A stretch of DNA of 64,000 nucleotides from Myxococcaceae bacterium (GTDB taxonomy: Bacteria; Myxococcota; Myxococcia; Myxococcales; Myxococcaceae): positions 90,174 to 154,173 of the forward strand of contig JBGALX010000012.1 in assembly GCA_044223505.1 (NCBI GenBank), in the 5' to 3' direction. Of the stretch, positions 1 to 64,000 are shown piece after piece. A program made the translations under genes and the position numbers. The notes under the pieces are model-generated. The model had not been told where the DNA came from, did not search any database, and saw nothing but the letters and a program-made list of their open reading frames with translations. Within the stretch, counting starts at the first letter, position 1. Each line of letters begins with the position of its first letter.

Positions 1-2321
1 TCGACGTCACTCGCGAACAGCGTACCGCGCGCCGGAGTGTCTTCGTCGGTCGACAGCGCGCTCGGCTTCGCGACCGGCGCGTCGTTGACGGGAGCGATGG
101 AGACCATCACCTTCGCGGGCTGAGAGGTGAGCTTCCCGTCGCTCGCGGTCACGGTGAACGTCACGGCGCCGTACTGGTCCTTCTTCGGCTCGAAGCGGAG
201 CTTGCCCTTCGCGTCGACGCTCGCCGGGCCCTGCACCGAGAAGGTGAGCGGGTCGCCGTCGGCGTCGAAGGCGCGCAGCTGCCCCTCGACGGCTTCGTCT
301 TCGCGGGTCGAGAGCTGGAGGTCGGCGACGACGGGCGCGTCGTTCACCGGCTCGACGTGCAGCATGACCGTGCCTCGCACGACGGTGCGGCCGTCGGTGA
401 CGTCGAAGGTGAAGGCGTCGTCGCCGTTCGCGTCGGGCGCGGGCTGGAACCTGAAGGTGCTGCCGTCGGACCAGACGGCGCCGAGGCGGGGCTGGCTGAG
501 CACGCGGAACGTGAGCGGGTCGCCGTCGACGTCGCCGCCGGGCAGCGCGCCCTGGGCCGCGGCGTCTTCGAGCGAGGCGACGGTGAGCGGCTTCACGAAC
601 GGCGGGTCGTCGACCGGAGCGAGCACGACGGCCACGCTCGCCTCGGCCGCGGCCTTGCCGTCGCTGACGCTGAGCGTGAAGGCGTCGGGGCCGTGGTAGT
701 CCCGTGCGGGCACGAAGGTGACGGCGCCGGTCTTGGCGTCGACGCGGGCCTCGCCGTGAGCGGGCGGCGCGCCGACCGACCAGCGCAGGGCGTCGCCGTC
801 GACGTCGGTGGCGGCGGCGGCTCCGTAGGCGGGCTGGTCTTCGTCGCTGGCGAGGCTCAGGGGCTGCGCGACGGGGGCGTCGTTCACGGGCTTCACCGAG
901 AGGCGAACGACGACCTCGGTGGCGAGGCTGCCGTCGCTGACGCGCACGGTGAAGCTGTCGGGCCCGTGGTAGTCGCGCGCGGGCGCGTAGGTGAAGGCGC
1001 CGGTCTGGGGCGAGAGCGTGAGCGTGCCGTGGGCGACGTCCTTGCCCTTCGCGTAGTCGAGCGTGTCGCCGTCGACGTCGCTCGCGGCGACCTGGGCGTC
1101 GAGCTTGGTGTCTTCGTCGAGCGCGTGCGCGGCGCTCTTGGCGAGGGGGGCGTCGTTGACGGCGGTGACGGTGACGCTCACCTCGACGGCGGTGGCGGCG
1201 GCGCCGTCGCTGACCTCGACGGTGAAGGCGTCGGCGCCGTTGTAGTCGGGGGCGGGGCGGTACGAGGCGGCTCCGGAGCGGGCGTCGACCCAGGCCTCGC
1301 CGTGCGCGGGGGCGCGGGCGATGCGCCAGGTGAGGGCGTCGCCGTCGACGTCGCTGGCCTTGCCTTGAGTGCCGGCGGGCTCGTCTTCGCGCGTCGAGAT
1401 GCCGGGCGCGGAGGCGACGGGGGCGTCGTTGACGGCGGCGACCTGCAGCGAGAGCTTCGCCGAGGCCTTGAGCTTGCCGTCGCTGACATCGACGGAGAAC
1501 GCGTCTTCGCCGTGCCAGTCGCGGGCGGGCGTGAAGGTGTACGCGCCGCTCTCGGGGTCGAGCGTCAGCTCGCCGTGCTTGGGCTTCGCGGTGAGCTTGT
1601 AGGTGAGGGCGTCGCCGTCGACGTCGGAGGCGTCGATGCGGGCGGCGCAGGGCTCGTCTTCGCGGCAGGGCTGGGGCTTCGCGCGGACGAGCGGGGCGTC
1701 GTTGACGGCGACGACCTTGACCGAGACCTCGGCGGCGCCGGTGAGGGCGCCGTCGCTGACCTCGACGGTGAAGGAGTCGGCGCCGTTGTAGTCGGGGGCG
1801 GGGCGGTAGGTGACGGCGCCCTTGCGCGGGTCGACGGAGGCGCTGCCGTGCGCGGGCGGAGCGACGACGCGGTACGTGAGGATGTCGCGGTCGACGTCGG
1901 AGGCGGCGAGCTGGCCCTTGGCGGCGGAGTCTTCGTACGTCGAGAGCTGCAGCGGGCTCGCCTTCGGGGCGTCGTTCTCGGCGGTGACGTGCAGGGTGAC
2001 GCGGGCGCGGGCCGACGTCTTGCCCGAGGTGACGCGGACGGTGAAGGCGTCGTCGCCGACGAAGTCGGGAGCGGGGCGATAGGTGAAGGCGCCGGTGGAG
2101 GGGTCGACGGAGGCCTCGCCGTGCTTGGGCCGCTGGTCGAGCTTCACGCTGAGCTGCTCGCCGGGGCGCGGGCTCGCGATCTGCCCGCTGAGCTCGGAGT
2201 CCTCGCTGCCGGTGAGCTCCTGGTCGCGCACCACGGGGCTGGCCAGCGCAGGGTGTGTCAGGGTCAGCAAGAGACCAAGAGTCAGAAGCGACCCGGCGCA
2301 CCGCGGGAGAGAGGGGCACAT
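1..2321 (-). CDS. Large secreted tandem-repeat (cadherin/Ig-like, about 93-aa units) adhesin-like protein. The N-terminus and start lie in the window; the C-terminus runs off the left edge.
   Basis: Minus-strand frame not in the ORF track because it has no stop in the window. ATG at 2321 gives MCPSLPRCAGSLLTLGLLLTLTHPALA, a signal peptide. This is followed by at least seven repeats (period about 280 nt) of the motif ...DPSTGAFTY.PAPD(Y/F)(H/V)GPD.FT(V/L)(R/S)V.DG...A...V.V.(V)NDAP(V). GC3 is very high in this frame. A GGTGG Shine-Dalgarno-like sequence lies upstream. Confidence 0.8.
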   Translation of the reverse strand, partial: MCPSLPRCAGSLLTLGLLLTLTHPALASPVVRDQELTGSEDSELSGQIASPRPGEQLSVKLDQRPKHGEASVDPSTGAFTYRPAPDFVGDDAFTVRVTSGKTSARARVTLHVTAENDAPKASPLQLSTYEDSAAKGQLAASDVDRDILTYRVVAPPAHGSASVDPRKGAVTYRPAPDYNGADSFTVEVSDGALTGAAEVSVKVVAVNDAPLVRAKPQPCREDEPCAARIDASDVDGDALTYKLTAKPKHGELTLDPESGAYTFTPARDWHGEDAFSVDVSDGKLKASAKLSLQVAAVNDAPVASAPGISTREDEPAGTQGKASDVDGDALTWRIARAPAHGEAWVDARSGAASYRPAPDYNGADAFTVEVSDGAAATAVEVSVTVTAVNDAPLAKSAAHALDEDTKLDAQVAASDVDGDTLDYAKGKDVAHGTLTLSPQTGAFTYAPARDYHGPDSFTVRVSDGSLATEVVVRLSVKPVNDAPVAQPLSLASDEDQPAYGAAAATDVDGDALRWSVGAPPAHGEARVDAKTGAVTFVPARDYHGPDAFTLSVSDGKAAAEASVAVVLAPVDDPPFVKPLTVASLEDAAAQGALPGGDVDGDPLTFRVLSQPRLGAVWSDGSTFRFQPAPDANGDDAFTFDVTDGRTVVRGTVMLHVEPVNDAPVVADLQLSTREDEAVEGQLRAFDADGDPLTFSVQGPASVDAKGKLRFEPKKDQYGAVTFTVTASDGKLTSQPAKVMVSIAPVNDAPVAKPSALSTDEDTPARGTLFASDV

Positions 2322-2379
2322 GCCACCGCTTCACTGCATGGTTCGTTCCCCACCCACCGACGACGTGGACGCGCTCGTG

Positions 2380-2632
<253 letters not shown>

Positions 2633-3778
2633 TCAGTTCATCTGCGTGCTCACGATGGGGTGCTCTTTCGCCGTCTGCCACGGCAGCTCGGGCCACCAGC
2701 GCTCGTTCTGCGGCGGCGCGTCGGGCTCGACGCTCTGCCCCGGCTTCGGCGTCACGATGGGAACCTGCGTCGCCGTCGCTTCTGCGAGCGCGCGCTCGAT
2801 GGGCTCGGTCCACCCGTGCATCGCGAGCGTGAACAGCCCCCAGTGAATCGGGAAGAACGTCTTCGCTCGCACCAGCGTCGACGCCTTCACCGCCTGCTCC
2901 GGGCCGATGTGCCAGTCGGGCCACGCGCGGTGGTACTGGCCGATCTCGACCATCGCCACGTCGAACGGCCCGTACTTCTCACCGATGTCTCGCATCGCCG
3001 GGAACAGGCCCGTGTCGCCCGAGTACCAGACGCGGTGCGCCGGCCCGACGATGCTCCAGCTCGTCCACAGCGTCGCGCCCTGGTCGAGCACCTGCCGACC
3101 CGACGCGTGCCGCGACGGCGTCGACGCGATGCGCACGGCTCCGAGCGACGCCTCTTCCCACCAGTCGAGCTCGGTGATGTCGCCCGCGGGGATGCCCCAG
3201 TACTCGAGGTGCGCGCCGACTCCGAGCGGCACGAAGAAGCGCGCGCCCTTCAGCTGCTTCACCGTCGCCTCGTCGAGGTGGTCGTAGTGGTCGTGCGAGA
3301 CGAGCACCGCGTCGACCTTCGGAAACTCCTTCAGCGGTATCAGCGGCGGGTACCAGCGCTGCGGCCCCACGAACGTGTACGGCGACGCCCGCTCGCTGAA
3401 GACCGGGTCGGTCAAGAGCTTCACGCCGTCGACCTCGATGAGCGTCGTCGAGTGGCCGAACCACGTGATGCGCAGCCCCGTCGCCGGAGCCGCCGCGAAG
3501 CGCTCGGCGTCGCCTGCGACCGTCGGCACCGGCGCCTGCGGCGCAGCGACCGGGCTCACGTCGAGGAAGCCGAAGATCGAGCCCCACGCGTCGTTGCGCA
3601 ACGGCTGCGGGTTCTCGAAGTGCGAGCCCGCCCATTGCTTCGACCGCGCGATGCGCCCCCTGCGCTCGCCCGTCGCGCCGTGGCCGAACGCCTCCCACCC
3701 GAGGATGACGAAGAGCAGCGCGACGAGCGCCAGCGCGGCGGCGAGCGAGGCGACGACACGGAGCAGGGCGCGCTTCAA
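2633..3778 (-). CDS. MBL-fold metallo-hydrolase (NAPE-PLD-like) with an N-terminal membrane anchor.
   Basis: Carries the HDHYDH metal-binding motif and an N-terminal hydrophobic segment (LLRVVASLAAALALVALLFVILGW). The only start available is the TTG at 3778, four codons after the TAG stop of the upstream response regulator. A paralog lies at 26115-27080. Confidence 0.8.
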   Translation of the reverse strand: MKRALLRVVASLAAALALVALLFVILGWEAFGHGATGERRGRIARSKQWAGSHFENPQPLRNDAWGSIFGFLDVSPVAAPQAPVPTVAGDAERFAAAPATGLRITWFGHSTTLIEVDGVKLLTDPVFSERASPYTFVGPQRWYPPLIPLKEFPKVDAVLVSHDHYDHLDEATVKQLKGARFFVPLGVGAHLEYWGIPAGDITELDWWEEASLGAVRIASTPSRHASGRQVLDQGATLWTSWSIVGPAHRVWYSGDTGLFPAMRDIGEKYGPFDVAMVEIGQYHRAWPDWHIGPEQAVKASTLVRAKTFFPIHWGLFTLAMHGWTEPIERALAEATATQVPIVTPKPGQSVEPDAPPQNERWWPELPWQTAKEHPIVSTQMN

Positions 3779-3790
3779 CGGCGCGCGAGA

Positions 3791-4186
3791 CTACCCCGCT
3801 CGCTTCAACTTCAGCTTCACTTCGGCGAGCTCGCGCGACAGCTGCAGCGTGCGCTGAACCATGTCGATGATGCTCTTCACGCCGTTGAAGGGCTTCGCGA
3901 GGTAGCCCTGAATGGGCAGCCCCCCGATGGCCGGCTCGGGGTACGCCGACATCAACACGACCGGGAGCTCGGGCGCCTTCAGCCGCAGCCGGCGAATCAG
4001 CTCGTAGCCCGACACGCCCGGCATGTTCTTGTCGGTCACGAGCAGGTTGAAGCACTTCGCGTCGAACAGCTGCTCGGCGTGGAGCGGGCCCGCCGTCCAC
4101 GTGTCGAAGCCGGCCTTCTGCAGCACGTCACGCACCATCATCGCCAGCTCGGGGTCGTCGTCGACGACCAGCACGCGGGTCTTCAT
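3791..4186 (-). CDS. Single-domain response regulator (CheY-like receiver).
   Basis: Starts MKTRVLVVDDDPEL...LVTDKNMPGVSGYEL...LAKPF, giving the receiver Asp and Lys signature. The ATG at 4186 was chosen over the longer track ORF, whose N-terminal extension looks like junk. Confidence 0.85.
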   Translation of the reverse strand: MKTRVLVVDDDPELAMMVRDVLQKAGFDTWTAGPLHAEQLFDAKCFNLLVTDKNMPGVSGYELIRRLRLKAPELPVVLMSAYPEPAIGGLPIQGYLAKPFNGVKSIIDMVQRTLQLSRELAEVKLKLKRAG

Positions 4187-4319
4187 GGAGCTCGTGCAGG
4201 AGCACGGATCAGACCGCCGCCAGGTGCCGGACCGCCTTGGCCACTGACCAGGTCTCTTCGGACCTGGGCCAGGGTTTTCTTTCACATGCTGATCCACCCC
4301 AGGTGTCGTGTGGGTCGAT

Positions 4320-5735
4320 ATGCGTCTCTTCCTGGTCCTCACGGCCCTCGCGGTCGTGTCTTGTGGCGCGCCTTCACGCCGGCCCTGCTCGGCCGACACC
4401 TGCGGCGGTTGCTGCTCCGATGACGGCGTCTGCAAGCCAGGCGGGACTCCCGACGCCTGCGGCATCAACGGCTCGCAATGCAGCGCGTGCTCGGGCGGTC
4501 AGCAGTGCCAGATCGGCGTCTGCCAGGGCGGCAGCGGCGGCAGCGGCGGCACCGCCGGCGGCACGGGCGCGACGGCGGGCGGAACAGGCACGAGCGCTGG
4601 CGGAGGCACGGGCGCGACGGCCGGCGGCGCTTCGACCGCAGGCAGCGGCGGCACCAGCGGAGGCACCGGCGCGACGGCCGGCGGCAGCGGCGGCACCGCG
4701 GGCGGCAGCGGCAGCGGCGCCTGCAACGCGACGAACTGCGGCTTCGGGTGCTGCAACGGCAACGTCTGCGAGCTCGGCACCTCGAGCGGCGCGTGCGGCA
4801 AGGGCGGCGGCTCGTGCTCGGCGTGCGGCGCAGGCACGTCGTGCCAGAGCCAGCAGTGCGCTCCGGTCGTGACCGGCTGCAACAACGCGTCGTGCGCGTC
4901 GGGCTGCTGCAACGGCAACACGTGCGAGCTCGGCACCTCGAACGGGGCGTGCGGCTCGAACGGCAACGCATGCATCGGCTGCGGCTCGGGCCTCGCGTGC
5001 CAGAACCAGGCGTGCGCGCCGGTGAACCCGATGGGCTGCAACGCGTCGACGTGCGCGAGCGGCTGCTGCCAGAACGGCGTGTGTCAGAGCGGCACCTCGC
5101 ACGCGGCCTGCGGCACGGGCGCTCAAGCGTGCAGCGCGTGCGGCACGAACGAGGTCTGCGCGGGCGGGCGCTGCGTGAGCTCGAACCCCGGCGGCTGCGG
5201 CCCGATGTCGTGCAACGGCTGCTGCGCGAACGGCGTGTGCCTGCCAGGGGGCGACACGACCGCCTGCGGCAGCGGCGGCGCCTCGTGCCAGCTGTGCATC
5301 GGCCTCTGCTTCGGAGGTCTCTGCGTCTCGGTGCTGCCCGGAAACGGCGGCGGCGACGGGGGCACCGGCGCTCCGTGCACGCAGTCGGGTCAGTGCGAGA
5401 ACTTCGGGTTCCTCGAGACGTCGCGCTGCATCGGCGAGCGTCGCGCCGACGGCGGCCTCTCGGGCTGGGTGTCGGGCTACTGCTCGTCGACGTGCCTGCT
5501 CGGCTACTGCCCGGGCAACGGCACCTGCCTCTCGGACGGCAACTGCTACTCGCCGTGCAGCACGCCGGGCCAGGGCCGCGGCAGCTGCCGCGTCGGCTAC
5601 GTGTGCATTCAGCTCGTGAGCGCCTCCGACGGCGGCATCATCGCCGGCTCCGGAGTGTGTCAGCCCGACTGCCGCAACGCCGGCGTGTCGTGCGCGCCTG
5701 GCCATTCGTGCAGCGCGCAGGGCTACTGTCTCTGA
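4320..5735 (+). CDS. Secreted Cys-rich repeat lipoprotein (myxobacterial-type cysteine-rich repeats).
   Basis: Signal peptide plus lipobox (MRLFLVLTALAVVSC), a Gly/Thr/Ala linker, then 5 or more repeats of C.A(S/T).C(A/G).GCC.NG.C..GTS..ACG. Compare TIGR02232-type myxobacterial disulfide-rich repeats (family name recalled from memory). Confidence 0.75.
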   Translation: MRLFLVLTALAVVSCGAPSRRPCSADTCGGCCSDDGVCKPGGTPDACGINGSQCSACSGGQQCQIGVCQGGSGGSGGTAGGTGATAGGTGTSAGGGTGATAGGASTAGSGGTSGGTGATAGGSGGTAGGSGSGACNATNCGFGCCNGNVCELGTSSGACGKGGGSCSACGAGTSCQSQQCAPVVTGCNNASCASGCCNGNTCELGTSNGACGSNGNACIGCGSGLACQNQACAPVNPMGCNASTCASGCCQNGVCQSGTSHAACGTGAQACSACGTNEVCAGGRCVSSNPGGCGPMSCNGCCANGVCLPGGDTTACGSGGASCQLCIGLCFGGLCVSVLPGNGGGDGGTGAPCTQSGQCENFGFLETSRCIGERRADGGLSGWVSGYCSSTCLLGYCPGNGTCLSDGNCYSPCSTPGQGRGSCRVGYVCIQLVSASDGGIIAGSGVCQPDCRNAGVSCAPGHSCSAQGYCL

Positions 5736-5769
5736 GCGCGGCCTACGCGCGGGCTGGACTCAGGCGAGC

Positions 5770-7998
5770 TCAGGCCGAGACGCGCTCGACGTTCGCGAGC
5801 ACGTGCTTGTGCCACGGCGTCCCCACCCACGGGTCGCAGTCGGCCGCGCGCGTGAGCTCGTTGGGCGCCACGCCCGGAGCCGTGCCGTCAGCGAGCGTCG
5901 TGCCGAGCCCGTTCGGCAGCGAGACGTGGCCGCGCTGCATGGTGGGCGAGACCTCGGCGACGACCTCGCGCGAGCCGGCCTTCGTGGTGAGCCGCACGCG
6001 GTCGCCGCTCGCGACGCCGAGCCGCTGGGCGTCGTCGGGGCTGATGCGCAGCGCTCCGGCGGCGTCGGTCTTCCGCCACGCGGGCTCTCGCATGATGGTG
6101 TTCGCGGTGAACGAGCGGCGCTCGCCGGCCGACAGCACGAACGGAAACGCGGCGTCGGGGCGCGGCGGCCCATCGCGCAGCGCGGCCGCGAGCTCTTCGA
6201 GCAGGTCGGGCAGGCAGAGCTGAACGGTCGCGAGCTTCGCGAGCATCGCTTCCCAGGTGTCGACGGCGAAGACGAGGCCTTGGGGCTTCGCGAGCATCGC
6301 GCTGAACAGCGCGGCGGCGGCCTCGAGCGGCTCGCCTGCGAAGCCGGCGCGGGCGAGGGCTTCGGGGTGCTCCATCGCGGCCTTCGCGGCGAGGCCGAGC
6401 AGCACGGCGCCCTCGCGCTGCGCCGCCGGCACCGGAGCCGTGCGGTAGAGCAGCACCGGCGCCTGCGCCGAGAGGCGGGGCTCGGTCAGGGTGAGCTCCA
6501 TCAGCTTCGACGCGTAGGCGACGAGGCCCTCTGTGGCCGCGGCGCGCAGCGGGGCGTAGTCGGCCTCGCTCACCTCGCCGAGCGCTTCGCAGAGGCGCGC
6601 GTGAATCTCGGCCTCGGGCAGCGTGCCGGGCAGCGGGTCGAGCAGGCGGGGCCGCAGCTGGAAGACGTTCTTCGGGAAGTCGAAGTTGAAGAACGTGGCC
6701 TCGGCCTTCTCGAACTGGGTCGAGGCCGGCAGCACGTAGTGGGCCTCGCGCGCGGACTCGGTCATGGCGACGTCGATGACGACGACGGTGTCGAGCGCGC
6801 GCAGCGCCTCGCGGAAGCGGGGAGACTCGGCGAGCGAGTGGGCCGGGTTCGCGGCCTCGATGAGCATCGCGCGGTAGCGCTTCGGGTGGTCGGTGAGAAT
6901 CTCGTCGGCGATGGCGTTGCACGGAATCATGCCGCCGACGATGAGGGCCTGGGCGACGGGGCTCTTGCGGCTCGAGGCTCCGCCGAACAGCGAGACGAGC
7001 GTCGTGGGGATGTAGTGGGAGCCGGGCCGGCCGATGTTCCCCGTGAGCGCGACGAGCAGGTAGTGCAGATAGCTGACGAGGGTCGAGTGCAGGTTCATCT
7101 GCACGCCGAGGTCTTCGAAGCTCGCCATCGACTTCGCCTTCGCCATGATGCGTGCGGTCTTGCGCACGAGGGCCTCGTCGACGCCGCAGGCGGTCGAGCA
7201 GGCGGCGACGCTGACGCTCGCGAACGCGGCCTCGACGTCGGCGAGGCCGGCGGTGTGCTTCGCGATGAAGTCGGCGGCGACGAGCTTCTCTTCGAGCAGC
7301 ACGCGCACGAGGCCGGCGAGCAGCCACGCGTCGGTGCCGGGCTTCACCTGCAGGTGAATGTCGGCGAGCTCGGCGGTCTCGGTGCGGCGCGGGTCGACGA
7401 CGATGAGCGTGCGGTTCGGGTCCTTCGCGAGGCTCTTCAGCGTGACGCGCGCGCGGGGGATGGAGTGCGAGTGCCACGGGTTCTTGCCGAGGAAGAACGC
7501 GACCTCGCAGTGGTCGAAGTCAGCGCGCGTGGCCGAGCCGAACATGCGGTCACCGACCCAGAACTGGCCGGTCTTCTCTTGCGCGAGGGCGCTCGAGCGG
7601 TAGCGGGAGCCGAGCGCGCGCCGCGTGGCGGTCGCGTAGGCGCCGGGCAGGTGGTTTCCCTGGCCGCCGCCGCCGTAATAGAAAATCGTGTCGCCGCCGT
7701 GGGCGTCGCGCACGCGCTCGAGTCGCGCGGCGACCTCGCGAATCGCCGTGTCCCAGTCGATGGGCTCGAAGGAGCCGTCGCTCTTGCGGCGCAGCGGCGT
7801 GGTGATGCGGTCGGGGCCGTGCTGGTAGTGGTCGAGCCGGTGGGCCTTCTCGCACGCGTAGCCCTGCGAGGCGGGGTGGGCGTCGTCGCCGCGCAGCTTC
7901 ACGAGGTGACGGTGGTCTGCGCCGCCGAGCTGAACCTCGAGGCCGCAGTTGCACTCGCAGAGGATGCAGGCGGTCGTCTTCCACTCGGGGGCGGTCAT
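5770..7998 (-). CDS. Molybdopterin-dependent oxidoreductase (formate dehydrogenase / assimilatory nitrate reductase family), cytoplasmic.
   Basis: N-terminal CILCECNCG Fe-S cluster motif and a molybdopterin oxidoreductase fold across 742 aa. No Tat signal. ATG at 7998. Confidence 0.9.
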   Translation of the reverse strand: MTAPEWKTTACILCECNCGLEVQLGGADHRHLVKLRGDDAHPASQGYACEKAHRLDHYQHGPDRITTPLRRKSDGSFEPIDWDTAIREVAARLERVRDAHGGDTIFYYGGGGQGNHLPGAYATATRRALGSRYRSSALAQEKTGQFWVGDRMFGSATRADFDHCEVAFFLGKNPWHSHSIPRARVTLKSLAKDPNRTLIVVDPRRTETAELADIHLQVKPGTDAWLLAGLVRVLLEEKLVAADFIAKHTAGLADVEAAFASVSVAACSTACGVDEALVRKTARIMAKAKSMASFEDLGVQMNLHSTLVSYLHYLLVALTGNIGRPGSHYIPTTLVSLFGGASSRKSPVAQALIVGGMIPCNAIADEILTDHPKRYRAMLIEAANPAHSLAESPRFREALRALDTVVVIDVAMTESAREAHYVLPASTQFEKAEATFFNFDFPKNVFQLRPRLLDPLPGTLPEAEIHARLCEALGEVSEADYAPLRAAATEGLVAYASKLMELTLTEPRLSAQAPVLLYRTAPVPAAQREGAVLLGLAAKAAMEHPEALARAGFAGEPLEAAAALFSAMLAKPQGLVFAVDTWEAMLAKLATVQLCLPDLLEELAAALRDGPPRPDAAFPFVLSAGERRSFTANTIMREPAWRKTDAAGALRISPDDAQRLGVASGDRVRLTTKAGSREVVAEVSPTMQRGHVSLPNGLGTTLADGTAPGVAPNELTRAADCDPWVGTPWHKHVLANVERVSA

Positions 7999-8068
7999 GG
8001 GGCCGCATTCCGCTGCCGGGCCGCCCAGAACGCAAGCTCAGGCGTTGCCGATGAGCCCTTCGCGCTCG
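7985..8068. repeat. Direct repeat copy 1 (about 84 bp, about 94% identical to 8849-8933) flanking the TA cassette.
   Basis: GGGGGCGGTCATGGGGCCGCATTCCGCTGCCGGGCCGCCCAGAACGCAAGCTCAGGCGTTGCCGATGAGCCCTTCGCGCTCG. It contains the real start codon of the oxidoreductase gene and an unused copy of the ...EREGLIGNA* C-terminus of the upstream hypothetical gene at 8903-9370. Confidence 0.85.
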
Positions 8069-8138
8069 AGCACTGGAAGCCATCGTGACGTAGGCGGCAG
8101 TGGCACTGGTCGGTTGCCTCGCACGGAGCCTGTTGTCT

Positions 8139-8157
8139 TTGTATGCTCTGTCATACA
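8139..8157 (+). promoter_or_regulatory. Candidate antitoxin operator: inverted repeat TGTATG-N6-CATACA just upstream of the ParD Shine-Dalgarno sequence.
   Basis: A 6-bp perfect inverted repeat in an AT-richer stretch (ctttgtatgctctgtcatacaggagatacaacaATG). An AGGAGA Shine-Dalgarno lies 9 nt before the ATG. Confidence 0.4.
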
Positions 8158-8169
8158 GGAGATACAACA

Positions 8170-8433
8170 ATGGCATCTAGCGACGTGCTGACAGTTCGCC
8201 TGCCGGCCCCCGTGCGAAAGCGGCTCGACGCACTCGCGAAGTCGACTGCTCGGAGCAGGTCATGGCTGACGGTCGACGCGATTGAGAAGTACCTGCAGGA
8301 CAATGAGTGGCAGCTCCGGGCCATCGAGGAGGGTCTGGCTGACTCGAGGCGCGGGCGTCTCGTCGACCATGAAGAGGTGGAGGCCTGGCTCGAGACGTGG
8401 GGGCGCAAAGGGAGCAGAAGGCGCGCGCGATGA
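8170..8433 (+). CDS. parD: ParD/CopG-family ribbon-helix-helix antitoxin (type II TA).
   Basis: MASSDVLTVRLPAPVRKRLDALAKSTARSRSWLTVDAIEKYLQDNEWQLRAIEEGLADSRRGRL... Lower GC than its surroundings. The stop overlaps the toxin start (ATGA). Confidence 0.8.
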   Translation: MASSDVLTVRLPAPVRKRLDALAKSTARSRSWLTVDAIEKYLQDNEWQLRAIEEGLADSRRGRLVDHEEVEAWLETWGRKGSRRRAR

Positions 8434-8714
8434 GGGTGCGGTGGTCGTTCGCTGCAAAGCGGGATCTCGTCGAGCTGCATGACTTTCACACCGATGAGCC
8501 GCAGCTCGCGCGGCGCGCTGCACGGGCGATCATCGACGCGGTGCGGTTGTTGCGGGCGAGCCCCGGGCTGGGTCGTCCCGGCCGGTTTCCCGGTACACGC
8601 GAGCTGATGATCCCGCGAGTCGGCTACGTGATTCCGTACACGATCGTCAGGGGCGAGCTGCACCTGCTGCGGCTGCTGCGTTCCGGCGTTCCGTGGCCCG
8701 ACAGCCTCGACTGA
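8430..8714 (+). CDS. parE: ParE/RelE-family toxin (type II TA).
   Basis: MRVRWSFAAKRDLVELHDF...IPRVGYVIPYTIVRGELHLLRLLRSGVPWPD. It has a 4-nt overlap with parD. Confidence 0.8.
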   Translation: MRVRWSFAAKRDLVELHDFHTDEPQLARRAARAIIDAVRLLRASPGLGRPGRFPGTRELMIPRVGYVIPYTIVRGELHLLRLLRSGVPWPDSLD

Positions 8715-8848
8715 GGCCCGGTATGAAAGTCGCGTTCCAGCACAGGAGCGCAGTGACGAGAACCCGGTAATGGAACGCGCCTTGCCAGCACGGCTGCCCG
8801 ATGCCGACCTTCGGCGTCACCGGGCGACCCTACAACGAAGCCGGCGCG

Positions 8849-8933
8849 TCGGGAGCGGTCATGGGCCCGCCATTCCGCTGCCGGCCCGCCTAGAACGCAA
8901 GCTCAGGCGTTGCCGATGAGCCCTTCGCGCTCG
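8849..8933. repeat. Direct repeat copy 2 of the TA-flanking repeat.
   Basis: Carries the real stop of the gene at 8903-9370 (…EREGLIGNA*) and a dead start MTAPDAPASL*, where the copy 1 reading MTAPEWKTT... opens the oxidoreductase. Confidence 0.85.
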
Positions 8934-9370
8934 GCGGCGGCCAGCAGCCTGTCGGCCGGCGTCTCTCGCGCGCGGGCGGCGTCTTCGAGGGCGGCGCGGC
9001 CCGAGGCGTGAATCGAGAACGGCACGCCCGGCGAGACCATCGCCGCGAGGAGCGTGAGGATGGCGCGCTGCAGGTTCGCGAGCACGCCGCCGCCTTCGAT
9101 CGCGAAGTGAATCGAGAACGCCGACGAGCGGATGGTGTCGCTCTCGCTCGAGAGCACCGCGCGGAACTCTTTCGACGGCGCCTGCAGGTGGCCGGGCACC
9201 ACGCCGACGAACGTGACCTTGTCGTCTCTGCCGAGCTCTCGCGTGACCTTCAGCAGCGCGCGGGCGGTCTCGGCGTCGGGAGGCGTCGTGAAGCGGACCA
9301 CGAGAATCTGCCCGAACACGCGCCAGGAGATCGACGATCGAGCTGGGCCGGGCTCGAGGGACGTGAGCAT
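8903..9370 (-). CDS. Hypothetical protein (156 aa).
   Basis: High GC3. ATG at 9370 gives MLTSLEPGPARSSISWRVFGQILVVRF... No recognisable domain. It lay upstream of the oxidoreductase before the TA cassette was inserted. Confidence 0.5.
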   Translation of the reverse strand: MLTSLEPGPARSSISWRVFGQILVVRFTTPPDAETARALLKVTRELGRDDKVTFVGVVPGHLQAPSKEFRAVLSSESDTIRSSAFSIHFAIEGGGVLANLQRAILTLLAAMVSPGVPFSIHASGRAALEDAARARETPADRLLAAAEREGLIGNA

Positions 9371-9462
9371 GCCCCGACCAAAGCAACGCCGCCCGTGGCG
9401 GAGCAAGGTGCACAACCTGCTGCGCGCTAATTCGACCAATCACCTCGCGTGCGCCGGGTCGG

Positions 9463-9740
9463 TCGAGACCCGGCGCCGCAGAGATGGTTCAGGCGACCAG
9501 GCCGTCGAGCTGCTGCCGCAAGATGTGGAGGCGCGGGCCGAGCGCCTGCACGTCGCCTCTCTGCAGCGCGTTGAGCCGGGCGCGCAGCTGCGAGACCTGG
9601 TCGAGACCCGGCGCCGCTGAGACGGATCAGGCGACCAGGCCGTTGAGCTGCTGCCGCAAGATGTTGAGGCGCGGCCCGAGCGCCCGCGCGTCGCCGCCCT
9701 GAAGGTCGTTGAGCCGCGCGCGCAGCTGCGAGACCTGGTC
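9463..9740. repeat. Tandem duplication (2 copies of about 135 bp) of the 3-prime end, stop codon and about 25 bp of downstream sequence of gene 9627-10424.
   Basis: GGTCGAGACCCGGCGCCGC.GAGA...TCAGGCGACCAGGCCGT.GAGCTGCTGCCGCAAGATGT.GAGGCGCGG.CCGAGCGCC.GC.CGTCGCC......GTTGAGCCG.GCGCGCAGCTGCGAGACCTGGTC occurs twice. The distal copy would encode ...LRARLNALQRGDVQALGPRLHILRQQLDGLVA* after the functional stop. Confidence 0.8.
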
Positions 9741-10424
9741 GGGCGTGAGCTGCCCGCTCTGCTCGGCCGCGTCGATGCGCTCGCCGAGCGACTGCACCGT
9801 CTTCTGTGGGTCGACCTGCGCGTCGTGGCGCTCGCGGAAGATGGCGCGGTTCAGCTCGTTCACCGTCATCGTCTCGGGCGTGGCGCCGAGCTGCCCGACG
9901 CGGTCGGTGAGGCGCTGCGCTTCGTCGGCGGTGAGCGAGCCGTCTTGCACGCCGGCCTGAATGCGCGAGGTGAAGCTCGCCTTGCGCTTCTCGACGTCCA
10001 GCTCGCCGTCGTGGCGCTCGGCGCGCACGTCACGCGAGAGCGCCTTCAGCTGCTCGGGAGTCTGCGCCGCGTCGAGCCGCGACTTGAGCGCGTCGTGCTC
10101 TGCTTGCGTGAGTGAGCCGTCGGCGAGGCCGCGCTCGATGCGGCGGCCGATGTTCTCGCGGCGCTTCGCGGGGTCGATCTGATCATCGTGCTTGAGCTGG
10201 CGAATGTTGCCGCCGATGCCGTTGAGCAGGCGCTGCTGCTGCTGCAGGCGCGACGAGCCGTCGCCGTCGAACGCGTCGTTCTCGATGCGGCTCTGGGCCT
10301 TGTCGAGGCGGCCGCGCAGCCGCGAGGCCTCGTCGTCGCTCAGGGTGCCGGCGCGGACTCCCTGGTTGATGCGGCGGTGCTGGTTGGCGATGCGCTGCTC
10401 GACTGAGGCGAAGGAGGTTCTCAT
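9627..10424 (-). CDS. Internally repetitive (about 50-aa units) charged alpha-helical protein, function unknown.
   Basis: Protein repeats of (D/A)G(S/T)LT.DEA..L..RLD..Q. ATG at 10424. No signal peptide. Confidence 0.65.
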   Translation of the reverse strand: MRTSFASVEQRIANQHRRINQGVRAGTLSDDEASRLRGRLDKAQSRIENDAFDGDGSSRLQQQQRLLNGIGGNIRQLKHDDQIDPAKRRENIGRRIERGLADGSLTQAEHDALKSRLDAAQTPEQLKALSRDVRAERHDGELDVEKRKASFTSRIQAGVQDGSLTADEAQRLTDRVGQLGATPETMTVNELNRAIFRERHDAQVDPQKTVQSLGERIDAAEQSGQLTPDQVSQLRARLNDLQGGDARALGPRLNILRQQLNGLVA

Positions 10425-10613
10425 GGCTGTGGTAGGGCTCCGAGGGCGCTCGAGAGAAAGTTCCCGAGCTCGACGCGCTTCTCAGCAATCGAGAGACCAG
10501 CGCGGCCGAGCACTGAAGTGGGCATGCGCGCTGGAGCCACTGTCTCATCGCAGAGGACACCTGCGCTCGGTGCGCAACGGCCACACTCGATGCGCATTGC
10601 GCTCGGGCTCAGC

Positions 10614-12344
10614 TCAGGTGCCGAGCACGGTCTGCGCGGCGCGCAGGTACGCTTCGCAGCGAACCTTCCACACGAGCAAGATGGCGTCGTCGACGTCCTG
10701 CAAGGTCCAGCTGGCGAGCGGCTTGGCGGCGAGCGTGCCGAAGACGGCGCGGCGGTCCCACGTGCCGCCGAACAGCGGAGCGAGGTGCTGCGCGTCGCCC
10801 GGCAACCCCAGCGACCACTCGGTCATGATGATGCGCCACAGGTCGGTGAGAAACGGCGCGAGCCCGGGCTGGGTGCGGTTGTTGGCGACGTACTGCCGCG
10901 CGTTGCCGAGCGCCCAGGCGTACGCGTCCCACAGGAAGATGCCGTCGAGCGGGTGGCCGCCGGCGCGCGCGCCGCGCTGAATGCCCTCGAGCGAGTTGAG
11001 GAACACGGGGAACGGCGCGCGCACCTGGCCCGAGGTGACGTACGTGTTGCTCGAGTCGAGCCACAGCGCGCCGGCGTCGGCGTTCCAGTCGGGCCAGTCC
11101 CAGAAGTCGGAGGCGTTCGGCGGCCGCGTCTCGCTGGGGCCGACCGCGTGCCCGCTGAAGAACATCAGCGCCGAGACGTAGGGCACGAGGGTGCGCGGCC
11201 GGTCGGGGTTCGCCTGAATCCACTCGGCGAGCGCCTTCACGTCTTCGTACTGGTAGGCGGCCTCGGCGCTCAGCCCGGCCCGCGGCCCGGCGTCTTCTCG
11301 CGTGACGTCGACGACGTTCACGTCGGGGAAGCCGCCGACCAGGTAGTACGACGGGGCGACGACGTCCTGCTCGCGCAAGAAGGGCTGCCACTCGGGCAGG
11401 GCGTACGCGGCGCCCATCCAGTCGCGGCCGAACTCGCGCAGGAACGAGCCCATCGCCGGCGGGTAGCGGCCGCCGTCGTGGAAGTGGTCGTAGCGGACGT
11501 CGAGCGGGCCTCCGCCGACCACCGCGTGCATGCCCGCCGCCGCCATCGGCACCGTCGCCCACTGCCAGGCGCCTGGGAACTCGCCGCCGTCGAACGGGTA
11601 GCCGCTCGGCCAGGTGGGGCTTCGGTACGCACGCAGCGCTGCCTCCGAGAAGTAGAACGTGTTGCCGACCGCCGCGCCGTAGAAGCTCAGCGGCTTGCCG
11701 CCGTCGGGCGCCGCGCTGCCGAACCTCGCTGCGAATCGCGTGACGACCGAGCTCACCGCCGCCAGGTTCCCCGCATACGACGGCTGAGCCCGGCCCAGCT
11801 GCGTCGGGTTCGGCACGATGGCTCCTTCGATGTCGAGCCCGAGAAAGACCTGGCGCACCGTGCTGGCGTTCAGCTCGGCCTGCACGCGAGAGAGGTACGC
11901 GAGCCCTCCGTCGACCGACCACTCGGTGCCCGCATTCGCCGGGCCGATGACGTTCCAGTTGTAGCCGTTGCCGTACGTGTAGCCGACGCTCGCGTCCGTG
12001 CTCGACGCGAACGCTCGCGCCCCCGCTCGCCACGCCGGGTTCGTCCGGTTGCCGAAGCTGGGCGTGATGACGTCCTCTACCTCGGTGATGACGTAGAGGA
12101 AGCGTGGCGGTGGAGCTCCGGCGTCGGTGCCCGCGTCGCTCGGCGTGCCTCCCGCGGTCGAGCCTCCTGCGGTCGAGCCTCCTGCGGTCGAGCCTCCCGC
12201 GGTCGAGCCTCCTGCGGTCGAGCCTCCTGCGGTCGAGCCTCCTGCGGTCGAGCCTCCTGCGGTCGAGCCTCCATCAGGGCTTGATGACGTGGGACACGCT
12301 GCGAGCAGCGCCAGCGCCACCATCGCCGCGCGACGAAGAGCCAT
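10614..12344 (-). CDS. Lipoprotein with a (GGSTA)8 linker, function unknown.
   Basis: MALRRAAMVALALLAAC lipobox, then 8 exact GGSTA repeats, then a roughly 500-aa domain rich in W, Y and G. High GC3. Confidence 0.75.
   Translation of the reverse strand: MALRRAAMVALALLAACPTSSSPDGGSTAGGSTAGGSTAGGSTAGGSTAGGSTAGGSTAGGSTAGGTPSDAGTDAGAPPPRFLYVITEVEDVITPSFGNRTNPAWRAGARAFASSTDASVGYTYGNGYNWNVIGPANAGTEWSVDGGLAYLSRVQAELNASTVRQVFLGLDIEGAIVPNPTQLGRAQPSYAGNLAAVSSVVTRFAARFGSAAPDGGKPLSFYGAAVGNTFYFSEAALRAYRSPTWPSGYPFDGGEFPGAWQWATVPMAAAGMHAVVGGGPLDVRYDHFHDGGRYPPAMGSFLREFGRDWMGAAYALPEWQPFLREQDVVAPSYYLVGGFPDVNVVDVTREDAGPRAGLSAEAAYQYEDVKALAEWIQANPDRPRTLVPYVSALMFFSGHAVGPSETRPPNASDFWDWPDWNADAGALWLDSSNTYVTSGQVRAPFPVFLNSLEGIQRGARAGGHPLDGIFLWDAYAWALGNARQYVANNRTQPGLAPFLTDLWRIIMTEWSLGLPGDAQHLAPLFGGTWDRRAVFGTLAAKPLASWTLQDVDDAILLVWKVRCEAYLRAAQTVLGT
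12153..12272. repeat. 15-bp perfect tandem repeat x8 (GCGGTCGAGCCTCCT), coding for the (GGSTA)8 linker on the minus strand.
   Basis: Read directly; a single C/T variation between units. Confidence 0.9.
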
Positions 12345-12380
12345 CACGTAGCAGCATACGACGATCGGCCGCCGCGCCCC

Positions 12381-13200
12381 TTGCGTGCGACCGCTGACTG
12401 CTGGTGCGCTCCTTCGGGTATGCGAACCGGTTGGCTGCTCGTGGTGCTGCTCATCGGCTGCCATGCAGCGGTGGAGTCGCCTCTGCCGCAAGACGCCGGC
12501 AGCGCAGGCGGCACGCCGCTGTCGGCGACTGGCGGTGGTTCTGCGGGCGGTGACTCCGCCTCGGGCGGCGGCACTTCGGGCGGCGGCACTGGGGCTACGC
12601 GTTGGTGCTGAGCCCCCGCCCCACGTCGACGCGGAGCGTGCACACCGGCCACCCGGCTTTCCTTCTCAACACCACCGAGATCAACACGCTGAAGCAGCTC
12701 ATCACTCAGCCGACCTACGTCCAGGCGCGTTGGCAGCGGGTCAAGGCGCTGGCGGACGCGACGGTCGCGGGCACCGACCTGAACGGCAAGCCGCTCCCGA
12801 ACCGCAACTTCACCGATTGGCCGACCCGCAGCTCAGGCTACGGAGCGCCGCAGTACGTTGGCCGCCCGACTGCTGCCCTCGCGATGGCATTCCTGATGAC
12901 CGACGACGTCGTGTACGCCCCAGCGGGCGGCAGAGATTCTCAACGCCTTTCGCCTCGGAGGAGGTCTGGGAGGCGGGAACTCGTTCGACGGCCTCAAGGG
13001 CACGTTCCTCTAGTCGCTCTTGTTCGCCTACGACGCCATCTACACCTCAGGCGCGCTGAGCTCGGTCGAGAAGAACCAGCTCGAGAGCTGGTTCAAGGGC
13101 ATCGTGCCGATGAGCCAAGGTCAGACGTACTGCGCAGACCAAGGGCAGCGGTCAGCCCAGGTGACGCTGCAGATGCCCATGGGTGACGCCTCGGCGCGCA
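12381..13200 (+). pseudogene. Decayed lipoprotein gene with an alginate-lyase / heparinase II/III-like N-terminal region, broken by at least two frameshifts and truncated.
   Basis: Frame 0 gives the signal peptide and lipobox MRTGWLLVVLLIGC plus a Gly/Ser linker, then a stop. Frame 2 gives ...HTGHPAFLLNTTEINTLKQLITQPTYVQARWQRVKALADATVAG...ALAMAFLMTDDVVYA. Frame 0 returns with ...LLFAYDAIYTSGALSSVEKNQLESWFKGIV. Coding signal then fades. Confidence 0.5.
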
Positions 13201-13570
13201 TCGAGGCGGTGCAAAGCGCCCGCGAGCTACCCGCGCATCGAGCAGGTGCCTACGGCGCTGTGCGGGTACAGCAACCGGTTCTGGGCGCGCTGAGCCCGAG
13301 AACCGCTGACGCGTGCTTCGGCCCGACCTCGGGAACCCGTGAGAGCCGTGCTCACGCGCGCGCGCCCGGAGTCGCGTCACGACCGCCGAGGCGAGGGTCT
13401 GCCCGACCAGGTGGTAGCCGCCGACGATGACGAAGAACGCGACGGCTGGGGCTGGTGGGGCGCGACCGCGTCGATGCCGACCGTGGCGAGCGAACAGCCG
13501 AGCCACAGGCCGCCGCTGACCCGCTCGGTGCCCTCGGTGCTTCGGCGCCGCCGGGCGTGAGCCGACCGCT

Positions 13571-15385
13571 TCACGTGCGAGCGGGCGACCCGCCCAGGGC
13601 CGCGGGGTCGCGACGGTCACCCATCGCCTGCTCGACGGCCGACTGGAGCTGATCCGGAGCGAACGGCTTGGCGAGGAAGGTCTCGACGCAGGCGTCGAGG
13701 CCGCTGATGTCGAGCCGATCGAACGTGTGGCCCGACATGAACACGACGCGCACTCCGGGCCGCTCAGCCCTGAGCTGTGTCACGAGCTGCGGCCCACCCA
13801 TCACCGGCATCACCACGTCCGTCACGACCACGTCGAGCCGCGCCATGCGGCGGGCGGTCTCGAGCGCCTCCTGCCCGTCGCGCGCCTCGGTCACCTCGAA
13901 CCCGACCTTCCTCAGCACGCGGCTGACCATGCGGCGAATCGCGTCTTCGTCTTCCACGACGAGCACCACGCCGCGGCTCTCGGGTGCAGGGCGCGCGTGC
14001 GCACCGCTGCTGCCCTCGGCGGTGGGCAACAGCACGGTGAAGCACGAGCCCTGACCCTCGCTGCTCTGTACGGTGATCTCGCCCTCGTTCTGCCGCACCA
14101 GCCCGTAGACGGTGGCGAGGCCGAGGCCCGTGCCCTTGCCGAGGGGCTTGGTGGTGAAGAACGGCTCGAAGAGCTGGCGGCGCGTCGCTTCGTCCATGCC
14201 CGTGCCGGTGTCGCGCACGCTGAGCGCGACGAAGTTCGCGACCGGCGTGCGGCCGTCTGCCGAGCGATCGGCGTGCCGGGCGTGACGCGTCTCGATGGTG
14301 AGCTTGCCGCCACGGGGCATGGCGTCGCGGGCGTTGACCACGAGGTTCATCAGAATCTGCTCGACCTGCACCGCGTCGGCGTTCACGCGCCCGATGCCGG
14401 GGTCGAGGTCGAGCTGCAAGACCACGTCTTCGCCGATCAGGCGCCGCAGCATGCGCGACAGGTCGGTGGTGAGCAGGTTCAGATCGACGACCTGCCGGCG
14501 ATGGTCCTGCTTCCGGCCGAACGCGAGCAGCCGGCGGGTGATTTCGGTCGCACGGCTCGCGGCGTCGACGATGACCGCGAGGTCCTCTTGCGCCGCGGCG
14601 TCGTGCACGGCCTCGCGCGTGAGCTCTGCGTGGCTCACGATGACCGTGAGCAGGTTGTTGAAGTCGTGCGCGATGCCGCCGGCGAGGCGGCCCAGCGCCT
14701 CGAGCTTCTGCGCCTGCGCGAGCTGGCCCTGCGTCCGCTCGAGCTCCTTGAGGCTCTTCTGCAGCTGCTGGTTCGCCTGCGTGAGCGCCGCGCCCTGGCT
14801 CTTGAGCTCGGACGTGTAGTGCGCGTTGTCGAGCGCGCGGGTGACGTGGTTCGCGAACAGCTGCAGAAAGGGCAGGTGGTCGACGTGCGGCAGCTCGCGG
14901 TGGTGCGAGTTCGCGCGGCCCGACCAGCCGAGCAGCAGCACGGGCCCCGCGAGCGACCCGGGCCGAATCGGCACCACCACGAAGACCCTCGGCGGGGCGT
15001 GGGGCTGCACACCGAGGCCCTCGAGGGCGGCGAGCGCCGCTCGACCCCGGTCGGAGTCGGCTCCCATCACTTCAGGGCGGGTCACGTCGCCGAGCTGTGC
15101 CTGCCGGGCCGGGAGCCGCAGCACGGCGACGTCTTCGAGCTCGAACTGGTCGAGCAGCGCGTCGCGGGCCTCGGTGAAGACGGCCTCTGCGGCCTCGACG
15201 CCGGTGATGTCGAACGCGAAGTCGGCGAGGCGCTTGATGCGGTCGAGCTGCCGCTCGCTCTCTCGACGGGCGCGGGTGAGCGCGTGCTCGGCCTTGACGA
15301 GGTGCTTGAGCTGCTCCGACAAGAGGCCGACCTCGCGCCGCAGCTCGTCGCGCTCAGCCTCGAGCTCTGAAGGAGGCTCGCTCAT
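13571..15385 (-). CDS. Hybrid sensor histidine kinase (coiled-coil/GAF-like N-terminus, HisKA, HATPase_c, C-terminal receiver).
   Basis: H-box AHDFNNLL, G-box GTGLGL, and a C-terminal receiver ([12 protein letters not shown]...VVTDVVMP). The start overlaps the upstream FIST gene stop. Confidence 0.9.
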
Positions 15386-15388
15386 GCG

Positions 15389-16576
15389 TCACTCGTCGTA
15401 GAAGGCACAGAGCACGACCGTGTAGTTGTGGTACGCGAGCGCGCCGTCGGTGGCGGCGATCTCACCGTACGTGTGAAAGCCCGCCCACGGCACCTGGTCG
15501 CCGACCACCGCGCGCAGCGGCTTCACGATCTCGTCGGCCGCGCAGTTGCCGAACATCACCTTTCCCCGGCCGGCACAATCGAGCTGCAGCACGAACGCAG
15601 GCCGAGCGCTTCGACCGGCGGTCGCCTCGCTCGCGCAGCGCACCGCCGTGTGGCGAATGCGCTCGGCGTCGCGGCGAGTCATGCGCACGCGCTGGCCGGC
15701 GCGCAGACCGCCCCCCGGGAAGAACAGCGCCCCCGTGCGCTTGTCGAGCTGCAGCGGCGTGCGAATCACCATCGGGTCCGAGACCGTCTTCGCGTCCGGG
15801 TCGAGCGACGTCCCGATGCAGAGGTGAACGATGCCCTCGGCGCTGAGGTCGGTCGGGTCACCGTCGAGGTAGCTCTTGAAGACGTCCCAGGCGGGGCGGC
15901 CGTCGAGCTCGTGCACCCAGCCGCCTTCGACCTTGGTGATGACCTGATGTGGGCCGACCGGCGTGCAGCCGTGGCTAACCGACACCCTCAGCTCACCTTT
16001 GCCGCGGAGGACGAGCGCAGCCACGCCGCCCGTCGCCACGCTCGAGCCGCAGTACTGCCACGTTCGCTCGAACATCATCGCGTCGCCCGCCGCCCCGCCC
16101 ACCACCGTCACTCCCGGCAGCCGCGCTTGCAGCACCGCGAGGAAGCGCGTGCAGTCACCCGTCAGCCCGTCGAGGAACACGATGACCCCCACCACGTCGT
16201 CGGTCTTGCCGAGCCGATCGGCCAGCGTGCCCGCCGCGCCCGCCGGGTCATCGCCGTACCCCTCGACCAGGTGCGCTTCGGCCCGCAGCCGCGGGTCGAG
16301 CTTGACCGCCATCACCCCCACCGCATGGTCGGTCTCTCTTGACTCACCTTCAGCGATGACCCCCTCGCCGGTGCAGCCGATCAGCACGCAGCGCTCGCCC
16401 AGCGACCCGGTCAGCTCGGCGACGAGCTCCTGGTGCGCGTGGGCCGCGGTCGCGAACACCAGGCCCAGGTCGGCCTGAGCACCGCCGATCGCCTCCAGCG
16501 CGCGCTGCGCCGCCTGTCGGGCAGCCGCCCTCGAGTTCCGCTCGGTGCTCATGCCTACCGCTGCTCGCGTCGCCAT
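15389..16576 (-). CDS. FIST-domain signalling protein.
   Basis: FIST N and C regions (…GFHTYGEIA...). The start is trimmed to MATRAAVGMSTERN, with a GAGGTG Shine-Dalgarno upstream. The track ORF carries about 250 aa of junk N-terminal extension. Confidence 0.8.
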   Translation of the reverse strand: MATRAAVGMSTERNSRAAARQAAQRALEAIGGAQADLGLVFATAAHAHQELVAELTGSLGERCVLIGCTGEGVIAEGESRETDHAVGVMAVKLDPRLRAEAHLVEGYGDDPAGAAGTLADRLGKTDDVVGVIVFLDGLTGDCTRFLAVLQARLPGVTVVGGAAGDAMMFERTWQYCGSSVATGGVAALVLRGKGELRVSVSHGCTPVGPHQVITKVEGGWVHELDGRPAWDVFKSYLDGDPTDLSAEGIVHLCIGTSLDPDAKTVSDPMVIRTPLQLDKRTGALFFPGGGLRAGQRVRMTRRDAERIRHTAVRCASEATAGRSARPAFVLQLDCAGRGKVMFGNCAADEIVKPLRAVVGDQVPWAGFHTYGEIAATDGALAYHNYTVVLCAFYDE

Positions 16577-16665
16577 GCCGAGCACCTCGCAAGCGCCGCG
16601 CCACCGGCGGGCGCCGGGGTGGGTCTGTCGCGCCCCAGGCGGGAGTTCGCTCGAGGCGCGGGGCG

Positions 16666-16860
16666 CTACCTCAACGCGCCCATGGCGAGCAGCACGACGC
16701 CGCCGGCGAGGAGCACTGCGCCGACGACCTTGGGCACGCGTGCGTTCGCCTCGGGTGACAGGTACCGCGCCCAGCGCTGCTTGAGGCGGAGCAGGTTCCA
16801 GCGGTACGGAGCGAAGATGCCGTAGGCGCCCAGCGCCGCGGCCACCGAGCCCATCGCCAT
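16666..16860 (-). CDS. Small two-TM membrane protein (64 aa), first gene of the FIST/kinase operon.
   Basis: MAMGSVAAALGAYGIFAPYRWNLLRLKQRWARYLSPEANARVPKVVGAVLLAGGVVLLAMGALR. AGGAGA Shine-Dalgarno 6 nt upstream. Confidence 0.35.
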   Translation of the reverse strand: MAMGSVAAALGAYGIFAPYRWNLLRLKQRWARYLSPEANARVPKVVGAVLLAGGVVLLAMGALR

Positions 16861-17044
16861 CAGCTCTCCTGCGGTCTTCGGAGCCGCCATCGCCGGCCAC
16901 ATATACCGCGGCTGCGTCGATGCGCAGTTCGGTGTCGACGAGGCGAGAAAGGGCCGTGGGGTTGGGTTGACCCTCTGCTCGCGCGGCCAAGCCCGCAGAC
17001 GGGCTGCCGCCGGCGGCGCGCCGCTTCTTGCAATCGCCCACCTC

Positions 17045-17425
17045 GTGGCGGTGGTACTGGTGGTCGATGACGAGCCTGGCAACCTCAGCACCTTCGTGCG
17101 GTGTTTTCGCCGCGACTACGAGCTGAAGACGGCGCTGAGCGCGGCCGAGGCAGTGGCGGCGCTCGAGGCAGGGCCCATCGACGTCGTCGTGACGGATCAA
17201 GCGATGCCGCAGGTCACAGGCGTCGAGCTGCTCAAGGTGGTGAGCGCGCGCTGGCCCCACGTGGCGCGGCTCGTCGTGAGCGGCCACGAGAACCAGCCCG
17301 AGTTGATCAAAGCCCGCCGTGACGGGCTCGCGCACGAGCTGCTCTGGAAGCCGTGGGAGAAGGCCGACGTGCTCGCGGCCATCGCACGAGCCATGAACGT
17401 CGTTCGCCCCCGGCAGGGGCCGTGA
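17045..17425 (+). CDS. Response regulator receiver domain protein.
   Basis: VVLVVDDEPGNL...VVTDQAMPQVTG...LWKPW. GTG start chosen; the exact start is uncertain. Confidence 0.7.
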   Translation: MAVVLVVDDEPGNLSTFVRCFRRDYELKTALSAAEAVAALEAGPIDVVVTDQAMPQVTGVELLKVVSARWPHVARLVVSGHENQPELIKARRDGLAHELLWKPWEKADVLAAIARAMNVVRPRQGP

Positions 17426-18855
17426 CCGGGCTGGCGGCGGCCTGGGCGGGGCGCGCGCCCGAGCGGGAGCGAACCAGCGCGCTGGTGGTGCTGCTCACCA
17501 TCGCGGTGCTCGTGCCCGCGTGGAGCGTGCTCGACTTCCACCTCGAGCGCCGCCACGCCGTCGAGTTCCTCGCGCTGCGGGCGACCGTCGCGGTGAGCGC
17601 CTTGATCGGCTGGTTGTGGGTGTACTCGCGCCGCGCTGCGCTCTGGCGCAACCGCATCGTGCTGGCCGTCGAGCTGGTCGCCACCGGCGCGTGCGTCTCG
17701 TACTTCGTCAACCAGGTCGAGCACGCCGCCGCCTACAGCATCGGCTTCTCGGTGATGTTCTGGGCCCTGGGGCTCATCGCGGTGTGGCCCTGGCACCACC
17801 ACGTCGCGACGTACGTCGTCTGGCTGACGACGCACCTGGTGCTGTGGGCCGAGCTCTCGCCGCTCGACCGCAACATCTTCCTCGGCTACCTCGCCTATCT
17901 CGTCACGGCCGCGTGCCTGTCGGTCGCGTCTTCGATCGTGCGGGCGCGGCTCGAGTACGCGGGCTTCGTCGCCTCTCACCAGCTCGAGCGCAAGAACGTC
18001 GAGCTCGAGTCGGCGCTCGCCAAGCTCACCGAGACGCGAGAGCGCTGGGGCGCGCTCGAGAAGCTGACCGCGCTGGGCCGCCTGACGGCGCAGCTCGCGC
18101 ACGAGATCAACAACCCGGTCAACGTCATCAAGAACAACCTGCCGCCGCTGCGCGAGTCGATGCAGCAGCTCGACGAGGCCCTCGAGCTTGCGCGACGCGC
18201 CGACCGCTCGGGCAGCGAGCTCGACGCCCTGTGGAAGAAGTACGACGTCGACTTCATTCGTCACGACGTCGTCGATGCGCTCTCGACGGTGGCCACCGCG
18301 TGCGACCGCATTCTCACGGTGCAGCGCGACCTGCGCGCGTTCATGCGCGGCGACGCCGAGCAGCAGGTCGAGAGCGACCTCAACGAGGCGGTGCGCGCCA
18401 CGGTGGCGCTGCTGCGGCGCAACCTCGGCCCCCGCGTCGTGCTCACCGAGCGCTACGCCGAGCTGCCCCGCGTGCCCCTCTTCCCGGCGAAGGTGGGCCA
18501 GGTGACGCTGAACCTGCTGCAGAACGCGCTCGACGCCGTCGGAGACTCAGGCACCATCGACGTCGAGACCCGCCGCGACGGCGACCATCTCGTGCTCGCC
18601 GTGACCGACAGCGGGCGAGGTGTCAGCGAGCAGGCGCGCAAGCGCCTGTTCGAGCCCTTCTTCACCACGAAGGACGCGAAGAAGGGCACGGGCATCGGTC
18701 TCGCCACCTGCTTTCAGCTCGTGAACCTGCACGGCGGCACCATCGAGCTCGACGAGGCGTACTCGCTCGGAGCGCGGTTTGTCGTCAGCCTGCCGGTGAG
18801 CCCCAGGCCGGGTGCAGGGCCGGCGCCGTCATCACCTCGCCCCCTCTCGAGGTGA
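17422..18855 (+). CDS. Membrane sensor histidine kinase.
   Basis: Multiple TM helices, then H-box AHEINNPV and an HATPase_c domain. A GTG start overlaps the receiver stop (GTGA). Confidence 0.85.
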   Translation: MTGLAAAWAGRAPERERTSALVVLLTIAVLVPAWSVLDFHLERRHAVEFLALRATVAVSALIGWLWVYSRRAALWRNRIVLAVELVATGACVSYFVNQVEHAAAYSIGFSVMFWALGLIAVWPWHHHVATYVVWLTTHLVLWAELSPLDRNIFLGYLAYLVTAACLSVASSIVRARLEYAGFVASHQLERKNVELESALAKLTETRERWGALEKLTALGRLTAQLAHEINNPVNVIKNNLPPLRESMQQLDEALELARRADRSGSELDALWKKYDVDFIRHDVVDALSTVATACDRILTVQRDLRAFMRGDAEQQVESDLNEAVRATVALLRRNLGPRVVLTERYAELPRVPLFPAKVGQVTLNLLQNALDAVGDSGTIDVETRRDGDHLVLAVTDSGRGVSEQARKRLFEPFFTTKDAKKGTGIGLATCFQLVNLHGGTIELDEAYSLGARFVVSLPVSPRPGAGPAPSSPRPLSR

Positions 18856-18959
18856 TGACCGCTCTGCCGCTGAGCGCGGGCTTTCGGCGACCGGCTGGCG
18901 ACCGATGCCCGTATTTCCCCGCGCTCCAACCTGGCGCGGGTGACGAGCGGCGCGCGGAC

Positions 18960-21512
<2,553 letters not shown>

Positions 21513-21519
21513 GACGTCG

Positions 21520-22134
21520 TCACTGGCGCACGCACTGCTCGATGGCGTTATTGCACGTGTAGCCCGTAGGACAGTCGGTGCTGTACTTGCACGGCAGCCC
21601 CAGGCACGGCGCGTCGGTCTTGAAGCAGCGGCGCGTCTTGTCGTTGCACGAGTAGTTGGTCGGGCAGTCGGTGCTGTACATGCACTGCGTCGCCATGCAG
21701 AGGTTGCTGTTCACGCTCGCGGCGCAGAAGACGCCGAGCAGCACGTCGACCGCGCACGGGTCGGCCGAGTCGGTCTGGCCGAGCACGCAGCCGATGGTCG
21801 CGCTCTGAAACTGCGCGTGGCAGGTCTTCGCCTTCTCGAGCGCGGCTGCGCAAGGCGCCGAGGTCGTGTTCGGCAGCTTCGGGCAGACGACCGTCTTCGC
21901 CATCGTCCACTGCGCGGCGTCGGTGCACATCGCGTCGGCGAAGCGCTGCATGTCGGTCTCGCACTCGGAGACCGAGAGCGCGGTGCCCGAGGCGGTGCCG
22001 CCCGCGTTCCCGCCGGTGCCTCCCGCGGTTCCGCCCGTACCGCCGGCAGCGCCCGAGCCCCCGCCCGTGCCGGTCGTCATGGGTTGCGGCGCGCCACAGG
22101 CGGCCAGAAATACGAGTACGAACGCCTTCTTCAC
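21520..22134 (-). CDS. Cys-rich secreted lipoprotein.
   Basis: A GTG start gives VKKAFVLVFLAAC (lipobox), with a GGGAGA Shine-Dalgarno upstream. Gly/Thr linker and about 20 Cys residues. It stops 8 nt before the downstream kinase start. Confidence 0.7.
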   Translation of the reverse strand: MKKAFVLVFLAACGAPQPMTTGTGGGSGAAGGTGGTAGGTGGNAGGTASGTALSVSECETDMQRFADAMCTDAAQWTMAKTVVCPKLPNTTSAPCAAALEKAKTCHAQFQSATIGCVLGQTDSADPCAVDVLLGVFCAASVNSNLCMATQCMYSTDCPTNYSCNDKTRRCFKTDAPCLGLPCKYSTDCPTGYTCNNAIEQCVRQ

Positions 22135-22297
22135 GAGTCATCTCCCACGATTGAAGGACGCGAAATGCGTCGTCAGCGAGAGAGACAGGCGATGCGGTCT
22201 TGAAGTCTCAAGGGACAGCGAGGTGGTCGGCGGCACGAGCGGCACCAGCTGAGAGCTGCAGAAGAGTGACGAGCGAAGAAGAGAAGACGAACAGAGC

Positions 22298-22323
22298 CCC
22301 CTCTCCCCCGTAGGGGAGAGGGG
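22298..22323 (-). terminator. Strong GC hairpin (11-bp perfect stem, 4-nt loop) followed by a T-rich run on the minus strand. Candidate intrinsic terminator after the sigma factor gene.
   Basis: CCCCTCTCCCC-CGTA-GGGGAGAGGGG. On the minus strand this is followed by TCTGTTCGTCTTCTCTTCTTCG. Confidence 0.45.
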
Positions 22324-22338
22324 ACGCGTTCTCGAACC

Positions 22339-23142
22339 TCAAGCCTGGCTTCTCAGCGCTCGGCTCAGGCTCAGGTCGAAGCTCGCCTGCATCGACGTGA
22401 GCAGCCGCTCGGCCTCGTCGGGCGGCAGGCCCAGCAGCGTGCCGAGCTGCGCCCGCGTGTGGGCGGCCAGCGCCTCGCGGGCCTCGGCCAGCCAGCGCGC
22501 GGCCGACGACCGGTGCGCGCCGTACATCGGCGCAATCTCGTCGATGCTCAGGCCGTCGAGCAGGTTGAGCCGCAACAGCGCGCGCTGCCGTGGCGTCAGC
22601 GCCTTCACCGCCGCCGCGAACGCCTCGCGAAAGCGCAGCTGCTGATCCGCCTTCAAGAGCCGCGACTCGAGGTCTGCCGTGTCGGGCACCGCCGCGAGCG
22701 CCTCGTCCGATTCGGTCTCGCGCGCCGGCTCGAGGTTCGACAGCACGTTCGCCGCGACGGCACGCAGGAAGCCCAGCAGCGGCCCGCGGCCCGCATAGAG
22801 CTTCAGCTTCGGCTCGGGCCCGACCAGCAGGCGCGCGCGCGTGAGCTGCAGCGCCTCTTCGGCGCGGTCGGGCTCGGCGCGGCGGCGCAGCGTGTCGGCG
22901 ATGCGCGGCAAGAGCTCGGCGTCGAGGGTGCGCAGCGCCGCGGCGTCGCCGTCGAGGCACGCGGTCGCGAGCAGCACGCCGTCGAGGTCGAGCGGCCCGT
23001 CGCCCCAGCGCTCGGCGAGCGCGCGGCCGAAGCGCTCGGCGCTGACCGACGCGTACAGCCCCGCGAGCGCGTCGAGCGCCGCGCGCTGCTCCGCCGTGAC
23101 CTCTCGACCCAGCGCCGCGACGACCTGCGCCGTGTCTCTCAC
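22339..23142 (-). CDS. ECF-type sigma-70 family RNA polymerase sigma factor.
   Basis: Region 2 (DLYL/ACLDGD-like) and a region-4 helix-turn-helix (LTPRQRALLRLNLLDGLSIDEIAPMYGAHRSSAARWL). The start overlaps the stop of the upstream kinase (ATGA). Confidence 0.8.
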   Translation of the reverse strand: MRDTAQVVAALGREVTAEQRAALDALAGLYASVSAERFGRALAERWGDGPLDLDGVLLATACLDGDAAALRTLDAELLPRIADTLRRRAEPDRAEEALQLTRARLLVGPEPKLKLYAGRGPLLGFLRAVAANVLSNLEPARETESDEALAAVPDTADLESRLLKADQQLRFREAFAAAVKALTPRQRALLRLNLLDGLSIDEIAPMYGAHRSSAARWLAEAREALAAHTRAQLGTLLGLPPDEAERLLTSMQASFDLSLSRALRSQA

Positions 23143-26039
23143 CGCGCCCCCTTCAGCCGGGCCGCCGCTTCACGCGCTTCTTTCACCTGCGGCACCTGCG
23201 CCTCGGCGCCGCCCCACCGCCTCAGGAACTCGTCGTAGCGGGCCGCCGCCTCGCGCCGCTTGCCGCGCTGCTCGAGCACCTGCGCCAGCTCGAACTGCGC
23301 GAGCACGCTGTACATCGGCGAGTAGCGGAGCATGCCGTTGCCCAGGCTCGGCGCGAGCACGACGGCGCGGGTGAACGCGTCTTCGGCGGTCGTGAGCTCG
23401 CCTTCGCGCGCCGCGCAGCGACCGAGGTGCACGAGCGACCGCGTGCTGCGCTCGCTGAGGGCGAAGCCGGCTCGAAGCACCGCCTTGCAGTCGCCGCAGC
23501 GGCCGGCCGCCGCCGCACGGCGCAGCGCGGTCGAGGCGTCGGAGCGCTGGATGCCCTCGGGCACGGCGGCGGCGAACGGCTCGATGGGCACGCACCCCTG
23601 CTGCTCCCAGCGCACGACGGCCTCGAGGTGCGGCTCGAGCTTGCGGCGGTACCCGTCGGCCAGTAATTCGCGGGTCTGGCGAGCCGCCTCGTCCTCGCCG
23701 AGCAGCTCCTGCATCTCGACGAGCGAGTCCATCGGCTGCTGCTCGGGCTCGCCGAGCGGGTCGCGGTCGTAGGCGGCGATGGCCTCGGTGAAGGCGTGCT
23801 CGGCGGCGGCGAAGCGACCCTCGAGCACGGCGAGCGTGCCGGCGCGCATCAGGCCGCGCGCGTGGTCTCGACCCGGCAGAGCGACGATGCGGTCGATCAG
23901 CGCGTGCGCCTCGTCGAAGACGCCCGCGGCCATCAGCGCGTCGGCGTTCGTCATCCACCGAATCGGCGAGCCCGCGTAGATGAGCAGCCGGTCGGCCGCC
24001 AGGCTTCGCACGCGGTCGCGGTCGTCGTTCTCGACCGCGAGCCCGAGCTGCAGCGTCAGCGCCTGCTCGTTCGAGGGGGCGCTGCGCCACCAATCTCCGG
24101 CGAGGCGCTCGAGCTCCGAGGTGCGGCCCAGCTCGGCGAGCAGCGCCGCGAGATCGCCGCCGAACTGCAGCTCGGGGAAGGTCTCGGTGAGGCGCCGGGC
24201 GACGGCGGTCGCGAGCTCGGGCTCGTGCGAGTAGTAGAGGAGCTTGAACCGGACGAAGCCGGCCGCGGGGTCGTCGGGGTAGGCGCGGAAGATGGGCTCC
24301 ATCATCGCCGCCGCATCGGCGAGGCGGCCCGCGCGCGTCGTCTCGAGCGCGTCGAGCATGGCGCTGCCGGCCGGGTCGCGGCTCGGGTCGGTCACGTCGC
24401 GGCGCGCGGCCGCGAGCACTTTGCCGGCCTGGGGCCCGAGCGTCCTCAGCTGGATGATGTGGCTCACCCACGGGTGCGCCCAGCCAGGGTCGAGCTTCTC
24501 GAGCTTCCCGAGCTCGCCGACGAGCAGCTCCTCGTCGACGTGCACCGTGCCGAACGCAAGCTCGGTGAAGCGCCGGTACGCGCGGTAGGACTCGACCGAC
24601 GACGCGCCGATGCGCCGGGCGGCGTCGAGCTCGGCCTTCGACGGCGGCAGCTCGGGGCGCCCGTCGGCGGCGAAGCGGCGCAGCGGCTCGGTGAGCAGCT
24701 CGAGGCCCTTCACCACCGACTCGGCGCGCAGCGAAGCCACGGGGGTCAGCCAGCCGCCGGCGGGCCCGCCGCTCACCGACAGCGCGACGGCGTCGGGCAG
24801 CCGCGCGACGGTCAGCATGAGCGTCACGTTGCCCGACGCGTCGCAGCGCCACGGCTGCGGGCTCTCGCACCACGCCCGCTTCGCGAGCCCGCACGCCGCG
24901 TCGGCGAGGTACGTGTCGGCCGGGCTCGCCGGAGCGCACGAGAGGGCGAGCGTGCGCTCGCCGGCGGGGAGCACGTCCTTCCACCACCAGGCGCCGGCGG
25001 CGATCGCGACAGTCAGCGCCACGGCGGCGAGCGCGAGCGGAGCGCGGCGCCCGGTGCGCGGCGGCTCGAGCAGCGCGCGCTCGAGCTCTTCGGCAGAGGC
25101 GAAGCGCTCGGCGGGGTTCTTCGCGAGGCAGCGCTCGACGACGGCGGCGAGGCCTGCGGGCACCTGGGGCGCCTTCTCGCGCAGCGACGGCACGGGGGCG
25201 CGCAGCACCTGCTCGCGCAGCAGCACGAGCGAGTCGGCGTCGAACGGCGGCACCCCCGCGAGCAGCTCGAAGAGCATCGTGCCGACGGCGTACAGGTCGC
25301 TCTGCGGCGTGGCGGCGGCCTCGAGCCACAGCTCGGGCGCGAGGTAGCGCGGCGTGCCGAGAATCACGCCCGTCTGCGTGATGCGAACGTCGGGGGTGGC
25401 GGCGGCGGCGGGCTCGGCGCGACGGCCGGGCAGCTTCGCGAGGCCGAAGTCGACCAGCTTCGCGACGCCGCTCTTCGTCAGCATCACGTTGTGGAGCTTC
25501 AGATCGCGGTGGAGCACGTGCTGCCTGTGCGCCGCCGCGAGGCCGCGCGCGATCTGGGCGCCGAGGCTCTGGGCCTGCTCGGGCCTCAAGGGCCGGTTCA
25601 GCTCGGCGAGCGTGATGCCGTCGACGAGCTCGGTGACGAGGTACGGCCGGCCGAGCACCTCGCCGACGCGGTGTACGGCGACGACGTTCGGGTGCTGCAC
25701 GCGGGCGACGGCGCGGGCCTCCTGCAAGAGGCGCTCGCCTCCGTCGCCGTCGATGGCCGCGGCCGCGATGAACTTGATGGCGACCTGGCGCTCGAGCCGC
25801 GTGTCGTGTGCGAGGTAGACCTCGCCCATCGAGCCCTGGCCGAGCTTGCGATGCAGCGCGTACTCGTCGAGCCGCGCGGGGGGCCAGGGCACCTGGAGCG
25901 CCGCTTCGCTCTGGCCGAGCGCGACGACCATCTCCTGGCACTGGGCGCAGCTCGCGACGTGCAGGCGCACGCCGCCGACCTCGCCCGAGTCGAGGTTCCC
26001 GTTGACGAAGAGGTGAAGCGTGTGGTCGCCCGGGCACAT
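23139..26039 (-). CDS. Ser/Thr protein kinase with an N-terminal zf-HC2 anti-sigma-like zinc finger, a TM segment and a large TPR-like C-terminal domain.
   Basis: N-terminus HLFVNGNLDSGEVGGVRLHVASCAQCQ. Kinase motifs HRDLKLHNVM and DFG. Confidence 0.9.
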   Translation of the reverse strand: MCPGDHTLHLFVNGNLDSGEVGGVRLHVASCAQCQEMVVALGQSEAALQVPWPPARLDEYALHRKLGQGSMGEVYLAHDTRLERQVAIKFIAAAAIDGDGGERLLQEARAVARVQHPNVVAVHRVGEVLGRPYLVTELVDGITLAELNRPLRPEQAQSLGAQIARGLAAAHRQHVLHRDLKLHNVMLTKSGVAKLVDFGLAKLPGRRAEPAAAATPDVRITQTGVILGTPRYLAPELWLEAAATPQSDLYAVGTMLFELLAGVPPFDADSLVLLREQVLRAPVPSLREKAPQVPAGLAAVVERCLAKNPAERFASAEELERALLEPPRTGRRAPLALAAVALTVAIAAGAWWWKDVLPAGERTLALSCAPASPADTYLADAACGLAKRAWCESPQPWRCDASGNVTLMLTVARLPDAVALSVSGGPAGGWLTPVASLRAESVVKGLELLTEPLRRFAADGRPELPPSKAELDAARRIGASSVESYRAYRRFTELAFGTVHVDEELLVGELGKLEKLDPGWAHPWVSHIIQLRTLGPQAGKVLAAARRDVTDPSRDPAGSAMLDALETTRAGRLADAAAMMEPIFRAYPDDPAAGFVRFKLLYYSHEPELATAVARRLTETFPELQFGGDLAALLAELGRTSELERLAGDWWRSAPSNEQALTLQLGLAVENDDRDRVRSLAADRLLIYAGSPIRWMTNADALMAAGVFDEAHALIDRIVALPGRDHARGLMRAGTLAVLEGRFAAAEHAFTEAIAAYDRDPLGEPEQQPMDSLVEMQELLGEDEAARQTRELLADGYRRKLEPHLEAVVRWEQQGCVPIEPFAAAVPEGIQRSDASTALRRAAAAGRCGDCKAVLRAGFALSERSTRSLVHLGRCAAREGELTTAEDAFTRAVVLAPSLGNGMLRYSPMYSVLAQFELAQVLEQRGKRREAAARYDEFLRRWGGAEAQVPQVKEAREAAARLKGAR

Positions 26040-26114
26040 CGCGCCGCGAGGCTACTGCACGTTCACGAGTGGCCCCACAGAGACGAAGGCGCGAGCCGCC
26101 ACCGCTTCAGGACT

Positions 26115-27080
26115 TCAGCGACGGGGCCCGGGCGCGAGCGCGGTGAGCGCTCTGCCGCTGCGCACGTCGAGCGTGGCTCCGACGGGCGGCACGTGCAGGT
26201 CGGTCTCGGGCAGGCCGAGGCGCTTCCACTCGGCGCGCAGGCGCACGGGCGGCTCGTCGAGGGGCTCGTCGGTGAGCTTGAACGTGCCCCAGTGCATGGC
26301 GACGAACTGCTTCGCCTTCAGCGCGACGAAGGTGCGCACCGCGTCTTCGGGAGTGAGGTGCTGCGTGCGCATGAACCACTCGGGGTCGTACGCGCCGATC
26401 GGCAGGAGTGCGGCGTCGAGCTCGGGGAAGCGGCGGCCGATCTCTTCGAAGCCATCGAACCAGGCGGTGTCGCCCGAGTGGTAGATGCGCCCCGACGCGC
26501 ACTCGATGACGAAGCCGCCCCAGAGCATCTCGTTGTTGTCGAGCATCGAGCGGCCGCTCCAGTGCTGAGAGGGCACGAAGGTGACGGTGAGCCCGCCGAC
26601 GGTGGTCGACCCCCACCAGTCGAGCTCGGTGCTGTCGACCCGGGCCGAGCGCGCGAGCGGCGCCGAGCCGACGCCGACGACCACCGGGGCGCCGACCTTC
26701 TTGACCGTCGCGACGTCGAAGTGGTCGCGGTGGTTGTGCGTGACGAGCGTCGCGTCGATGCGCGGCAGCTGCTCGAGGGTGACGCCGGGCGGCACGTTGC
26801 GCTTCACGACTCCCGAGATGCTCGGCCCGAGCACCGGGTCGATGAGCAGCGACTTGCCCTCGGCCTGCACGAGCCAGCTCGCGTGACCGAGCCAGGTGAG
26901 GCGCAGGCCCGCTCCTGCCGCCGGAGGCGTCGCGATGGCGTCGAGGTTCGCCGGCACCGACGGCAGCTCGGCCCGCGCCGGAGCGCTGCGCCGCCGGCCC
27001 GCGACCTTGTCGACGAACGCCCACTTGAGGACGTCGCTGAACGGCTTCGGCCCACTGCCGTCGAGGTTGCGGTGTCTCAT
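26115..27080 (-). CDS. MBL-fold metallo-hydrolase (paralog of 2633-3778).
   Basis: THNHRDHFD motif and the same overall fold as the first paralog. ATG at 27080 (MRHRNLDG). Confidence 0.8.
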   Translation of the reverse strand: MRHRNLDGSGPKPFSDVLKWAFVDKVAGRRRSAPARAELPSVPANLDAIATPPAAGAGLRLTWLGHASWLVQAEGKSLLIDPVLGPSISGVVKRNVPPGVTLEQLPRIDATLVTHNHRDHFDVATVKKVGAPVVVGVGSAPLARSARVDSTELDWWGSTTVGGLTVTFVPSQHWSGRSMLDNNEMLWGGFVIECASGRIYHSGDTAWFDGFEEIGRRFPELDAALLPIGAYDPEWFMRTQHLTPEDAVRTFVALKAKQFVAMHWGTFKLTDEPLDEPPVRLRAEWKRLGLPETDLHVPPVGATLDVRSGRALTALAPGPRR

Positions 27081-27213
27081 GGCCCCGGACTGTAAGGGCA
27101 GGGTCCTGCGGTCGCCGTGAAGTTGTACGAAGGCCGAATCATCAACCTTGGGTTGATGATGGCTCAAAGCACAGCGCATGGCGGGCGCGCGAGTTGACGT
27201 TTACGTTCGGCGC

Positions 27214-28053
27214 ATGGACCCCAAAGGCAAAGTCGTGGTGGTGACCGGCGGTACCAGTGGCCTCGGGCAGGCGTTCGCCCTCGAGGTCGCGAAGCAGGGC
27301 GCGCGGGTGATTCTGGTCGGGCGCGACGCGGCGCGCGCGAAAGAGACCGAGGACGCCATCAAGGCCGCCGGAGGCCAGGTCGTGGTCGTGCTCGGCGACG
27401 TCGCGACCGTCGCCGGCGTTCGCCAGGTCGGCGCCGCGATTCGCGCGCTCGAGAAGCGAATCGACGTGCTGGTGAACAACGCCGGCGGGCAGTTCAAGTC
27501 GCTGTCGAAGACGGCCGATGGCGTCGAGACGACGTTCGCGCTGAACACGCTCGGCGCGTTTCTGCTCGAGCGCGAGCTGCACGGAGAGCTCGCCGCCGCG
27601 AAGGGGCGTGTGGTGAACCTCGCGACGGGCTTCTTGAACAGCTTCCCCGTCGACCCCGATCAGCTCGTCGCGCCCACCAAGTTCAGCGGCCTCGCGACGT
27701 ACGGCCGCGCCAAGCAGGCGTCGGTGATGATGACGGTCGAGCAGTCGAAGCGCCTCGGCACCGACGGCGTCACCGCCGTCTCGATGCACCCCGGCGTCAT
27801 CATGGGCACGCGCTTCGGCGGTGGGCAGCCGAAGCTCATGCAGTGGCTTGCGGGGCCCATCATGCGCGGCATCGGGTTCGGCTGCACCCTCGAGGAGGCG
27901 ACCCGCCGCTTCATGGTCGCCGCGTTCGGAGACGTGCCCACCGGCAGCTACATGGTGAACGGCAAGGTCGCCGAGCTGCCGAAGCAGGTGAACGACGCCG
28001 CCGTGCGCGAGAAGGTCTACGGCCTGCTCGAAGGGCTCGCCGCGCGCGCCTGA
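27214..28053 (+). CDS. SDR-family short-chain dehydrogenase/reductase.
   Basis: VVVVTGGTSGLG Rossmann motif and a NAG..S...Y...K catalytic arrangement. Confidence 0.85.
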   Translation: MDPKGKVVVVTGGTSGLGQAFALEVAKQGARVILVGRDAARAKETEDAIKAAGGQVVVVLGDVATVAGVRQVGAAIRALEKRIDVLVNNAGGQFKSLSKTADGVETTFALNTLGAFLLERELHGELAAAKGRVVNLATGFLNSFPVDPDQLVAPTKFSGLATYGRAKQASVMMTVEQSKRLGTDGVTAVSMHPGVIMGTRFGGGQPKLMQWLAGPIMRGIGFGCTLEEATRRFMVAAFGDVPTGSYMVNGKVAELPKQVNDAAVREKVYGLLEGLAARA

Positions 28054-28113
28054 CTTCACGGCTCGAGCCTCCCGGTGCCGGGCTGGCCGGCGACAGACCC
28101 GGCTCGGCGCTCG

Positions 28114-28548
28114 CTACTGCTTCACGACGAGGTCGGCCTTCTTCAGCGTGAAGGTCGACGGCCTCGTGATGGCGAGCGTCACCTTGACGTCGGTCGCGCC
28201 GGCCGCGGGCACCCTGGCGGTGCAGCCCAGCTTGCCGCTGCCGCTGCGCGAGTGAGAGCTGCCGAGGTTCGTCTCGACCCAGCCGACCTTCACGTTCATG
28301 CTGCCGAGCGGGTTGCAGCTCGCGGTCGCGACGCTCTTGCCGCCCTGCTCGAGCACGACCTCGTACCCCATCGCGGCCGAGCCTTCGTACTCGACGTCGA
28401 TGTCGGTCCAGAACGAGACGTCGCCGGCGGCGAGCGTCACCGTCGCGCTGCCCGAGCCGGCGGCGCTGAACGGCACGCGGCCCACTTCCTTCCCGCAGGC
28501 CGCGAGGGTGAGGAGCAGCACCACGACGAGCCCATGACGAACGTTCAT
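28114..28548 (-). CDS. Small lipoprotein (144 aa).
   Basis: MNVRHGLVVVLLLTLAAC lipobox, then a beta-rich domain. Confidence 0.6.
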   Translation of the reverse strand: MNVRHGLVVVLLLTLAACGKEVGRVPFSAAGSGSATVTLAAGDVSFWTDIDVEYEGSAAMGYEVVLEQGGKSVATASCNPLGSMNVKVGWVETNLGSSHSRSGSGKLGCTARVPAAGATDVKVTLAITRPSTFTLKKADLVVKQ

Positions 28549-28583
28549 GCCTCGAAGACACGCCTGGGCCGCACGGTGAAGCA

Positions 28584-29405
28584 TCAGCTCTTGAGCAGCT
28601 CGCTGACCGAGGCCTCGAACTGCGAGCGCATCACGGCGATGAGGCTGTCGAGCTCGCTGTCGGCGACGTCGAGCTTCGAGCGCAGCTGCCTTCGCGTCTC
28701 GCTGAACATGAACTGGCGAGCGGCGGTGAGCCAGCGCGACACGGTGATGCGGTGCACGCCCATCATCTGGCCGATGCGGTCGGTGGTGTACCGGCCGGCG
28801 TGGCACAGGCGCATGGCCTGGCGCTGCTCTGCGGGCAGCAGCTTGAAGGCGTCGCGCAGGGCCTCGCGGAAGGGGCCGCGCAGCTGCTCACGCACGAGCT
28901 GCAGGTCGACGTCGTTCGACTCGACGAGGGCGTCGAGCGCCGACTCGTCGACGTTCGAGCGCTTCGTCTCGGAGGCGCCGCGGCGCAGGTTCAGGGCGCT
29001 GCGCACCGAGGTGACGCGCACGAATGAGAGCAGAGAGCCGAGGCCGCCGTACTCGGCGATCTTCGGCTCGCCGTCGCCGGGCATGAGCAGCCGCACGCGC
29101 ACGGCCTGGGCCACCTCGGCGGCGAACGAGGGCTGGGGGTCGATGTGGCGAATGAAGTGGGGCACCTGCACGAGAATCGAGGCGTCGAACGCGGCGTGGG
29201 CCGCCTCGACTCCGCGCGCGCAGGCACACGCGAGGTAGAGGTCGGCGCCCGAGAGCTTCGCGAGCTGATCTGCGCTCGCGCAGTGCCGCTTCACGTGCTT
29301 CGCGAACGTCGCCTCGTCGAGCTCCACGCCGGGCCAGGTGTCGCAGCCGAGCTGCCAAAGCTCGGCGATGCGTGCCGTCACTTCGTCATCGGCGAGTCCG
29401 CTCAC
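28584..29405 (-). CDS. ECF-type sigma-70 family sigma factor (paralog of 22339-23142).
   Basis: Shared motifs: EVTA..., DLYLACACARG and a C-terminal region-4 helix-turn-helix. The C-terminal tail ...SQFEASVSELLKS is like the paralog's ...SFDLSLSRALRSQ. A GTG start was chosen by alignment to the paralog; the start is uncertain. Confidence 0.65.
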   Translation of the reverse strand: MSGLADDEVTARIAELWQLGCDTWPGVELDEATFAKHVKRHCASADQLAKLSGADLYLACACARGVEAAHAAFDASILVQVPHFIRHIDPQPSFAAEVAQAVRVRLLMPGDGEPKIAEYGGLGSLLSFVRVTSVRSALNLRRGASETKRSNVDESALDALVESNDVDLQLVREQLRGPFREALRDAFKLLPAEQRQAMRLCHAGRYTTDRIGQMMGVHRITVSRWLTAARQFMFSETRRQLRSKLDVADSELDSLIAVMRSQFEASVSELLKS

Positions 29406-29544
29406 GGGCGCCGACCCTACCGCATCGGCTGCACGACCGTCCCACGGCAATGACGAGCCGGGTGCAGGCCGCGCAGGCCAACAGGTGCTGCGCGACCTGG
29501 CGCTGCTGGGCGGCGGTGAGGTGACCGTCGATGAAGCGATGCAT
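29386..29544 (-). CDS. Mini-ORF (52 aa) carrying a zf-HC2 anti-sigma-factor zinc-finger motif. Possibly a truncated anti-sigma factor remnant.
   Basis: MHRFIDGHLTAAQQRQVAQHLLACAACTRLV fits the ..DG.L....R.....HL..C..C anti-sigma consensus. GC3 is high through the motif, then coding signal collapses. The ORF ends 20 nt inside the predicted sigma start. Confidence 0.4.
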   Translation of the reverse strand: MHRFIDGHLTAAQQRQVAQHLLACAACTRLVIAVGRSCSRCGRVGARERTRR

Positions 29545-29594
29545 GGTGCAGTCATCGGGGCAGCCGTCCAGCAGGGTGGACTGCGCCCCGGCGT

Positions 29595-29963
29595 TCACCG
29601 AAGGCCTGCCGCGCCGCCGGCGGCTCCGGCGAAGAAGCCGATGACCATCGCGATGATCTGAATCGTGTACGCGGTGTTGAGCTTCTTCAGCGCGACCATC
29701 ATGTGCCCGAGGTCGTTGCCTTTGGTGTCGACGATCGACTTGAAGGCGCCCGCGACGCCGAGAATCGTGATGCCCATCACGAGGGTCACCGGCCCGCTGA
29801 CGAGGTTGAGCAGCGCGATGAAGCCTCCGCGGGGGAGCAGCAGCACGCCGATGAGCGAGCTGAACGCTCCCGACACGATGGCCATGATCGACCACACCTT
29901 CGCGCGGCTGCCGGTCGCCGCAATCGTCGCGTTCTCCACGTCGCTGAATTCGTACTGGCTCAT
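29595..29963 (-). CDS. Membrane protein (122 aa, 3-4 TM helices), unknown function.
   Basis: MSQYEFSDVENATIAATGSRAKVWSIMAIVSGAFSSLIGVLLL... An AAGAGAG Shine-Dalgarno lies upstream of the ATG. Confidence 0.6.
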   Translation of the reverse strand: MSQYEFSDVENATIAATGSRAKVWSIMAIVSGAFSSLIGVLLLPRGGFIALLNLVSGPVTLVMGITILGVAGAFKSIVDTKGNDLGHMMVALKKLNTAYTIQIIAMVIGFFAGAAGGAAGLR

Positions 29964-30078
29964 GTTCTCTCTTTCGGTTGGGGTTCGAGGGGCTTCGAAC
30001 TTCAAGACACGGCCAGCGGTGGTGCTGAAACATCGGCGTGCTGCCGCTCGTGCGTGGCGGGCAGGTAGATTGAGCGCC

Positions 30079-30276
30079 ATGAACCGGCTCTTCGGCGCGC
30101 TGTGCGTGTTCGCCGTCTCGTGCACGCCGCCCGCGCCATGCACCTCATCGTCAGGCGGATGCGCCGGCGTGAACCAGATGCCGCTCGACCCCGGCGGGCC
30201 GCCTCCGTATCCAATGTTCCTGAAGAGAGCGCTGGGCACTCACCTCACGTGCACGAGCTCTTCGTCGTGCAACTGA
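30079..30276 (+). CDS. Small Cys-rich lipoprotein (65 aa).
   Basis: MNRLFGALCVFAVSC lipobox, with 8 Cys in the mature part. Hidden in the tail of a longer junk ORF. Confidence 0.35.
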   Translation: MNRLFGALCVFAVSCTPPAPCTSSSGGCAGVNQMPLDPGGPPPYPMFLKRALGTHLTCTSSSSCN

Positions 30277-30346
30277 CGGGCAGCGGGAGCGGCGCTGGGC
30301 GCGAACGAGATTGCTACACGGGGCCGATCGGGTGTGTCCTCTCGGC

Positions 30347-30793
30347 ATGACCGAGACCGAGACCGACAGCGACCTGGTGCTGGAGATGCGCCGCCGGGTG
30401 CGCCGCCACATGCTGACGTCGCTGGGCGGAATCGTGTTTGGGTTCTTCTTGCTCGTCGGCGTCGGCGGCGGGATGAGGGCCTCGGGCGTGACCGGCCCGG
30501 TGGCGGCGCTGCCGGTGCTCGGGGTGCTGATCATCCCCGCGGTGGGCTGGTGGTCGACGTTCAAGAACATTCGCTGCCCGTCGTGCGACCGGCTGGTCGT
30601 GTGGATCATGAGCTCGAACTACTCGGTGTTCGGCAGCATGGCGCCGAAGCATTGCCCGGGCTGCGGCAAGCAGATCTTCAGCGCTGCCAGCACGCGCCGG
30701 TTCTTTCGCATGGTGTTCATCTTCGTGGGCATCGGGGTCGCCCTCGCCGTGCTCGGTGGGGTCGCCTCGGCGATGATGCGGCCTCACCACTGA
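30347..30793 (+). CDS. Membrane protein with a zinc-ribbon (CPSC...CPGC).
   Basis: Four TM segments flank CPSCDRLV...CPGCGKQIF. Confidence 0.5.
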   Translation: MTETETDSDLVLEMRRRVRRHMLTSLGGIVFGFFLLVGVGGGMRASGVTGPVAALPVLGVLIIPAVGWWSTFKNIRCPSCDRLVVWIMSSNYSVFGSMAPKHCPGCGKQIFSAASTRRFFRMVFIFVGIGVALAVLGGVASAMMRPHH

Positions 30794-30938
30794 GCCCGGC
30801 GCGCGATCGAGTCTGGCGCAGCGTGCACCTTCTCGGTGCGATGAGCGCTGCTCGCCCGAGGGCGCTGGGGTGGCACCGCGCTCGCACTTGACGGTCGCGC
30901 AGCCGAACCCAACAGCACTCGATGAAAGGGGCTTCACG

Positions 30939-39997: not shown

Positions 39998-40822
39998 ATG
40001 GAGCCGCTCAACCTGAAAGGCCGCTACACCCTCGTCACCGGCGCCTCGGCCGGCCTCGGGCGCGAGATGGCCAAAGAGATCGCGAAGGCCCACGGCGGCA
40101 ACCTCGTGCTCGTCGCCCGCCGCAGAGAGCGCCTCGAAGAGCTCGCCCGAGAGGTCGAGGCCCACGGCGTCAAGGCCGCCTGCATCGCCGCCGACTTGTC
40201 GAAGCCCGACGACGTCGAGCGCGTGTTCCGCGAGTCGACCGACGGCCGCGACATCTACGCCGCCATCTTGAACGCCGGAGTCACCTACTTCGGCCACCAC
40301 CTCGAGCTGCCGCGCTCCGAGGCGCAGGCGCTGCTCGCCACCAACCTCTACAGCGTGCTCGAGCTCAGCCAGAGCTTCCTGCAGCACCAGCTCGCGAAGG
40401 CGCCCGGCGGCGGCGTCATGGTCGTGAGCTCGGTCGCCGGCACGATGCCGACGCCGTACCAGGCGCTCTACTCGGGCACGAAGGCGTTCTTGAACACGTG
40501 GGGCGTCGCGCTCGCCGAAGAGCTGCGGGGAAAAGACGTGTCGTTCACCGTCTTCGCGCCCGGCGGCATCGCGACCGAGATGGGCGAGAAGTCGGGCACC
40601 GCCCGCAAGTTCAAGAAGGGCGACGTCGGCATGATGGACGCCGACGTCTGCGCCCGCGCCGCGCTGTCGGCGTTCATTCGCCGAAAGCGCTGGGTCGTGC
40701 CCGGCGCGCTGAACGTGCTGAACGGCCTCTTGATGCGCTTCGTGCCGACGGCCACGCAGGCGTCGGTGGTCGCGGGGCTGTTCAAGAGCGCGGTGCTGCC
40801 CGCGGGCCAGAAGCAGGGCTAG
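39998..40822 (+). CDS. SDR-family oxidoreductase.
   Basis: TLVTGASAGLGREMA, NAG and YSGTKAF catalytic motif. Confidence 0.9.
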   Translation: MEPLNLKGRYTLVTGASAGLGREMAKEIAKAHGGNLVLVARRRERLEELAREVEAHGVKAACIAADLSKPDDVERVFRESTDGRDIYAAILNAGVTYFGHHLELPRSEAQALLATNLYSVLELSQSFLQHQLAKAPGGGVMVVSSVAGTMPTPYQALYSGTKAFLNTWGVALAEELRGKDVSFTVFAPGGIATEMGEKSGTARKFKKGDVGMMDADVCARAALSAFIRRKRWVVPGALNVLNGLLMRFVPTATQASVVAGLFKSAVLPAGQKQG

Positions 40823-41024
40823 CGCCGCGGCGGTCGCGCCTACAAGGGCACGTCTACGCTGGTGCCCTACTATCGGGCCATGTTCGCCTTCCTCGAGCGC
40901 CTCGACCCGTCGCGCTGAGCGCAGGGGGCGCGTCGACCTCTGAGCGACTTCTTCAGGTGTTTGCGTGCGGCGACGACGGCACCTCGCCGCCCAGGTCTCA
41001 GCGACCTGACGAACCGGGCTCCCG

Positions 41025-42845
<1,821 letters not shown>

Positions 42846-42965
42846 CGGGGTCCTCCCCTTACCCTCGGTGTGGTGCGCGCGTCGATGGGGGACCCCGGCC
42901 AGCGTCTCGAACACGCGCCGCCGGCCATCAGCCTGATCTACCGAACCTCAAGGTACTCAGGCCCG

Positions 42966-43489
42966 ATGGCGGGAAGCCAAGCCGCGTGCGCCGTGAGCGT
43001 GAAGCGGCTGTCTGCCTGCGCGATGCTCATCTGGCTCGCGGCCTGCTCGAGCGACAAGCGACCGCCCGACCACCCGGTCACTCCCGAGAATCACCCCTTC
43101 TTCCCCATCACGCCGGGGGCCGTTCACGAGCTCGGCAGGGTAACGGCCGGCGCGGCCATGAGCTGCGAGTCGTGCCACCCCGCGAGCAGCGAGTCGTTCA
43201 CCGACATCGTCTGCCTCGACTGCCACACGCACCGAAGGGCGTGACCGACCGCCTGCACCAGACGACCGCCGACTACGCCTACGAGAGCAAGGCCTGCTAC
43301 CGCTGCCACCCCGCCTCCGACCACCCGCCGTACGACCACGCGGGCGCTGGCCCTCGCGCAGCCGACCTCGGGCTGCAACGCACCACCTACGCGCAGCGCT
43401 GGCGCTTCAAGCACCCGAGCGAGAACACGCAGAACGTCACGTGCTGCATGTGCCACGACCAGAAGTCACCGGGCGTCTGCAAGAACTGA
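42966..43489 (+). CDS. Tetraheme c-type cytochrome lipoprotein, interrupted by an apparent -1 frameshift near 43235.
   Basis: MAGSQAACAVSVKRLSACAMLIWLAACSS lipobox. The first frame carries SCESCHP and CLDCHTH. The frame then shifts after CACACGCACC(C)GAAGG, a likely C homopolymer. The second frame carries ACYRCHP and CCMCHDQ, with high GC3 in each frame only on its own side of the shift. The track splits this gene across the tails of two junk ORFs. Confidence 0.55.
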
Positions 43490-43514
43490 CCGGCGCAGGC
43501 TAAAAGCGCCCGGC

Positions 43515-45140
<1,626 letters not shown>

Positions 45141-45205
45141 GCGACCGGCTTCACTTCACCGCGCGCTCGACGACGTCGATGTACAGGCTGTCGGGGTAGC
45201 GGGCC

Positions 45206-45514
45206 TTGAACGCCGCCGCGCGCGGTCGCGTCGGCCTTGCGCCCGAGGCGAGCGAGCGCCTGAATCGCGGCGCGCCACAGGCGGCACGTGCACGGCGTCG
45301 GGCGGCGAGTGCCGGAGCGAGCTGCACGCTCACCGCCGACGTCGACTACCCGTGCCGGCCCGACCTGTACTGCACGGCCACGACGGCGAGCCCGTCGGGC
45401 ACCTGCGCGCCGAAGAAGCCGCGCGCTGCGAGCTGTGCCTCGCCCGTCGGTTGCCTGAGCGCGCAGTGCGTGATGGGCAGCTGCACGGCGCCGACGTACT
45501 GCTACGTGCCGTGA
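45206..45514 (+). pseudogene. Fragment of a small Dickkopf-N-like Cys-rich secreted protein (C-terminal part, upstream part frameshifted).
   Basis: ...SCTLTADVDYPCRPDLYCTATTASPSGTCAPKKPRAASCASPVGCLSAQCVMGSCTAPTYCYVP*. A second frame just upstream reads GGTCTASGGECRSE with high GC3. No intact N-terminus or signal peptide was found. Confidence 0.3.
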
Positions 45515-45515
45515 G

Positions 45516-46637
45516 CTACTTCCGCGCGACGGCGCGCTGGCGCAGGTCGAGGTCGTAGAGCTCGTACTCGAACGGGGCGACGGCGTTCATCGCGCCGTCG
45601 ATGAAGACGAGGCGGTCATCGTCTGCGCAGCCCATGTGGTACTTCGCCGACGGGCCCTCGACCTTGATGCCGCGCAGCACGCCGGGCTCTGCGGGCTTGC
45701 GCTCGACCCAGTTGCCGAAGAGCTTGCGGCACTTCATGTCGTTGATGTGCCCGATGACCTGCACGATGCCGTCGGGCAGCGAGCGCGGGTCGTAGCGACG
45801 GCGCTCGTTGGGGTCGATCTTGCTGACGTGGGGGTTCGCGGGCCGGTGCACGAGAATGCCGCGCGCCTCGCCGTGGGTCGCCGAGCCCGGCACGTCGAGC
45901 GGCGACAGGTCGAGCGGCCCCTGACCGCCCCAGCGCGTCACGCGAGCGTCGAGAAAGGCGTTGAGCGCGCTCGCGATGGCGACGGCGTCGTGGGTGGGCG
46001 CCGGCCTCAACAGCTCGAGGTCTTCGTTGGTGACGCCGGCGTGCACGAGCAGCAGCTCGGCGTTCGCCGCGACCGCGAGCCGCACGCGCCTGGCCATGAG
46101 CAGCCGCGTCACGAGCGAGCGCTGCCGCTCGTCGAAGCACGAGTAGTCGTGCGCGATGACCGCCGGGCTCGCGAGCGTCGGGTACTTCGACTGGAAGCTC
46201 GCCGTCTTCTTCGCGTCCTCGAGCGCGGCGTCGGCGCGCACCTGCGCCTCGGCGTACTGCGCGTTCGAGAAGCCCGAGAGCTCTCGCACGCGCGCGAGGT
46301 CGTGGTTGCCCACGATGATCTGCACCTGATCCGGCGGGTGCGCCGCCAGCCACGACAGAATGCGCAGCCCGTCTTCCTTCGCGGTCGCCCGCTCCTCGGG
46401 GCGGCCCCAGTCGAAGTGGTCGCCCAGCGACACGAGGCTCACGTCGGGCTTGAGCCGCCCGTCTTCACCGAGCAGCCCGTTCAGGTCGAGCACCCGGAGG
46501 AACTGCGACAGCGACGCCTGCGGGTCGCCGACGGCCACCTTGTACGCGCGCGGCACGTGGTCCGAGGCCCGCATCGTGAGGTTGTTCGCGTCTTCCTTGG
46601 CGCGAGCCTGCGCTGCGATGAAGCACCGGTCGGACAT
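45516..46637 (-). CDS. Calcineurin-like metallophosphoesterase.
   Basis: LGDHFDWG (GD.(.)D.G) and GNHDLARV (GNH(D/E)) motifs. Confidence 0.8.
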   Translation of the reverse strand: MSDRCFIAAQARAKEDANNLTMRASDHVPRAYKVAVGDPQASLSQFLRVLDLNGLLGEDGRLKPDVSLVSLGDHFDWGRPEERATAKEDGLRILSWLAAHPPDQVQIIVGNHDLARVRELSGFSNAQYAEAQVRADAALEDAKKTASFQSKYPTLASPAVIAHDYSCFDERQRSLVTRLLMARRVRLAVAANAELLLVHAGVTNEDLELLRPAPTHDAVAIASALNAFLDARVTRWGGQGPLDLSPLDVPGSATHGEARGILVHRPANPHVSKIDPNERRRYDPRSLPDGIVQVIGHINDMKCRKLFGNWVERKPAEPGVLRGIKVEGPSAKYHMGCADDDRLVFIDGAMNAVAPFEYELYDLDLRQRAVARK

Positions 46638-46741
46638 CGCGGCGCACTCTACTCCGCGCCAACGCGTGCGCGACGCGCTTCCGCGAGGTTCGTTCGCGGC
46701 TGCACGGCACACGCTCCACTCCCGCGAGCCCGGGGAATAGA

Positions 46742-48415
46742 GTGTGTCGAGTGACCGCGGTGACAGAGACGGTCGAGCGCGCGATCGTCTTCGAAGAGGC
46801 CTCCGGCTACCGCCAGACCAGCGCGGCGCGGTGCCTCGACATGTGCGTGTCGGCGCTCGACGACGCCCTCGTGCAGATCGACCTCGGGCTGCGCAAGTCG
46901 GGGCCCGTGCTCTTCGTCATCTTCCGCCTGCGCGAAGACGCCTTCGCCGACGGCCACCACGCCGCCATCACCAACGCAGGCGAGCACGCCGGCGGCCGCG
47001 TCGTCTCGCTCACCGAGCTCGAGTATCAGGAGCGCGGCGCCTTCTTGAGCCGCTTCTCCGAGTGCGACCTGCAGCGGCTCGGGCTGCTCCCGGCGGCGGC
47101 CCTCGAGGCGCTCGACGAGCTCTCGGCCCAGGTGCCCGAGCGCCGCGCCGACGTGCGGCACCCCATCGACGCTCCGGCCGTCGTCACCGCCGGCGACCAG
47201 CGGGTGTCGGGCGAGCTCCAGAACCTCTCGGGGGGCGGAGCGCTGTTTCAGCCGCGCACGGCGCCTCCGGTGCTGCACCAGACGGTCGAGCTCGAGGCGA
47301 AGCTGCCGACGGGCGACGTGAAGGTGCCCGCCACGGTGGTGAGCGTCTCTGAGAAGGGCGTCTCGCTGCAGTTCGCCGCCGAGGCTCGGCCCCAGGTGAC
47401 CGAGAAGCTCAGCGCGCTGCCGGCGCCGAAGCTCGAGTCGAGCCTCACGGTCGACGCGCTCGTGGCCGCCCCACCGGCGCCCGCGGCGGCGGCCAAGAGC
47501 TCAGGCGAGGTCGAGCGCGTGGGCCCGTACGAGGTGCTCGGCCTGCTCGGCGCCGGAGCGACGGGCCTGGTGCACTTCGCGCGGGCCACGACGGGCAGGC
47601 TCTCGGGTCAGCTCGTCGCGCTCAAGCGGCTCGACGCGAGGCGCGCGAAAGACCCGGCGGTGGTGCGGGCCTTCGAGGCCGAGGCCGCGACGCTGGGCCG
47701 GCTCAAGCACCCGAACATCATTCGCGTGCTCGACTCGGGCGTCATCGACGGCCAGCACTGCCTCGTCACCGAGCTGGTCGAGGGCTACGACCTGTCGCAG
47801 CTCATCAAGCGCTACCGCGCGCGCGGCCAGCAGTTCCCCGTCGAGGTCGCGTGCTACCTCGTGAAGGGCCTGCTCGACGCGTTGTCGGCGGTGCACGGCG
47901 CGCACGACGCGTCGCCCGCGAAGCTGCCGCTCGTTCACGGCGACGTCTCGCCGCACAACGTGTTCGTCTCGAAGGCGGGCGCGGTGAAGCTCGGCGACTT
48001 CGGCCTCGCCGGGCACGGCAGCGAGAGCGCCTCGTGGAAGCAGCGCCGCCTCACGTACCTCGCGCCCGAGGCCCTCGACGGAGTCTTCTCGCCGTCGGTC
48101 GACCTCTGGGCCGCGGCCGTCACGCTGTACGAGCTGCTCACGCTCGAGCCGCCGTTCGCGGGAGCCTCGGTCGAGGCGCTGACCGCGGCGGTGCGCAGCA
48201 GCAAGGCGGCGCCTCTGCGCGAGCGGCGCGCCGAGTGCTCGGGCCCGCTCGAGGCGCTCTTGCGCTCGGCGCTCGAGAGAGACCCGGCGCTGCGGCCGGC
48301 GTCCGCGAGAGACTTCGTCGACAAGCTCTCGGTGCACTTTCACCCCGTTCGGGCGCCGCGGCAGCTGCCCGACGTGCTGCGCGCCGGAGCGCCGAAGCCG
48401 GCCGCGGCGAAGTGA
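46742..48415 (+). CDS. PilZ-domain-containing Ser/Thr protein kinase.
   Basis: An N-terminal roughly 130-aa unknown domain. Then a PilZ domain (RADVRHPIDAPAVV...GELQNLSGGGALFQ...VKVPATVVSV). Then a Pkinase domain (ALKRL, HGDVSPHNVFV, DFGLA, APE). A GGGGAA Shine-Dalgarno lies before the GTG start. Confidence 0.85.
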   Translation: MCRVTAVTETVERAIVFEEASGYRQTSAARCLDMCVSALDDALVQIDLGLRKSGPVLFVIFRLREDAFADGHHAAITNAGEHAGGRVVSLTELEYQERGAFLSRFSECDLQRLGLLPAAALEALDELSAQVPERRADVRHPIDAPAVVTAGDQRVSGELQNLSGGGALFQPRTAPPVLHQTVELEAKLPTGDVKVPATVVSVSEKGVSLQFAAEARPQVTEKLSALPAPKLESSLTVDALVAAPPAPAAAAKSSGEVERVGPYEVLGLLGAGATGLVHFARATTGRLSGQLVALKRLDARRAKDPAVVRAFEAEAATLGRLKHPNIIRVLDSGVIDGQHCLVTELVEGYDLSQLIKRYRARGQQFPVEVACYLVKGLLDALSAVHGAHDASPAKLPLVHGDVSPHNVFVSKAGAVKLGDFGLAGHGSESASWKQRRLTYLAPEALDGVFSPSVDLWAAAVTLYELLTLEPPFAGASVEALTAAVRSSKAAPLRERRAECSGPLEALLRSALERDPALRPASARDFVDKLSVHFHPVRAPRQLPDVLRAGAPKPAAAK

Positions 48416-48416
48416 G

Positions 48417-49358
48417 TCACGCCGCGAGCGCGCAGGCCATCATGCGCGCCATCGAGCCGAGCGTCTCGGCGTGAGCCTCGGTGAACGCGCGCGGCTCGAC
48501 GGCCTCGCTGTCGAGCACGCCGACGACGTCGCCGGCGACGAGCACCGGCACGGCGAGCGCCGAGCGGGCCTCGCGCGGCTCTGCGAGGCGGCAGCGGCGA
48601 TCGATGCGGGTGTCGTCGACGCGCTGCACGCGGCCCTCGTTCGCGGCGGTGCCTGCGACGCCCTGGCCGACGGGCAGCAGGCGCGGCTCGGTGAGCGTGC
48701 GCGGCTCGGGGCAGCTCGACCCGTAGCCGGCGACCTGGCGCAGCATCGAGCCGTCGCGGCGAAAGACCACGACCTCGGCGAACTGCAGCGCGATGCCGGC
48801 GCACTCGGCGATCTGCCAGGCGAGCTGGGCGAAGCGGTCGTCGCGGCCGCCGGCCTGCACCGAGAGCTGGTAGCCGGCGCCGCGGCGCGTGCGCAGGGCC
48901 TCGGGGTCGCCGAGCTTCTCTCGCAGGCGCAGCACCACCTTCGCGGCGCCGCCCTTCGACGACAACAGCTCGGTCGGAGCGACGACGCCGCCGTTCGCGC
49001 GCGCGAGCTTCTCGAGCACCTCGGTCTCGAGCGTCGTGAGGCACAGCTCGAGGCCGTCTCGCTCGACGGTGCCGCGGCCGAGGTCGACCCTGGCGCGGCC
49101 GATCTGCAGCACGGCGCCTCCGGCACGCGCGCCCCAGCGGTAGCCGCCGGCGTGAACGGTGTGCAGCCACTTCGGCCGCGACGGGTCAGGCTCGATCTTC
49201 TTGCGCAGCCGCGCGACGGCGGTGTCGATGGCGCGGAGGAACGGGTCATCGCTGCTCAGCCCCAGCCGCAGAGCGAGCGCGTCGCGGCTCATCGTCTGGC
49301 CTTCGTGTTCCTTCAGCACTGCGAGCAGCTGATGTTCCCGTGGAGTGAGCTCGTACAT
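48417..49358 (-). CDS. Transcriptional regulator: OmpR/PhoB-type winged-helix DNA-binding domain fused to a C-terminal GAF domain.
   Basis: LTPREHQLLAVLKEHEGQTMSRDALALRL...GYRW gives the trans_reg_C winged helix. The C-terminus looks GAF-like (GQGVAGTAANEGRVQRV...). The 5-prime end of the gene is unusually AT-rich. Confidence 0.7.
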   Translation of the reverse strand: MYELTPREHQLLAVLKEHEGQTMSRDALALRLGLSSDDPFLRAIDTAVARLRKKIEPDPSRPKWLHTVHAGGYRWGARAGGAVLQIGRARVDLGRGTVERDGLELCLTTLETEVLEKLARANGGVVAPTELLSSKGGAAKVVLRLREKLGDPEALRTRRGAGYQLSVQAGGRDDRFAQLAWQIAECAGIALQFAEVVVFRRDGSMLRQVAGYGSSCPEPRTLTEPRLLPVGQGVAGTAANEGRVQRVDDTRIDRRCRLAEPREARSALAVPVLVAGDVVGVLDSEAVEPRAFTEAHAETLGSMARMMACALAA

Positions 49359-49368
49359 ACCTTCATTA

Positions 49369-49384
49369 TTGTACGGACGTACAA
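49369..49384. promoter_or_regulatory. 16-bp palindrome TTGTACG-GA-CGTACAA immediately upstream of, or overlapping, the regulator start. Candidate operator.
   Basis: 7-bp perfect arms with a 2-bp spacer inside the only AT-rich island of this region (about 49330-49440). Confidence 0.4.
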
Positions 49385-49488
49385 AGTTGTGCTTACGCAG
49401 ATCGGCCCCAAGCACATGAGAATCGGGGTTTTGTGGCTCTACCGGTCACACCCGGCCGCAAAGGTGTGACTGCGCCGGTCACGTCGCC

Positions 49489-50304
49489 TCAGCGCGCTGT
49501 GGCCACGGACCCTTCGTACTCGTCGTCGTACTGGCGCGGGTACGTGCGGGGCCAGACGATGCGCTCGAACGGCTGCACGGCGAGCGTCAGCACGCCCTCG
49601 AAGCCGCGCGGGCCGTACAGCGCGGGCGTGAGGGCGGTGAGCTCGAAGTAGACGAGCTGCATCGTGAAGCGAGCGCCGAGGGCTCCGCGGAGCTGCTGGC
49701 CGTGGCCCGCGGTCGCGCGCAGCTCGGCGGTGAACGAGAGGAAGCGCCACGGCGCGACGCTGAGCCCGCTCGTCACGTCGACGGCCGTGCCGAAGAGCCA
49801 CGCCCCGTCTTCGCTTCGCTCGTAGAAGCCGGGCGTGACGGCGACGCGCGCGTGCACCGCGGCGTAGCGAAAGGCGAGCAGCCCGTCGACGCCGAGCGAG
49901 CCGCCGGCGCGGCGCGAGGTGCCGAACGCCGGCAGCAGCGCCTGGAGGTCGAAGCCCACCGCGAGGTGCTCGGGCTCGAGCGGCGCCTGCCACGCGACGC
50001 CGAAGCGCACGGGGCCCGGCTGCTCGAAGCTCACGAACGCCTCGGCGCGCTTGCGTGAGCGCCACGAGACGAACGCGCCGCCGCCGTAGGCGAGGTGCTG
50101 CTCGACGGCGCCGGTGACCGCGGCCTCGGTGCGCAGGCACGCGCGGTGGGCGCCGCTCGCGCGCAGGGGGCCGTAGAGCTCGGGCGGCGTCTCACCCTCG
50201 AAGCACGGAGCGCCGTCGTCGAGGAAGTCGTCTTCGAGCGCGAGCGCAGTGCTCGAGACGATGACTGCGAGCACGACAGCGCCGCGGGTCACGGGCTTCT
50301 TCAC
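49489..50304 (-). CDS. Exported hypothetical protein, possibly a beta-barrel outer-membrane protein.
   Basis: Signal peptide MKKPVTRGAVVLAVIVSSTALA. Alternating hydrophobic beta-strand-like pattern. Confidence 0.6.
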   Translation of the reverse strand: MKKPVTRGAVVLAVIVSSTALALEDDFLDDGAPCFEGETPPELYGPLRASGAHRACLRTEAAVTGAVEQHLAYGGGAFVSWRSRKRAEAFVSFEQPGPVRFGVAWQAPLEPEHLAVGFDLQALLPAFGTSRRAGGSLGVDGLLAFRYAAVHARVAVTPGFYERSEDGAWLFGTAVDVTSGLSVAPWRFLSFTAELRATAGHGQQLRGALGARFTMQLVYFELTALTPALYGPRGFEGVLTLAVQPFERIVWPRTYPRQYDDEYEGSVATAR

Positions 50305-50873
50305 GACGCGGCTGCGTCGACCTCGGTGAGGAGCTTCGACCAGCGCTCGAGCCTGGCGTCCGTCGCGCCGACGATCTCCACGAGCGCGGTCTGAACGTAT
50401 CCACGGTCGAACGCGGGGCCCGTCGCGGCGACGAGACGCTCTACGTCAATGAGGTCCTTCGCTCGGAAGAAGAGCAACTTCATGACACAGAGGTCTTCGG
50501 GCGACAGAAACCACGCCGGGCGGCCCTCGAGGGGCGCGCGACGAATGCGCCGCTGCATCGAGTCATAGAACGGAATGCTCGGCACGAAGACATCGACGCG
50601 CATCGGCCCGAGCCATGCCTGGAAGTCGCCACGGTCGGCCGCCTGCGACCGCGCAGCGTTGGCGTCGAGCGAGCAACCCGCCTGCACGAGCACGCCGAAG
50701 ACCGTGTCCAGCCCTGGCGGCTCGACGAAGACGTCGAGGTCGACGTCCTTCGTGGCGCGTGGAAAGCCCCATACGCCGAGAGCGAGAGCTCCGCCGATGG
50801 CGTACGGCACGCCGCGAGCTTCGAGCAGGTCGGCGAGCCGTCGTGCGAGCTCTGGCGCGCTCGGGCCGCTCAC
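50301..50873 (-). CDS. Nucleotidyltransferase (Pol-beta superfamily) domain protein.
   Basis: GGALALGVWGFPRATKDVDLDVFV gives the G[GS]...D.D nucleotidyltransferase motif. A GTG start overlaps the stop of the upstream small ORF (GTGA). Confidence 0.6.
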   Translation of the reverse strand: MSGPSAPELARRLADLLEARGVPYAIGGALALGVWGFPRATKDVDLDVFVEPPGLDTVFGVLVQAGCSLDANAARSQAADRGDFQAWLGPMRVDVFVPSIPFYDSMQRRIRRAPLEGRPAWFLSPEDLCVMKLLFFRAKDLIDVERLVAATGPAFDRGYVQTALVEIVGATDARLERWSKLLTEVDAAAS

Positions 50874-51115
50874 GGCTTCCGGGCTCGTGCCAGGAGCTCT
50901 TTCCACAGGGCGAGGCTCTCGGGCGAGCGCTTGTCTTCCCACGCCCATGCCTTCGCTGGATTCGGGCTCGCCTCGATGGCGTCTCGGGCCCAGCGGCACA
51001 GCTCACTCAGAGCTCGAGCCAGCTCCTCGGGGCTCATGCCGGCATAGGGCGCGACGTCTTCGCGGATGGCGTCCCGATCGCTGCGTTGCCGCAGAGAGGC
51101 TGGGAGCTTCGTCAT
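50870..51115 (-). CDS. Small helical protein (81 aa) translationally coupled to the nucleotidyltransferase. Candidate cognate partner.
   Basis: MTKLPASLRQRSDRDAIREDVAPYAGMSPEELARALSELCRWARDAIEA... The start is trimmed so it does not overlap the divergent MoxR-family gene. Confidence 0.45.
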   Translation of the reverse strand: MTKLPASLRQRSDRDAIREDVAPYAGMSPEELARALSELCRWARDAIEASPNPAKAWAWEDKRSPESLALWKELLARARKP

Positions 51116-51168
51116 GTCCCGATCTTGTTCGTTCAGGCGTCGTGCCGCAATCGCGTAGTCTCGCCGCG

Positions 51169-52314
51169 ATGTCACCGGAGCTCCAGTCCGCCGCGACCTC
51201 GTTGCAGAAGGCGCTCGCCGCCGCGTCGCAATCGCTCGTCGAGCGCGAAGCCGTCGTTCAGCTCGTCGGCCTGTGCGCCGTGGCGTCCGAGCACCTGCTC
51301 GTCATCGGCCCGCCGGGCACCGCGAAGTCAGAGGCCGTGCGCCGCGTCGCGCGCGCCCTCGGAGGTCACTACTTCGAGTACCTGCTCGGCCGCTTCACCG
51401 AGCCCTCCGAGGTGTTCGGGCCCGTCGACCTGAAGCGGCTCAAAGAGGGCGTGGTCGAGACGCAGACCGACGGCATGCTGCCCGAGGCCGACATCGCCTT
51501 TCTCGACGAGGTGTTCCTCGGCTCGACGGCGATTCTGAACACGCTGCTCGGCATCTTGAACGAGCGCACCTTCCGCCGCGGGCACACGCGCATGACCTGC
51601 CCGCTGCGCGTCTGCGTCGGTGCGTCGAACGCGCTGCCGCAAGACGACATGCTCGGAGCGTTCGCCGACCGCTTCCTCGCGCGCATCTTCCTCACGTCGC
51701 TGCCCGACGCGCGGCTCGAAGAGCTGCTCGGCGGAGGCTGGGCGCTCGAGCAGAAGCCCCTCGAGCACCACGCGACGCTCGCGGACCTCTCGCTGCTCGC
51801 CGACGCGGCGCGAACGGTCGACGTGACGTCGGTGCGCGGGCCGCTCGCGCACTGCGTGCGGCTCTTGCGGCAGGCGGGCATTCACCTCACCGACCGGCGC
51901 GTGGTGCGGGTGCAGCGGCTGGTGGCGGCGGCGGCGATTCTCGCGGGCCGCATGCGGGCGACCGAGGCCGACCTGTGGCCGCTGCTCTACGCGGTGCCGA
52001 CGGCCGACGCTCAAGTGCTCGCGCGCGAGGTGCTGCACGACGTGCTGAAGGCGTCCGAGAACGCAGCGCTGCCGGCGGCGGCAGAAGAGGCGTCGCAGGG
52101 GCCGCTCGCGAGGGCGCACCGGCTCGCAGGCGCGGCGGGGCAACTGCTCGACGCGCCGCCCGAGAAGAGCGACGTGGCCGCGACGCAGGCGTGGCGCCTG
52201 AAGCTCGAGGGCGTGGCGCGCGAGATGGATGCGGGCTTCCCTCCAGAGCAGCTGCCCGAGGCGCTCAAAGCGCTGCGGCAGAGAATCGTCGACGCCACGA
52301 CGTCAGAGCCATGA
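51169..52314 (+). CDS. RavA-like MoxR-family AAA+ ATPase (AAA module only, no LARA domain).
   Basis: LLVIGPPGTAKSEAVRRVA...YFEYLLGRFTEPSEVFGPVDL...EADIAFLDEVFLGSTAILNTLLGILNERTFRRG closely parallels the RavA N-terminal module as recalled from memory. Confidence 0.8.
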   Translation: MSPELQSAATSLQKALAAASQSLVEREAVVQLVGLCAVASEHLLVIGPPGTAKSEAVRRVARALGGHYFEYLLGRFTEPSEVFGPVDLKRLKEGVVETQTDGMLPEADIAFLDEVFLGSTAILNTLLGILNERTFRRGHTRMTCPLRVCVGASNALPQDDMLGAFADRFLARIFLTSLPDARLEELLGGGWALEQKPLEHHATLADLSLLADAARTVDVTSVRGPLAHCVRLLRQAGIHLTDRRVVRVQRLVAAAAILAGRMRATEADLWPLLYAVPTADAQVLAREVLHDVLKASENAALPAAAEEASQGPLARAHRLAGAAGQLLDAPPEKSDVAATQAWRLKLEGVAREMDAGFPPEQLPEALKALRQRIVDATTSEP

Positions 52315-52338
52315 GCGTGAGCGCGTGAAGGGCGGCGC

Positions 52339-52752
52339 GTGAGAGTCACCTTCACCGCGAGAGCCGAGCCGCTGCTGGCGCAAGCGGTCGCGGCGATGCG
52401 AGAGCAGAAGAGGCTCCTCGCAGAGGGGCTGCTGAAGCTGCCAGACGAGCTCCTCGAGCGCATGAGCGGGGTCACCACGCCGGAGGCCGCCGTCGTCATG
52501 GGCCCGACGAGCGTGCTGCCGTGGTTCGACGGAGCGCTCTACCTCGGCGCCCGCGGCGGCCTATTGATGCCGTCGTGGGCCGAGCCCGACGTCGACCCGC
52601 AGCTGCTCGAGCGCGCGCTGAGGCGAGGTCTGCCGCAGGCGCCCGTCGGGCCGCTCGCGCTGCTGTTCACGCGGCTCGACGAAGCGCCGCTGGTGGTGCC
52701 GCTGTCGGGGGCGAGGCCGCTGTCGCGCGAGCACGTCGGCAAGCTGCTCTGA
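52339..52752 (+). CDS. Hypothetical protein (137 aa) immediately downstream of the MoxR-family gene.
   Basis: High GC3. A GAAGGG Shine-Dalgarno lies before the GTG. No vWA domain. Confidence 0.55.
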   Translation: MRVTFTARAEPLLAQAVAAMREQKRLLAEGLLKLPDELLERMSGVTTPEAAVVMGPTSVLPWFDGALYLGARGGLLMPSWAEPDVDPQLLERALRRGLPQAPVGPLALLFTRLDEAPLVVPLSGARPLSREHVGKLL

Positions 52753-52867
52753 CGACGACTCCGTTGCCTTCGGCGTCGAGCACCTCGAACGGCACCTGGC
52801 CGACGTGCGGTGCTCGACGAGCGAGCTGCGCGGGCTTGCGCCCAGGCTGGGCGGTTCGCGCCCTCGG

Positions 52868-55800
52868 CTACTTCCACTTGCCGTTGCCGAAGGTGCCGGC
52901 GACGGGCGGGGTGAGCTTCTCTCGGCCGCCGGTGCCGGCGTGGCACGAGGTGCAGTCTTCACCGGCGGTCGACCCCTCGTGGTTGCCGATGCGCTCCTGG
53001 TTGGCGCTCGGGTGGGTGATGGTCAGGCTGGCGTTGGTGGTCGTCGCGGTCGCGGCGCTCGAGATGGTGAAGCTCGTGGCGTTGGTGATGGTCCTGATGG
53101 TGATGGTGCCGGCGGGAATGGGGGTGCCGGTGATTCGCATACCGACCGCCAGATCCGCCGTCGAGGCGGTCGTCACCGTGGTGCTGCCCGACGTGGTCGA
53201 CGCGACGAGGGCGAGCGGCCCGCTGCTGACCAGGTACGGGCTGCCGGTGTTGTGGCACATCACGCAGTACGTCGGGTTGGTGCTCGCGTTGTAGAGCGTG
53301 CTGCCGAGGTTCGGCGAAGCGGCCACCCCGTTGATGGTCACGTTCGTCGTGAGGCCCGCATGGTTGTAGTTGGAGATCTTCGCGTAGTTCACGCCGGGGT
53401 GGCACTGCGCGCAGCTCGTGTAGGTATTGGCTGGCGGGTGGGCGAGGGTGATGGTGAGCGAGGTGATGTTCGAGCCCGACGTCCACGGGCCGAGCGTGAT
53501 GGTCGCGGGTGCGCCGGTGGCGCCCTTCCAGTTCGGCGCCGACGAGGTGCCGGTGCCCGGCCAGCTGTGACAGCTCGCGCAGTCTTGGCTGCCGGGAGTG
53601 CTCGTGAAGCCCGAGTGATTGTATTTGAACTGTGGCCCCGGCTTCACGTTCAGGTGGCAGTTGCTGCACCGCCCGTTCACGCCATCGCTCACGAGCGGGT
53701 TGCTGCCGGTGAACCGGGTGTGGAACCTCGCCTGCGCCCACTCGACGCCCATGACGCCGGCGACCGTCGAGGGCCCGCTCTGGGTATGGCAGAAGTTGCA
53801 GTCGTGGCCCGTCACGTTCACGTCGGCGTGCGTGATTTGGTCGTGTGTGCCCGGCGGCACGCCGCTGTCGGGCGTCGACGGCACCGTCGAGAGCGTCGCG
53901 CTGTCGATGAGCCCGGCGGGCAGGTTGTTCCTCGTGCCCACGACGTTGCCGCCGCCGTTCGTCAGGCCGTGGCACTCGCGGCAGGTCGTGGCCGTCGTCA
54001 CCGAGGCGTGGAAGGGGGCGCTCTTGCTCCATGCGCTGCCCGTGGCCTTGGCGTCGGCCCGGTGGCAGACCACACAGTCTTTGCCGATGACGAGGGGCGA
54101 GCCGTGGTTCATCCACTGGGCGCCGTTCGTGGCGGTGCCGCCCTGCGCGAGCGAGTAGGTCACGCTGCTCTGCGTCGAGGCGTTCGCGGCGGGCAGCGTC
54201 ACCTGGTGGCACGACACGCAGGTGGCAGGCTGGCTCGCACCGAAGCTCGAGTGCAGGGCGCCGCCGCTCCATCGCGTCGAGACCGGAGTCTGCGTCGCCA
54301 TGCCCAGCGCGCCCGAGTGGCACGTCTGGCACGCCTGAGTCGTCATCTCGGGCGCTCGGTGCTGCATGCGGTAGCGCATCATCAGCGTCAGGTCTGCCTG
54401 AGCGGCGCTCGCCATCAGCGGGTAGTGGCAGCTCACGCACTCGCTCGGCTGCTCGGCGCCGATTCGGGTGTGGAAGGTGCCGTCGGCCCAGCTGGTGCCG
54501 GGGGTGCCCCGGTGACAGGTCGAGCAGTCGAGCCCCGTCACGCCCGAGTCGGAAGCGAAGCGGGCGTGGTGGTCCATCGGGAGCAGCGTCGAGCTCATGC
54601 GCTCGACGATGCCCGGAGCCAGCATCTGGTTGTGACAGTCGAGGCACTGGCCGTTGGGCTGCGGCAGCCCCGCATCGGTGACCGCGAGGTGGAAGACGCC
54701 GTCGGCGTAGCCGCCCGGCTTGTGGCACAGCGGGCACCTCGACGTGTCGGGGTTCGAGCCGCCGTCAGACGAGCCCGGCCGCATCGAGAGGGGTATCGCC
54801 GTCGAAGCGTGCAGCATGCCCTGGTACAGCGGCACGTTCGTCGTCGACATCGACGTCACGAGGTTCAGCGGCCCAGAGCGGTTGAGCGTGATGTTGCTCA
54901 CGGTGATGAACCGACTCGTCGAGCTGATGAAGCTCGCCGGGTACGGCTCGCCGCCGGCCCAGTCGCTCAAGGCCTGGTAGCGGTTCGCGGTGACCGTCGC
55001 CTGGTGGCAGCCGAAGCAGTCGCCCGTGCCGTCGGTCGCGTGGTTGAAGGCCGGTGGGGCTCCGACGGGCATCGTCGGCCGCTGGCTCACGTGACACGAG
55101 ATGCAGCGCACGGCCGAGGGCGTGTTGGGGCCGTGCTGGAAGTCGCCGCCCACCCAGTTCGGAGTCCCGCCCCACATGCCGGTGCCCGGGCCCTTGTGGC
55201 AGAGCGCGCAGTCTTGACCGTCTCCGTGCGTGTTGCCGGAGCTGTTCGTGCCGTAGTCGAACGGCCGGCTGGTGTAGGTGGTGCTCAGCCACTGGGTGGT
55301 GTCGGTCGGGCGCCGCCCGTCGTGACACGGCAAGCAGGTGGCGGGCGTGGCCGAGCCCGCCAGGTGGAACCTGCCGCCCGCCCAGCCGGTGCCGTCGAGC
55401 GCGCTCGCGTTGAAGTGGCACGTCTTGCAGTCGGCGAGGGCGCTGGGCTCCTGGTGGTCGAACTTGAGGCCGTTCGGCTGGCTGACGATGGCGGTGGGGC
55501 GCGAGTTCGCGTGGCAGTCGAGACACGAGTCGACCCTCGCCGTCAGCGAGGGGTGGAACTTCGCCGGCGCCGCGCCGGTCTTGCCGTCGACCCACGTGGC
55601 CGCGCGGGCCGCGCTCGGCGCCTGGTGGCACAGCGAGCAGTCTTGCGGCACCAGCCCGGTCATCGTCGGAGCCCCGCTCGCCCACGCGACCGCTTCGTGC
55701 CTCATCTCGCCCGACGCCGGGTCGCGGCCGGGCGGGCTGACCAGCGGGCCGACGAACCCGCGGGGCTGCGTCGCGACGTGGCAGTCGGTGCAGCCGCTGA

Positions 55801-56518
55801 CGGTCACGCCCAGGGTCACGAGCGAGCTGTGGAGCTCGCCCGGGTAGTAGCCGCCGAGGGCGGCGTCGACGTGGCAGGCCTCGCAGGTCGCCAGGGTCGC
55901 CGCTGGAACCTGGGTCGAGCTGTGGTTCATCACCTGCTTGAGGCTCTGCTGATCAGGCGTCAGGCTGATGATCGACTGCCCCGACCAGGTCGGCACCAGC
56001 CCGGTGACCTGCACGTCACGGCTCGGGTCGCTCGAGTCGCTCGGCGCGCCGGTCGCGTCTTTCCAGGTCTGCGTGTTGTGGCAACCGCCGCACCCCGACG
56101 TGCCCATCGGCCGGTGCGTGAAGCCCGGGATCGGCAGCGCGGCGAACGGGGCGTCGACGTCGTGGCAGGTCGCGCACTCGCTCGACACGACGCCGGTGTG
56201 TGAGAACGGCATCTGTTCGCCGGTGGGGTGGCAGGTGAAGCACGTTCGCTCACCGAAGGTGTAGTCGCCGACGCCCTTGTGCAGCAGGCTCGAGATGCCT
56301 TGATCATGAATGTGGCAGCTGACGCAGGTGAAGTCTTTGAAGCTCTCGGCCGCCGGAGGGTGACAGGCGTCGCACCCGCTCAGCTTCGCGAGGTCGTGGT
56401 TGGTGCCCGCAACGATGGGGAAGTAGACGTGCCCCTCGGGCGTCAGGCCCTGGCCGGTGCCTTTTCCTCCGGGCGTACATGCGGCTGTGGCGACGACGGC
56501 GAGCGTCAGCAGGCGCAT
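52868..56518 (-). CDS. Giant multiheme c-type cytochrome lipoprotein (about 28 CxxCH motifs).
   Basis: MRLLTLAVVATAAC lipobox. 28 CxxCH heme-binding motifs counted across 1216 aa (CDACH, CVSCH, CFTCH, CATCH, CGGCH ... CVMCH, CTSCH). Thr/Ser/Gly-rich linkers sit between them. Confidence 0.9.
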   Translation of the reverse strand: MRLLTLAVVATAACTPGGKGTGQGLTPEGHVYFPIVAGTNHDLAKLSGCDACHPPAAESFKDFTCVSCHIHDQGISSLLHKGVGDYTFGERTCFTCHPTGEQMPFSHTGVVSSECATCHDVDAPFAALPIPGFTHRPMGTSGCGGCHNTQTWKDATGAPSDSSDPSRDVQVTGLVPTWSGQSIISLTPDQQSLKQVMNHSSTQVPAATLATCEACHVDAALGGYYPGELHSSLVTLGVTVSGCTDCHVATQPRGFVGPLVSPPGRDPASGEMRHEAVAWASGAPTMTGLVPQDCSLCHQAPSAARAATWVDGKTGAAPAKFHPSLTARVDSCLDCHANSRPTAIVSQPNGLKFDHQEPSALADCKTCHFNASALDGTGWAGGRFHLAGSATPATCLPCHDGRRPTDTTQWLSTTYTSRPFDYGTNSSGNTHGDGQDCALCHKGPGTGMWGGTPNWVGGDFQHGPNTPSAVRCISCHVSQRPTMPVGAPPAFNHATDGTGDCFGCHQATVTANRYQALSDWAGGEPYPASFISSTSRFITVSNITLNRSGPLNLVTSMSTTNVPLYQGMLHASTAIPLSMRPGSSDGGSNPDTSRCPLCHKPGGYADGVFHLAVTDAGLPQPNGQCLDCHNQMLAPGIVERMSSTLLPMDHHARFASDSGVTGLDCSTCHRGTPGTSWADGTFHTRIGAEQPSECVSCHYPLMASAAQADLTLMMRYRMQHRAPEMTTQACQTCHSGALGMATQTPVSTRWSGGALHSSFGASQPATCVSCHQVTLPAANASTQSSVTYSLAQGGTATNGAQWMNHGSPLVIGKDCVVCHRADAKATGSAWSKSAPFHASVTTATTCRECHGLTNGGGNVVGTRNNLPAGLIDSATLSTVPSTPDSGVPPGTHDQITHADVNVTGHDCNFCHTQSGPSTVAGVMGVEWAQARFHTRFTGSNPLVSDGVNGRCSNCHLNVKPGPQFKYNHSGFTSTPGSQDCASCHSWPGTGTSSAPNWKGATGAPATITLGPWTSGSNITSLTITLAHPPANTYTSCAQCHPGVNYAKISNYNHAGLTTNVTINGVAASPNLGSTLYNASTNPTYCVMCHNTGSPYLVSSGPLALVASTTSGSTTVTTASTADLAVGMRITGTPIPAGTITIRTITNATSFTISSAATATTTNASLTITHPSANQERIGNHEGSTAGEDCTSCHAGTGGREKLTPPVAGTFGNGKWK

Positions 56519-56713
56519 GGCTCAAATGTACCTTGACGCGGATCAAGGCAGGCGCGTGCGCGCGGCCTGGGCCTCTCGTTCGATGGAGACCTCGGCGCAG
56601 AAGGTCGCTGATGGCGCCGAAGGTCCCACAGCAGCCGGGGGTTCCCTCGAACCGCCGACCTTGTCGCCGTGCTTGTCTTTGCGCACAGGTCGAGCCACAC
56701 GTACCGCTCGACC

Positions 56714-57598
56714 ATGATGGCCTCGTACGAGATCGAGCTGCCCGAGCCCTCGCGGTCGCTGTGCGACTGCTGCGGTGGCCTGAGCGTCCGCATGACGCGG
56801 TTCGTGCTCCGCAACGACGCCCCGTACGCCGTCTACTGCGCCGCCTACTCGAACCATCGCTCGCACCGCGAGCTCGCGATGCTCGTGTCGCTCGGCGAGT
56901 GGGGCGAAGGCAGCACGCCTTCCCAGCGCTCGGCCTTCTACTGCCGCATTCGCCCGAGCGGTGACTCGTACGAGCTCATGCTCGGCGACGCCGCGAGGTC
57001 GAGCTGGGCCGACGACGAGCGCGTCGGCGCCAAGCTCTCGCGCGAGCAGGCCCTCGCGCACCCGATGAAGTCGATCGCGTTCGGGCTGATCGACGACGTG
57101 TTCCACAAAGACCCCTCGCTGCGCGGCTTCCTCGAGCGCGTGCACTGCGGCGACGCGGCGGCTCCGCTCGAGCGCAACTTCGCCATGCCCGACGACGTCT
57201 TCGAGCTCGGCGATGCGAGAGCGACACGCGCCGAGCTCGGCCGCAACTTCGTCGTGCTCGACGGCGAACGGCACTTCGTGCGCTGCCTGCTCCCGCTCGA
57301 CGTCGAAGAGTACGGCAGCTGGAACGTCGGCCTCTGGGTCGAGGTCTCGAAGGCCGACTACGACCACGCTTCGAAGGTGTGGGAAGACGCGGCGCTGTAC
57401 CCGAAGCTCGAGCTCCGAGGCACGCTCGCGAACGACGTCGCCACCGACATCGGGCTGCCCATCGCCGCGCGCAGCGAGCTTCACGTTCGCGTGGTCGACG
57501 CCGAAGAGCTGCCGCAGATCTCGCCGCCCGCGAGCCTCGCCCGGCAGTGGCCGAAAGACGACTTCGAGCGCTTCGCCGTCACGCGCGGCTTTCTGTGA
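56714..57598 (+). CDS. DUF2199-like protein with an N-terminal Cys cluster.
   Basis: MMASYEIELPEPSRSLCDCCGG...YAVYCAAYSNH... Family name recalled from memory. Confidence 0.6.
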   Translation: MMASYEIELPEPSRSLCDCCGGLSVRMTRFVLRNDAPYAVYCAAYSNHRSHRELAMLVSLGEWGEGSTPSQRSAFYCRIRPSGDSYELMLGDAARSSWADDERVGAKLSREQALAHPMKSIAFGLIDDVFHKDPSLRGFLERVHCGDAAAPLERNFAMPDDVFELGDARATRAELGRNFVVLDGERHFVRCLLPLDVEEYGSWNVGLWVEVSKADYDHASKVWEDAALYPKLELRGTLANDVATDIGLPIAARSELHVRVVDAEELPQISPPASLARQWPKDDFERFAVTRGFL

Positions 57599-58809
57599 TG
57601 CTGACGCTCGTCGTGCTGCTGCAGCTGCAGCAACCCTGGCCGCCCCCGCCGTGGGCACCGGGCGGGGCCTCGCGCCCCGAAGACCTCGCAATCACGCTCG
57701 CGACGATGGGGCCCGGCGACGGCGTCGCCTACATGGGAGGTCACTCGGCGCTCGGCGTCATCGACACGAAGCGCATGGAGGGCCGCCTCTACAACTTCGG
57801 CGTCGTCGAGTTCTCGCCCGACCTGATGTGGAACTTCGTGCTCGGCCGCCTCGACTTCTACGCCGACGAAGCGGCCATCGAGTCGACGTACGACGTGTAC
57901 CGCGCGCTCGACCGCGACGTCCGCGTGCAGGTGCTGAACTTGAGCCCCGAGCAGTCGCTGAAGCTGGCGAACGCGCTCGCGGTGGGCGTGCTGCCCGAGA
58001 ACCGCACGTTCCGCTACCACCACTTCGACGACAACTGCTCGACGCGACCTCGCGACCTCATCGACCGGGCGTTCGGCGGCGCCCTGTCGCGCGACAACCA
58101 GGGCCCGGCGCGCATGAGCCTGCGCGAGCACTCGCGGCGCTACACGAGGGTGTTCCCCTTCTTGTCGGTCTGGCTCGACTACATGCAGAACGACAGCGTC
58201 GACCGGCCCATCAAGCGCTACGACGAGGCCTTCCTGCCCGACGAGCTCGAGCGGCAGCTCGACAACCTCGTCGTCGACGGCCAGAGCGCCGTGAAGAAGA
58301 AGACGACGCTCTACCAGTCGAAGACGAACCCGCCGCCGCCGAACGACTCGCCCCGCTGGAGCGCCTGGCTCGCCTGCTTCTCGCTGCTCGCCGGCGCCGC
58401 GGTGCTGGTGCTGAGCCGCAGCCGGAAGGCCGCCGCGCGCAAGGCGCTCGGGGTCTTCTTCGCGCTCGTCGGTCTCGTCTGGGGCGGCAGCGGCCTCTTG
58501 CTGTTCATGCTCGGGTTCTTCACCGAGCACCTCATCACGCACGGCAACGAGAACCTGCTGTTCGCGAGCCCGCTGACGCTGCTGCTCTTGCCGCTGGGAG
58601 TGCTGCTGTACCGGAATCACCCGCGCGCGCTGAAGGGGCTCGAGTGGGTGACGCTCGCGCTCGCCGGCCTCGCGCTCATCGGCGTCGCCGCGAAGGTGCT
58701 GCCGAGGTTCGACCAGCAGAACGGCAACGTCATCGCCCTGGTGCTGCCGCTGAGCCTCGCGTGCGCCGTCGCCTTCCGGCTTCGCGGCCGCGCTGAAGCG
58801 AAGAGCTGA
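57598..58809 (+). CDS. DUF4105-family membrane protein (periplasmic N-domain plus about 4 TM helices).
   Basis: Signal/TM segment MLTLVVLLQLQQ. Middle region ...RVQVLNLSPEQSLKLANALAVGVLPENRTFRYHHFDDNCSTRPRDLID. A C-terminal TM bundle. The start overlaps the upstream stop (TGATG); the exact start is accurate to about 3 nt. Confidence 0.65.
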   Translation: MLTLVVLLQLQQPWPPPPWAPGGASRPEDLAITLATMGPGDGVAYMGGHSALGVIDTKRMEGRLYNFGVVEFSPDLMWNFVLGRLDFYADEAAIESTYDVYRALDRDVRVQVLNLSPEQSLKLANALAVGVLPENRTFRYHHFDDNCSTRPRDLIDRAFGGALSRDNQGPARMSLREHSRRYTRVFPFLSVWLDYMQNDSVDRPIKRYDEAFLPDELERQLDNLVVDGQSAVKKKTTLYQSKTNPPPPNDSPRWSAWLACFSLLAGAAVLVLSRSRKAAARKALGVFFALVGLVWGGSGLLLFMLGFFTEHLITHGNENLLFASPLTLLLLPLGVLLYRNHPRALKGLEWVTLALAGLALIGVAAKVLPRFDQQNGNVIALVLPLSLACAVAFRLRGRAEAKS

Positions 58810-58836
58810 GGTCGCCGCCGTCGAAGGGGGCTTCCG

Positions 58837-60351
58837 TCAGAGCTGACTGGGGTCCGTCGGCGCGCCGAGGCCCTTCGCGTTGAGAATCGCCTGCTCCTGG
58901 GGCAGCCGCTCGAGCCAGAACGTGCGCAAGAAGTCGAACGCCTTCGCGAGGGTCTTGCTCGGGGCGTCGAAGTTCGCTCCGCCGTCCTGGCCCGAGGCCT
59001 TCAGCATCGCGTAGAGCAGCTTCGGCACGTAGTCGTTCTTCTTCACCTCGTACGACGAGGGCACCATCGGGAAGCCGCGGTCGTGGTGGAAGTTGAACTC
59101 GAAGAACTCGATGGCGCTCTTGAGCTGCGGGTCCTTCACCTCGGCGAGCTTGTCGGCCAGCTCGGCGCGCCACACGTCGATCTGCTTCTGCAGCTGGCGG
59201 ATCTGCGGCTCGGTCATGCGGTGCTCGGCCTCGTACGCCAGCCGCTTCCCGAAGATCGCCGAGTTGTGCCGCGCGTCGTGCACGTAGAAGTCGGAGCCCG
59301 GGCGCACGAAGCCGTCTGCCGCGACCGGCTCCTGCGTGACGCCCATCAGGAACAGGTCGTACTGCGCGAGCCGCATGAAGACGTCGGTGCCGAGGGGCTC
59401 GCTGGTCGGCAGGCTGATCAGCTTCAGCTCCGACGTGTTCGCGAACGCGTCGACGAACGGCTTCTGCACCTTCCGGAAGCCCGAGCCGACGCCGGGGTTC
59501 GCCTCGAAGATCGTCATCTGCCGGCTCTCGAAGAGCTTCACCTCTTCGGCCATCGTCACGTGCTTGTGGCCCTGCAGGAACCGATCGACGACCAGGAACG
59601 CGCGGTCTTTGAGCGAGAGGTCGCCCTCGTCGAAGTGCCCCATCGCGCGCGCCGAGAAGTACGAGAGCTCTTGCAGCCGCTCGTAGTCGATCTTCCCGCC
59701 CTTCAGGTGCCCGGCGACCTCGGCCTTCAGCGTCTGCAGGTGGTGGATGCCGAGCTCGTGCTCGGCGATCGCAGCAGTGTCGCCCTTCGGCAGGCGCTCG
59801 AGCTGTGAGCGCACCTTCTCGAGCTCCGCGCCGAGGTCCTTCTCGAAGCCCTTCAGCACCGGCAGGCCGTAGTCGCTGAAGTCGAAGCGGTACGGGTGCG
59901 CCGGGTCGACGCTGCGCTGCTCGGCGAACCGCGTCTTCACGCTCGCGATGAACGCGTCGGGGTCCTTCAGCACGACGTCGAGCGTCGGGTACTTGCCCAC
60001 CAGCTTCGCGTTCGCCTCGGCGTAGACCTTCTGCTGCTTCGCCGTCGCGCCGACGCCGAAGAGCGCGTCGGCCGAGCTCGCCTGGTGTTTCCCGAACCAG
60101 GCATGAGCCTGCGACGTCGTCGCCTTCGTCAGCTCGCCGACGAGCGCAGCGGCGCCGAGGCCGTCGTGCGCGCCCGCCTTCGCCTTGAACGCATCGGACA
60201 GCACCGCCTGCTCCGACGGCTGCAGCGGCCGGCCGAGGTGCCGCTCGGCCGCTGTCACGAGCTTCTGCAGCGTGGGCGACTCGACGGCGAGCCGCTGCTG
60301 CACGAAGGCGGCGAGGCCGGCGGTGGGCGCAGCGCTCTTGCTCAGGGCCAT
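58837..60351 (-). CDS. Hypothetical protein (504 aa), no signal peptide, no recognisable domain.
   Basis: High GC3 throughout. Lys-rich. Sits downstream of the muramidase gene on the same strand. Confidence 0.6.
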   Translation of the reverse strand: MALSKSAAPTAGLAAFVQQRLAVESPTLQKLVTAAERHLGRPLQPSEQAVLSDAFKAKAGAHDGLGAAALVGELTKATTSQAHAWFGKHQASSADALFGVGATAKQQKVYAEANAKLVGKYPTLDVVLKDPDAFIASVKTRFAEQRSVDPAHPYRFDFSDYGLPVLKGFEKDLGAELEKVRSQLERLPKGDTAAIAEHELGIHHLQTLKAEVAGHLKGGKIDYERLQELSYFSARAMGHFDEGDLSLKDRAFLVVDRFLQGHKHVTMAEEVKLFESRQMTIFEANPGVGSGFRKVQKPFVDAFANTSELKLISLPTSEPLGTDVFMRLAQYDLFLMGVTQEPVAADGFVRPGSDFYVHDARHNSAIFGKRLAYEAEHRMTEPQIRQLQKQIDVWRAELADKLAEVKDPQLKSAIEFFEFNFHHDRGFPMVPSSYEVKKNDYVPKLLYAMLKASGQDGGANFDAPSKTLAKAFDFLRTFWLERLPQEQAILNAKGLGAPTDPSQL

Positions 60352-60543
60352 GGGGTGACTTCACTCGCCCACCCGGTGAGCCACAATGCCGCGCGGCGCC
60401 ACTCCGAGTGGTACGGCGCGCCAGCCGCGGCCGCATGAACGTGCGAACCATCGAGCGGGCGTCGCTTCGCGAGCCACGACGTTCCGAGGTCAGGGCCTTG
60501 AAGCTCGGCCTCGTCGCCGCCGCGCTCGTGCGCGGGTTCGACC

Positions 60544-61851
60544 TCAGAACCAGCCCGCCCACTTCCGCAGCGCGAGCTCCGAGCCGCTGAAGACGTCGTT
60601 GTCGACGCCGCCCTTGATGCCCGTCTGCACGAACGGGAACTTGTAGTCGCTGCTCTGCGGGCTCCAGTGCGCGTCCCAGATGGGCGAGTGCGGCACGAGG
60701 TGGTGCGCCTGAGACACCCTGCTCGCCGAGCAGTAGATGAGCGGCCACTGCCCGGTCACCTGGTGCACGCGCACCGCCGCGTCGCGCAGCGTCTGCGGCG
60801 ACGAGAGCGCGCTGGCCTCCCAGTCGAGCGCGAGCCGCGTGCCCGGCTTCAGCGGCCCGTGCACGCCCATCGTCTTCAGGAAGTGGTCGGCCTGCGCACG
60901 GCCGTTGCCCGGCTGCAGGAAGTGGTACGCGATGCGCAGGTCGAACTTGCCGGGCTCGAGCTTCTTGCCGAGCGTGCTCCAGCGCCCGCGGAAGGTGCTG
61001 TCGACGCCGCGCGAACCGTCGGTCGCTTTGATCGCCATGAACCGCGTGCCAGGTCGCGCGAGCAGCTCGCGGAACTTCGCGTCGCTCTGCCAGTGCGAGA
61101 CGTCGTAGCCCTTCTGAAACCCGCCCGGCTTCACCGAGGGGAAGCGGCCGGCCGTCGCCGCCTTCTTCTGCAGCGCCGCCCGCGTCGCGCGGTTCGCCTC
61201 GCCCGTCACGGTGAGCCCCTGCCTCCGCTGAAACGCCCGCACCGCGCGCGCCGTGTCTGACGTGAAGCGGCCGTCGGCCTTGCCGGGGTCGCGGCCGAGC
61301 AGCTTCAGGTTCAGCTCGGCCTGCTTGACGCGGAACTGCGAGGTCTGGGCGAGCTGCGCGCCGATGGCGTCGCCCTTGTCGGGCACGAGCTTGTCCTGCT
61401 TGCGGAAGGCGTGGATGGCCGCGAGCGTCTTCGCGTCGAACGTGCCGTCGACCTTGCCGGTGTCGAAGCCGAGTGCGTCGAGCCGCGCTTCGACGGCGCG
61501 AATGTCGGTGCCGCGCTGGCCGAGCCGCGCGGGCGTCTCGAAGCCGCTCTTCACGAACAGCTGCTGCGCCTTGAGCGCGTTGACCTCGGCGGCGTCGAGC
61601 ACGCCGTCGGCGGTGAGGTCCTTCTGCGTCTGCAGCGCAGTGACCGCGGTCTGCGTCGCGGCGTCGTACGTGCCGTTCACCGGGCCGGTGTATGCGCCGA
61701 CTCCGCGCAAGAGCCGCTGCAGCGCTTCGACCGCGGGGCCGGTCTCGCCGGGCTGAAGCTGCTCGGCTCCGGCGACCGACGCGGTGATCCGCGAGAGATC
61801 CGCTCGCACGGCCTTCACTTCGCTGGGGAGAACCCGGTGGCGGAGAATCAT
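60544..61851 (-). CDS. GH25-family muramidase (lysozyme) fused to 4 peptidoglycan-binding (PG_binding_1-like) repeats. No signal peptide.
   Basis: Repeats GPAVEALQRLLRGVGAYTGPVNGTYDAATQTAV, GTDIRAVEARLDALGFDTGKVDGTFDAKTLAAI and two more. A GH25 core follows: GYDVSHWQSD...FMAIKATDG. Confidence 0.75.
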   Translation of the reverse strand: MILRHRVLPSEVKAVRADLSRITASVAGAEQLQPGETGPAVEALQRLLRGVGAYTGPVNGTYDAATQTAVTALQTQKDLTADGVLDAAEVNALKAQQLFVKSGFETPARLGQRGTDIRAVEARLDALGFDTGKVDGTFDAKTLAAIHAFRKQDKLVPDKGDAIGAQLAQTSQFRVKQAELNLKLLGRDPGKADGRFTSDTARAVRAFQRRQGLTVTGEANRATRAALQKKAATAGRFPSVKPGGFQKGYDVSHWQSDAKFRELLARPGTRFMAIKATDGSRGVDSTFRGRWSTLGKKLEPGKFDLRIAYHFLQPGNGRAQADHFLKTMGVHGPLKPGTRLALDWEASALSSPQTLRDAAVRVHQVTGQWPLIYCSASRVSQAHHLVPHSPIWDAHWSPQSSDYKFPFVQTGIKGGVDNDVFSGSELALRKWAGWF

Positions 61852-62062
61852 GACGACGTTTTCGAGCGCAGGTCGCGCTCCGTCGCCTGAAACGCCGGCG
61901 TGACGCAGACAAGCGCCACAGATGATTCGCGCTTCGACGCGTTTCTCTTCGCGTGAGAGCGCACTGTGAAGAAGCGTGCTCGAGAATTTTCGCAGAATCG
62001 CTGGCGCGCTTTACATCGTGCGCGTCATCGGGCGCCGCTCTTCGCAGCCTTCTTCGGCCGGG

Positions 62063-62305
62063 TCACTTGACGCTCTTCTCCCAGTCGTCGGTGCTGCTGA
62101 TGTTGCCGTCCTTCCAGATGGACTCGATCTTCTGGTGCGTGGTGCTCGGCTTCGTCTTGCTGTCCGCCGTGTCCTTCACCTCGAACGTGTCGTTCGCCTT
62201 CGGCGCCGCCGGCATCTTCTTCTCGACCTTGCACTGCTCGACCTTCGCGGTCAGCGGCCTCGCCTTCGGTGCGACGGAGGGACGGAACGTGACCTTCGAG
62301 CCCAT
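62063..62305 (-). CDS. Small Lys-rich hypothetical protein (80 aa).
   Basis: MGSKVTFRPSVAPKARPLTAKVEQCKVEKKMPAAPKANDTFEVKDTADSKTKPSTTHQKIESIWKDGNISSTDDWEKSVK. Near-perfect GC3 codon bias. Present only as the tail of a 572-aa spurious track ORF. Confidence 0.5.
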   Translation of the reverse strand: MGSKVTFRPSVAPKARPLTAKVEQCKVEKKMPAAPKANDTFEVKDTADSKTKPSTTHQKIESIWKDGNISSTDDWEKSVK

Positions 62306-62416
62306 GGAGGGCCCGAGTACAGCAAGGTGAGGGCCAGCGATGCACGCAGCAAACACGCCCGGTTCCCTCGAACGCCGGCATTGCGCACGTGACGACGCCG
62401 CTGGCACGCTTCGACC

Positions 62417-64000
62417 GTGAGCGAGCTGCCCAAACCGCTTCAGCGATGGACGCAAGCGCTCGCGCTCTTCCCGCGCCACCTCGCGCTCGAGCTCGGCGCC
62501 TGGCTGCCGCGCCTCCACGGCGCGCTCGGCCCGATGCGCACCGGCAGCGTCGAGGGCACCGACGAGCCCGACGGCTTCGACGGCCTCTCGCGCCGCGGCC
62601 CCTACGAGCGGCTGCTCAGCGCCGAGTGGGCGCTCGCCGACGAGCACCCCGACGAGTTCGCGCGCCGCGCCTCCAGCGGCGAGCACGCGTTCTTCCGCCT
62701 CGCGTTCCGCGCTCCCGCCGGCAAGCGCCGCTGCCTCGTGCTCTTGGACAGCGGCCCCTCGCAGCTCGGCACTCCGCGGCTCGCCCACCTCGCCGCCCTC
62801 GCCGTGCTCGAGCGCCGCGCCGCCGAGGCCCGCTCCGAGTTTCTCTGGGGCGTGCTCCAGCAGCCGCCCGGCCGCTTCCTCACCGGCCTCTCGCAGTCGG
62901 CCGTCGAGCACTGGCTCAACGCGCGCACCGGCGCCGAGCCCACGCCCGGCGACCTCTCGGGCTGGCGCGAGGCGTTCGGCCGCAGCGGGCCCGACGACGA
63001 GGTCTGGGTGCTCGGCTCGCCGCGCGCTGCCCGGTTCGAAGAGGTGAGCCTGCTGCTCGTGCGCGACGCTCCCGGCGCGCTCGCCGTCGAGCTCAAGCCC
63101 CGCGCCGGAGCCCGCCGCGAGGTGGTGCTCCCGCTCCCGTCGGAAGAGGTCTGCACCCAGCTCATCCGCGACCCGCTCAAGCGCGAGGCGCCCATCGACC
63201 GCCTCGCCGGCCCCTCGACGAACCTCGTGTTCATCGCCGGCGGCTCGCGCCTGCTCTACGGCACCGCCGGCGGCTCGCTCGTCACGCACATCATCCCCGG
63301 CGCGCCCGGCTTCGCGTCGGCGCCGGTGTGGTGGGCTCCGCCGAAAGACGAAGAGGTCGTCGCCGCCGGCTGGGACAAGGGCCTCCTGCTCGTCACGCGC
63401 CGCGACGGCGCGCTGCGCGTCAACTGGTACAACAAGCGCGGCCAGCTGCGCGGGCAGGGCGCGTGGCACCTCTTCGGCCCGAAGAGCACCGAGCCCGTGC
63501 GGCACCTCACGAACCTCATCGGCCCCTGCGTGCACGCTCCGGCGTGGCACGTCGTGACGAGCCACGGCGACCTCGCCGCCTTCATGCCCGACCGCACGTA
63601 CGCGGTGCGCAAGCGCAACGTCGCCGCCGTCGCGCTCCACAAGGGCCGGCTGCTCACCGTCGAGCGCAAGAACGGCGAGGCCCACATCGAGCTCGTGCCG
63701 CCTGCGCCCGGCGCCGCCGTGAAGTTCCCCGCGCCCGGCCGCGCCGTCGAGCGCACCGGCGTGAAGATTCAGCTCTTCCACCCCGCGAAGGAGCGCGTCG
63801 CCGGCGTCTTTCAGGACCTCGCCGCCGACGCCGGCATCATCACCGTGCGCGGCGTCATGCCGACCGCGCCCGTCGTGTTCGGCTTCGACAACGTCGCCGA
63901 GCAGAGCGTCGCCGTCGGCATTCAGCTCCCCGACGGCCGCTGGCGCGTCGTGCGCCTGAGGAAGAACGTCGACTGCTCCGACATCGCCGTGCCGCTCACC
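62417..64000 (+). CDS. Hypothetical protein, partial (runs off the right edge; not in the ORF track).
   Basis: Frame opens after TGA at 62390. A GTG at about 62417 gives VSELPKPLQRWTQALALFPRHLALELGAWLP... About 525 codons have very high GC3 and no stop. No domain recognised. Confidence 0.55.
   Translation, partial: MSELPKPLQRWTQALALFPRHLALELGAWLPRLHGALGPMRTGSVEGTDEPDGFDGLSRRGPYERLLSAEWALADEHPDEFARRASSGEHAFFRLAFRAPAGKRRCLVLLDSGPSQLGTPRLAHLAALAVLERRAAEARSEFLWGVLQQPPGRFLTGLSQSAVEHWLNARTGAEPTPGDLSGWREAFGRSGPDDEVWVLGSPRAARFEEVSLLLVRDAPGALAVELKPRAGARREVVLPLPSEEVCTQLIRDPLKREAPIDRLAGPSTNLVFIAGGSRLLYGTAGGSLVTHIIPGAPGFASAPVWWAPPKDEEVVAAGWDKGLLLVTRRDGALRVNWYNKRGQLRGQGAWHLFGPKSTEPVRHLTNLIGPCVHAPAWHVVTSHGDLAAFMPDRTYAVRKRNVAAVALHKGRLLTVERKNGEAHIELVPPAPGAAVKFPAPGRAVERTGVKIQLFHPAKERVAGVFQDLAADAGIITVRGVMPTAPVVFGFDNVAEQSVAVGIQLPDGRWRVVRLRKNVDCSDIAVPLT

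Follow-up and report, generated by a model that had tools for sequence, protein, structure and literature searches.

A type II toxin-antitoxin operon between two copies of a host gene junction in a Myxococcaceae bacterium: probable insertion with long target duplication

The window, which here means the whole 64-kb stretch of Myxococcaceae DNA that was analysed (64,000 nucleotides), contains a small toxin-antitoxin (TA) operon that separates two host genes and is flanked by two long direct repeats of the junction between those genes. The operon was probably acquired horizontally in one event that both inserted the cassette and duplicated the 84-bp junction, that is, by insertion with long target duplication. 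This insertion mode has previously been documented for restriction-modification (RM) systems, and the same mode with a type II TA pair as its cargo is the best fit to the locus.

Results

Direct repeats of the gene junction

The direct repeats occupy 7985..8068 (copy 1, 84 nt) and 8849..8933 (copy 2, 85 nt), neither being assigned to a strand, and both adjoin the 780-nt insert directly with no gap. Their boundaries are sharp, the alignment of the flanks being no better than random. The two copies are identical at 80 of 85 positions (94.1%), which agrees with the repeats of about 84 bp and about 94% identity that a sequence-only reading of this DNA had described. Four substitutions separate them (copy 1/copy 2: 7990G/8854A, 8002G/8866C, 8020G/8885C, and 8026C/8891T), and copy 2 has an additional C at 8870 relative to copy 1. 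The right-hand 42 nt are identical (8027..8068 corresponding to 8892..8933, no strand assigned), and this core is the sole segment of sufficient length for homologous recombination between the copies. The window has exactly two copies of a 41-nt core, and 100 shuffles produced none. Repeats of this type are rare, with 3 loci in 1.59 Mb of related sequence.

Each copy has one live and one dead half, as the sequence-only reading had proposed and as can be read directly from the reading frames. Copy 1 carries the live start of a molybdopterin oxidoreductase (MTAPEWKTT; the ATG at 7998-7996 plus 11 nt, minus strand), then a 39-nt intergenic spacer, then a dead tail of the upstream gene, consisting of its last 9 codons and stop (EREGLIGNA and stop, 8038..8068, minus strand; stop codon 8038-8040). 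The arrangement is reversed in copy 2, where it is the upstream gene whose C-terminus and stop are live (EREGLIGNA and stop, 8903-8933; stop codon 8903-8905); the copy also has the spacer and a dead oxidoreductase start that reads MTAPDAPASL and stop (8830..8862, minus strand).

The oxidoreductase (742 aa, 5770..7998, minus strand, assigned by Pfam) has an intact N-terminus, and its homologues, with identities of up to 88%, share the N-terminus MTAPEWKTTAC. The upstream gene (8903..9439, minus strand) encodes 138-178 aa depending on the choice of start and is of unassigned function. A search of 5.8 billion proteins gave only 4 homologues of it, the closest at 73%; these have tails resembling GLIG, and copy 2 retains the conserved C-terminal G-L. 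The homologues of the two genes identify each half of the repeat as the native end of a flanking host gene. The repeat includes 14 nt of the coding start of the oxidoreductase and the full spacer, and therefore represents the host junction rather than a site borne by the element. A junction that was present as a single copy in the ancestor would account for this arrangement. With a stop codon, the 39-nt spacer, and the following start all inside the duplicated unit, both neighbours keep complete ends and the insertion is tolerated.

All five differences between the copies fall within the left 43 nt. Four are in the spacer, none is in the 31-nt dead gene tail, and the sole coding difference, at 7990/8854 (GCC to GCT), is synonymous. 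This distribution differs from that predicted by uniform neutral decay and counts against the proposed duplication, although the Fisher test of the clustering (p = 0.055) is a weak one.

Composition and content of the insert

The inserted segment (8069..8848, plus strand) has a GC content of 65.5%, compared with 71.0% for the whole window, and is the lowest of all 780-nt stretches within it (0.5% tail). Third-position GC is also low, at 0.77 in the antitoxin gene (z = -4.9) and 0.81 in the toxin gene (z = -3.6) against 0.924±0.031 in 34 host genes. These values support the conclusion that the insert is compositionally foreign. An AT-richer cassette of about 790 bp had been described previously; its low GC stands, while its size is corrected to 780 nt.

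The first gene of the insert encodes a ribbon-helix-helix (RHH; CopG/ParD-like) antitoxin of 87 aa (8170..8433, plus strand), which matches the Pfam families RHH_5 (PF07878, 27.8 bits against a cut-off of 26) and RHH_1 (PF01402, 25.1 bits against 20.5) and the PDB chain 6xrw_B (E = 7.8e-12). The second encodes a toxin of the ParE/RelE superfamily, 94 aa in length (8430..8714, plus strand), which matches ParE_toxin (PF05016) at 41.3 bits against a cut-off of 23, over profile positions 1-83 of 89, and the PDB chains 6xrw_A and 7etr_C. The TA pair is intact, and its two proteins correspond to partner chains within the solved complexes 6xrw and 7etr. The operon has the antitoxin first, with an ATGA stop/start overlap at 8430-8433, which is the 4-nt overlap of the genes noted before.

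The pair had been named ParD/ParE. This label is reasonable on the Pfam RHH and ParE_toxin matches, which pass their cut-offs, but it is not proven, since in NCBIfam only RelB-like (42.2 bits, cut-off 50) and RelE_StbE (26.1 bits, cut-off 27.9) models respond, both below threshold. ParE-type toxins poison gyrase; the toxin found here is assigned at the level of the superfamily, at which its sequence does not separate gyrase from ribosome-bound mRNA as the likely target.

Known ParE/RelE modules with CopG/RHH antitoxins, such as 6xrw and 7etr, have the same gene order, overlap, RHH domain, and promoter inverted repeats, and the protein sizes seen here are in line with theirs, but this pair is only 38-47% identical to its nearest relatives. 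The closest relatives of the toxin are 46-47% identical, and the locus of the nearest one lacks flanking repeats. Toxin homologues on plasmids are at most 40% identical and are partnered with CopG antitoxins. The cassette DNA had no match among plasmids and phages, and no relatives of the toxin were found in viral contigs.

Upstream of the antitoxin gene there are nested inverted repeats, TGTTGT..TGTATG-N6-CATACA..ACAACA (8131..8169, plus strand), which overlap a GGAG ribosome-binding site and form a hairpin. These correspond to the inverted repeat that had been put forward as an operator in this position, and they are a candidate for the operator bound by the RHH antitoxin. Downstream of the toxin gene the insert ends in a non-coding part of 134 nt (8715..8848, plus strand) with two hairpins, at 8727-8746/8764-8783 and at about 8800-8818, without a T-run. 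An Rfam search with these 134 nt returned no family. A consensus search of the locus for σ70 promoters and intrinsic terminators found none. The insert has no terminal inverted repeats (score of 12 versus 13.3±2.3 for shuffles). An insertion sequence, MITE, or transposon was rejected on this ground and on the length of the duplication, which is 84 bp rather than 2-14 bp.

Relatives of the flanking genes and the second assembly

A scan of genome contigs with the oxidoreductase identified 80 loci, the best being 88% identical in amino acids and 86% in nucleotides, and a protein database search with the same sequence found nothing closer than 88%. In these relatives, the similarity to the window ends 7 nt upstream of the ATG, and they have no neighbouring gene in common with the window on either side. 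Likewise, the oxidoreductase is absent from the contexts of the upstream gene homologues (L082-L085). Metagenome scans using a degenerate gene-tail pattern and a profile of the upstream gene found nothing. The junction is shared by no genome or metagenome contig searched. Exact look-ups of the toxin, antitoxin, and oxidoreductase of the window, made with several start codons, returned none on record.

One contig of the Logan k=31 assembly matches the window with 100% identity and breaks off 30 nt inside the stretch of copy 2 that corresponds to the 42-nt core. The linear order of the locus is supported by one assembly, the Logan assembly breaking inside the repeat; the two assemblies may have the same reads as their source.

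A neighbouring tandem duplication

The 3' end of the next gene, 530 nt away, is present as a tandem duplication of 138 nt that includes a stop codon and has no insert. The background of tandem duplications is about 1 per 200 kb, and the probability of one within ±1 kb is about 0.01, although this is a post hoc estimate. The 138-nt duplication looks like an insert-free version of the insertion process.

Discussion

Proposed origin of the locus

The sequence-only reading had viewed the locus as the footprint of a cassette insertion by duplication of the target junction, and had named a resemblance of the repeats to attC or att-like sites as a point to check. The first part is supported by the foreign composition, the native gene ends, and the live and dead halves; the att-like idea is rejected. 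The inserted unit would consist of the RHH antitoxin and the ParE/RelE-family toxin with their own operator/promoter region and the 134-nt 3' tail, and would have entered exactly at the junction of the upstream gene and the oxidoreductase. The most likely mechanism would be a staggered break followed by fill-in and capture of the cassette by end joining. A pair of nicks separated by about 84 nt, or a resected break of that span, would leave long single-stranded overhangs, both of which would be filled in, and a linear foreign fragment could then be captured between the filled ends by end joining without microhomology. The same break, if re-ligated without a captured fragment, would leave a plain tandem duplication such as the one of 138 nt. 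That end-joining capture operates in the host organism is conjecture.

Once established, the cassette is predicted from its family to behave as an addiction module, in which the antitoxin has two roles, repression of the operon through the inverted repeats and neutralisation of the toxin. Excision of the cassette through the 42-nt identical core is plausible. Such a loss would restore a perfect junction, yet it would leave the stable toxin behind.

Alternative explanations

A rather unlikely alternative is a Campbell-type integration, in which a circle containing the cassette and one copy of the junction entered the chromosome by a single homologous crossover. The circle could have been excised by recombination between repeats in a sister cell or related strain, so that the differences between the copies would reflect divergence of donor and recipient. 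The architecture is exactly that which a single crossover yields and the 42-nt identical core is available for it, while the position of the differences, four of five in the spacer and the coding one synonymous, is that expected of junctions under selection in separate lineages. The counts are, however, too small for the two difference patterns to be separated by the Fisher test. A cycle of excision and re-invasion has been proposed for RM units by Kobayashi's group (PMC2853133), but the 865-bp circle needed here would have no replication or transfer function. No other lineage with the junction or the cassette is present in the collections searched, where identity reaches no more than 47% for the toxin and 73% for the upstream gene. 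Such an event would also leave the origin of the first junction-cassette-junction unit to be explained, and so only defers the question.

It is most improbable that the locus arose in two independent steps, with a plain 84-bp tandem duplication first and a later insertion of the cassette between the copies. The tandem duplication 530 nt away shows that duplications of this kind form here and are retained, but the insert lies precisely where one complete copy meets the other. A random insertion in the approximately 85 dispensable nt would have a chance of about 1/85 of falling there, and elsewhere it would split a copy; no split copy is seen.

The chance is equally slight that the repeats result from site-specific recombination, as the attL and attR of an integrase-less element mobilised in trans, as integron attC sites, or as part of a Xer/dif module. 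TA genes are frequent cargo of integron cassettes and dif modules, and many integrase targets resemble the direct repeats in containing a gene's 3' end. Against this, the repeat is the host junction itself. Its dyad symmetry and hairpin formation do not exceed chance (folding z of -1.0 to +0.6 versus shuffled sequences, for each strand of each copy). It lacks a GTTRRRY core as well as an AT-rich dif-like centre, and there is no further copy of it in the window. There is no integrase in or near the element, and the ORFs tested, which lie between 2.6 and 23 kb (about 10 kb around the locus), yielded no recombinase, integrase, or transposase domain. An integron gene cassette in particular was rejected on the lack of an attC fold, of GTTRRRY, and of an integrase domain among the neighbours, and on the presence of two repeat copies only.

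An assembly artefact, in which a separate molecule sharing the single chromosomal junction was threaded in by the assembler, has very little probability: although the integrated form and an empty site plus circle share all k-mers below the 42-nt core in a de Bruijn graph, and the k=31 Logan contig does end inside the repeat, the copies differ at five positions, which the collapse or duplication of one read pile would not produce, ordinary reads and the final-round k-mers of modern assemblers are longer than the core, and a circle of 865 bp without a replication gene could not persist alone.

Comparison with known systems

Insertion with long target duplication has been described for RM gene complexes (Nobusato et al. 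2000, Gene 259:99; Furuta, Abe and Kobayashi 2010, PMC2853133; reviewed in PMC3874152). In these cases, duplications of 30 to about 420 bp are generated without mobility genes and often span a start or stop codon, leaving the target genes intact (PMC2853133; PMC3874152). The criteria used here for this mode were direct repeats of more than 30 bp that abut an insert of less than 20 kb, with no mobility genes within or beside it. At the present locus, repeats of 84 and 85 nt abut an insert of 780 nt that holds two TA genes only; the RM cases have repeats of 46-423 bp. A further criterion is that the repeat be absent from the rest of the genome, and within the 64-kb window it has no copies beyond these two. 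The likeness to the RM insertions extends to short cargo without integrase or transposase, long host-derived repeats spanning a stop and a start, deviant GC of the cargo, and an addiction-type module. The differences are that the cargo is a type II TA pair and the host is myxobacterial, so the likeness is one of insertion mode. In addition, the RM cases are defined by an empty site in a related genome, whereas here the target duplication is deduced from native gene ends. A literature search of limited coverage found no report of this insertion mode for type II TA modules.

The means by which stand-alone TA modules enter chromosomes without a carrier element are poorly characterised (PMC13617665). 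The locus is a clean and readable example, with a TA operon as its sole cargo and both neighbours kept whole by a long duplication. Being one case, with a deduced junction ancestry, it remains an anecdote. If general, it would support the sharing of one route of genome invasion among addiction modules, and would provide a signature for screening, namely small cargo with a duplicate of a gene junction, 40-500 bp long, on either side. A much broader proposal, which is speculative and quite unlikely, is that type II TA modules are autonomous minimal mobile elements like RM units, which invade by long target duplication, excise as circles (in this case of 865 bp, including a single copy of the junction), amplify, and return to the chromosome through homologous recombination. 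Toxin-provoked DNA breakage would be the shared driver, and the 138-nt duplication would be a scar of the same break repair.

Integron cassettes and pdif modules with TA genes likewise consist of small, promoter-containing TA cargo bounded by repeats. Unlike those, the repeats here are host gene ends, do not fold, and have no attC or dif features or nearby IntI. In paired-nickase repair in plants and human cells, the stretch between offset breaks is duplicated with or without filler DNA. This pattern has not been demonstrated in bacteria for units of about 100 bp or for gene-sized inserts, but it fits both the 84-bp flanking duplication and the 138-nt tandem duplication at this locus.

Structure and origin of the repeat copies

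The toxin-antitoxin (TA) cassette is bracketed by two direct repeats, copy 1 of 84 nt (7985–8068) and copy 2 of 85 nt (8849–8933), as delimited by repeat search and pairwise alignment. Base-by-base comparison shows that 80 of 85 positions are identical. The differences are four substitutions (7990/8854, 8002/8866, 8020/8885, and 8026/8891) and one additional C in copy 2 at 8870; the final 42 nt of the repeat (8027–8068 and 8892–8933) do not differ. Flanking sequence beyond the repeat limits aligns no better than random, therefore the repeat ends are sharp. Within the 64 kb, a 41 nt core of the repeat is present at these two places alone, and it is absent from shuffles.

In the region around 7.5–9.5 kb, each copy contains one real and one stranded gene end on the minus strand, as the sequence-only reading had proposed. 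Copy 1 opens with a stranded ...EREGLIGNA-stop and ends with ATG ACC GCC CCC GAG TGG..., the real start of the molybdopterin oxidoreductase (5770–7998, minus strand; 742 aa, three Pfam domains). Copy 2 opens with the real ...EREGLIGNA-stop, which is the C-terminus of the upstream gene (8903–9439, minus strand), and ends with a stranded ATG ACC GCT CCC GAC..., where a stop is reached after ten codons.

The closest oxidoreductase homologue, in the Archangiaceae MAG locus L001 (88% aa, 86% nt), starts ATG ACG GCC CCC GAG TGG AAA (MTAPEWK). The closest homologue of the upstream gene, in locus L082 (80% nt), terminates in ...KGLIGAS-stop, and G173 and L174 of the upstream gene are invariant across all 4 of the 4 known homologues. 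These matching termini indicate that the repeat unit is native host sequence, its left end being the start of the oxidoreductase and its right half the tail of the upstream gene. Read in this way, the unit must have been a single contiguous junction before it was doubled. The junction was not found in any collection scanned, and the closest relatives have neither flank of the locus in common with the window. DNA homology of the oxidoreductase to L001 (window 5770–8005 against 8481–10706, 86%) ends at the gene limits. The approximately 10 kb around it has zero neighbouring genes in common with any of 80 related loci, which places this gene in a non-syntenic context. The source genome has a single representative, and in a cluster look-up of the toxin, upstream-gene and oxidoreductase proteins each was a singleton.

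The inserted segment

The 780 nt between the repeats (8069–8848) carry two plus-strand genes, encoding a ribbon-helix-helix (RHH) protein of 87 aa (8170–8433) and a ParE_toxin-family protein of 94 aa (8430–8714), both above the Pfam gathering score. The genes share an ATGA overlap and each protein matches one chain of the solved TA complexes 6xrw and 7etr. Plasmid homologues of the toxin have no more than 40% identity, many being paired with CopG-family antitoxins. The original ParD/ParE label is reasonable given the Pfam ParE_toxin match, but NCBIfam returned only sub-threshold RelB-like and RelE/StbE matches and the module is therefore named at superfamily level. The pair can safely be assigned as a ParE/RelE-superfamily type II module, with a toxin target that is not nameable from sequence.

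Upstream of the antitoxin, nested inverted hexamers read directly from the sequence (TGTTGT, TGTATG-N6-CATACA, and ACAACA; 8131–8169) form a hairpin and overlap a GGAG ribosome-binding site. An RHH operator would be expected to have such a layout, which makes this element a candidate operator. The 134 non-coding nt 3' of the toxin contain two hairpins, with no T-run and no Rfam match.

At 65.5%, the GC content of the segment is the lowest among all 780 nt windows of the 64 kb (0.5% tail), in keeping with the earlier description of an AT-richer cassette. GC3 of the cassette genes is 0.77 and 0.81, against 0.924±0.031 in 34 host genes (z = -4.9 and -3.6). The segment is foreign. Among 5.8 billion proteins no relative of the toxin exceeds 47% identity, viral contigs contain no relative of it, and the cassette DNA has no match in plasmid or phage collections.

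Probable insertion with duplication of the junction

'Insertion with long target duplication' was reported by Kobayashi's group for RM gene complexes unaccompanied by any other mobile element: direct repeats of 46 to >400 bp flank the insert and correspond to a single-copy target sequence in an empty-site genome, and the inserts have deviant GC (PMC2853133; PMC3874152). DNA breakage was suggested as a common cause, with an excise-amplify-reinvade life cycle (PMC2853133; PMC3874152). The window locus fits every structural criterion of this class but two: its cargo is a TA pair rather than an RM system, and no genome searched offers the defining empty site. No report of such insertion for type II TA was found in the literature searched. 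According to a 2026 study, the mechanisms by which TA systems on chromosomes are transferred and lost are still poorly characterised (PMC13617665). On internal evidence the locus adds a case to this known rare insertion mode and extends it to a new kind of cargo, bearing out the central claim of cassette insertion with junction duplication.

The architecture is read directly, and from it we infer a mechanism. A staggered break spanning approximately 84 nt, made by a pair of nicks or by resection of a double-strand break, would leave the junction as an overhang on both ends. Fill-in would restore a full junction copy at both ends, and end joining could then capture a linear foreign fragment between them. 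This would give junction-segment-junction with blunt joins that lack microhomology, as is observed. Re-ligation without a captured fragment would instead generate a tandem duplication. To our knowledge there is no bacterial demonstration of this duplication mechanism at such a scale.

A tandem duplication of 138 nt units, 90% identical (9461–9598 and 9599–9736; also in the retrieved locus L081, 2436–2716), adjoins the TA locus at a distance of 530 nt. Each unit spans the final 36 codons and the stop of a 265 aa gene (9627–10424, minus strand), together with 27 nt downstream of it; the downstream unit is a dead copy. The tandem joint may have involved microhomology, as suggested by a 5 nt partial third unit. 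This duplication looks like an insert-free version of that at the TA locus and is the most suggestive additional clue. A screen of 1.59 Mb of related sequence gives a background of roughly one tandem duplication of such size per 200 kb and one spaced direct repeat per 500 kb. Given these low rates, both duplications are unlikely to lie within 1.7 kb by chance (p ~0.01, a post hoc estimate). The only other spaced repeats in this screen are in two actinobacterial MAG loci, L047 (12882–12963, 16990–17069, and 20463–20539) and L045 (6222–6302, 13270–13463, and 16841–17030); these are 75–194 nt long, 90–94% identical and 3.4–7.5 kb apart.

Alternative explanations

Campbell-type integration, in which a circle bearing the cassette plus a single junction copy enters the chromosome, is the main rival and predicts the same map. 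It would account for the spacer holding four of the five differences between the copies, for the sole coding difference being synonymous and for the dead 31 nt gene tail being unchanged. With five differences this clustering is not significant (Fisher p = 0.055). A first origin of the junction-cassette unit would still be needed, and no other known lineage has the window junction or the cassette. Later insertion of the cassette into a pre-existing tandem duplication of the junction would have had to fall at the exact copy boundary, approximately 1 chance in 85. An assembly artefact is unlikely, given five differences between the copies and only 42 nt in common. L081, the one other assembly retrieved (Logan SRR28480386, k=31, 3273 nt), is 100% identical to window 12176–8904 and stops 30 nt into copy 2, where a 31-mer graph must break; it does not confirm the linear order of the locus. 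The read set SRR28480386 contains the organism of the window.

A transposon was rejected: the segment ends lack an inverted repeat (score 12 against 13.3±2.3 for shuffles) and an 84 bp duplication far exceeds IS target duplications. The locus is not an integrase island: no recombinase or transposase domain occurs among the ORFs tested from 2.6 to 23 kb, all of them ordinary signalling genes of myxobacteria. Nor are the repeats attC or att-like, as had been raised, since both strands of both copies fold at shuffle level (z from -1.0 to +0.6) and the GTTRRRY core is absent.

Other features of the window

A cysteine-rich 475 aa ORF with no Pfam match (4308–5735) contains internal repeats of approximately 150 nt (C-x-x-G-C-C-type motifs) and Gly/Ser/Thr/Ala-rich linkers; it overlaps the end of an annotated response-regulator ORF, so its start is uncertain. 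At 12114–12293, a 15 nt tandem array of approximately 11 units encodes, on the minus strand, (GGSTA)n near the N-terminus of a 625 aa protein (10614–12491) that has no Pfam match. Approximately seven periodic 273 nt repeats, 61–80% identical, are located at 242–2177, presumably within a gene for a large repetitive-domain protein at the window edge.

Follow-up and report, generated by a model that had tools for sequence, protein, structure and literature searches.

Here, we present an analysis of a hidden cytochrome gene and its surroundings in a 64-kb stretch of DNA from a Myxococcaceae bacterium (the whole stretch that was analyzed is referred to as the window). Read from its sequence, 42966-43489 (+) is one gene for a lipoprotein multiheme cytochrome c of ~174 aa when repaired. 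A genuine 1-nt deletion has probably turned this gene into a pseudogene, which lies beside a decaying rearrangement scar; for the 2.3-kb stretch as a whole, real gene decay and rearrangement are the best reading. The value of this result is mainly for annotation: gene callers give a 92-aa and an 82-aa ORF, both small and meaningless, together with a 541-aa "DUF2330" protein that has a junk tail. The two small ORFs should be labeled as a single frameshifted cytochrome c pseudogene, and the DUF2330 gene as one to which the remnant of another gene is fused. Moreover, frame breaks can cluster in a high-GC genome for reasons other than sequencing errors; in this window, they appear to mark a decay zone beside a lineage-specific segment. 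Biologically, the feature is ordinary, i.e., a divergent, frameshifted gene for a protein of a known kind, with a small decay zone beside it. The uncharacterized family of lipoprotein multiheme cytochromes to which a 28-heme protein 10 kb away also belongs gains one divergent, apparently inactivated member.

A cytochrome gene read in two frames

We traced reading frames over the entire 64-kb window using a sliding GC3 table together with a seven-state frame HMM. The G+C content of the window is 71% and, therefore, GC3 follows the reading frame well. A 723-aa ORF at 41073..43244 (+) runs antisense to a MopE/PKD gene at 41025..42914 (-) and is merely its shadow; the in-frame tail of this ORF, from the ATG at 42966, is the N-terminal half of the cytochrome. 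The first-pass annotation had proposed that this tail and the tail of a second ORF together make up one hidden gene, and the ORFs, GC3, and the homologs all bear this out. The gene is read in frame 0 up to ~43233 (GC3 of 0.91) and in the -1 frame, i.e., frame 2, from there to the stop at 43487-89 (GC3 of 0.94). The coordinates of all features are collected in Table 1.

Table 1. Coordinates of the features in and around the decay zone (positions are those of the window)
Feature	Position	Strand	Remarks
Segment absent from the relative L001	40823..43514 (2.7 kb)		MopE/PKD/LTD gene (-) and cytochrome gene (+)
5' half of the cytochrome	42966..43244	+	92-aa ORF, identical to P0006
Frame-break interval	43233..43240	+	8 nt, CGAAGGGC; homologs have 9 nt (3 codons)
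3' half of the cytochrome	43241..43489	+	82-aa ORF, identical to P0007
DUF2330 gene	43515..44903	+	Essentially full length; homology to the L001 ortholog over 463 codons (83% identity)
Delta-60-repeat-like putative 3' remnant	44904..45140	+	Fused to DUF2330; unrelated gene
TPR-like putative 3' remnant	45151..45285	-	...LWRAAIQALARLGRKADATAR / AAFKARYPDSLYIDVVERAVK, stop at 45151-53
Cys-rich putative C-terminal remnant, Dickkopf_N-like	45300..45514	+	10 Cys in 63 aa; no signal peptide

From the ATG at 42966, the N terminus reads MAGSQAACAVSVKRLSACAMLIWLAAC SSD... and comprises a basic K/R n-region, a hydrophobic core, and the lipobox L-A-A-C (Cys codon at 43044-46); as judged from the sequence pattern, the position of this export signal is conserved among homologs. 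The 5' half further contains a conserved NHPFFPI, CxxCH 1 (CESCH at 43164), and CxxCH 2 (CLDCH at 43212), and the ORF terminates with ...CHTHRRA at the TGA at 43242-44. Past the break, frame 2 contributes ...VTDRLHQTTADYAYESKACYRCH...TCCMCHDQKSPGVCKN up to the stop; this half opens with VTDRLH..., carries CxxCH 3 (CYRCH at 43295) and CxxCH 4 (CCMCH at 43442), and closes with the conserved tail ...AQRWRFKHPSENTQNVTCCMCHDQKSPGVCKN. The lipoprotein signal and the four CxxCH motifs that had been noticed earlier are, thus, all present. Four CxxCH in 174 aa compare with 0.0014 expected from the window background. In a six-frame count, the window has 33 CxxCH, of which 4 are in this gene, 28 in one large cytochrome gene, and 1 elsewhere.

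The simplest reading of the lesion is a 1-nt deletion, which would have left the 8 nt CGAAGGGC where 9 nt are expected. A single base inserted anywhere in 43233-43240 exactly restores the conserved spacing. We aligned the repaired window cytochrome with 11 homologs (12 sequences; alignment A2), and the distance from CH-x-H to [VIL]-[TS]-D-R-L-H is exactly 3 residues in 11/11 homologs, matching the +1-nt repair. All 11 of these full-length homologs cross the break gap-free, and the 28-heme paralog in the window also aligns ungapped over it (CLDCHTHPKGVTDRLH versus CVSCHIHDQGISSLLH; 34% identity, E=1e-28). Hence, the continuous similarity across 43230-43240 that had been suggested as a check was looked for and found in the HMMER matches, in alignment A2, and in the in-window paralog. 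Homologs that are continuous over a break and a spacing that is restored by a 1-nt change are what is seen in a frameshift pseudogene, and the likeness to such pseudogenes miscalled as two overlapping ORFs extends to the single-base indel, the two ORFs that cover one homolog, and the chance GTGA overlap.

This overlap (GTG at 43241, TGA at 43242) has a form that is common at genuine operon junctions in the window, and it leads gene callers to split the gene into ORFs of 92 and 82 aa (P0006 and P0007), with the start of P0007 placed at the GTG at 43241. We consider it very unlikely that these are two real, translationally coupled genes encoding two diheme polypeptides that act together, as the GTGA junction at 43241-44 and the two gene calls could suggest. 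First, the GTG at 43241 is not a start codon, as judged from the aligned homologs, all of which have the conserved internal [VIL] of VTDRLH at this position, and the tail RRA of the first ORF stands in place of conserved residues. Second, among the homologs none naturally ends at the break; one (P0139) stops nearby and is cut by the end of its contig. Third, cytochrome c maturation is periplasmic, and the 82-aa ORF on its own has no signal peptide; consequently, its product would not reach the heme-attachment machinery and could not work alone.

Programmed -1 ribosomal frameshifting or transcriptional slippage could in principle give a full-length protein from the interrupted gene, given that the shift needed is -1 and that both halves look fully functional. 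Reading the sequence directly, we found no X XXY YYZ slippery heptamer in 43224-43244, and CACACGCACCGAAGGGCGTGA contains no long homopolymer that would permit slippage; moreover, none of the homologs needs a shift, and we know of no precedent for programmed frameshifting in this cytochrome family. Of the explanations considered here, we regard recoding as the least likely, and an extremely improbable one.

Returning to the deletion, we propose the following. The intact cytochrome would be exported by Sec, cleaved between LAA and C and lipidated at this Cys, and receive its hemes at the CxxCH motifs in the periplasm; with bis-His ligation by His43, His54, His89, His98, His125, and His150, it could then shuttle electrons at the membrane. 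Upon loss of a single base within 43233-43240, translation from the ATG at 42966 would halt at 43242 after two hemes, and the second half would be readable only from an internal Val codon, the GTG at 43241, without a signal peptide. We infer that the gene has lost its function.

The remaining same-strand frame transitions in the 64-kb window are normal stop/start junctions based on the GC3 table and the frame HMM. At 29388-29598 (-), a small ORF lies between two same-frame segments and resembled a double frameshift (-2/-0/-2 pattern at 29.4-29.6 kb). We rejected this candidate; the ORF has a zf-HC2 anti-sigma-like N terminus (...HRFIDGHLTAAQQRQVAQHLLACAAC...) and is flanked by ordinary GTGA junctions. 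The sole CxxCH in the window outside the two cytochrome genes, CMLCH at 8140, is within 8006-8905 (900 nt, GC 0.66), which is noncoding according to the frame HMM, yet has patches of weak codon periodicity.

A family of multiheme lipoproteins, mostly from Myxococcota

Using HMMER against 1.84 billion representatives, we found 334 homologs, many of which matched in a single stretch covering query residues ~15-166; over these residues, the full-length members of the family are 31-52% identical to the window cytochrome. In alignment A2, CxxCH 1-3 and the lipobox are conserved, H89, H98, H125, and H150 are invariant, and H43 and H54 are nearly invariant. These six histidines are candidate sixth ligands for bis-His coordination. 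At E<=0.01, the members of A2 match Cytochrome_C7 (12/12), Cytochrom_c3_2 (11/12), and Cytochrom_CIII (10/12), and homologs match c3/c7-type models at E down to 8e-8. The window cytochrome itself is below the Pfam gathering score (Cytochrome_C7, 16.8 versus 24.8 bits), has 13.1 bits against a cut-off of 40 for nanowire_3heme, and matches no NCBIfam model at cut-off. Its matches to solved structures are weak (best E=1.4e-5; STC 1m1p, E=0.075), and an AlphaFold2 model built on the 12-sequence alignment (pLDDT 51, pTM 0.29) was judged unusable. The best explanation is that the small cytochrome belongs to class III (c3/c7-like) and to an uncurated family found mostly in Myxococcota. Multiheme cytochromes have been reported in Myxococcota such as Anaeromyxobacter (PMC11495043).

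The tetraheme c3 of Desulfovibrio and the triheme c7/PpcA of Geobacter (PF02085, PF14537, and PF14522), i.e., class III cytochromes, are likewise small and dense in CxxCH with extra conserved His residues. However, these proteins are soluble and periplasmic, whereas the window cytochrome is a predicted lipoprotein; in addition, it has an N-terminal NHxWFPI...H.LG motif that is extra relative to them, and its family, unlike class III c3/c7, has 5 hemes in ~150 aa. MtrC/MtrF, the DmsE/MtrA decahemes, and Shewanella STC/CctA are also lipoprotein or periplasmic multiheme carriers; none of these families is matched significantly by the small protein. Giant multiheme cytochromes share the N-terminal NHxWFPI module as their first module, and one of these proteins is encoded at 52868-56518 (-) in the window. 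It is a 1216-aa lipoprotein cytochrome with 28 CxxCH, the first ~150 aa of which are the small cytochrome's module, and it matches Pfam Cytochrome_C7 (1e-29) and domains II/IV of MtrC/MtrF (6e-29), as well as decahem_SO weakly.

The Myxococcota-type module, as present in P0030, P0037, P0042, P0057, and others and at the N terminus of the 28-heme protein, has the lipobox, NHxWFPI, CxxCH 1-3, the HEQSVTDRLH region, DHAG, and F.HP in common with the window copy. By contrast, the window copy is frameshifted, lacks both the fourth CxxCH of the family (CAxCH) and FAALP, which are present in 11/11 aligned homologs, and has a variant C-terminal tail. The label "tetraheme" in the first-pass annotation therefore describes this copy, with its four CxxCH, correctly, but not the family, for which five CxxCH are the rule (11/11 homologs). 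We searched the other frames of 43340-43400 for a hidden CAxCH and rejected this idea; it would need a ~22-nt deletion in addition to shifts, and GC3 stays in frame 2. The C-terminal 35 aa (43382-43486; AQRWRFKH...TCCxCHDQxSPGVCKN before the stop) are 74% identical to the C-terminal end of P0119, a 5'-truncated and unrelated cytochrome from a JGI metagenome (L087 1-561), and this variant tail is shared only with P0119. Given that identity to the rest of the family is only 31-52%, these 35 residues may be a conserved C-terminal cap. That the small cytochrome is a naturally four-heme variant of the module defined by this cap, which the ends of larger cytochromes would also have, with a split that is possibly also tolerated or functional through low-level recoding or as two pieces, seems to us a remote prospect.

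Closer relatives of the gene did not turn up. A metagenome scan with the cytochrome gave distant relatives only (29-37% identity), and tblastn of the cytochrome and the downstream fragments against 79 DUF2330 loci gave no syntenic copies. A word-indexed protein search with the repaired cytochrome returned no matches although both halves are representatives in that collection, and such negatives with short or Cys-rich queries are unreliable. In the searched collections, there is no close relative with an intact ortholog at the break, the best full-length homolog having 52% identity.

Deletion or sequencing error

The first-pass annotation had read the frame changes in this region as sequencing or assembly indels concentrated in homopolymers, rather than as true pseudogenes. 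At the cytochrome break, the longest runs are GGG, AA, and CC; there is no run of more than 3, the indel can be placed anywhere in the 8 nt CGAAGGGC, and the CC singled out earlier is not a tract prone to systematic platform errors. Among all the proposed shifts, only the one at 45028 adjoins a run of at least 4 (CCCC, 45035-38). The concentration in homopolymers is, thus, not supported.

Nevertheless, an error in the consensus deserves attention as the alternative in which the organism carries an intact gene and one base has been lost from the deposited sequence by mistake. The main argument in its favor is that both halves have a perfect codon bias, no stops, all motifs intact, and a strongly conserved C-terminal tail, since these properties are equally expected from a sequencing error in a functional gene. 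Moreover, several frame changes occur within 2.3 kb, as might arise from locally low coverage or poor polishing. If the deletion is genuine, the same properties (GC3 of 0.91-0.94 in both halves, no internal stops, intact motifs, and the conserved C-terminal 35 aa) suggest that the lesion is young.

Four observations argue against an error. First, we used P0006 in an exact-product look-up and retrieved Logan contig L080, which stems from a separate assembly of SRR28480386; its 1085 bp are identical to 42561-43645 of the window, including the break, although it spans none of the other shift sites. Based on this identity, the base would be missing from the reads as well. The contig requires accurate reads that carry the 8-nt version more than once, and an error would therefore have to be present in such reads at least twice; SRR28480386 might be the read set of the deposited assembly, in which case a systematic error would show in both. 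Second, the cytochrome site has no homopolymer longer than 3, as described above. Third, a noisy assembly is hard to reconcile with ~54 kb of further coding sequence in the window that is free of frame breaks; for four random errors to land together in 2.1 kb out of 56 kb, we estimate a chance of ~2e-4. Fourth, the neighboring lesions include whole-gene truncations, which base-calling errors cannot explain. Altogether, the identity of L080, the lack of a long homopolymer, the unbroken ~54 kb, and the clustering estimate favor a genuine 1-nt deletion over an artifact, and we regard an error as unlikely, albeit as the most serious of the alternatives. The earlier preference for indels over true pseudogenes is not supported: L080 keeps the break, the other coding sequence is unbroken, and the other shifts are best read as truncated remnants at a synteny breakpoint.

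The DUF2330 gene and the putative truncated remnants downstream

In the genome collection, the nearest relative is a Myxococcaceae MAG (contig JAEUJP010000191, locus L001), the DUF2330 protein of which is 83% identical to that of the window; the genome scan did not find a genome of the same species, this locus being the top match. Based on tblastx, the window and L001 are collinear. The SDR gene (39953-40822) corresponds to L001 1405-2274 and the DUF2330 gene to L001 2271-3656, and a histidine kinase gene and the gene at 49522-50286 also correspond. In L001, the stop of the SDR gene overlaps with the start of the DUF2330 gene (ATGA, 2268-2274), and the 2.7-kb segment with the MopE-like and cytochrome genes is absent. 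Because the direct SDR-DUF2330 adjacency is seen in L001 only, insertion and deletion of this segment cannot be polarized. After the DUF2330 gene, 4.6 kb in the window stands against 0.7 kb in L001. Around the inserted segments, we found no flanking repeats and no promoter-like or terminator-like sites. Within the MopE-like gene, 42259-42758 (-) consists of ~4 copies of a 144- to 150-nt repeat (Cu-binding_MopE motifs; Pfam, E=2.9e-16).

In the 541-aa ORF, PF10092 matches residues 9-370 (E=1.5e-51, 175.7 bits versus a cut-off of 24.7). The native last ~4 codons and the stop of DUF2330 are replaced, and the ORF runs on to the TGA at 45138-40. The L001 ortholog has 466 aa and ends with ...ELELKTSAKRP, which aligns to ...ELGLTTSGGSKP of the window at ~44915; it stops 4 codons past the last aligned residue, and other homologs of the short type (Myxococcaceae/Archangiaceae-type) stop 0-16 codons past the same point. 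Two frame changes had been placed inside the DUF2330 gene. The GC3 changes are real, at 44903 and 45028, but they lie outside DUF2330, the L001 ortholog of which ends at ~44915. Homologs that end at the shift point had been named as the observation that would count against frameshifts in this gene, and this is what we found at 44915, with tblastx synteny stopping at 44903. The end of the ortholog together with the end of synteny argues that the first "frameshift" is a synteny breakpoint and not an indel within a gene. The breakpoint at 44903 would have removed the last codons and the stop of DUF2330. Most DUF2330 homologs (loci L002-L079) have a C-terminal tail of 40-70 aa in which a GCxC-type Cys motif is combined with a hydrophobic stretch and a run of Arg, and which we take to be MYXO-CTERM-like; this tail is absent from every frame of the window and also from the L001 type.

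Based on phase, composition, and weak family matches, 44904-45515 looks like a patch of three truncated 3' gene remnants, and the family assignments of all three are weak. None of them has an N terminus or a signal peptide. The delta-60-repeat-like piece is read in frame 1 over 44904-45028 (NPYLSIARFTAAGAVDTGFGTSG...) and in frame 0 over 45029-45137 (NRVLISGDRLYY...ALP); the internal shift lies near the CCCC at 45035-38, and the piece ends at the stop at 45138. Its segment ARFTAAGAVDTGFGTSG matches one partial repeat of TIGR02608 (26.6 bits versus a cut-off of 76.5, E=3.9e-6). The TPR-like piece changes frame once, within GC-rich sequence at ~45208-45222, and has weak matches to TPR_14 (E=0.016) and TPR_6 (E=0.042). 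The word-indexed protein search, which also missed known ORFs of the window, returned no homologs of the delta-60-like and Cys-rich fragments.

The Cys-rich piece matches PF04706 (Dickkopf_N) with 21.7-21.9 bits versus a cut-off of 25 (E=2.3-2.7e-4). By base composition, the strand of 45320-45511 is ambiguous, and the family match is found in the plus-strand reading only; a minus-strand reading as additional TPR gave no TPR match and was rejected, and we kept the plus-strand Cys-rich reading with this caveat about the strand. A further shift had been proposed at ~45290 in this fragment. The evidence for it is ambiguous: if real, the shift is at ~45310-45320 between two TGC codons 10 nt apart, and the frame-1 piece upstream of it has no family match. 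We speculate that the layout of the three remnants could stem from two deletions in which a convergent gene pair and a divergent gene pair lost their 5' parts. The stop of the Cys-rich piece, at 45512-14, is 1 nt from the stop of a convergent metallophosphatase gene.

Follow-up and report, generated by a model that had tools for sequence, protein, structure and literature searches.

A MenT1-like toxin-antitoxin-type pair and the first genes of a split beta-propeller MoxR-vWA operon probably form independent neighbouring modules in a Myxococcaceae genome

Two gene pairs face away from each other in a 64,000-nt stretch of the genome of a Myxococcaceae bacterium (the window): one encodes a nucleotidyltransferase (NTase) and an 81-aa helical protein, the other a MoxR-type ATPase and a 137-aa protein. 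The question that this locus raises is whether the four genes work together, as the first-pass annotation implied when it set the ATPase and its small partner beside the NTase pair as a possible conflict system, or whether they are merely neighbours. We found that the NTase pair and the ATPase pair both belong to already known types of module. The interval probably holds two independent modules, a MenT1-like toxin-antitoxin-type pair and the bpMoxR-bpX5 part of a split ternary operon.

The four genes, their coordinates and their divergent layout stand as first described. On the minus strand, the gene for the 81-aa all-helical protein (50,870-51,115), a putative antitoxin from an unannotated family, precedes the gene for the NTase (50,301-50,873; 190 aa, 191 codons with the stop), a putative toxin. 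The two are joined by a GTGA, in which the TGA stop (50,872-50,870) overlaps the GTG start (50,873-50,871), and the start codon of the 81-aa gene is backed by the N-termini of homologues (MT.LP.SL). A 53-bp spacer (51,116-51,168) separates this gene from the plus-strand gene for the 381-aa bpMoxR AAA+ ATPase (51,169-52,314), which is followed after 24 bp by the gene for the 137-aa bpX5-domain protein (52,339-52,752). In-frame GC3 is 0.77-0.92 for all four genes. Homologues number 822 for the NTase by word search (348 stretches were confirmed in one metagenome scan) and 30 for the 137-aa protein; the 81-aa protein has 19 close homologues by word search, and its family comprises 66 clusters at 50% identity. 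Hence, as in-frame GC3 and homologues indicate, all four predicted genes are real.

Judged by profile and modelled fold, the NTase is a MenT1-like short member of the DUF1814/AbiEii class and a putative toxin. The best PDB match of its family profile was MenT1 (8AN4), over the full length (E 5.8e-5). With the AF2 model of the NTase (pLDDT 97.4), the best five Foldseek matches were all MenT1 or MenAT1 structures (8AN5, 8AN4 and 8RR5; TM 0.71-0.77, E 1e-9 to 2e-7), and MenT3 was also among the matches. Motif I (hG[GS] and then Dh[DE]h, with the metal-binding Asp pair) is present as IGGALALGVWGFPRATKDVDLDV; across the family alignment, its residues G26, G27, D42 and D44 show no or almost no variation, and they align to MenT1. 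The third acidic residue, of motif II, is the invariant D93 in RVDVFV, which aligns to VVVDLLF of MenT1, and the DUF1814-specific C-terminal motifs III and IV are represented by K131, with conservation of at least 90%, and by the invariant D142.

In MenT toxins, the phospho-acceptor Ser/Thr lies two residues before the first catalytic Asp (T39 in MenT1, S78 in MenT3). At this position the NTase has T40, invariant within PRAT(K/N)DVD, which aligns to PRFTRDVD of MenT1. We found that T40, D42, D44, K131 and D142, each invariant or at least 90% conserved in 38 homologues, align with the MenT1 reference residues T39, D41, D43, K137 and D152 (PMC10435456). The NTase scored below the gathering thresholds of Pfam PF08843 AbiEii (15.1 bits vs a cutoff of 22.5) and DUF6036 (22.6 vs 23.6) and was likewise sub-threshold for NTP_transf_5; PADLOC models of AbiE type gave no match to it. 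These sub-threshold Pfam scores mark the NTase as a divergent relative, missed by the present models. Hence, profile, fold and overlap uphold the initial picture: a Pol-beta-type NTase of the AbiEii/MenT class whose gene is translationally coupled to that of a small helical partner, in a layout like that of toxin-antitoxin pairs.

The 81-aa protein accompanies the NTase widely. In 75 of 80 metagenome loci, the gene immediately before the NTase, in the same orientation, encodes a member of its family; among the metagenome loci with enough upstream sequence the count is 69 of 70, and the gene mostly overlaps the NTase start by 1-20 nt. The same was found in loci L005-L009, where the flanking genes are unrelated. 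Its AF2 model (pLDDT 72) has helices at residues 14-24, 29-48, 53-57 and 65-79. No match to the protein was found in Pfam, in the PDB with family profiles or by fold with Foldseek on the AF2 model, and no likeness to MenA1 emerged, since family profiles run against the PDB missed the antitoxin chain of 8AN5 and Foldseek returned nothing. The three families named in the first-pass annotation as candidates for the small proteins also gave no match. A Pfam search found no HEPN domain in the 81-aa protein or in 58 family members, and its sequence contains no histidine and so lacks the Rx4-6H motif of HEPN proteins, in keeping with the initial remark that no HEPN partner is seen; for AbiEi, the 81-aa protein gave no Pfam or PDB match and lacks the wHTH architecture of about 200 aa; and neither it nor the 137-aa protein, which is a bpX5 protein, matched VMAP in Pfam. 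Since kinship to MenA1, AbiEi or known antitoxins was not detectable, the role of the 81-aa protein as putative antitoxin of the NTase, which we infer, rests on its position and conservation.

Module A (50,301-51,115, minus strand) would then be a mobile two-gene cassette of toxin-antitoxin type. The putative NTase toxin would act on tRNA by transfer of NMP to 3' ends, so that aminoacylation and translation would be blocked, and the translationally coupled 81-aa protein would bind and neutralise it. Neutralisation might proceed via auto-phosphorylation of the conserved active-site Thr40, like that by MenA1 on MenT1 Thr39. We suggest, tentatively and as the less probable outcome, that MenT-type antitoxins have a third class, without structural kinship to the others, which is represented by the 81-aa protein and neutralises by Thr40 auto-phosphorylation like MenA1 and MenA3. 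If so, neutralisation of this kind would hold as a general principle of control throughout a large clade of short DUF1814 toxins that is centred on Myxococcota and numbers at least 800.

The first-pass annotation could name no system that matched the ATPase and the 137-aa protein; we found that the two fit curated Pfam families. The ATPase matches PF20030 bpMoxR (1.6e-85, 285.8 bits vs a cutoff of 27) as well as AAA_5 (1.9e-23), and the 137-aa protein matches PF19921 bpX5 over its whole length (2.7e-18, 66.4 bits vs a cutoff of 27). Both are families of the beta-propeller MoxR-vWA ternary system, whose MoxR often has a GxxxTAKS P-loop (Kaur et al. 2020, PMC7159879); the P-loop of the ATPase is of this variant, GPPGTAKS. 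By these family assignments, the two genes are genes 1 and 2 of this already described system. In six related Myxococcota loci, bpMoxR is followed on one strand by bpX5, a 580-627-aa protein, a bpX6/TPR/propeller protein and further genes, and bpX5 comes directly after bpMoxR in all related loci examined. The propeller-type third component, which in the ternary system combines a variable N-terminus with TPR and a beta-propeller, is in relatives a protein of 852-884 aa; it has bpX6, its middle is TPR-like, and PQQ_2 matches weakly at the C-terminus.

The third gene of the operon is also in the window. Its 5' part (62,417-64,000, plus strand; 527 codons, cut by the window end) corresponds to the protein of about 614 aa that follows bpX5 in relatives, and tblastn gave 90.5% identity to the 614-aa protein of the closest relative (L002), 75% to that of L004 and 53% to that of L012. 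The bpX6 gene expected after gene 3 would fall past position 64,000, outside the window. Gene 3 is the candidate for the vWA component, which in the ternary system has a C-terminal beta-propeller of about four blades. Gene 3 and its orthologues had no Pfam match even at E<=10 and no PDB match, and an hhalign comparison with just two approximate vWA sequences was negative; the vWA domains of these ternary systems are divergent (Kaur et al. 2020, PMC7159879). The dN/dS values are 0.14 for bpMoxR (93% identical to its L002 orthologue), 0.42 for bpX5 and 0.20 for gene 3. Hence, all three genes are still under purifying selection. In module B (51,169-52,752, plus strand; bpMoxR and bpX5), the AAA+ MoxR of the ternary system is predicted to serve as an ATP-driven chaperone or as a threshold switch on propeller-bearing partners, any such activity of the system being a reading of its genes.

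Two segments specific to the window account for the present arrangement. By blastn block boundaries against L002, the NTase pair lies in a 908-bp segment (50,248-51,155) that is replaced by 51 bp there, and the GC3 of the pair is 0.77-0.83 vs 0.91-0.95 for neighbouring genes. The second segment, of 9.67 kb (52,733-62,398, by blastn synteny), splits the operon: the homology blocks on its two sides are separated by 8 nt in L004 and by 1.35 kb in L002 (blastn). It encodes, by Pfam, a multihaem cytochrome, a DUF2199 protein and a PG-binding/GH25 muramidase, along with a 507-aa protein without a family match. The gene that now follows bpX5 is that for the convergent, 1216-aa multihaem cytochrome, and no vWA gene adjoins. 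Hence, the vWA-less look that was first ascribed to the MoxR locus is probably due to the splitting of the operon by insertion, the rest of which, from gene 3 at 62,417, is displaced 9.67 kb downstream as judged by synteny.

On its other side, the cassette meets a host gene that lies outside both modules and encodes a 271-aa signal-peptide protein (49,489-50,304, minus strand). The NTase stop (50,303-50,301) overlaps the GTG start of this gene (50,304-50,302) in a second GTGA, a junction absent from the first-pass annotation. The 271-aa protein has no Pfam match and is 62-64% identical to the product of its L002 counterpart, a 261-aa gene directly divergent from bpMoxR; the N-terminal part of its signal peptide, at the insertion boundary, is unlike that in L002. 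Given the three GTGA/53-bp junctions, regulatory DNA is now probably common to the cassette and the host genes on either side, so that cassette and host genes may have become coupled in regulation as a secondary effect. As a secondary possibility, the cassette, set between two host genes with GTGA overlaps and a 53-bp spacer, might have brought bpMoxR and the gene for the 271-aa secreted protein under its promoter control.

That all four genes make up a single new NTP-dependent conflict system, in which MoxR with a small non-vWA partner regulates the NTase pair or is regulated by it, is a reading that the arrangement itself invites, since divergent neighbours 53 bp apart must share promoter DNA and both modules are of conflict-system type. 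We consider it very improbable. MoxR or bpX5 occurred in none of 87 NTase loci (361 kb in total), no match to the NTase or the 81-aa protein was found in the six bp loci, and in L002 the 261-aa gene is the direct divergent neighbour of MoxR, with the NTase pair missing between them; moreover, the conserved partners of MoxR-bpX5 are its own downstream genes. The missing co-occurrence already largely refutes a single system, and the link implied at first between the NTase pair and MoxR is not borne out, the pair being a 908-bp insertion relative to L002. As to neighbourhood conservation, the combined four-gene neighbourhood is conserved nowhere else, whereas the modules taken singly both show strong conservation. 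Hence, we favour two independent modules, adjacent only because of local insertions.

Each module also has an alternative reading of its own, neither of which we think likely. The NTase could be a small-molecule modifier, either a resistance enzyme of the ANT(2'')/Lnu type or a related metabolite adenylyltransferase, with the 81-aa protein as accessory or regulator, and the aminoglycoside and lincosamide NTases ANT(2'')-Ia and LnuA were indeed the runners-up in the Foldseek search (TM 0.54-0.65, E about 1e-5). However, MenT1 is clearly the best match by sequence profile and by fold, conservation extends to the DUF1814 motifs III and IV (K131, D142) and to the phospho-acceptor Thr40, and a small upstream gene that is obligate, overlaps the next one and recurs in varying contexts is what a toxin-antitoxin cassette typically shows, so a small-molecule role is improbable. 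MoxR-bpX5 might in turn be an autonomous, vWA-independent two-gene module here, the split being a sign that the ternary system has come apart functionally or is decaying. The 9.67-kb insertion, with its opposite-strand genes, breaks co-transcription, L002 has a 1.35-kb interruption at the equivalent junction, and bpX5 evolves faster than its neighbours. Autonomy is nevertheless hardly to be expected, as gene 3 is kept nearby at 90% identity to its orthologue and with a dN/dS of 0.20, MoxR and bpX5 are both intact, and the genes are contiguous in six other loci.

Reading the locus as a toxin-antitoxin-type pair beside a split ternary operon disposes of a false lead: no new conflict system made up of an NTase plus a vWA-less MoxR exists at this site. 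By sequence criteria, the MenT1-like short NTases are a large family that is now annotated as hypothetical, with an obligate, unannotated small partner and a retained phospho-acceptor Thr, and with them the auto-phosphorylation model of toxin control can be tested beyond mycobacteria. For annotation, the lesson is that bpMoxR and bpX5 should be recognised even in a split operon. For the bp system, known here from its genes, the locus shows that the first two genes tolerate separation from the rest under purifying selection.

Among known systems, RavA-ViaA is the one suggested by the initial label of a RavA-like MoxR, and the label was sound in so far as the ATPase is of the AAA+ MoxR class and matches NCBIfam RavA at 6e-43. 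However, its score of 148 is far below the cutoff of 681, a LARA domain and ViaA are both missing, and Pfam specifies bpMoxR. MNT/HepT (type VII) and AbiEi/AbiEii (type IV) share with the pair a Pol-beta-fold NTase and a partner in a two-gene operon, and AbiEii is of the same DUF1814 superfamily. Unlike HepT, the partner here is not a HEPN protein (no histidine, no Pfam match); it also differs from AbiEi, a wHTH protein of about 200 aa. The NTase is below the AbiEii Pfam threshold and has no PADLOC AbiE match.

MenAT1 is the Rv0078B-Rv0078A toxin-antitoxin system of Mycobacterium tuberculosis, and its antitoxin MenA1 (Rv0078B) is 68 aa long, with a long alpha1 and a short alpha2. The toxins are alike in size (190 aa here vs 197 aa for MenT1), MenT1 is the best fold match, and the catalytic residues and the phospho-acceptor Thr are all kept in the same PRxT(K/R)DVD loop; in both, a small helical protein is encoded immediately upstream in one operon (81 aa here vs 68 aa). 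However, the toxins are only about 21% identical, the NTase here stays below the Pfam AbiEii threshold, the partner is without detectable sequence or fold kinship to MenA1, and the NTase family, known from sequence and model, comes mainly from metagenomes of Myxococcota/"Deltaproteobacteria".

The second module is closest to the beta-propeller MoxR-vWA ternary system (Kaur, Burroughs, Iyer and Aravind, eLife 2020; Pfam bpMoxR, bpX0-bpX6). It departs from that system in that the operon is split after bpX5 by the 9.67-kb insertion, and it agrees with it in bpMoxR and bpX5 matches above threshold, in the GxxxTAKS P-loop, in the conserved gene order of relatives, with the bpX6/TPR/propeller protein downstream, and in a host lineage of multicellular type (Myxococcota).

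The locus lies in a window of 69-75% GC in which GC3 makes the coding frames clear, and all genes described in the first-pass annotation were found there in the arrangement it gave. The gene for the 81-aa protein (50870..51115, - strand) runs into that for the nucleotidyltransferase (NTase; 50301..50873, - strand, 190 aa) through a GTGA overlap of the TGA stop of the former and the GTG start of the latter, and a second GTGA overlap joins the NTase stop to the start of a signal-peptide gene (49489..50304, - strand, 271 aa). Divergently, 53 bp from the 81-aa gene, lies the gene for a MoxR-class ATPase (51169..52314, + strand, 381 aa), followed by that for a 137-aa protein (52339..52752, + strand), whose downstream neighbour is a convergent gene for a 1216-aa multihaem cytochrome and not for a vWA protein.

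Pfam gave the NTase only sub-threshold matches (DUF6036, NTP_transf_5 and AbiEii), and its family comprises 822 matches, mostly of 187-190 aa and annotated as hypothetical. Using a 38-sequence profile, we found that the best solved relative is MenT1 (8AN4, Rv0078A), matched over its full length at 5.8e-5. Corroborating this result, the AF2 model of the NTase (pLDDT 97.4) has MenT1/MenAT1 structures as its top five Foldseek matches (TM 0.71-0.77), followed by ANT(2'')-Ia, LnuA, JHP933 and MenT3. The catalytic residues of MenT1 are T39, D41, D43, K137 and D152 (PMC10435456), and these correspond to T40, D42, D44, K131 and D142 of the NTase, each invariant or at least 90% conserved. MenA1 induces auto-phosphorylation of MenT1 at T39 (PMC11375011), and the PRxT(K/R)DVD loop around this phospho-acceptor threonine is common to MenT1 and the NTase family. 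Searches with PADLOC, NCBIfam and PHROGs gave nothing useful for the NTase or for the 81-, 137- and 271-aa proteins, the only useful match being a RavA-like one for the MoxR ATPase, and the viral contigs searched for the NTase contained only two partial matches.

We found the NTase and the small gene to be a conserved pair. At four loci on long contigs, the two genes overlap by 4 bp or lie 22 bp apart, and the flanking genes are unrelated. With an iterated HMM, the small-protein family was detected directly upstream of the NTase on the same strand in 75 of 80 metagenome loci (69 of the 70 with at least 260 nt upstream), usually with an overlap of 1-20 nt. No relatives of MoxR, bpX5, the 271-aa protein or gene 3 (the gene that follows bpX5; see below) occur in 87 NTase loci (361 kb), and neither the NTase nor its 81-aa partner occurs in any of the bp loci examined. 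These two absences argue against the initial proposal of a composite, unnamed MoxR/NTase system; the proposal of a toxin-antitoxin-like NTase pair holds, its class being MenT and not MNT/HepT.

The ATPase and the 137-aa protein, which had been said to match no nameable system, are bpMoxR (PF20030, 1.6e-85) and bpX5 (PF19921, 2.7e-18, full-length match). Both modules of the locus belong to already known kinds. RavA is only a distant relative of the ATPase (148 bits against an NCBIfam cutoff of 681). Both Pfam families derive from the beta-propeller-containing MoxR-vWA ternary (bp) system of Kaur et al. 2020 (PMC7159879); the bpX names are absent from the supplement of that paper. According to Kaur et al., the bp system has an unusual P-loop, GxxxTAKS, its vWA domains are divergent, and additional genes of unknown fold are linked to it; the P-loop of the window ATPase reads GPPGTAKS. 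Following their prediction, bpMoxR would be an AAA+ chaperone that works as a switch on partners with propellers; bpX5 is one of the linked bpX-domain proteins and is not known to have a role of its own in this scheme.

We found relatives of the bp system through the contigs of bpX5 homologues, and the same gene order recurs in L002/L003, L004/L010, L012, two JGI contigs and the more distant L011. On one strand, bpMoxR is followed by bpX5, then by genes for proteins of 580-627 aa, 852-884 aa (bpX6) and about 320-395 aa, and by further genes. In the bpX6 protein, the middle part is TPR-like and the C-terminus gives a weak propeller match; with these features it fits the "third component" of Kaur et al. 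L012 also encodes a second MoxR (1-690, - strand; bpMoxR, AAA_3 and AAA_lid_2 matches), which lies about 8 kb upstream of its bp system, near DUF4175 and Peptidase_MA_2 genes, and is probably part of a separate MoxR operon.

The bp system in the window is split, with the remaining operon displaced, and this probably accounts for the ATPase having been called "vWA-less". Using tblastn with the proteins of L002, the closest relative at this site, we found gene 3 at 62417-64000, 90.5% identical to the 614-aa L002 protein and cut by the window end. By blastn synteny, the gap between bpX5 and gene 3 measures 8 nt in L004, 1.35 kb in L002 and 9.67 kb in the window. The inserted segment (52733-62398) carries the multihaem c-type cytochrome, a DUF2199 protein, a 507-aa protein with no family match and a PG-binding/GH25 muramidase; the cytochrome (52868-56518, - strand) has MtrC/MtrF-like and c7/c3 domains. 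Since dN/dS relative to L002 is 0.14 for MoxR, 0.42 for bpX5 and 0.20 for gene 3, all three genes are still maintained. The N- and C-terminal halves of gene 3 from four loci had no Pfam match at E<=10, a PDB profile search with gene 3 gave no match, and neither did hhalign against two approximate vWA sequences. Because all of these searches were negative, we infer, rather than assign, a vWA domain in gene 3. In L002, the same junction is interrupted by two genes, one of 245 aa on the reverse strand and one of 101 aa (10408-11479), and a TacA1-domain/GNAT-like 149-aa gene (17210-17659) lies inside the bp operon; these small interrupting genes look foreign. The bpX5/gene 3 junction seems prone to insertions.

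At the orthologous L002 site, the 261-aa gene (orthologous to the 271-aa gene) is directly divergent from bpMoxR, and 51 bp separate the homology blocks; the corresponding stretch in the window measures 908 bp (50248-51155) and includes the NTase pair. GC3 of the pair is 0.77-0.83 versus 0.91-0.95 for its neighbours. We found no terminal repeats or target duplications flanking the cassette; sigma-70 promoter and terminator scans of the locus gave no match and are uninformative in Myxococcota of 71% GC. The 271-aa protein and its L002 orthologue differ in the N-terminus of the signal peptide, and this difference coincides exactly with the boundary of the insertion (50248-50304). On inserting, the cassette seems to have reshaped the 5' end of this host gene, whose new GTG start is the one that overlaps the NTase stop, and it may now drive the gene's transcription.

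In the surrounding region, gene order is shared with L002 (KaiC-like, short-chain dehydrogenase, MopE-repeat protein, DUF2330, 261/271-aa gene and bpMoxR), with three window-specific insertions of 4.6, 0.9 and 9.7 kb. The first (44901-49519) separates DUF2330 from the 271-aa gene and encodes a metallophosphoesterase, a PilZ-Ser/Thr kinase and a regulator that combines GAF with two winged-helix domains of OmpR type. A conserved cluster (KaiC-like double ATPase, response regulators, PilZ, short-chain dehydrogenase) is found at 36334-40820 in the window, 354-4215 in L002 and 2265-6428 in L004. In each of these genomes it lies upstream of the bp system, which indicates a stable chromosomal site for the system in this lineage. 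Elsewhere in the window, a 761-aa protein (30777-33062, + strand) matches the shoulder domain of the Major Vault Protein (PF11978, 5e-28) as well as a vault repeat (PF17795), and by these domains seems to be a bacterial MVP-like protein encoded by a Myxococcota genome.

The 81-aa partner family is the only unannotated element of the locus. Close homologues number 19, the family comprises 66 clusters at 50% identity among 1.84 billion representatives, and the AF2 model is all-helical (pLDDT 72). We found no consistent Pfam family and no PDB match by sequence profile or fold (Foldseek). Profile checks gave no HEPN or AbiEi match, in agreement with the original observation that there is no HEPN partner; since the sequence contains no histidine, it lacks the HEPN Rx4-6H motif. 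A sub-threshold Crp-type HTH, seen in 6 of 22 close members and 1 of 58 of a diverse set, was dismissed as chance. A few family members lie within longer proteins, namely P0189 (290 aa, match at the N-terminus), P0177 (378 aa), P0182 (307 aa) and P0204 (206 aa), which may represent fusions of the antitoxin with an NTase or artefacts of gene calling.

Beyond the fold, residues and gene pairing established here, we infer the mechanism from homology. MenT-like action on tRNA is most likely: the NTase would, like MenT1 and MenT3, add nucleotides to tRNA 3' ends and so stop aminoacylation, and the 81-aa protein would restrain it, possibly through auto-phosphorylation of Thr40. Compared with MenA1 (68 aa), the 81-aa protein has no detectable homology but is alike in position, size and helical nature.

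Follow-up and report, generated by a model that had tools for sequence, protein, structure and literature searches.

The concentration of heme-binding motifs in one gene of a myxobacterial genome raises the question of what kind of cytochrome it encodes and where its electrons would go. The gene lies in a 64-kb stretch of a Myxococcaceae bacterium (contig JBGALX010000012.1), here called the window, where it occupies positions 52868-56518 of the reverse strand and encodes 1216 amino acids from an ATG start; the mature protein has a computed mass of ~124 kDa, or ~142 kDa with its hemes, and a pI of ~6.5. The initial annotation had described a lipoprotein of this length with about 28 CxxCH motifs and His-rich spacers, and that description stands, with exactly 28 motifs, a lipobox Cys at position 14, and 33 His outside the motifs. 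Its worry that a GC-rich wrong frame might have produced the motif density can be set aside, as it had itself expected, and an artifact of that sort is excluded because all 28 motif positions are kept in homologs. The GC content at codon positions 1, 2, and 3 (0.57/0.60/0.93) is the mark of a genuine high-GC coding frame, with a GC3 the same as that of the host, and 20,000 shuffles of the residues yielded a mean of 0.13 CxxCH and a maximum of 4. Across all six frames of the window, 28 of the 33 CxxCH strings fall inside this ORF, and the motif columns are conserved in more than 200 homologs.

The motifs extend over residues 49-1193 (52940-56374, reverse strand), and the 57 Cys of the protein are accounted for by the 56 in these motifs and the Cys of the lipobox. 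Counting and classifying the motifs, as had been proposed for this gene, gives a uniform result, with zero CxxxCH, CxxxxCH, or CxxCK variants, and all CxxCH columns are invariant or nearly so (90% or more) in two family alignments (A1 and A2). Among the non-motif His (33 of 61 in total), 29 are conserved at 70% or more and 25 of these at 90% or more, with a conserved His 6-32 residues upstream of almost every CxxCH. These 29 suffice numerically for the predicted bis-His ligation of each of the 28 hemes, and no conserved Met ligand pattern is evident. The core of the protein (residues 299-984; 53567-55624, reverse strand) carries hemes 9-25 in at least eight tandem di-heme units, with heme 15 between units and the unit consensus W..G.FH-x6-9-CxxCH-x2-4-[RK]P...[FM][DN]H-x5-9-CxxCH. 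Non-heme sequence interrupts the chain at residues 148-211 (55886-56077, reverse strand), at a similar insert at residues 506-594 (54737-55003, reverse strand), and in a Thr/Ser-rich stretch between hemes 27 and 28 (residues 1090-1188; 52955-53251, reverse strand). In the C-terminal alignment the last of these occurs only in a ~1300-aa, 26-heme subfamily (P0007, P0010, and others) and is absent from the 29-heme majority; in this C-terminal variant the window copy is without the family's 29th heme, the sole motif column that it lacks. An AF2 model of residues 17-1216 from a 52-sequence alignment was unusable (mean pLDDT 48, pTM 0.32) and showed only two long hairpins, one of them a beta-hairpin at the second insert.

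Judged by its motifs, export signal, and profile matches, the protein is a multiheme c-type cytochrome of the class III or c7-like kind. The Pfam matches are to Cytochrome_C7 (1.2e-29, over nine stretches), Mtrc-MtrF_II-IV_dom (6.4e-29), Cytochrom_CIII, and Cytochrom_c3_2, and curated cut-offs are exceeded for PF14522 (102 bits against 24.8), PF02085 (57.7 against 22.9), and PF14537 (54.6 against 25). No NCBIfam family scored over its cut-off, the values being 40.7 against 192.2 bits for the DmsE/MtrA decaheme family, 20.3 against 400 for HmcA, and 10.7 against 134.2 for NrfH. Resemblance to NrfH and to one chain of a cytochrome nitrite reductase, weak and below threshold, might suggest a catalytic multiheme enzyme rather than a wire, for example a reductase or oxidase acting on nitrite, hydroxylamine, sulfite, or peroxide. 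We consider such a role very improbable, given that CxxCK or other variant motifs are absent, a conserved His is available to pair with each heme, Pfam and NCBIfam find no non-heme catalytic domain, and the repetitive di-heme build is typical of electron conduits.

Sequence comparison places the window cytochrome in an uncharacterized family of Myxococcota lipoproteins with ~29 hemes. More than 100 proteins match it at 45-56% identity over 80-100% of its length, and a single-sequence query of a 1.84-billion-protein library returned 503 representatives at E <= 1e-3 and 131 at E <= 1e-30. Members are lipoproteins of ~1200-1300 aa with 26-32 hemes, motifs at conserved positions, and conserved His partners. 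The named relatives come from Myxococcota MAGs in every case, the source-supplied names of the matches are "hypothetical protein" or a generic cytochrome label throughout, and the searched literature held no experimental study of any family member.

Support for a role in electron transfer comes from the genes that accompany these relatives. A four-gene module, consisting of an inner-membrane FeS/flavin protein (F), a 20-heme cytochrome (T), a 10-heme cytochrome (D), and a predicted outer-membrane barrel (B), has genes within 10 kb of the cytochrome in 29 of 68 family loci; among the 28 loci whose flanks both reach 8 kb or more, the count is 18. Two loci (L029 and L083) carry a single-strand operon in the order F-T-D-B-cytochrome; in L083, which holds the closest relative (56% identity), the operon is complete and tight, with start/stop overlaps between genes. 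F matches Fer4 and Pyr_redox_3, and Ferric_reduct weakly; it has a TM helix at the N-terminus, Cys motifs for FeS binding, an FAD/NAD(P)H domain resembling thioredoxin reductase, and a membrane domain of the NOX/FRE-like kind. The membrane domain is di-heme-b-like, and each of its two invariant His-x13-His pairs falls in a hydrophobic stretch predicted to span the membrane. The cytochromes T and D, both of c7/c3 type, have Sec signal peptides and are not lipoproteins. The model of B is a 22-strand barrel (pLDDT 84), and its top 50 Foldseek matches in the PDB are all outer-membrane barrels. The c-hemes of the module total 59 (20 + 10 + 29). These operons support the view that the lipoprotein serves a porin-cytochrome-type conduit as its outer cytochrome, and a lipid-anchored 28-heme cytochrome acting as the distal component of such a conduit, in the outer membrane or at the cell surface, is the reading of the window gene that we favor with modest confidence. 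None of the partner genes lies within the 64-kb window, and the scanned window genes included none for cytochrome c maturation. A Pcc-type gene cluster is present at L029, L083, and other loci and is not found around the window copy.

The signal peptide and lipobox (MRLLTLAVVATAA-C; 56477-56518, reverse strand) leave a mature N-terminus of C-T-P-G-G-K-G; the lipobox Cys is aligned in 28 of 29 family members, and none of them has Lys at +2. In Myxococcus xanthus, Lys at +2 of a lipoprotein leads to inner-membrane retention and Ala at +7 to the extracellular matrix (PMC3222651). Because the window cytochrome has Thr at +2 and Gly at +7, it is predicted to reside in the outer membrane. A surface-exposed and a periplasm-facing orientation cannot be told apart from sequence. 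By default, the Lol pathway delivers lipoproteins to the outer membrane's inner leaflet, and the protein might stay there, without contact with extracellular substrates, as a periplasm-facing wire or electron store. If each heme adds ~1 nm, as it does in MtrA and GSU1996, the chain would measure ~25-30 nm when extended, a length that would fit the width of the periplasm; the window copy stands alone, with no barrel adjacent; and very large multiheme cytochromes have been proposed to act as capacitors (PMC11495043). We nonetheless hold a periplasmic role to be unlikely, since the operon module already contains two soluble periplasmic cytochromes (30 hemes) together with a barrel, and the outer position known from MtrCAB and Pcc then falls most obviously to the lipoprotein.

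In the established Pcc and Mtr design, a porin is joined by a multiheme cytochrome in the periplasm and a lipoprotein cytochrome in the outer membrane (PMC4245776). Like MtrC, OmcA, and MtrF of Shewanella, the window protein is a lipoprotein multiheme c-type cytochrome, and its match to domains II/IV of MtrC and MtrF (PF22113, 6.4e-29) scores 101 bits (cut-off 30), though in 11 partial stretches; in its relatives, too, the gene is accompanied by those for a periplasmic cytochrome with ~10 hemes and for a large barrel of the outer membrane. However, MtrC, OmcA, and MtrF are built from two pentaheme and two beta-barrel domains with 10-11 hemes, whereas this family has 28-29 hemes in tandem di-heme units, and by its build the window cytochrome is not a member of the MtrC family. 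The partners differ as well: B, with ~22 predicted strands, has no MtrB_PioB Pfam match, and MtrB is not in its top 50 fold matches; the module has an additional 20-heme protein and another inner-membrane component; and, unlike MtrCAB, the window copy has no adjacent mtrA-like or mtrB-like gene, the partners in relatives being analogous rather than homologous. The likeness to the Geobacter Pcc (OmaB-OmbB-OmcB) is one of gene-cluster design, in that relatives encode all three kinds of component together, although OmcB has 12 hemes and the outer cytochrome here 28-29 within a module of 59. The pcc clusters described from Anaeromyxobacter, a genus of the same phylum, consist of two genes, one for a porin and one for a 12-heme protein, and lack an outer-membrane cytochrome (PMC4245776).

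A repeated chain of c7/c3-like heme units is also found in the dodecaheme GSU1996, a fragment of which (3ouq) was the best of only four matches, all weak (E 4e-4 or worse), that the family profile found among sequences of solved structures. GSU1996 is soluble and periplasmic and has a tri-heme unit, whereas the unit here is di-heme and the protein a lipoprotein. OmcS, OmcE, and OmcZ, for their part, are polymerizing subunits of 4-8 hemes and not lipoproteins; electron movement beyond the cell through stacked hemes is proposed for them as for this family, in their case along polymers and here along a heme chain inside one 1216-aa polypeptide. The initial annotation's assignment to nanowire cytochromes did not survive these searches, with no match to OmcS, OmcE, or OmcZ in the PDB at E up to 0.01 by the family profile, and none to TIGR04257 (nanowire_3heme, tri-heme c7) at E up to 1. 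On this evidence the window cytochrome is neither a nanowire-filament cytochrome of the OmcS/E/Z type nor a c7 "nanowire" of the GSU1996 type. A better functional analogy is to the lipoprotein cytochromes that porin-cytochrome conduits carry in the outer membrane (MtrC/OmcA, OmcB).

The surroundings of the gene bear on whether it works at all. Synteny with three sister contigs (L080, L081, and L082) delimits a lineage-specific block of 9.66 kb (52733-62398), which contains the cytochrome, a DUF2199 gene, an Lnb-like gene, a 504-aa protein without a Pfam match, and a GH25/PG-binding lysozyme. It splits a MoxR-vWA-beta-propeller ternary-system operon between bpX5 and the next gene; the sites that align with window positions 52732 and 62399 are separated by 9 nt in L082 and by 1.36 kb in L080 and L081, and tblastn of the five block proteins against the three contigs gave zero matches. 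The block ends carry no tRNA, no Rfam family, and no repeat pairing the two ends, only short, imperfect repeats, mostly 70-90% identical. On the left flank, the bpMoxR and bpX5 genes (51169-52752, forward strand; Pfam 1.7e-85 and 2.7e-18) converge with the cytochrome gene. The neighboring MoxR protein has 90% identity to that of a Myxococcaceae MAG and ~70% to those of Corallococcus and Myxococcus, in keeping with the myxobacterial neighborhood that had been recognized earlier. The divergent DUF2199/DUF4105 pair reported there is confirmed by Pfam: the DUF2199 gene (56669-57598, forward strand; PF09965, 2.1e-12) begins after a 150-nt gap and is translationally coupled, by a TGATG overlap, to the Lnb-like gene (57598-58809, forward strand), whose DUF4105 is now Lnb_N (8.7e-20) with a 5-TM domain (5TMH_Lnb, 1e-8). 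Lnb is a lipoprotein N-acyltransferase of Bacteroides (PMC11573676). A functional tie of the cytochrome to the DUF2199, Lnb-like, or MoxR genes was considered and rejected; none recurs beside family members in 78 other loci, and therefore no conserved link exists.

A second heme gene lies at 42966-43489 (forward strand), ahead of a DUF2330 gene (43515-45140; 1.5e-51). What had been taken for two tetraheme-class signals is one small 4-heme lipoprotein gene, its four CxxCH divided between two frames by the loss of 1 nt near 43231-43233. Its product is a paralog of residues 8-109 of the large cytochrome (35% identity, E 1e-26), and L080 has no such gene at the syntenic site. The large cytochrome, too, could be a remnant that arrived in the insertion, or was stranded by it, without partners, and that is unexpressed or has no working role. 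The insertion missing from all three sister contigs, the lack of module genes in the window, and the frameshifted small paralog, itself missing from a sister contig, would fit such a history, as would the promoter scan of the locus, which detected no sigma-70-like site, and an SD-like AAGG that lies ~12 nt from the start. Against this, the 3.65-kb ORF is intact, its GC3 equals that of the host, and nothing has been lost from the 28 motifs, the lipobox, or the 29 family-conserved His; in addition, one MAG (JAYVRT) holds both a module-linked and a stand-alone copy (L010 and L050), which suggests that stand-alone paralogs are retained. A decayed or idle gene is, on balance, improbable. In a neighbor-joining tree the window copy clusters with 11 copies whose flanks are likewise without the module, and the window shows that the outer cytochrome gene can move apart from the rest of the module. 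Taken as a whole the scan for promoters and terminators was uninformative, its one terminator-like site lying within the cytochrome gene on the opposite strand, and no riboswitch or other RNA was detected upstream at Rfam gathering thresholds; Geobacter cytochrome genes have associated GEMM riboswitches.

If the window protein is the outer cytochrome of a conduit, it would be exported by Sec, lipid-anchored, and sorted to the outer membrane, where 28 low-spin, bis-His-ligated hemes, mostly in tandem di-heme units, would form one long electron-conducting chain. Periplasmic multiheme cytochromes would hand electrons across an outer-membrane barrel to this chain, which would deliver them to extracellular acceptors, for which Fe(III)/Mn(IV) minerals and humics are candidates, and flow in the opposite direction is also possible. 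The stand-alone window copy would plug into partners encoded elsewhere in the genome. The points counted against a conduit include the partner-less window, the module-less tree clade, the insertion absent from sister contigs, and the nearby frameshifted paralog. The initial annotation had suggested metal or electrode respiration, or an unusual periplasmic redox chain. Electron transfer to the outside of the cell is the best reading, given the barrel and the 10- and 20-heme cytochromes in the operons of relatives; respiration of this kind by the present organism is not shown, because the window has no partners and the gene sits in a lineage-specific insertion. We also speculate, as a rather unlikely extension, that the family and F may define a quinone-independent pathway of extracellular electron transfer peculiar to uncultured Myxococcota, in which F would oxidize cytoplasmic NAD(P)H and pass electrons through the 59 c-hemes and the 22-strand barrel to the outside. 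The window copy would then be an exchangeable surface module acquired with an Lnb-like acyltransferase homolog, with which a nominally aerobic predatory lineage could dump electrons on minerals or humics or draw them from prey.

As a finding on the window gene alone this is modest, an intact and solid member of a known functional kind whose partners are unseen, and we regard the system as one of an ordinary kind in a new, uncharacterized form. If the proposed role is right, a porin-cytochrome system not described before, with a surface lipoprotein of 28-29 hemes, exists in uncultured Myxococcota of soil and wetland, among them relatives of the aerobic, predatory Myxococcaceae. More organisms would then be expected to reduce or oxidize minerals and humics in soils, and the family would provide an added marker for metagenomic surveys.

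The open reading frame at 52868-56518(-) encodes 1216 residues from an ATG lying 6 bases past an in-frame stop, and its product contains exactly 28 CxxCH motifs and none of the CxxCK or extended type. The motifs hold 56 of its 57 cysteines; the remaining one, Cys14, ends a short signal peptide (MRLLTLAVVATAA followed by C). GC content by codon position (0.57/0.60/0.93) resembles that of other genes in this window of ~70% GC, and the motif count, Cys14 lipobox and codon-position pattern together bear out the 28-motif lipoprotein described in the initial annotation. A motif-rich frame created by base composition, the artefact that the annotation itself had raised, can be given essentially no probability: the GC pattern is of coding type, 28 of the 33 CxxCH strings in all six frames of the window fall in this one frame, and shuffling its residues (20,000 rounds) yielded a mean of 0.13 motifs and a maximum of 4. 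The computed mass of the mature protein is ~124 kDa, or ~142 kDa counting hemes.

The arrangement of histidines suggests how the hemes are held. The protein has 61 His, 33 of them outside the motifs, and a His lies 6-32 residues upstream of nearly every CxxCH. In a 29-sequence family alignment, all 28 CxxCH motifs are conserved columns, and 29 non-motif His are kept at ≥70% (25 at ≥90%). This leaves one spare His per heme, as bis-His (low-spin, electron-transfer) hemes need, and bis-His ligation is therefore the probable state. Set beside this ligand pattern, a catalytic enzyme seems very improbable. Residues 299-984 are made up of at least eight tandem di-heme units of the pattern W..G.FH-x6-9-CxxCH-x2-4-[RK]P ... 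[FM][DN]H-x5-9-CxxCH, and non-heme stretches occupy residues 148-211, 506-594 and 1090-1188, the last rich in Thr/Ser. This last stretch and the C-terminus are common only to a subfamily of ~1300 aa and 26 hemes, indicating that the C-terminal heme, the 29th of most members, is missing from the window copy. Pfam matches were to Cytochrome_C7 (1.2e-29, 9 stretches), MtrC/MtrF domain II/IV (6.4e-29, 11 partial stretches) and the class III and c3 cytochromes; no NCBIfam family scored above its cut-off, and an AF2 model (pLDDT 48) was of too low confidence for use. In its presumed mode of working the protein resembles MtrC/OmcA or OmcB; its different heme number and domain build place it outside the MtrC family. 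The GSU1996 c7 type was also rejected, there being no TIGR04257 match. The architecture of a nanowire cytochrome proposed in the initial annotation does not hold either, since we found no sequence relation to the filament cytochromes OmcS, OmcE and OmcZ. MtrA places 10 hemes over 104 Å (PMC4245776); at that spacing the 28-heme chain, if linear, could span ~25-30 nm.

More than 200 homologs were found, and the best 120 of them are mostly 1200-1300 aa long, 34-58% identical to the window protein, and named at source only as hypothetical proteins or by generic cytochrome labels. A scan of one genome per species gave 78 family loci, all from MAGs and none from a cultured strain, with a best identity to the window protein of ~50%. 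Myxococcota (with Myxococcaceae, Archangiaceae, Anaeromyxobacteraceae, Polyangia and Sandaracinaceae among them) or "delta/proteobacteria" is the label of nearly all, the exceptions being three of the 78, assigned to Ca. Dormiibacterota, Oligoflexus and Pseudomonadota. One survey predicted many extracellular multiheme cytochromes in Myxococcota and Anaeromyxobacteraceae MAGs (PMC11495043), and in the literature searched we found no description of the present lipoprotein family. Members carry 25-32 motifs, typically 29. A HMMER search of 1.84 billion cluster representatives returned 503 relatives at E≤1e-3 and 131 at E≤1e-30, including proteins of 2000-3300 aa that cover most of the query in several stretches. 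Among giant relatives are a 3147-codon stop-to-stop frame with 78 CxxCH (L058, 6035-15475) and a 2483-codon frame with 57 (L042, 9851-17299), and library proteins of 2100-3350 aa (P0317-P0323) match the query in 2-8 stretches. The N-terminal domain (residues ~6-86) is matched in 13-25 separate stretches of P0329, P0362 and P0385; such behaviour is that of an independent module and agrees with the presence of the small stand-alone paralog in the window.

A lipobox Cys is present in 28 of 29 family members; position +2 holds G, S, T, V, Q or A, and in no case Lys. In M. xanthus, Lys at +2 directs lipoproteins to the inner membrane and Ala at +7 marks those secreted to the matrix (PMC3222651). 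The window protein has Thr at +2 and Gly at +7, so that an outer-membrane location is predicted if the M. xanthus rule is extrapolated to this lineage. A wire or capacitor facing the periplasm is a rival reading, which we consider unlikely, although deserving of some weight.

A clue to function comes from the relatives. Clustering the ORFs of all family loci showed four gene types, here called F, T, D and B, that recur beside the big cytochrome gene. F (~750 aa; for example L029 3170-5443, L037 7579-10146 and L083 2-1795) begins with a TM helix followed by an Arg-rich stretch, which by the positive-inside rule would place the subsequent domains in the cytoplasm. These comprise ferredoxin-like Cys motifs with two Cx5Cx3CP and a thioredoxin-reductase-like Pyr_redox_3 FAD/NAD(P)H domain (3.3e-42). 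The C-terminal multi-helix membrane domain of F matches Ferric_reduct weakly and has two invariant His-x13-His pairs (His565/His579 and His730/His744), each in a hydrophobic, predicted TM segment, resembling the di-heme-b domain of NOX/FRE proteins. F, of which we found no description, could pass electrons from NAD(P)H out to periplasmic cytochromes, bypassing quinones. T (~650 aa, 20 CxxCH) and D (~300 aa, 10 CxxCH) both have Sec signals. B (~550-600 aa) matched nothing in Pfam or NCBIfam; in L029, L037 and L044, the three loci read, it carries a signal peptide and its C-terminal residue is F/W. Its confident model (pLDDT 84.3) consists of a small N-terminal beta domain and 22 antiparallel strands, and every one of its top 50 Foldseek PDB matches, at TM-scores of only 0.24-0.49, is an outer-membrane barrel (MOMP, FimD/PapC ushers, OprD-type porins and TonB receptors), MtrB not being among them. 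Of 68 family loci, 29 have one or more module genes within 10 kb, as do 18 of the 28 loci having at least 8 kb per side. The full F-T-D-B-cytochrome order stands on one strand in L029 and L083, the latter encoding the protein most similar to that of the window (56% identity); the F/T, T/D and D/B junctions of L083 are stop/start overlaps, and 63 nt separate B from the cytochrome gene. This module follows the plan of Mtr and Pcc conduits, where an outer-membrane lipoprotein cytochrome is combined with a barrel and with multiheme cytochromes of the periplasm. In the Anaeromyxobacter pcc clusters described so far, a porin is accompanied by a 12-heme protein alone (PMC4245776), and our literature search found no account of an F-T-D-B module.

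The window gene itself is an intact family copy that is partner-less within 64 kb. The window contains no homologs of F, T, D or B, tblastn giving weak cytochrome-to-cytochrome matches alone, and no other heme-rich ORF. With bpX5 convergent on one side and DUF2199 divergent on the other, the gene looks monocistronic. In a neighbour-joining tree, star-like and to be read cautiously, it groups with 11 copies whose flanks have no module, and one MAG (JAYVRT) has both linked and stand-alone copies (L010 and L050). An orphaned or unused gene would also stand alone in this way; given that the frame is intact, we hold this to be quite unlikely.

Comparison with sister contigs places the cytochrome gene in a lineage-specific block. 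L080/L081 and L082 are collinear with the window through the MVP-shoulder, response regulator, PilZ, KaiC-like ATPase and SDR genes, then MoxR, bpX5, a 614-aa gene and bpX6; MopE-type and DUF2330 genes are common to the window and L080/L081 only. The MVP-shoulder gene (30777-33062(+)) encodes a bacterial protein resembling major vault protein. For the MoxR ATPase encoded near the cytochrome gene, identity is 93%, 90% and 86% to proteins of metagenomes and a Myxococcaceae MAG but only ~70% to those of Corallococcus, Myxococcus and Pyxidicoccus, pointing to an uncultured Myxococcaceae-like lineage as the source. The counterparts of window positions 52732 and 62399 are separated by 9 nt in L082 and by 1.36 kb in L080, so the intervening 9.66 kb (52733-62398) are lineage specific. 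They contain the cytochrome, DUF2199 and Lnb-like genes, a 504-aa gene without Pfam match and a GH25/PG-binding lysozyme gene, and split a MoxR-vWA-beta-propeller ternary-system operon (MoxR-bpX5 / 614-aa / bpX6) that is contiguous in L082. The 1.36-kb insert of L080 at this site is a different one, and the site between bpX5 and the 614-aa gene may thus be an insertion hot spot. No end-marking repeats, tRNA, RNA family or mobile-element signature was found at the block ends, and in codon usage the block agrees with the host. Immediately next to the giant lipoprotein gene, DUF2199 (56669-57598(+)) is translationally coupled through a TGATG overlap to the Lnb-like gene (57598-58809(+)), whose Lnb_N (DUF4105) and 5-TM Lnb domains are arranged as in Lnb, the lipoprotein N-acyltransferase of Bacteroides (PMC11573676). 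The pair does not recur in other family loci, so its adjacency to the cytochrome may be coincidental.

Cytochrome motifs are indeed present at 42966-43489(+), where the initial annotation had placed two tetraheme signals; all 4 CxxCH belong to a single small lipoprotein gene, whose product is paralogous to the part of the big cytochrome formed by residues 8-109 (35% identity, E 1e-26). The frame of this gene is broken past 'CLDCHTH' by a 1-nt deletion (~43231-43233), making it a pseudogene or an assembly error. The DUF2330 gene (43515-45140(+)) starts 25 nt downstream. L080 has no such paralog between its MopE-like and DUF2330 genes, and the aligned blocks around the site are 207 nt apart there and 884 nt apart in the window. 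Also absent from L080 is 44900-49520 (metallophosphoesterase, PilZ + Ser/Thr kinase and winged-helix + GAF regulator genes), whose flanking DUF2330 and 271-aa genes are conserved. Elsewhere, a lone CMLCH string at 8140(+) lies just past a molybdopterin oxidoreductase gene (5770-8037(-); Fe4S4, Molybdopterin and Molydop_binding); apart from the cytochromes, no further redox enzyme gene was seen in the window. The gene at 41025-42914(-) encodes a Cys-rich protein that combines MopE-type repeats with a lamin-tail domain, and a large cadherin/Big_9 repeat adhesin at 1-2330(-) continues beyond the window edge.

We lean toward the reading, the most likely one, in which the big cytochrome forms the outer part of a conduit of porin-cytochrome type, as a lipid-anchored multiheme wire. 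The window copy would be an alternative terminal module that is used together with partner genes located elsewhere, much as Shewanella keeps several MtrC/OmcA paralogs. The 28-29-heme lipoproteins are rated here as an uncharacterised family, restricted to Myxococcota apart from the few differently labelled loci, with an unusual inner-membrane partner in relatives.

Follow-up and report, generated by a model that had tools for sequence, protein, structure and literature searches.

Several well-described groups of peptidoglycan hydrolases invite comparison with the locus presented here. GH25 muramidases such as Streptomyces Cellosyl (1jfx) and the fungal enzymes 2x8r and 6zm8 are single-domain proteins that are secreted with signal peptides. 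The phage endolysins phiKZ gp144 (KZ144; 3bkh) and Burkholderia AP3gp15 (5nm7) are leaderless, with an N-terminal PG-binding part, a C-terminal wall-cleaving part and catalytic modules that are interchangeable. Muramidase effectors of the T6SS are also leaderless, and its glycoside hydrolase effectors are accompanied by cognate periplasmic immunity proteins (Tse3/Tsi3, Tge/Tgi). Spore-cortex lytic enzymes include SleB, SleC and SleM (5jip), the last a GH25 enzyme, and in myxobacteria, murein is remodelled during sporulation. Contact-dependent prey lysis by myxobacteria involves local peptidoglycan breakdown by enzymes that are not identified (PMC12428579); prey lysis that depends on the needle-less T3SS* entails localised degradation of peptidoglycan, and the effectors of this system are likewise not identified (PMC10849154, PMC12428579). 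The lysozyme of the locus would resemble the T3SS*/Kil lysis effectors and LlpM, a secreted lysozyme-like protein of Myxococcus xanthus, in role only, namely wall degradation by myxobacterial predators.

The locus lies in a 64-kb window (the whole stretch of DNA that was analysed), which is ordinary myxobacterial chromosome, and comprises three neighbouring open reading frames for proteins of 80, 435 and 504 aa (Table 1). The first-pass annotation had placed all three on one common strand, and its coordinates proved exact. Third-position GC is 0.96, 0.94 and 0.96 in the 80-, 435- and 504-aa frames, a coding-type codon bias, compared with 0.56–0.61 in the intergenic spacers, and the source NCBI assembly lists all three frames as genes. 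They are real genes. The block is flanked on one side by a divergent gene (62417+) and on the other by a convergent Lnb-family gene that ends at 58809, 27 nt from the 504-aa gene. In the 192-nt spacer, the GH25 stop codon is followed by a GC-rich hairpin (ccgcgc-acga-gcgcgg); a consensus scan found no promoters and terminators only at chance level, and did not score the hairpin as a canonical terminator.

Table 1. Coordinates of the genes, domains, motifs and spacers of the locus within the window.
Feature	Position	Strand	Basis or details
80-aa hydrophilic orphan protein	62063..62305	-	no TM segment or signal
Spacer, small gene/GH25 gene	61852..62062	.	211 nt, non-coding, locally lower GC (0.63)
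Leaderless modular muramidase (predicted), 435 aa	60544..61851 (stop codon included)	-	Pfam and AF2 model
N-terminal element, residues 1-30	61762..61851	-	beta-strand 4-7 'HRVL', helix 9-26; not a signal peptide
PG_binding_1 x3	61156..61761	-	residues ~31-96, 105-165, 170-232
GH25 catalytic barrel (predicted), residues 246-435	60547..61116	-	PF01183 and Foldseek
D343-W344-E345, GH25 'DxE' catalytic motif	60817..60825	-	partner Asp is D250 in 'GYDVSHWQ'
Spacer, GH25 gene/504-aa gene	60352..60543	.	192 nt; third-position GC 0.61 (arbitrary frame)
504-aa protein, rare uncharacterised family	58837..60351	-	residues 1-100 variable, low model confidence; ~100-495 conserved domain
Core motif P342-x-x-A-D346-G-F-x-R350 ... 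F355-x-x-H358-D359-x-R361-H362	59263..59328	-	columns invariant in 22 sequences
Second motif F419-N420-x-H-H423-D424-x-G426 ... P431-S432	59056..59097	-	invariant columns

The 435-aa protein had been called a GH25 muramidase, and this identity is upheld by a Glyco_hydro_25 match (PF01183; 57.5 bits, with the cutoff at 27) over residues 250–402. The whole protein is modelled by AF2 at a pLDDT of 96.1, and Foldseek aligns the barrel with 2x8r, 1jfx and 6zm8 at E-values of 3e-11 to 8e-11 and target-normalised TM-scores of 0.66–0.73 (3e-11 to 1e-9, all at a probability of 1.00, when 2wag is added), while phmmer relates the lysozyme to 6zm8 at 2.8e-8. Cellosyl and the fungal enzymes have the same fold and the same GxDxSxxQ and DxE motifs at 27% identity, whereas the lysozyme adds an N-terminal cassette of 245 residues and has no signal. 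D250, D343, W344 and E345 are invariant across 35 sequences, and the motif can also be read directly in the DNA. On the evidence of sequence and model, the lysozyme is predicted to be a catalytically intact N-acetylmuramidase of the active GH25 type. The cassette scored 131.8 bits (9.7e-39) for PG_binding_1 (PF01471), in three stretches that correspond in number to three 3-helix units in the AF2 model, rather than the four repeats that had been proposed. The repeats resemble the N-terminal domain of SleB (6tci) with a target-normalised TM-score of 0.87. Residues 1–30 do not form a repeat but a strand-helix element of their own.

The absence of an export signal from the lysozyme, also claimed by the first-pass annotation, is borne out. 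Signals were called with a hydropathy heuristic, not a trained predictor, as the highest 12-residue Kyte-Doolittle mean within the first 45 aa; true signals exceed 2 on this scale, and the GH25, 504-aa and small proteins reach 0.6, 1.36 and 0.18, respectively. The lysozyme has no hydrophobic h-region, the heuristic recognised no Sec, Tat or lipoprotein signal, and the twin-arginine motif RRxFLK is absent. Its frame is open upstream to a TAA at ~62012 and contains no ATG, GTG or TTG before 61851, nor does the 211-nt spacer as a whole in that frame, and the starts of orthologues coincide with its own. Moreover, an N-terminal hydrophobic segment is found in none of ~50 relatives from uncultured Myxococcota. 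Because these relatives also have no signal, the leaderless state is a family trait and not an annotation error. AF2 predicts an ordered strand-helix element for the first 30 residues at a pLDDT of 96–98, which weakens the idea that they act as a disordered secretion signal.

The GH25 orthologues are 435–445 aa in length and 54–72% identical to the lysozyme, and so far they come only from MAGs of uncultured Myxococcota and not from cultured Myxococcus. The N-terminal cassette, a 30-residue strand and helix ("HRVLP") followed by three or four PG-binding repeats, is common to a lineage-restricted family of endolysin-like wall hydrolases, likewise known so far from uncultured Myxococcota alone, in which it is joined to GH25, GH19, NlpC/P60, CHAP or Amidase_2 catalytic domains, with R6 and V7 nearly invariant across all of these versions. 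Four-repeat forms are seen in the paralogues P0053, P0056, P0074, P0075, P0081 and P0082. The orthologues are surrounded by diverse, ordinary chromosomal genes, and eight contexts of the lysozyme family contained no homologue of the 504-aa or small protein, holin, immunity-like gene or secretion system nearby. No gene is common to these eight neighbourhoods, and a hydropathy search of them found no conserved holin- or spanin-like small membrane protein beside the family members.

The 504-aa neighbour was rightly described as uncharacterised, with no match in Pfam, NCBIfam, PADLOC or PHROG. Its best homologue is 53% identical, compared with 72% for the best GH25 orthologue, and its frame leaves room for only three more upstream codons. 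The family is small, with 177 clusters (representatives) among 1.84 billion proteins; a search of 22 members against Pfam at E-values up to 10 gave no recurrent weak family, and the protein has no sequence-profile or fold match in the PDB. It is modelled with a pLDDT of 84.6 and a core above 90, and distant relatives retain the core-motif segment alone (profile positions 275–395). Its members come from Bdellovibrionota, Myxococcota and Vulcanimicrobiota. Sec-like N-termini are present in 39 of 88 full-length members, Bacteriovorax, Halobacteriovoraceae and Oligoflexia included, and Sec or lipoprotein signals occur on the members from Bdellovibrionota. In some members the domain is joined to Lipase_3 or PLDc_2, in others to an alpha/beta-hydrolase (weak, below the Pfam cut-off) or a CoaE-like domain (just below cut-off), and one distant relative carries Ntox46. 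Signals and variable fusions are features looked for in polymorphic toxins, but neither an immunity gene nor a delivery domain turned up in the family. The protein of this rare and undescribed family has the appearance of a secreted enzyme independent of the lysozyme, most likely a hydrolytic effector that would act on the prey envelope or lipids, an assignment of low confidence in which the lipid target is a guess from a few domain fusions.

The 80-aa protein is lysine-rich, as had been noted (14 of 80 residues are K), and has no family match in Pfam, NCBIfam, PADLOC or PHROG. Its sole homologue, P0261 (49% identity), is encoded in a related genome, an Archangiaceae MAG, with no adjoining GH25 gene. 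By these comparisons, it appears to be a lineage-specific orphan.

The first-pass annotation had further proposed that the 504-aa protein could serve the lysozyme as a carrier, chaperone, immunity protein or co-effector. The first three roles find no support, with no GH25 gene at any of 20 loci of 504-aa homologues (within 1–8 kb, depending on the extent of the contig) and no 504-aa gene in the eight GH25 contexts. The adjacency was seen in one organism only (locus L001 is the same sequence) and is absent from all 28 other contexts, the comparison loci being mostly MAG contigs of which some are short or possibly mis-binned (e.g., the 'Archangium' locus L002, 55% GC). The 504-aa loci have no common neighbour, and all-against-all BLAST of the locus ORFs yielded nothing beyond antisense artefacts and synteny that was local to Vulcanimicrobiota. 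The 504-aa protein itself has no PAAR, MIX, DUF4150 or other delivery domain. A connection to T6SS or Tad loci had also been raised, and Pfam found no T6SS, T3SS, Tad or phage genes among 25 large ORFs of the window (the three study proteins and 22 others). Independent conservation of the neighbours, which the annotation had itself named as evidence against the pairing, is what is observed. The three genes are neighbours, not a delivery module, and only a loose case is left for a co-effector role.

The best explanation, to which we give moderate confidence, is that the locus contains three adjacent and functionally independent genes: a GH25 muramidase, a separate enzyme-like 504-aa protein and an 80-aa orphan. 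The lysozyme would be made in the cytoplasm and would never be free in the producer's own periplasm, and the absence of an accompanying immunity gene would follow from this. It may reach foreign walls independently of Sec, by lysis, in vesicles or through a dedicated contact-dependent machine. There, the three PG_binding_1 domains would dock the enzyme on murein and the (beta/alpha) barrel, with D250 and D343-x-E345, would cleave the MurNAc-beta-1,4-GlcNAc bond. The 504-aa gene was probably acquired independently of the lysozyme.

An unlikely, yet the strongest, alternative is that the lysozyme and 504-aa genes form a co-regulated effector pair or 'predation islet', of unrelated origin and without physical partnership, whose products are co-transcribed and co-released to act on the wall and membrane of prey. 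The common strand and the bounding divergent and convergent genes would suit such a unit, as would the absence of signals from both proteins in this organism. Furthermore, each family is associated with predatory lineages (the GH25 family to Myxococcota MAGs, the 504-aa family to Bdellovibrionota, Myxococcota and Vulcanimicrobiota), and the latter is secreted- and effector-like in appearance. However, gaps of 192 and 211 nt between the genes point to separate promoters, and the adjacency was found in one organism only and in 0 of 28 other contexts.

It is more doubtful still that the HRVLP cassette is a recognition or targeting module for Sec-independent contact-dependent export and, independently of this, that the 504-aa protein represents a new-fold, metal-dependent effector family. 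The machine meant here is a Myxococcota apparatus such as the needle-less T3SS*/Kil type, with interchangeable wall-hydrolase warheads as its cargo, and the 504-aa family would be common to the distant predators Bdellovibrionota, Myxococcota and Vulcanimicrobiota. If the targeting-module reading were true, the lysozyme family would supply the missing peptidoglycan-degrading lysis effectors.

A phage-derived endolysin that still operates in a lysis cassette or a holin-dependent (type-10-like) secretion cassette is a distinctly improbable reading of the lysozyme. The best PHROG matches of the protein are all endolysins, phiKZ gp144 and AP3gp15 are among its structural matches, it is leaderless as endolysins are, and the endolysins of Gram-negative phages are likewise built with PG_binding_1 at the N-terminus and the catalytic domain at the C-terminus. 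However, tblastn against phage genomes gave domain-level matches only (at most 33% identity and 51% coverage), the scanned ORFs of the window include no phage genes and the neighbours have no PHROG match. Unlike an endolysin, the lysozyme lies outside any prophage, has no holin or spanin neighbours at this locus or conserved beside the eight family members, and is vertically conserved in diverse chromosomal contexts; it also has three repeats instead of one, and the conserved strand-helix element. Evolutionary descent of the lysozyme from endolysins is plausible.

Even less probable is a model along the lines of the first-pass annotation, in which a T6SS, outer-membrane exchange or vesicles would deliver the lysozyme and the 504-aa protein would act as its adaptor, chaperone, carrier or immunity protein. 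That a wall hydrolase without a leader is encoded in a myxobacterium-like genome would fit, and by analogy the lysozyme resembles the leaderless muramidases that Tse3 and the Tge effectors represent and that are used against other bacteria. In contrast to those systems, it lacks a conserved immunity gene beside it, and neither T6SS marker domains nor T6SS genes accompany it: PAAR, MIX, DUF4150, VgrG and Rhs domains are absent from all three proteins, and no T6SS gene is present among the scanned ORFs of the window. Moreover, no GH25 gene stands near the 504-aa homologues at the 20 other loci and no conserved gene adjoins the GH25 family in its eight contexts, and the enzyme-like invariant Asp/His motifs of the 504-aa protein, together with the Sec signals of its relatives, misfit an immunity protein or chaperone.

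Equally remote is an endogenous role, in which the producer would remodel or destroy its own wall as it develops, sporulates or undergoes programmed lysis, for although SleB is the top NCBIfam match and SleB, SleM and SleC are among the structural matches, the SleB match covers the PG-binding repeats only and falls far below the family cutoff (103 against 236.5 bits), the repeats are tripled, the phylum and biology are different, a cytoplasmic enzyme would still need a route to the wall, and a single cassette that is paired with five different catalytic domains resembles an offensive arsenal more than it does a housekeeping function.

Two of the three genes offer leads beyond the locus. A leaderless hydrolase clade with one cassette and swapped catalytic domains is a concrete candidate set for Sec-independent delivery, and modular lysins could also be drawn from it. 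A second lead is the family of the 504-aa protein, which is rare, confidently folding and without a Pfam or PDB relative, with enzyme-like invariant residues, a concentration in predatory lineages and occasional fusions to lipases.

The 435-aa protein, encoded between a small Lys-rich protein of 80 aa and a protein of 504 aa, is shown by sequence and structural modelling to be an intact predicted GH25 muramidase that carries three murein-binding domains, is without a classical export signal and belongs to a modular family. The three minus-strand ORFs fill exactly the interval assigned to them in the first-pass annotation, and they are real genes. Their third-position GC is 0.96 (80 aa), 0.94 (435 aa) and 0.96 (504 aa) by codon-position count, that of the 211-nt and 192-nt intergenic spacers is 0.56-0.61 in an arbitrary frame, and the source NCBI assembly annotates proteins for all three ORFs on its 279-kb contig.

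Coordinates of the three genes and of other features in the window
Feature	Position	Strand	Basis
80-aa Lys-rich protein	62063-62305	-	ORF
435-aa GH25 lysozyme	60544-61851	-	ORF
504-aa protein	58837-60351	-	ORF
Divergent ORF, >527 aa, continuing past the window end	62417-64000	+	
Lnb-family membrane protein (Lnb_N + 5TMH_Lnb)	57379-58809	+	
DUF2199 gene	56669-57598	+	
1216-aa multihaem cytochrome	52868-56518	-	
bpMoxR AAA+ ATPase	50575-52314	+	
730-aa MVP_shoulder/Vault_3 protein	30870-33062	+	

Pfam assigns Glyco_hydro_25 to residues 250-402 of the lysozyme (57.5 bits, cutoff 27) and PG_binding_1 to three stretches (131.8 bits). Similarly, an AlphaFold2 model built from 35 homologues (pLDDT 96.1, pTM 0.87) has three 3-helix units followed by a barrel, and the earlier count of four repeats should be revised to three. 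Using Foldseek, the barrel resembles the GH25 enzymes of Aspergillus, Streptomyces (Cellosyl) and Acremonium (E 3e-11 to 8e-11; target-normalised TM 0.66-0.73), and the repeats match the N-terminal domain of SleB. The catalytic D250 (in GYDVSHWQ) and D343-W-E345 are present and invariant across the family. The architecture is like that of Gram-negative phage endolysins (PHROG matches; structures 3bkh and 5nm7), but similarity to phage genomes is at the domain level only. The enzyme is thus a variant on a known theme, being endolysin-like, leaderless and cassette-based.

The reported absence of an export signal was borne out. No hydrophobic core is present at the N-terminus, where hydropathy over 12 residues peaks at 0.6, and none of ~50 relatives is signal-like there by hydropathy. 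A missed upstream start with a signal peptide was also looked for; the frame is open for only 53 codons, among which there is no ATG, GTG or TTG. Furthermore, ~20 full-length orthologues from the database search (435-445 aa, 54-72% identity; the named ones labelled as MAGs of Archangiaceae or Myxococcaceae) share the start position and a conserved xLxHRVLPxxxKxVRxDL segment. Leaderlessness appears, from these sequences, to be a trait of the whole family.

The same N-terminal cassette, comprising a strand-helix at residues 1-30 and the PG_binding_1 repeats, is joined in other homologues to different catalytic domains, namely NlpC/P60 (P0058, P0068), GH19 (P0074, P0075), CHAP (P0081) and Amidase_2 (P0082), and some of these proteins have a fourth PG-binding repeat. 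Residues 1-30 of the lysozyme are modelled as ordered, with a beta-strand at 4-7 and a helix at 9-26 (pLDDT 96-98), an arrangement more in keeping with a structural element of the cassette than with a disordered tag for secretion. There is also a second leaderless GH25 clade of ~316 aa from Myxococcaceae-labelled MAGs (P0057, P0060-P0067), in which a conserved coiled-coil-like N-terminal segment (MKAQ.AVR.LN.DL..LK...) replaces the PG-binding repeats.

There is no evidence for a functional link between the lysozyme and the neighbouring genes, which the first-pass annotation had proposed. The lysozyme had no tblastn match in 20 loci with 504-aa homologues (flanks of 8 kb each side where the contig allows, some contigs being much shorter), and all-against-all ORF comparison found no neighbour family shared among the 504-aa loci. 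In the reverse direction, homologues of the 504-aa and small proteins were absent from all eight lysozyme-family contexts examined, which have no common neighbour and none of which holds a holin-like protein, immunity-like gene, phage gene or secretion gene. The gene downstream of the closest lysozyme orthologue is unrelated; this orthologue has 72% identity whereas the best 504-aa homologue reaches 53%, and the two genes therefore differ in their histories. For the 80-aa protein the sole homologue (49% identity) comes from an Archangiaceae MAG that also holds two lysozyme orthologues; it lies there on another contig and adjoins a glyoxalase gene. The neighbours are conserved independently of the lysozyme, an outcome that the annotation itself had named as speaking against its proposal.

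The 504-aa protein appears to represent a rare, unexplained, enzyme-like family, which merits follow-up separate from the lysozyme. It has no match in Pfam, NCBIfam, PADLOC or PHROGs, and permissive Pfam scanning of 22 family members gave none. A word-indexed search returned 28 homologues at 36-53% identity, and an exhaustive HMM search only 177 among 1.84 billion cluster representatives. Among representative genomes, members come from Vulcanimicrobiota/Xenobia (~8), Bacteriovorax, Halobacteriovoraceae, Oligoflexia and Bdellovibrionales, and from one 'Archangium' and one Sericytochromatia MAG. Within the conserved region (residues ~100-495), most invariant polar residues fall in two motifs, P-x-x-A-D346-G-F-x-R ... 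F-x-x-H358-D359-x-R361-H362 and F-N420-x-H-H423-D424-x-G...P-S432. Sec-type N-termini are found in 39 of 88 full-length members, including Bacteriovorax (with a lipobox), Halobacteriovoraceae and one of two Oligoflexia, the second scoring just under the cut-off; high-GC members, that of the window included, are without them. Fusions to Lipase_3 (P0153), PLDc_2 (P0156) and DUF4781 (P0002) occur, along with a weak alpha/beta-hydrolase match below Pfam's cut-off (P0029) and a CoaE-like domain just below cut-off (P0130), and a distant core-only relative lies inside a 1652-aa protein with Ntox46. This profile would fit an independently secreted enzyme or effector and does not suit the suggested chaperone or immunity protein.

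Three distant core-only relatives (P0243, P0237, P0241) are low-GC proteins, one being the Ntox46 protein and another having a signal peptide; the ADG...DF.xHD..H motif is retained in them, with the second motif altered to F(E/D)..HE. The homologues P0022 and P0027 (locus L021, 8001-9644) share a conserved C-terminal extension of ~130 aa (...FNQHPHGFGSP...KPAWGTYDM...) without a Pfam match. The 'Archangium sp.' MAG locus (JAYUVR010000019.1) has 55% GC, unusually low for Archangium, which may reflect mis-binning; its family member, 841 aa long, is fused to DUF4781 and contains hydrophobic segments.

We infer that the lysozyme would attack foreign peptidoglycan after Sec-independent release, either passively (lysis or vesicles) or via a dedicated contact-dependent machine. 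It would never freely enter the periplasm of its producer, which would for that reason need no immunity gene. Prey lysis by Myxococcus xanthus needs the needle-less T3SS* and involves local peptidoglycan degradation, and its effectors have not been identified (PMC12428579; PMC10849154). As such, the leaderless cassette family, found solely in uncultured lineages, could speculatively be considered a candidate for T3SS*-dependent lysis effectors.

The window has 71% GC. T6SS and Tad loci, suggested as worth seeking, were not among its 25 large ORFs scanned, nor were T3SS or phage gene families. The remaining gene content is that of a typical myxobacterial chromosome: Ser/Thr kinases carrying TPR or PilZ domains, proteins with MopE motifs, a bpMoxR ATPase, a multihaem cytochrome and an adhesin with cadherin repeats. 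The cluster is bounded on one side by the divergent ORF, which has no Pfam or PHROG match, and on the other by the convergent Lnb-family gene, which ends 27 nt from the stop of the 504-aa gene. Because its listed start overlaps the DUF2199 gene, the true start of the Lnb-family gene is probably further downstream. The cytochrome combines MtrC/MtrF-like domains with cytochrome c7/c3 repeats, and its N-terminus resembles a lipoprotein signal (MRLLTLAVVATAAC). The bpMoxR ATPase (3.8e-85) is of the MoxR-vWA-beta-propeller ternary systems, and MVP_shoulder (4.7e-28) and Vault_3 domains mark the 730-aa protein as a bacterial counterpart, by homology, of the major vault protein of eukaryotes.
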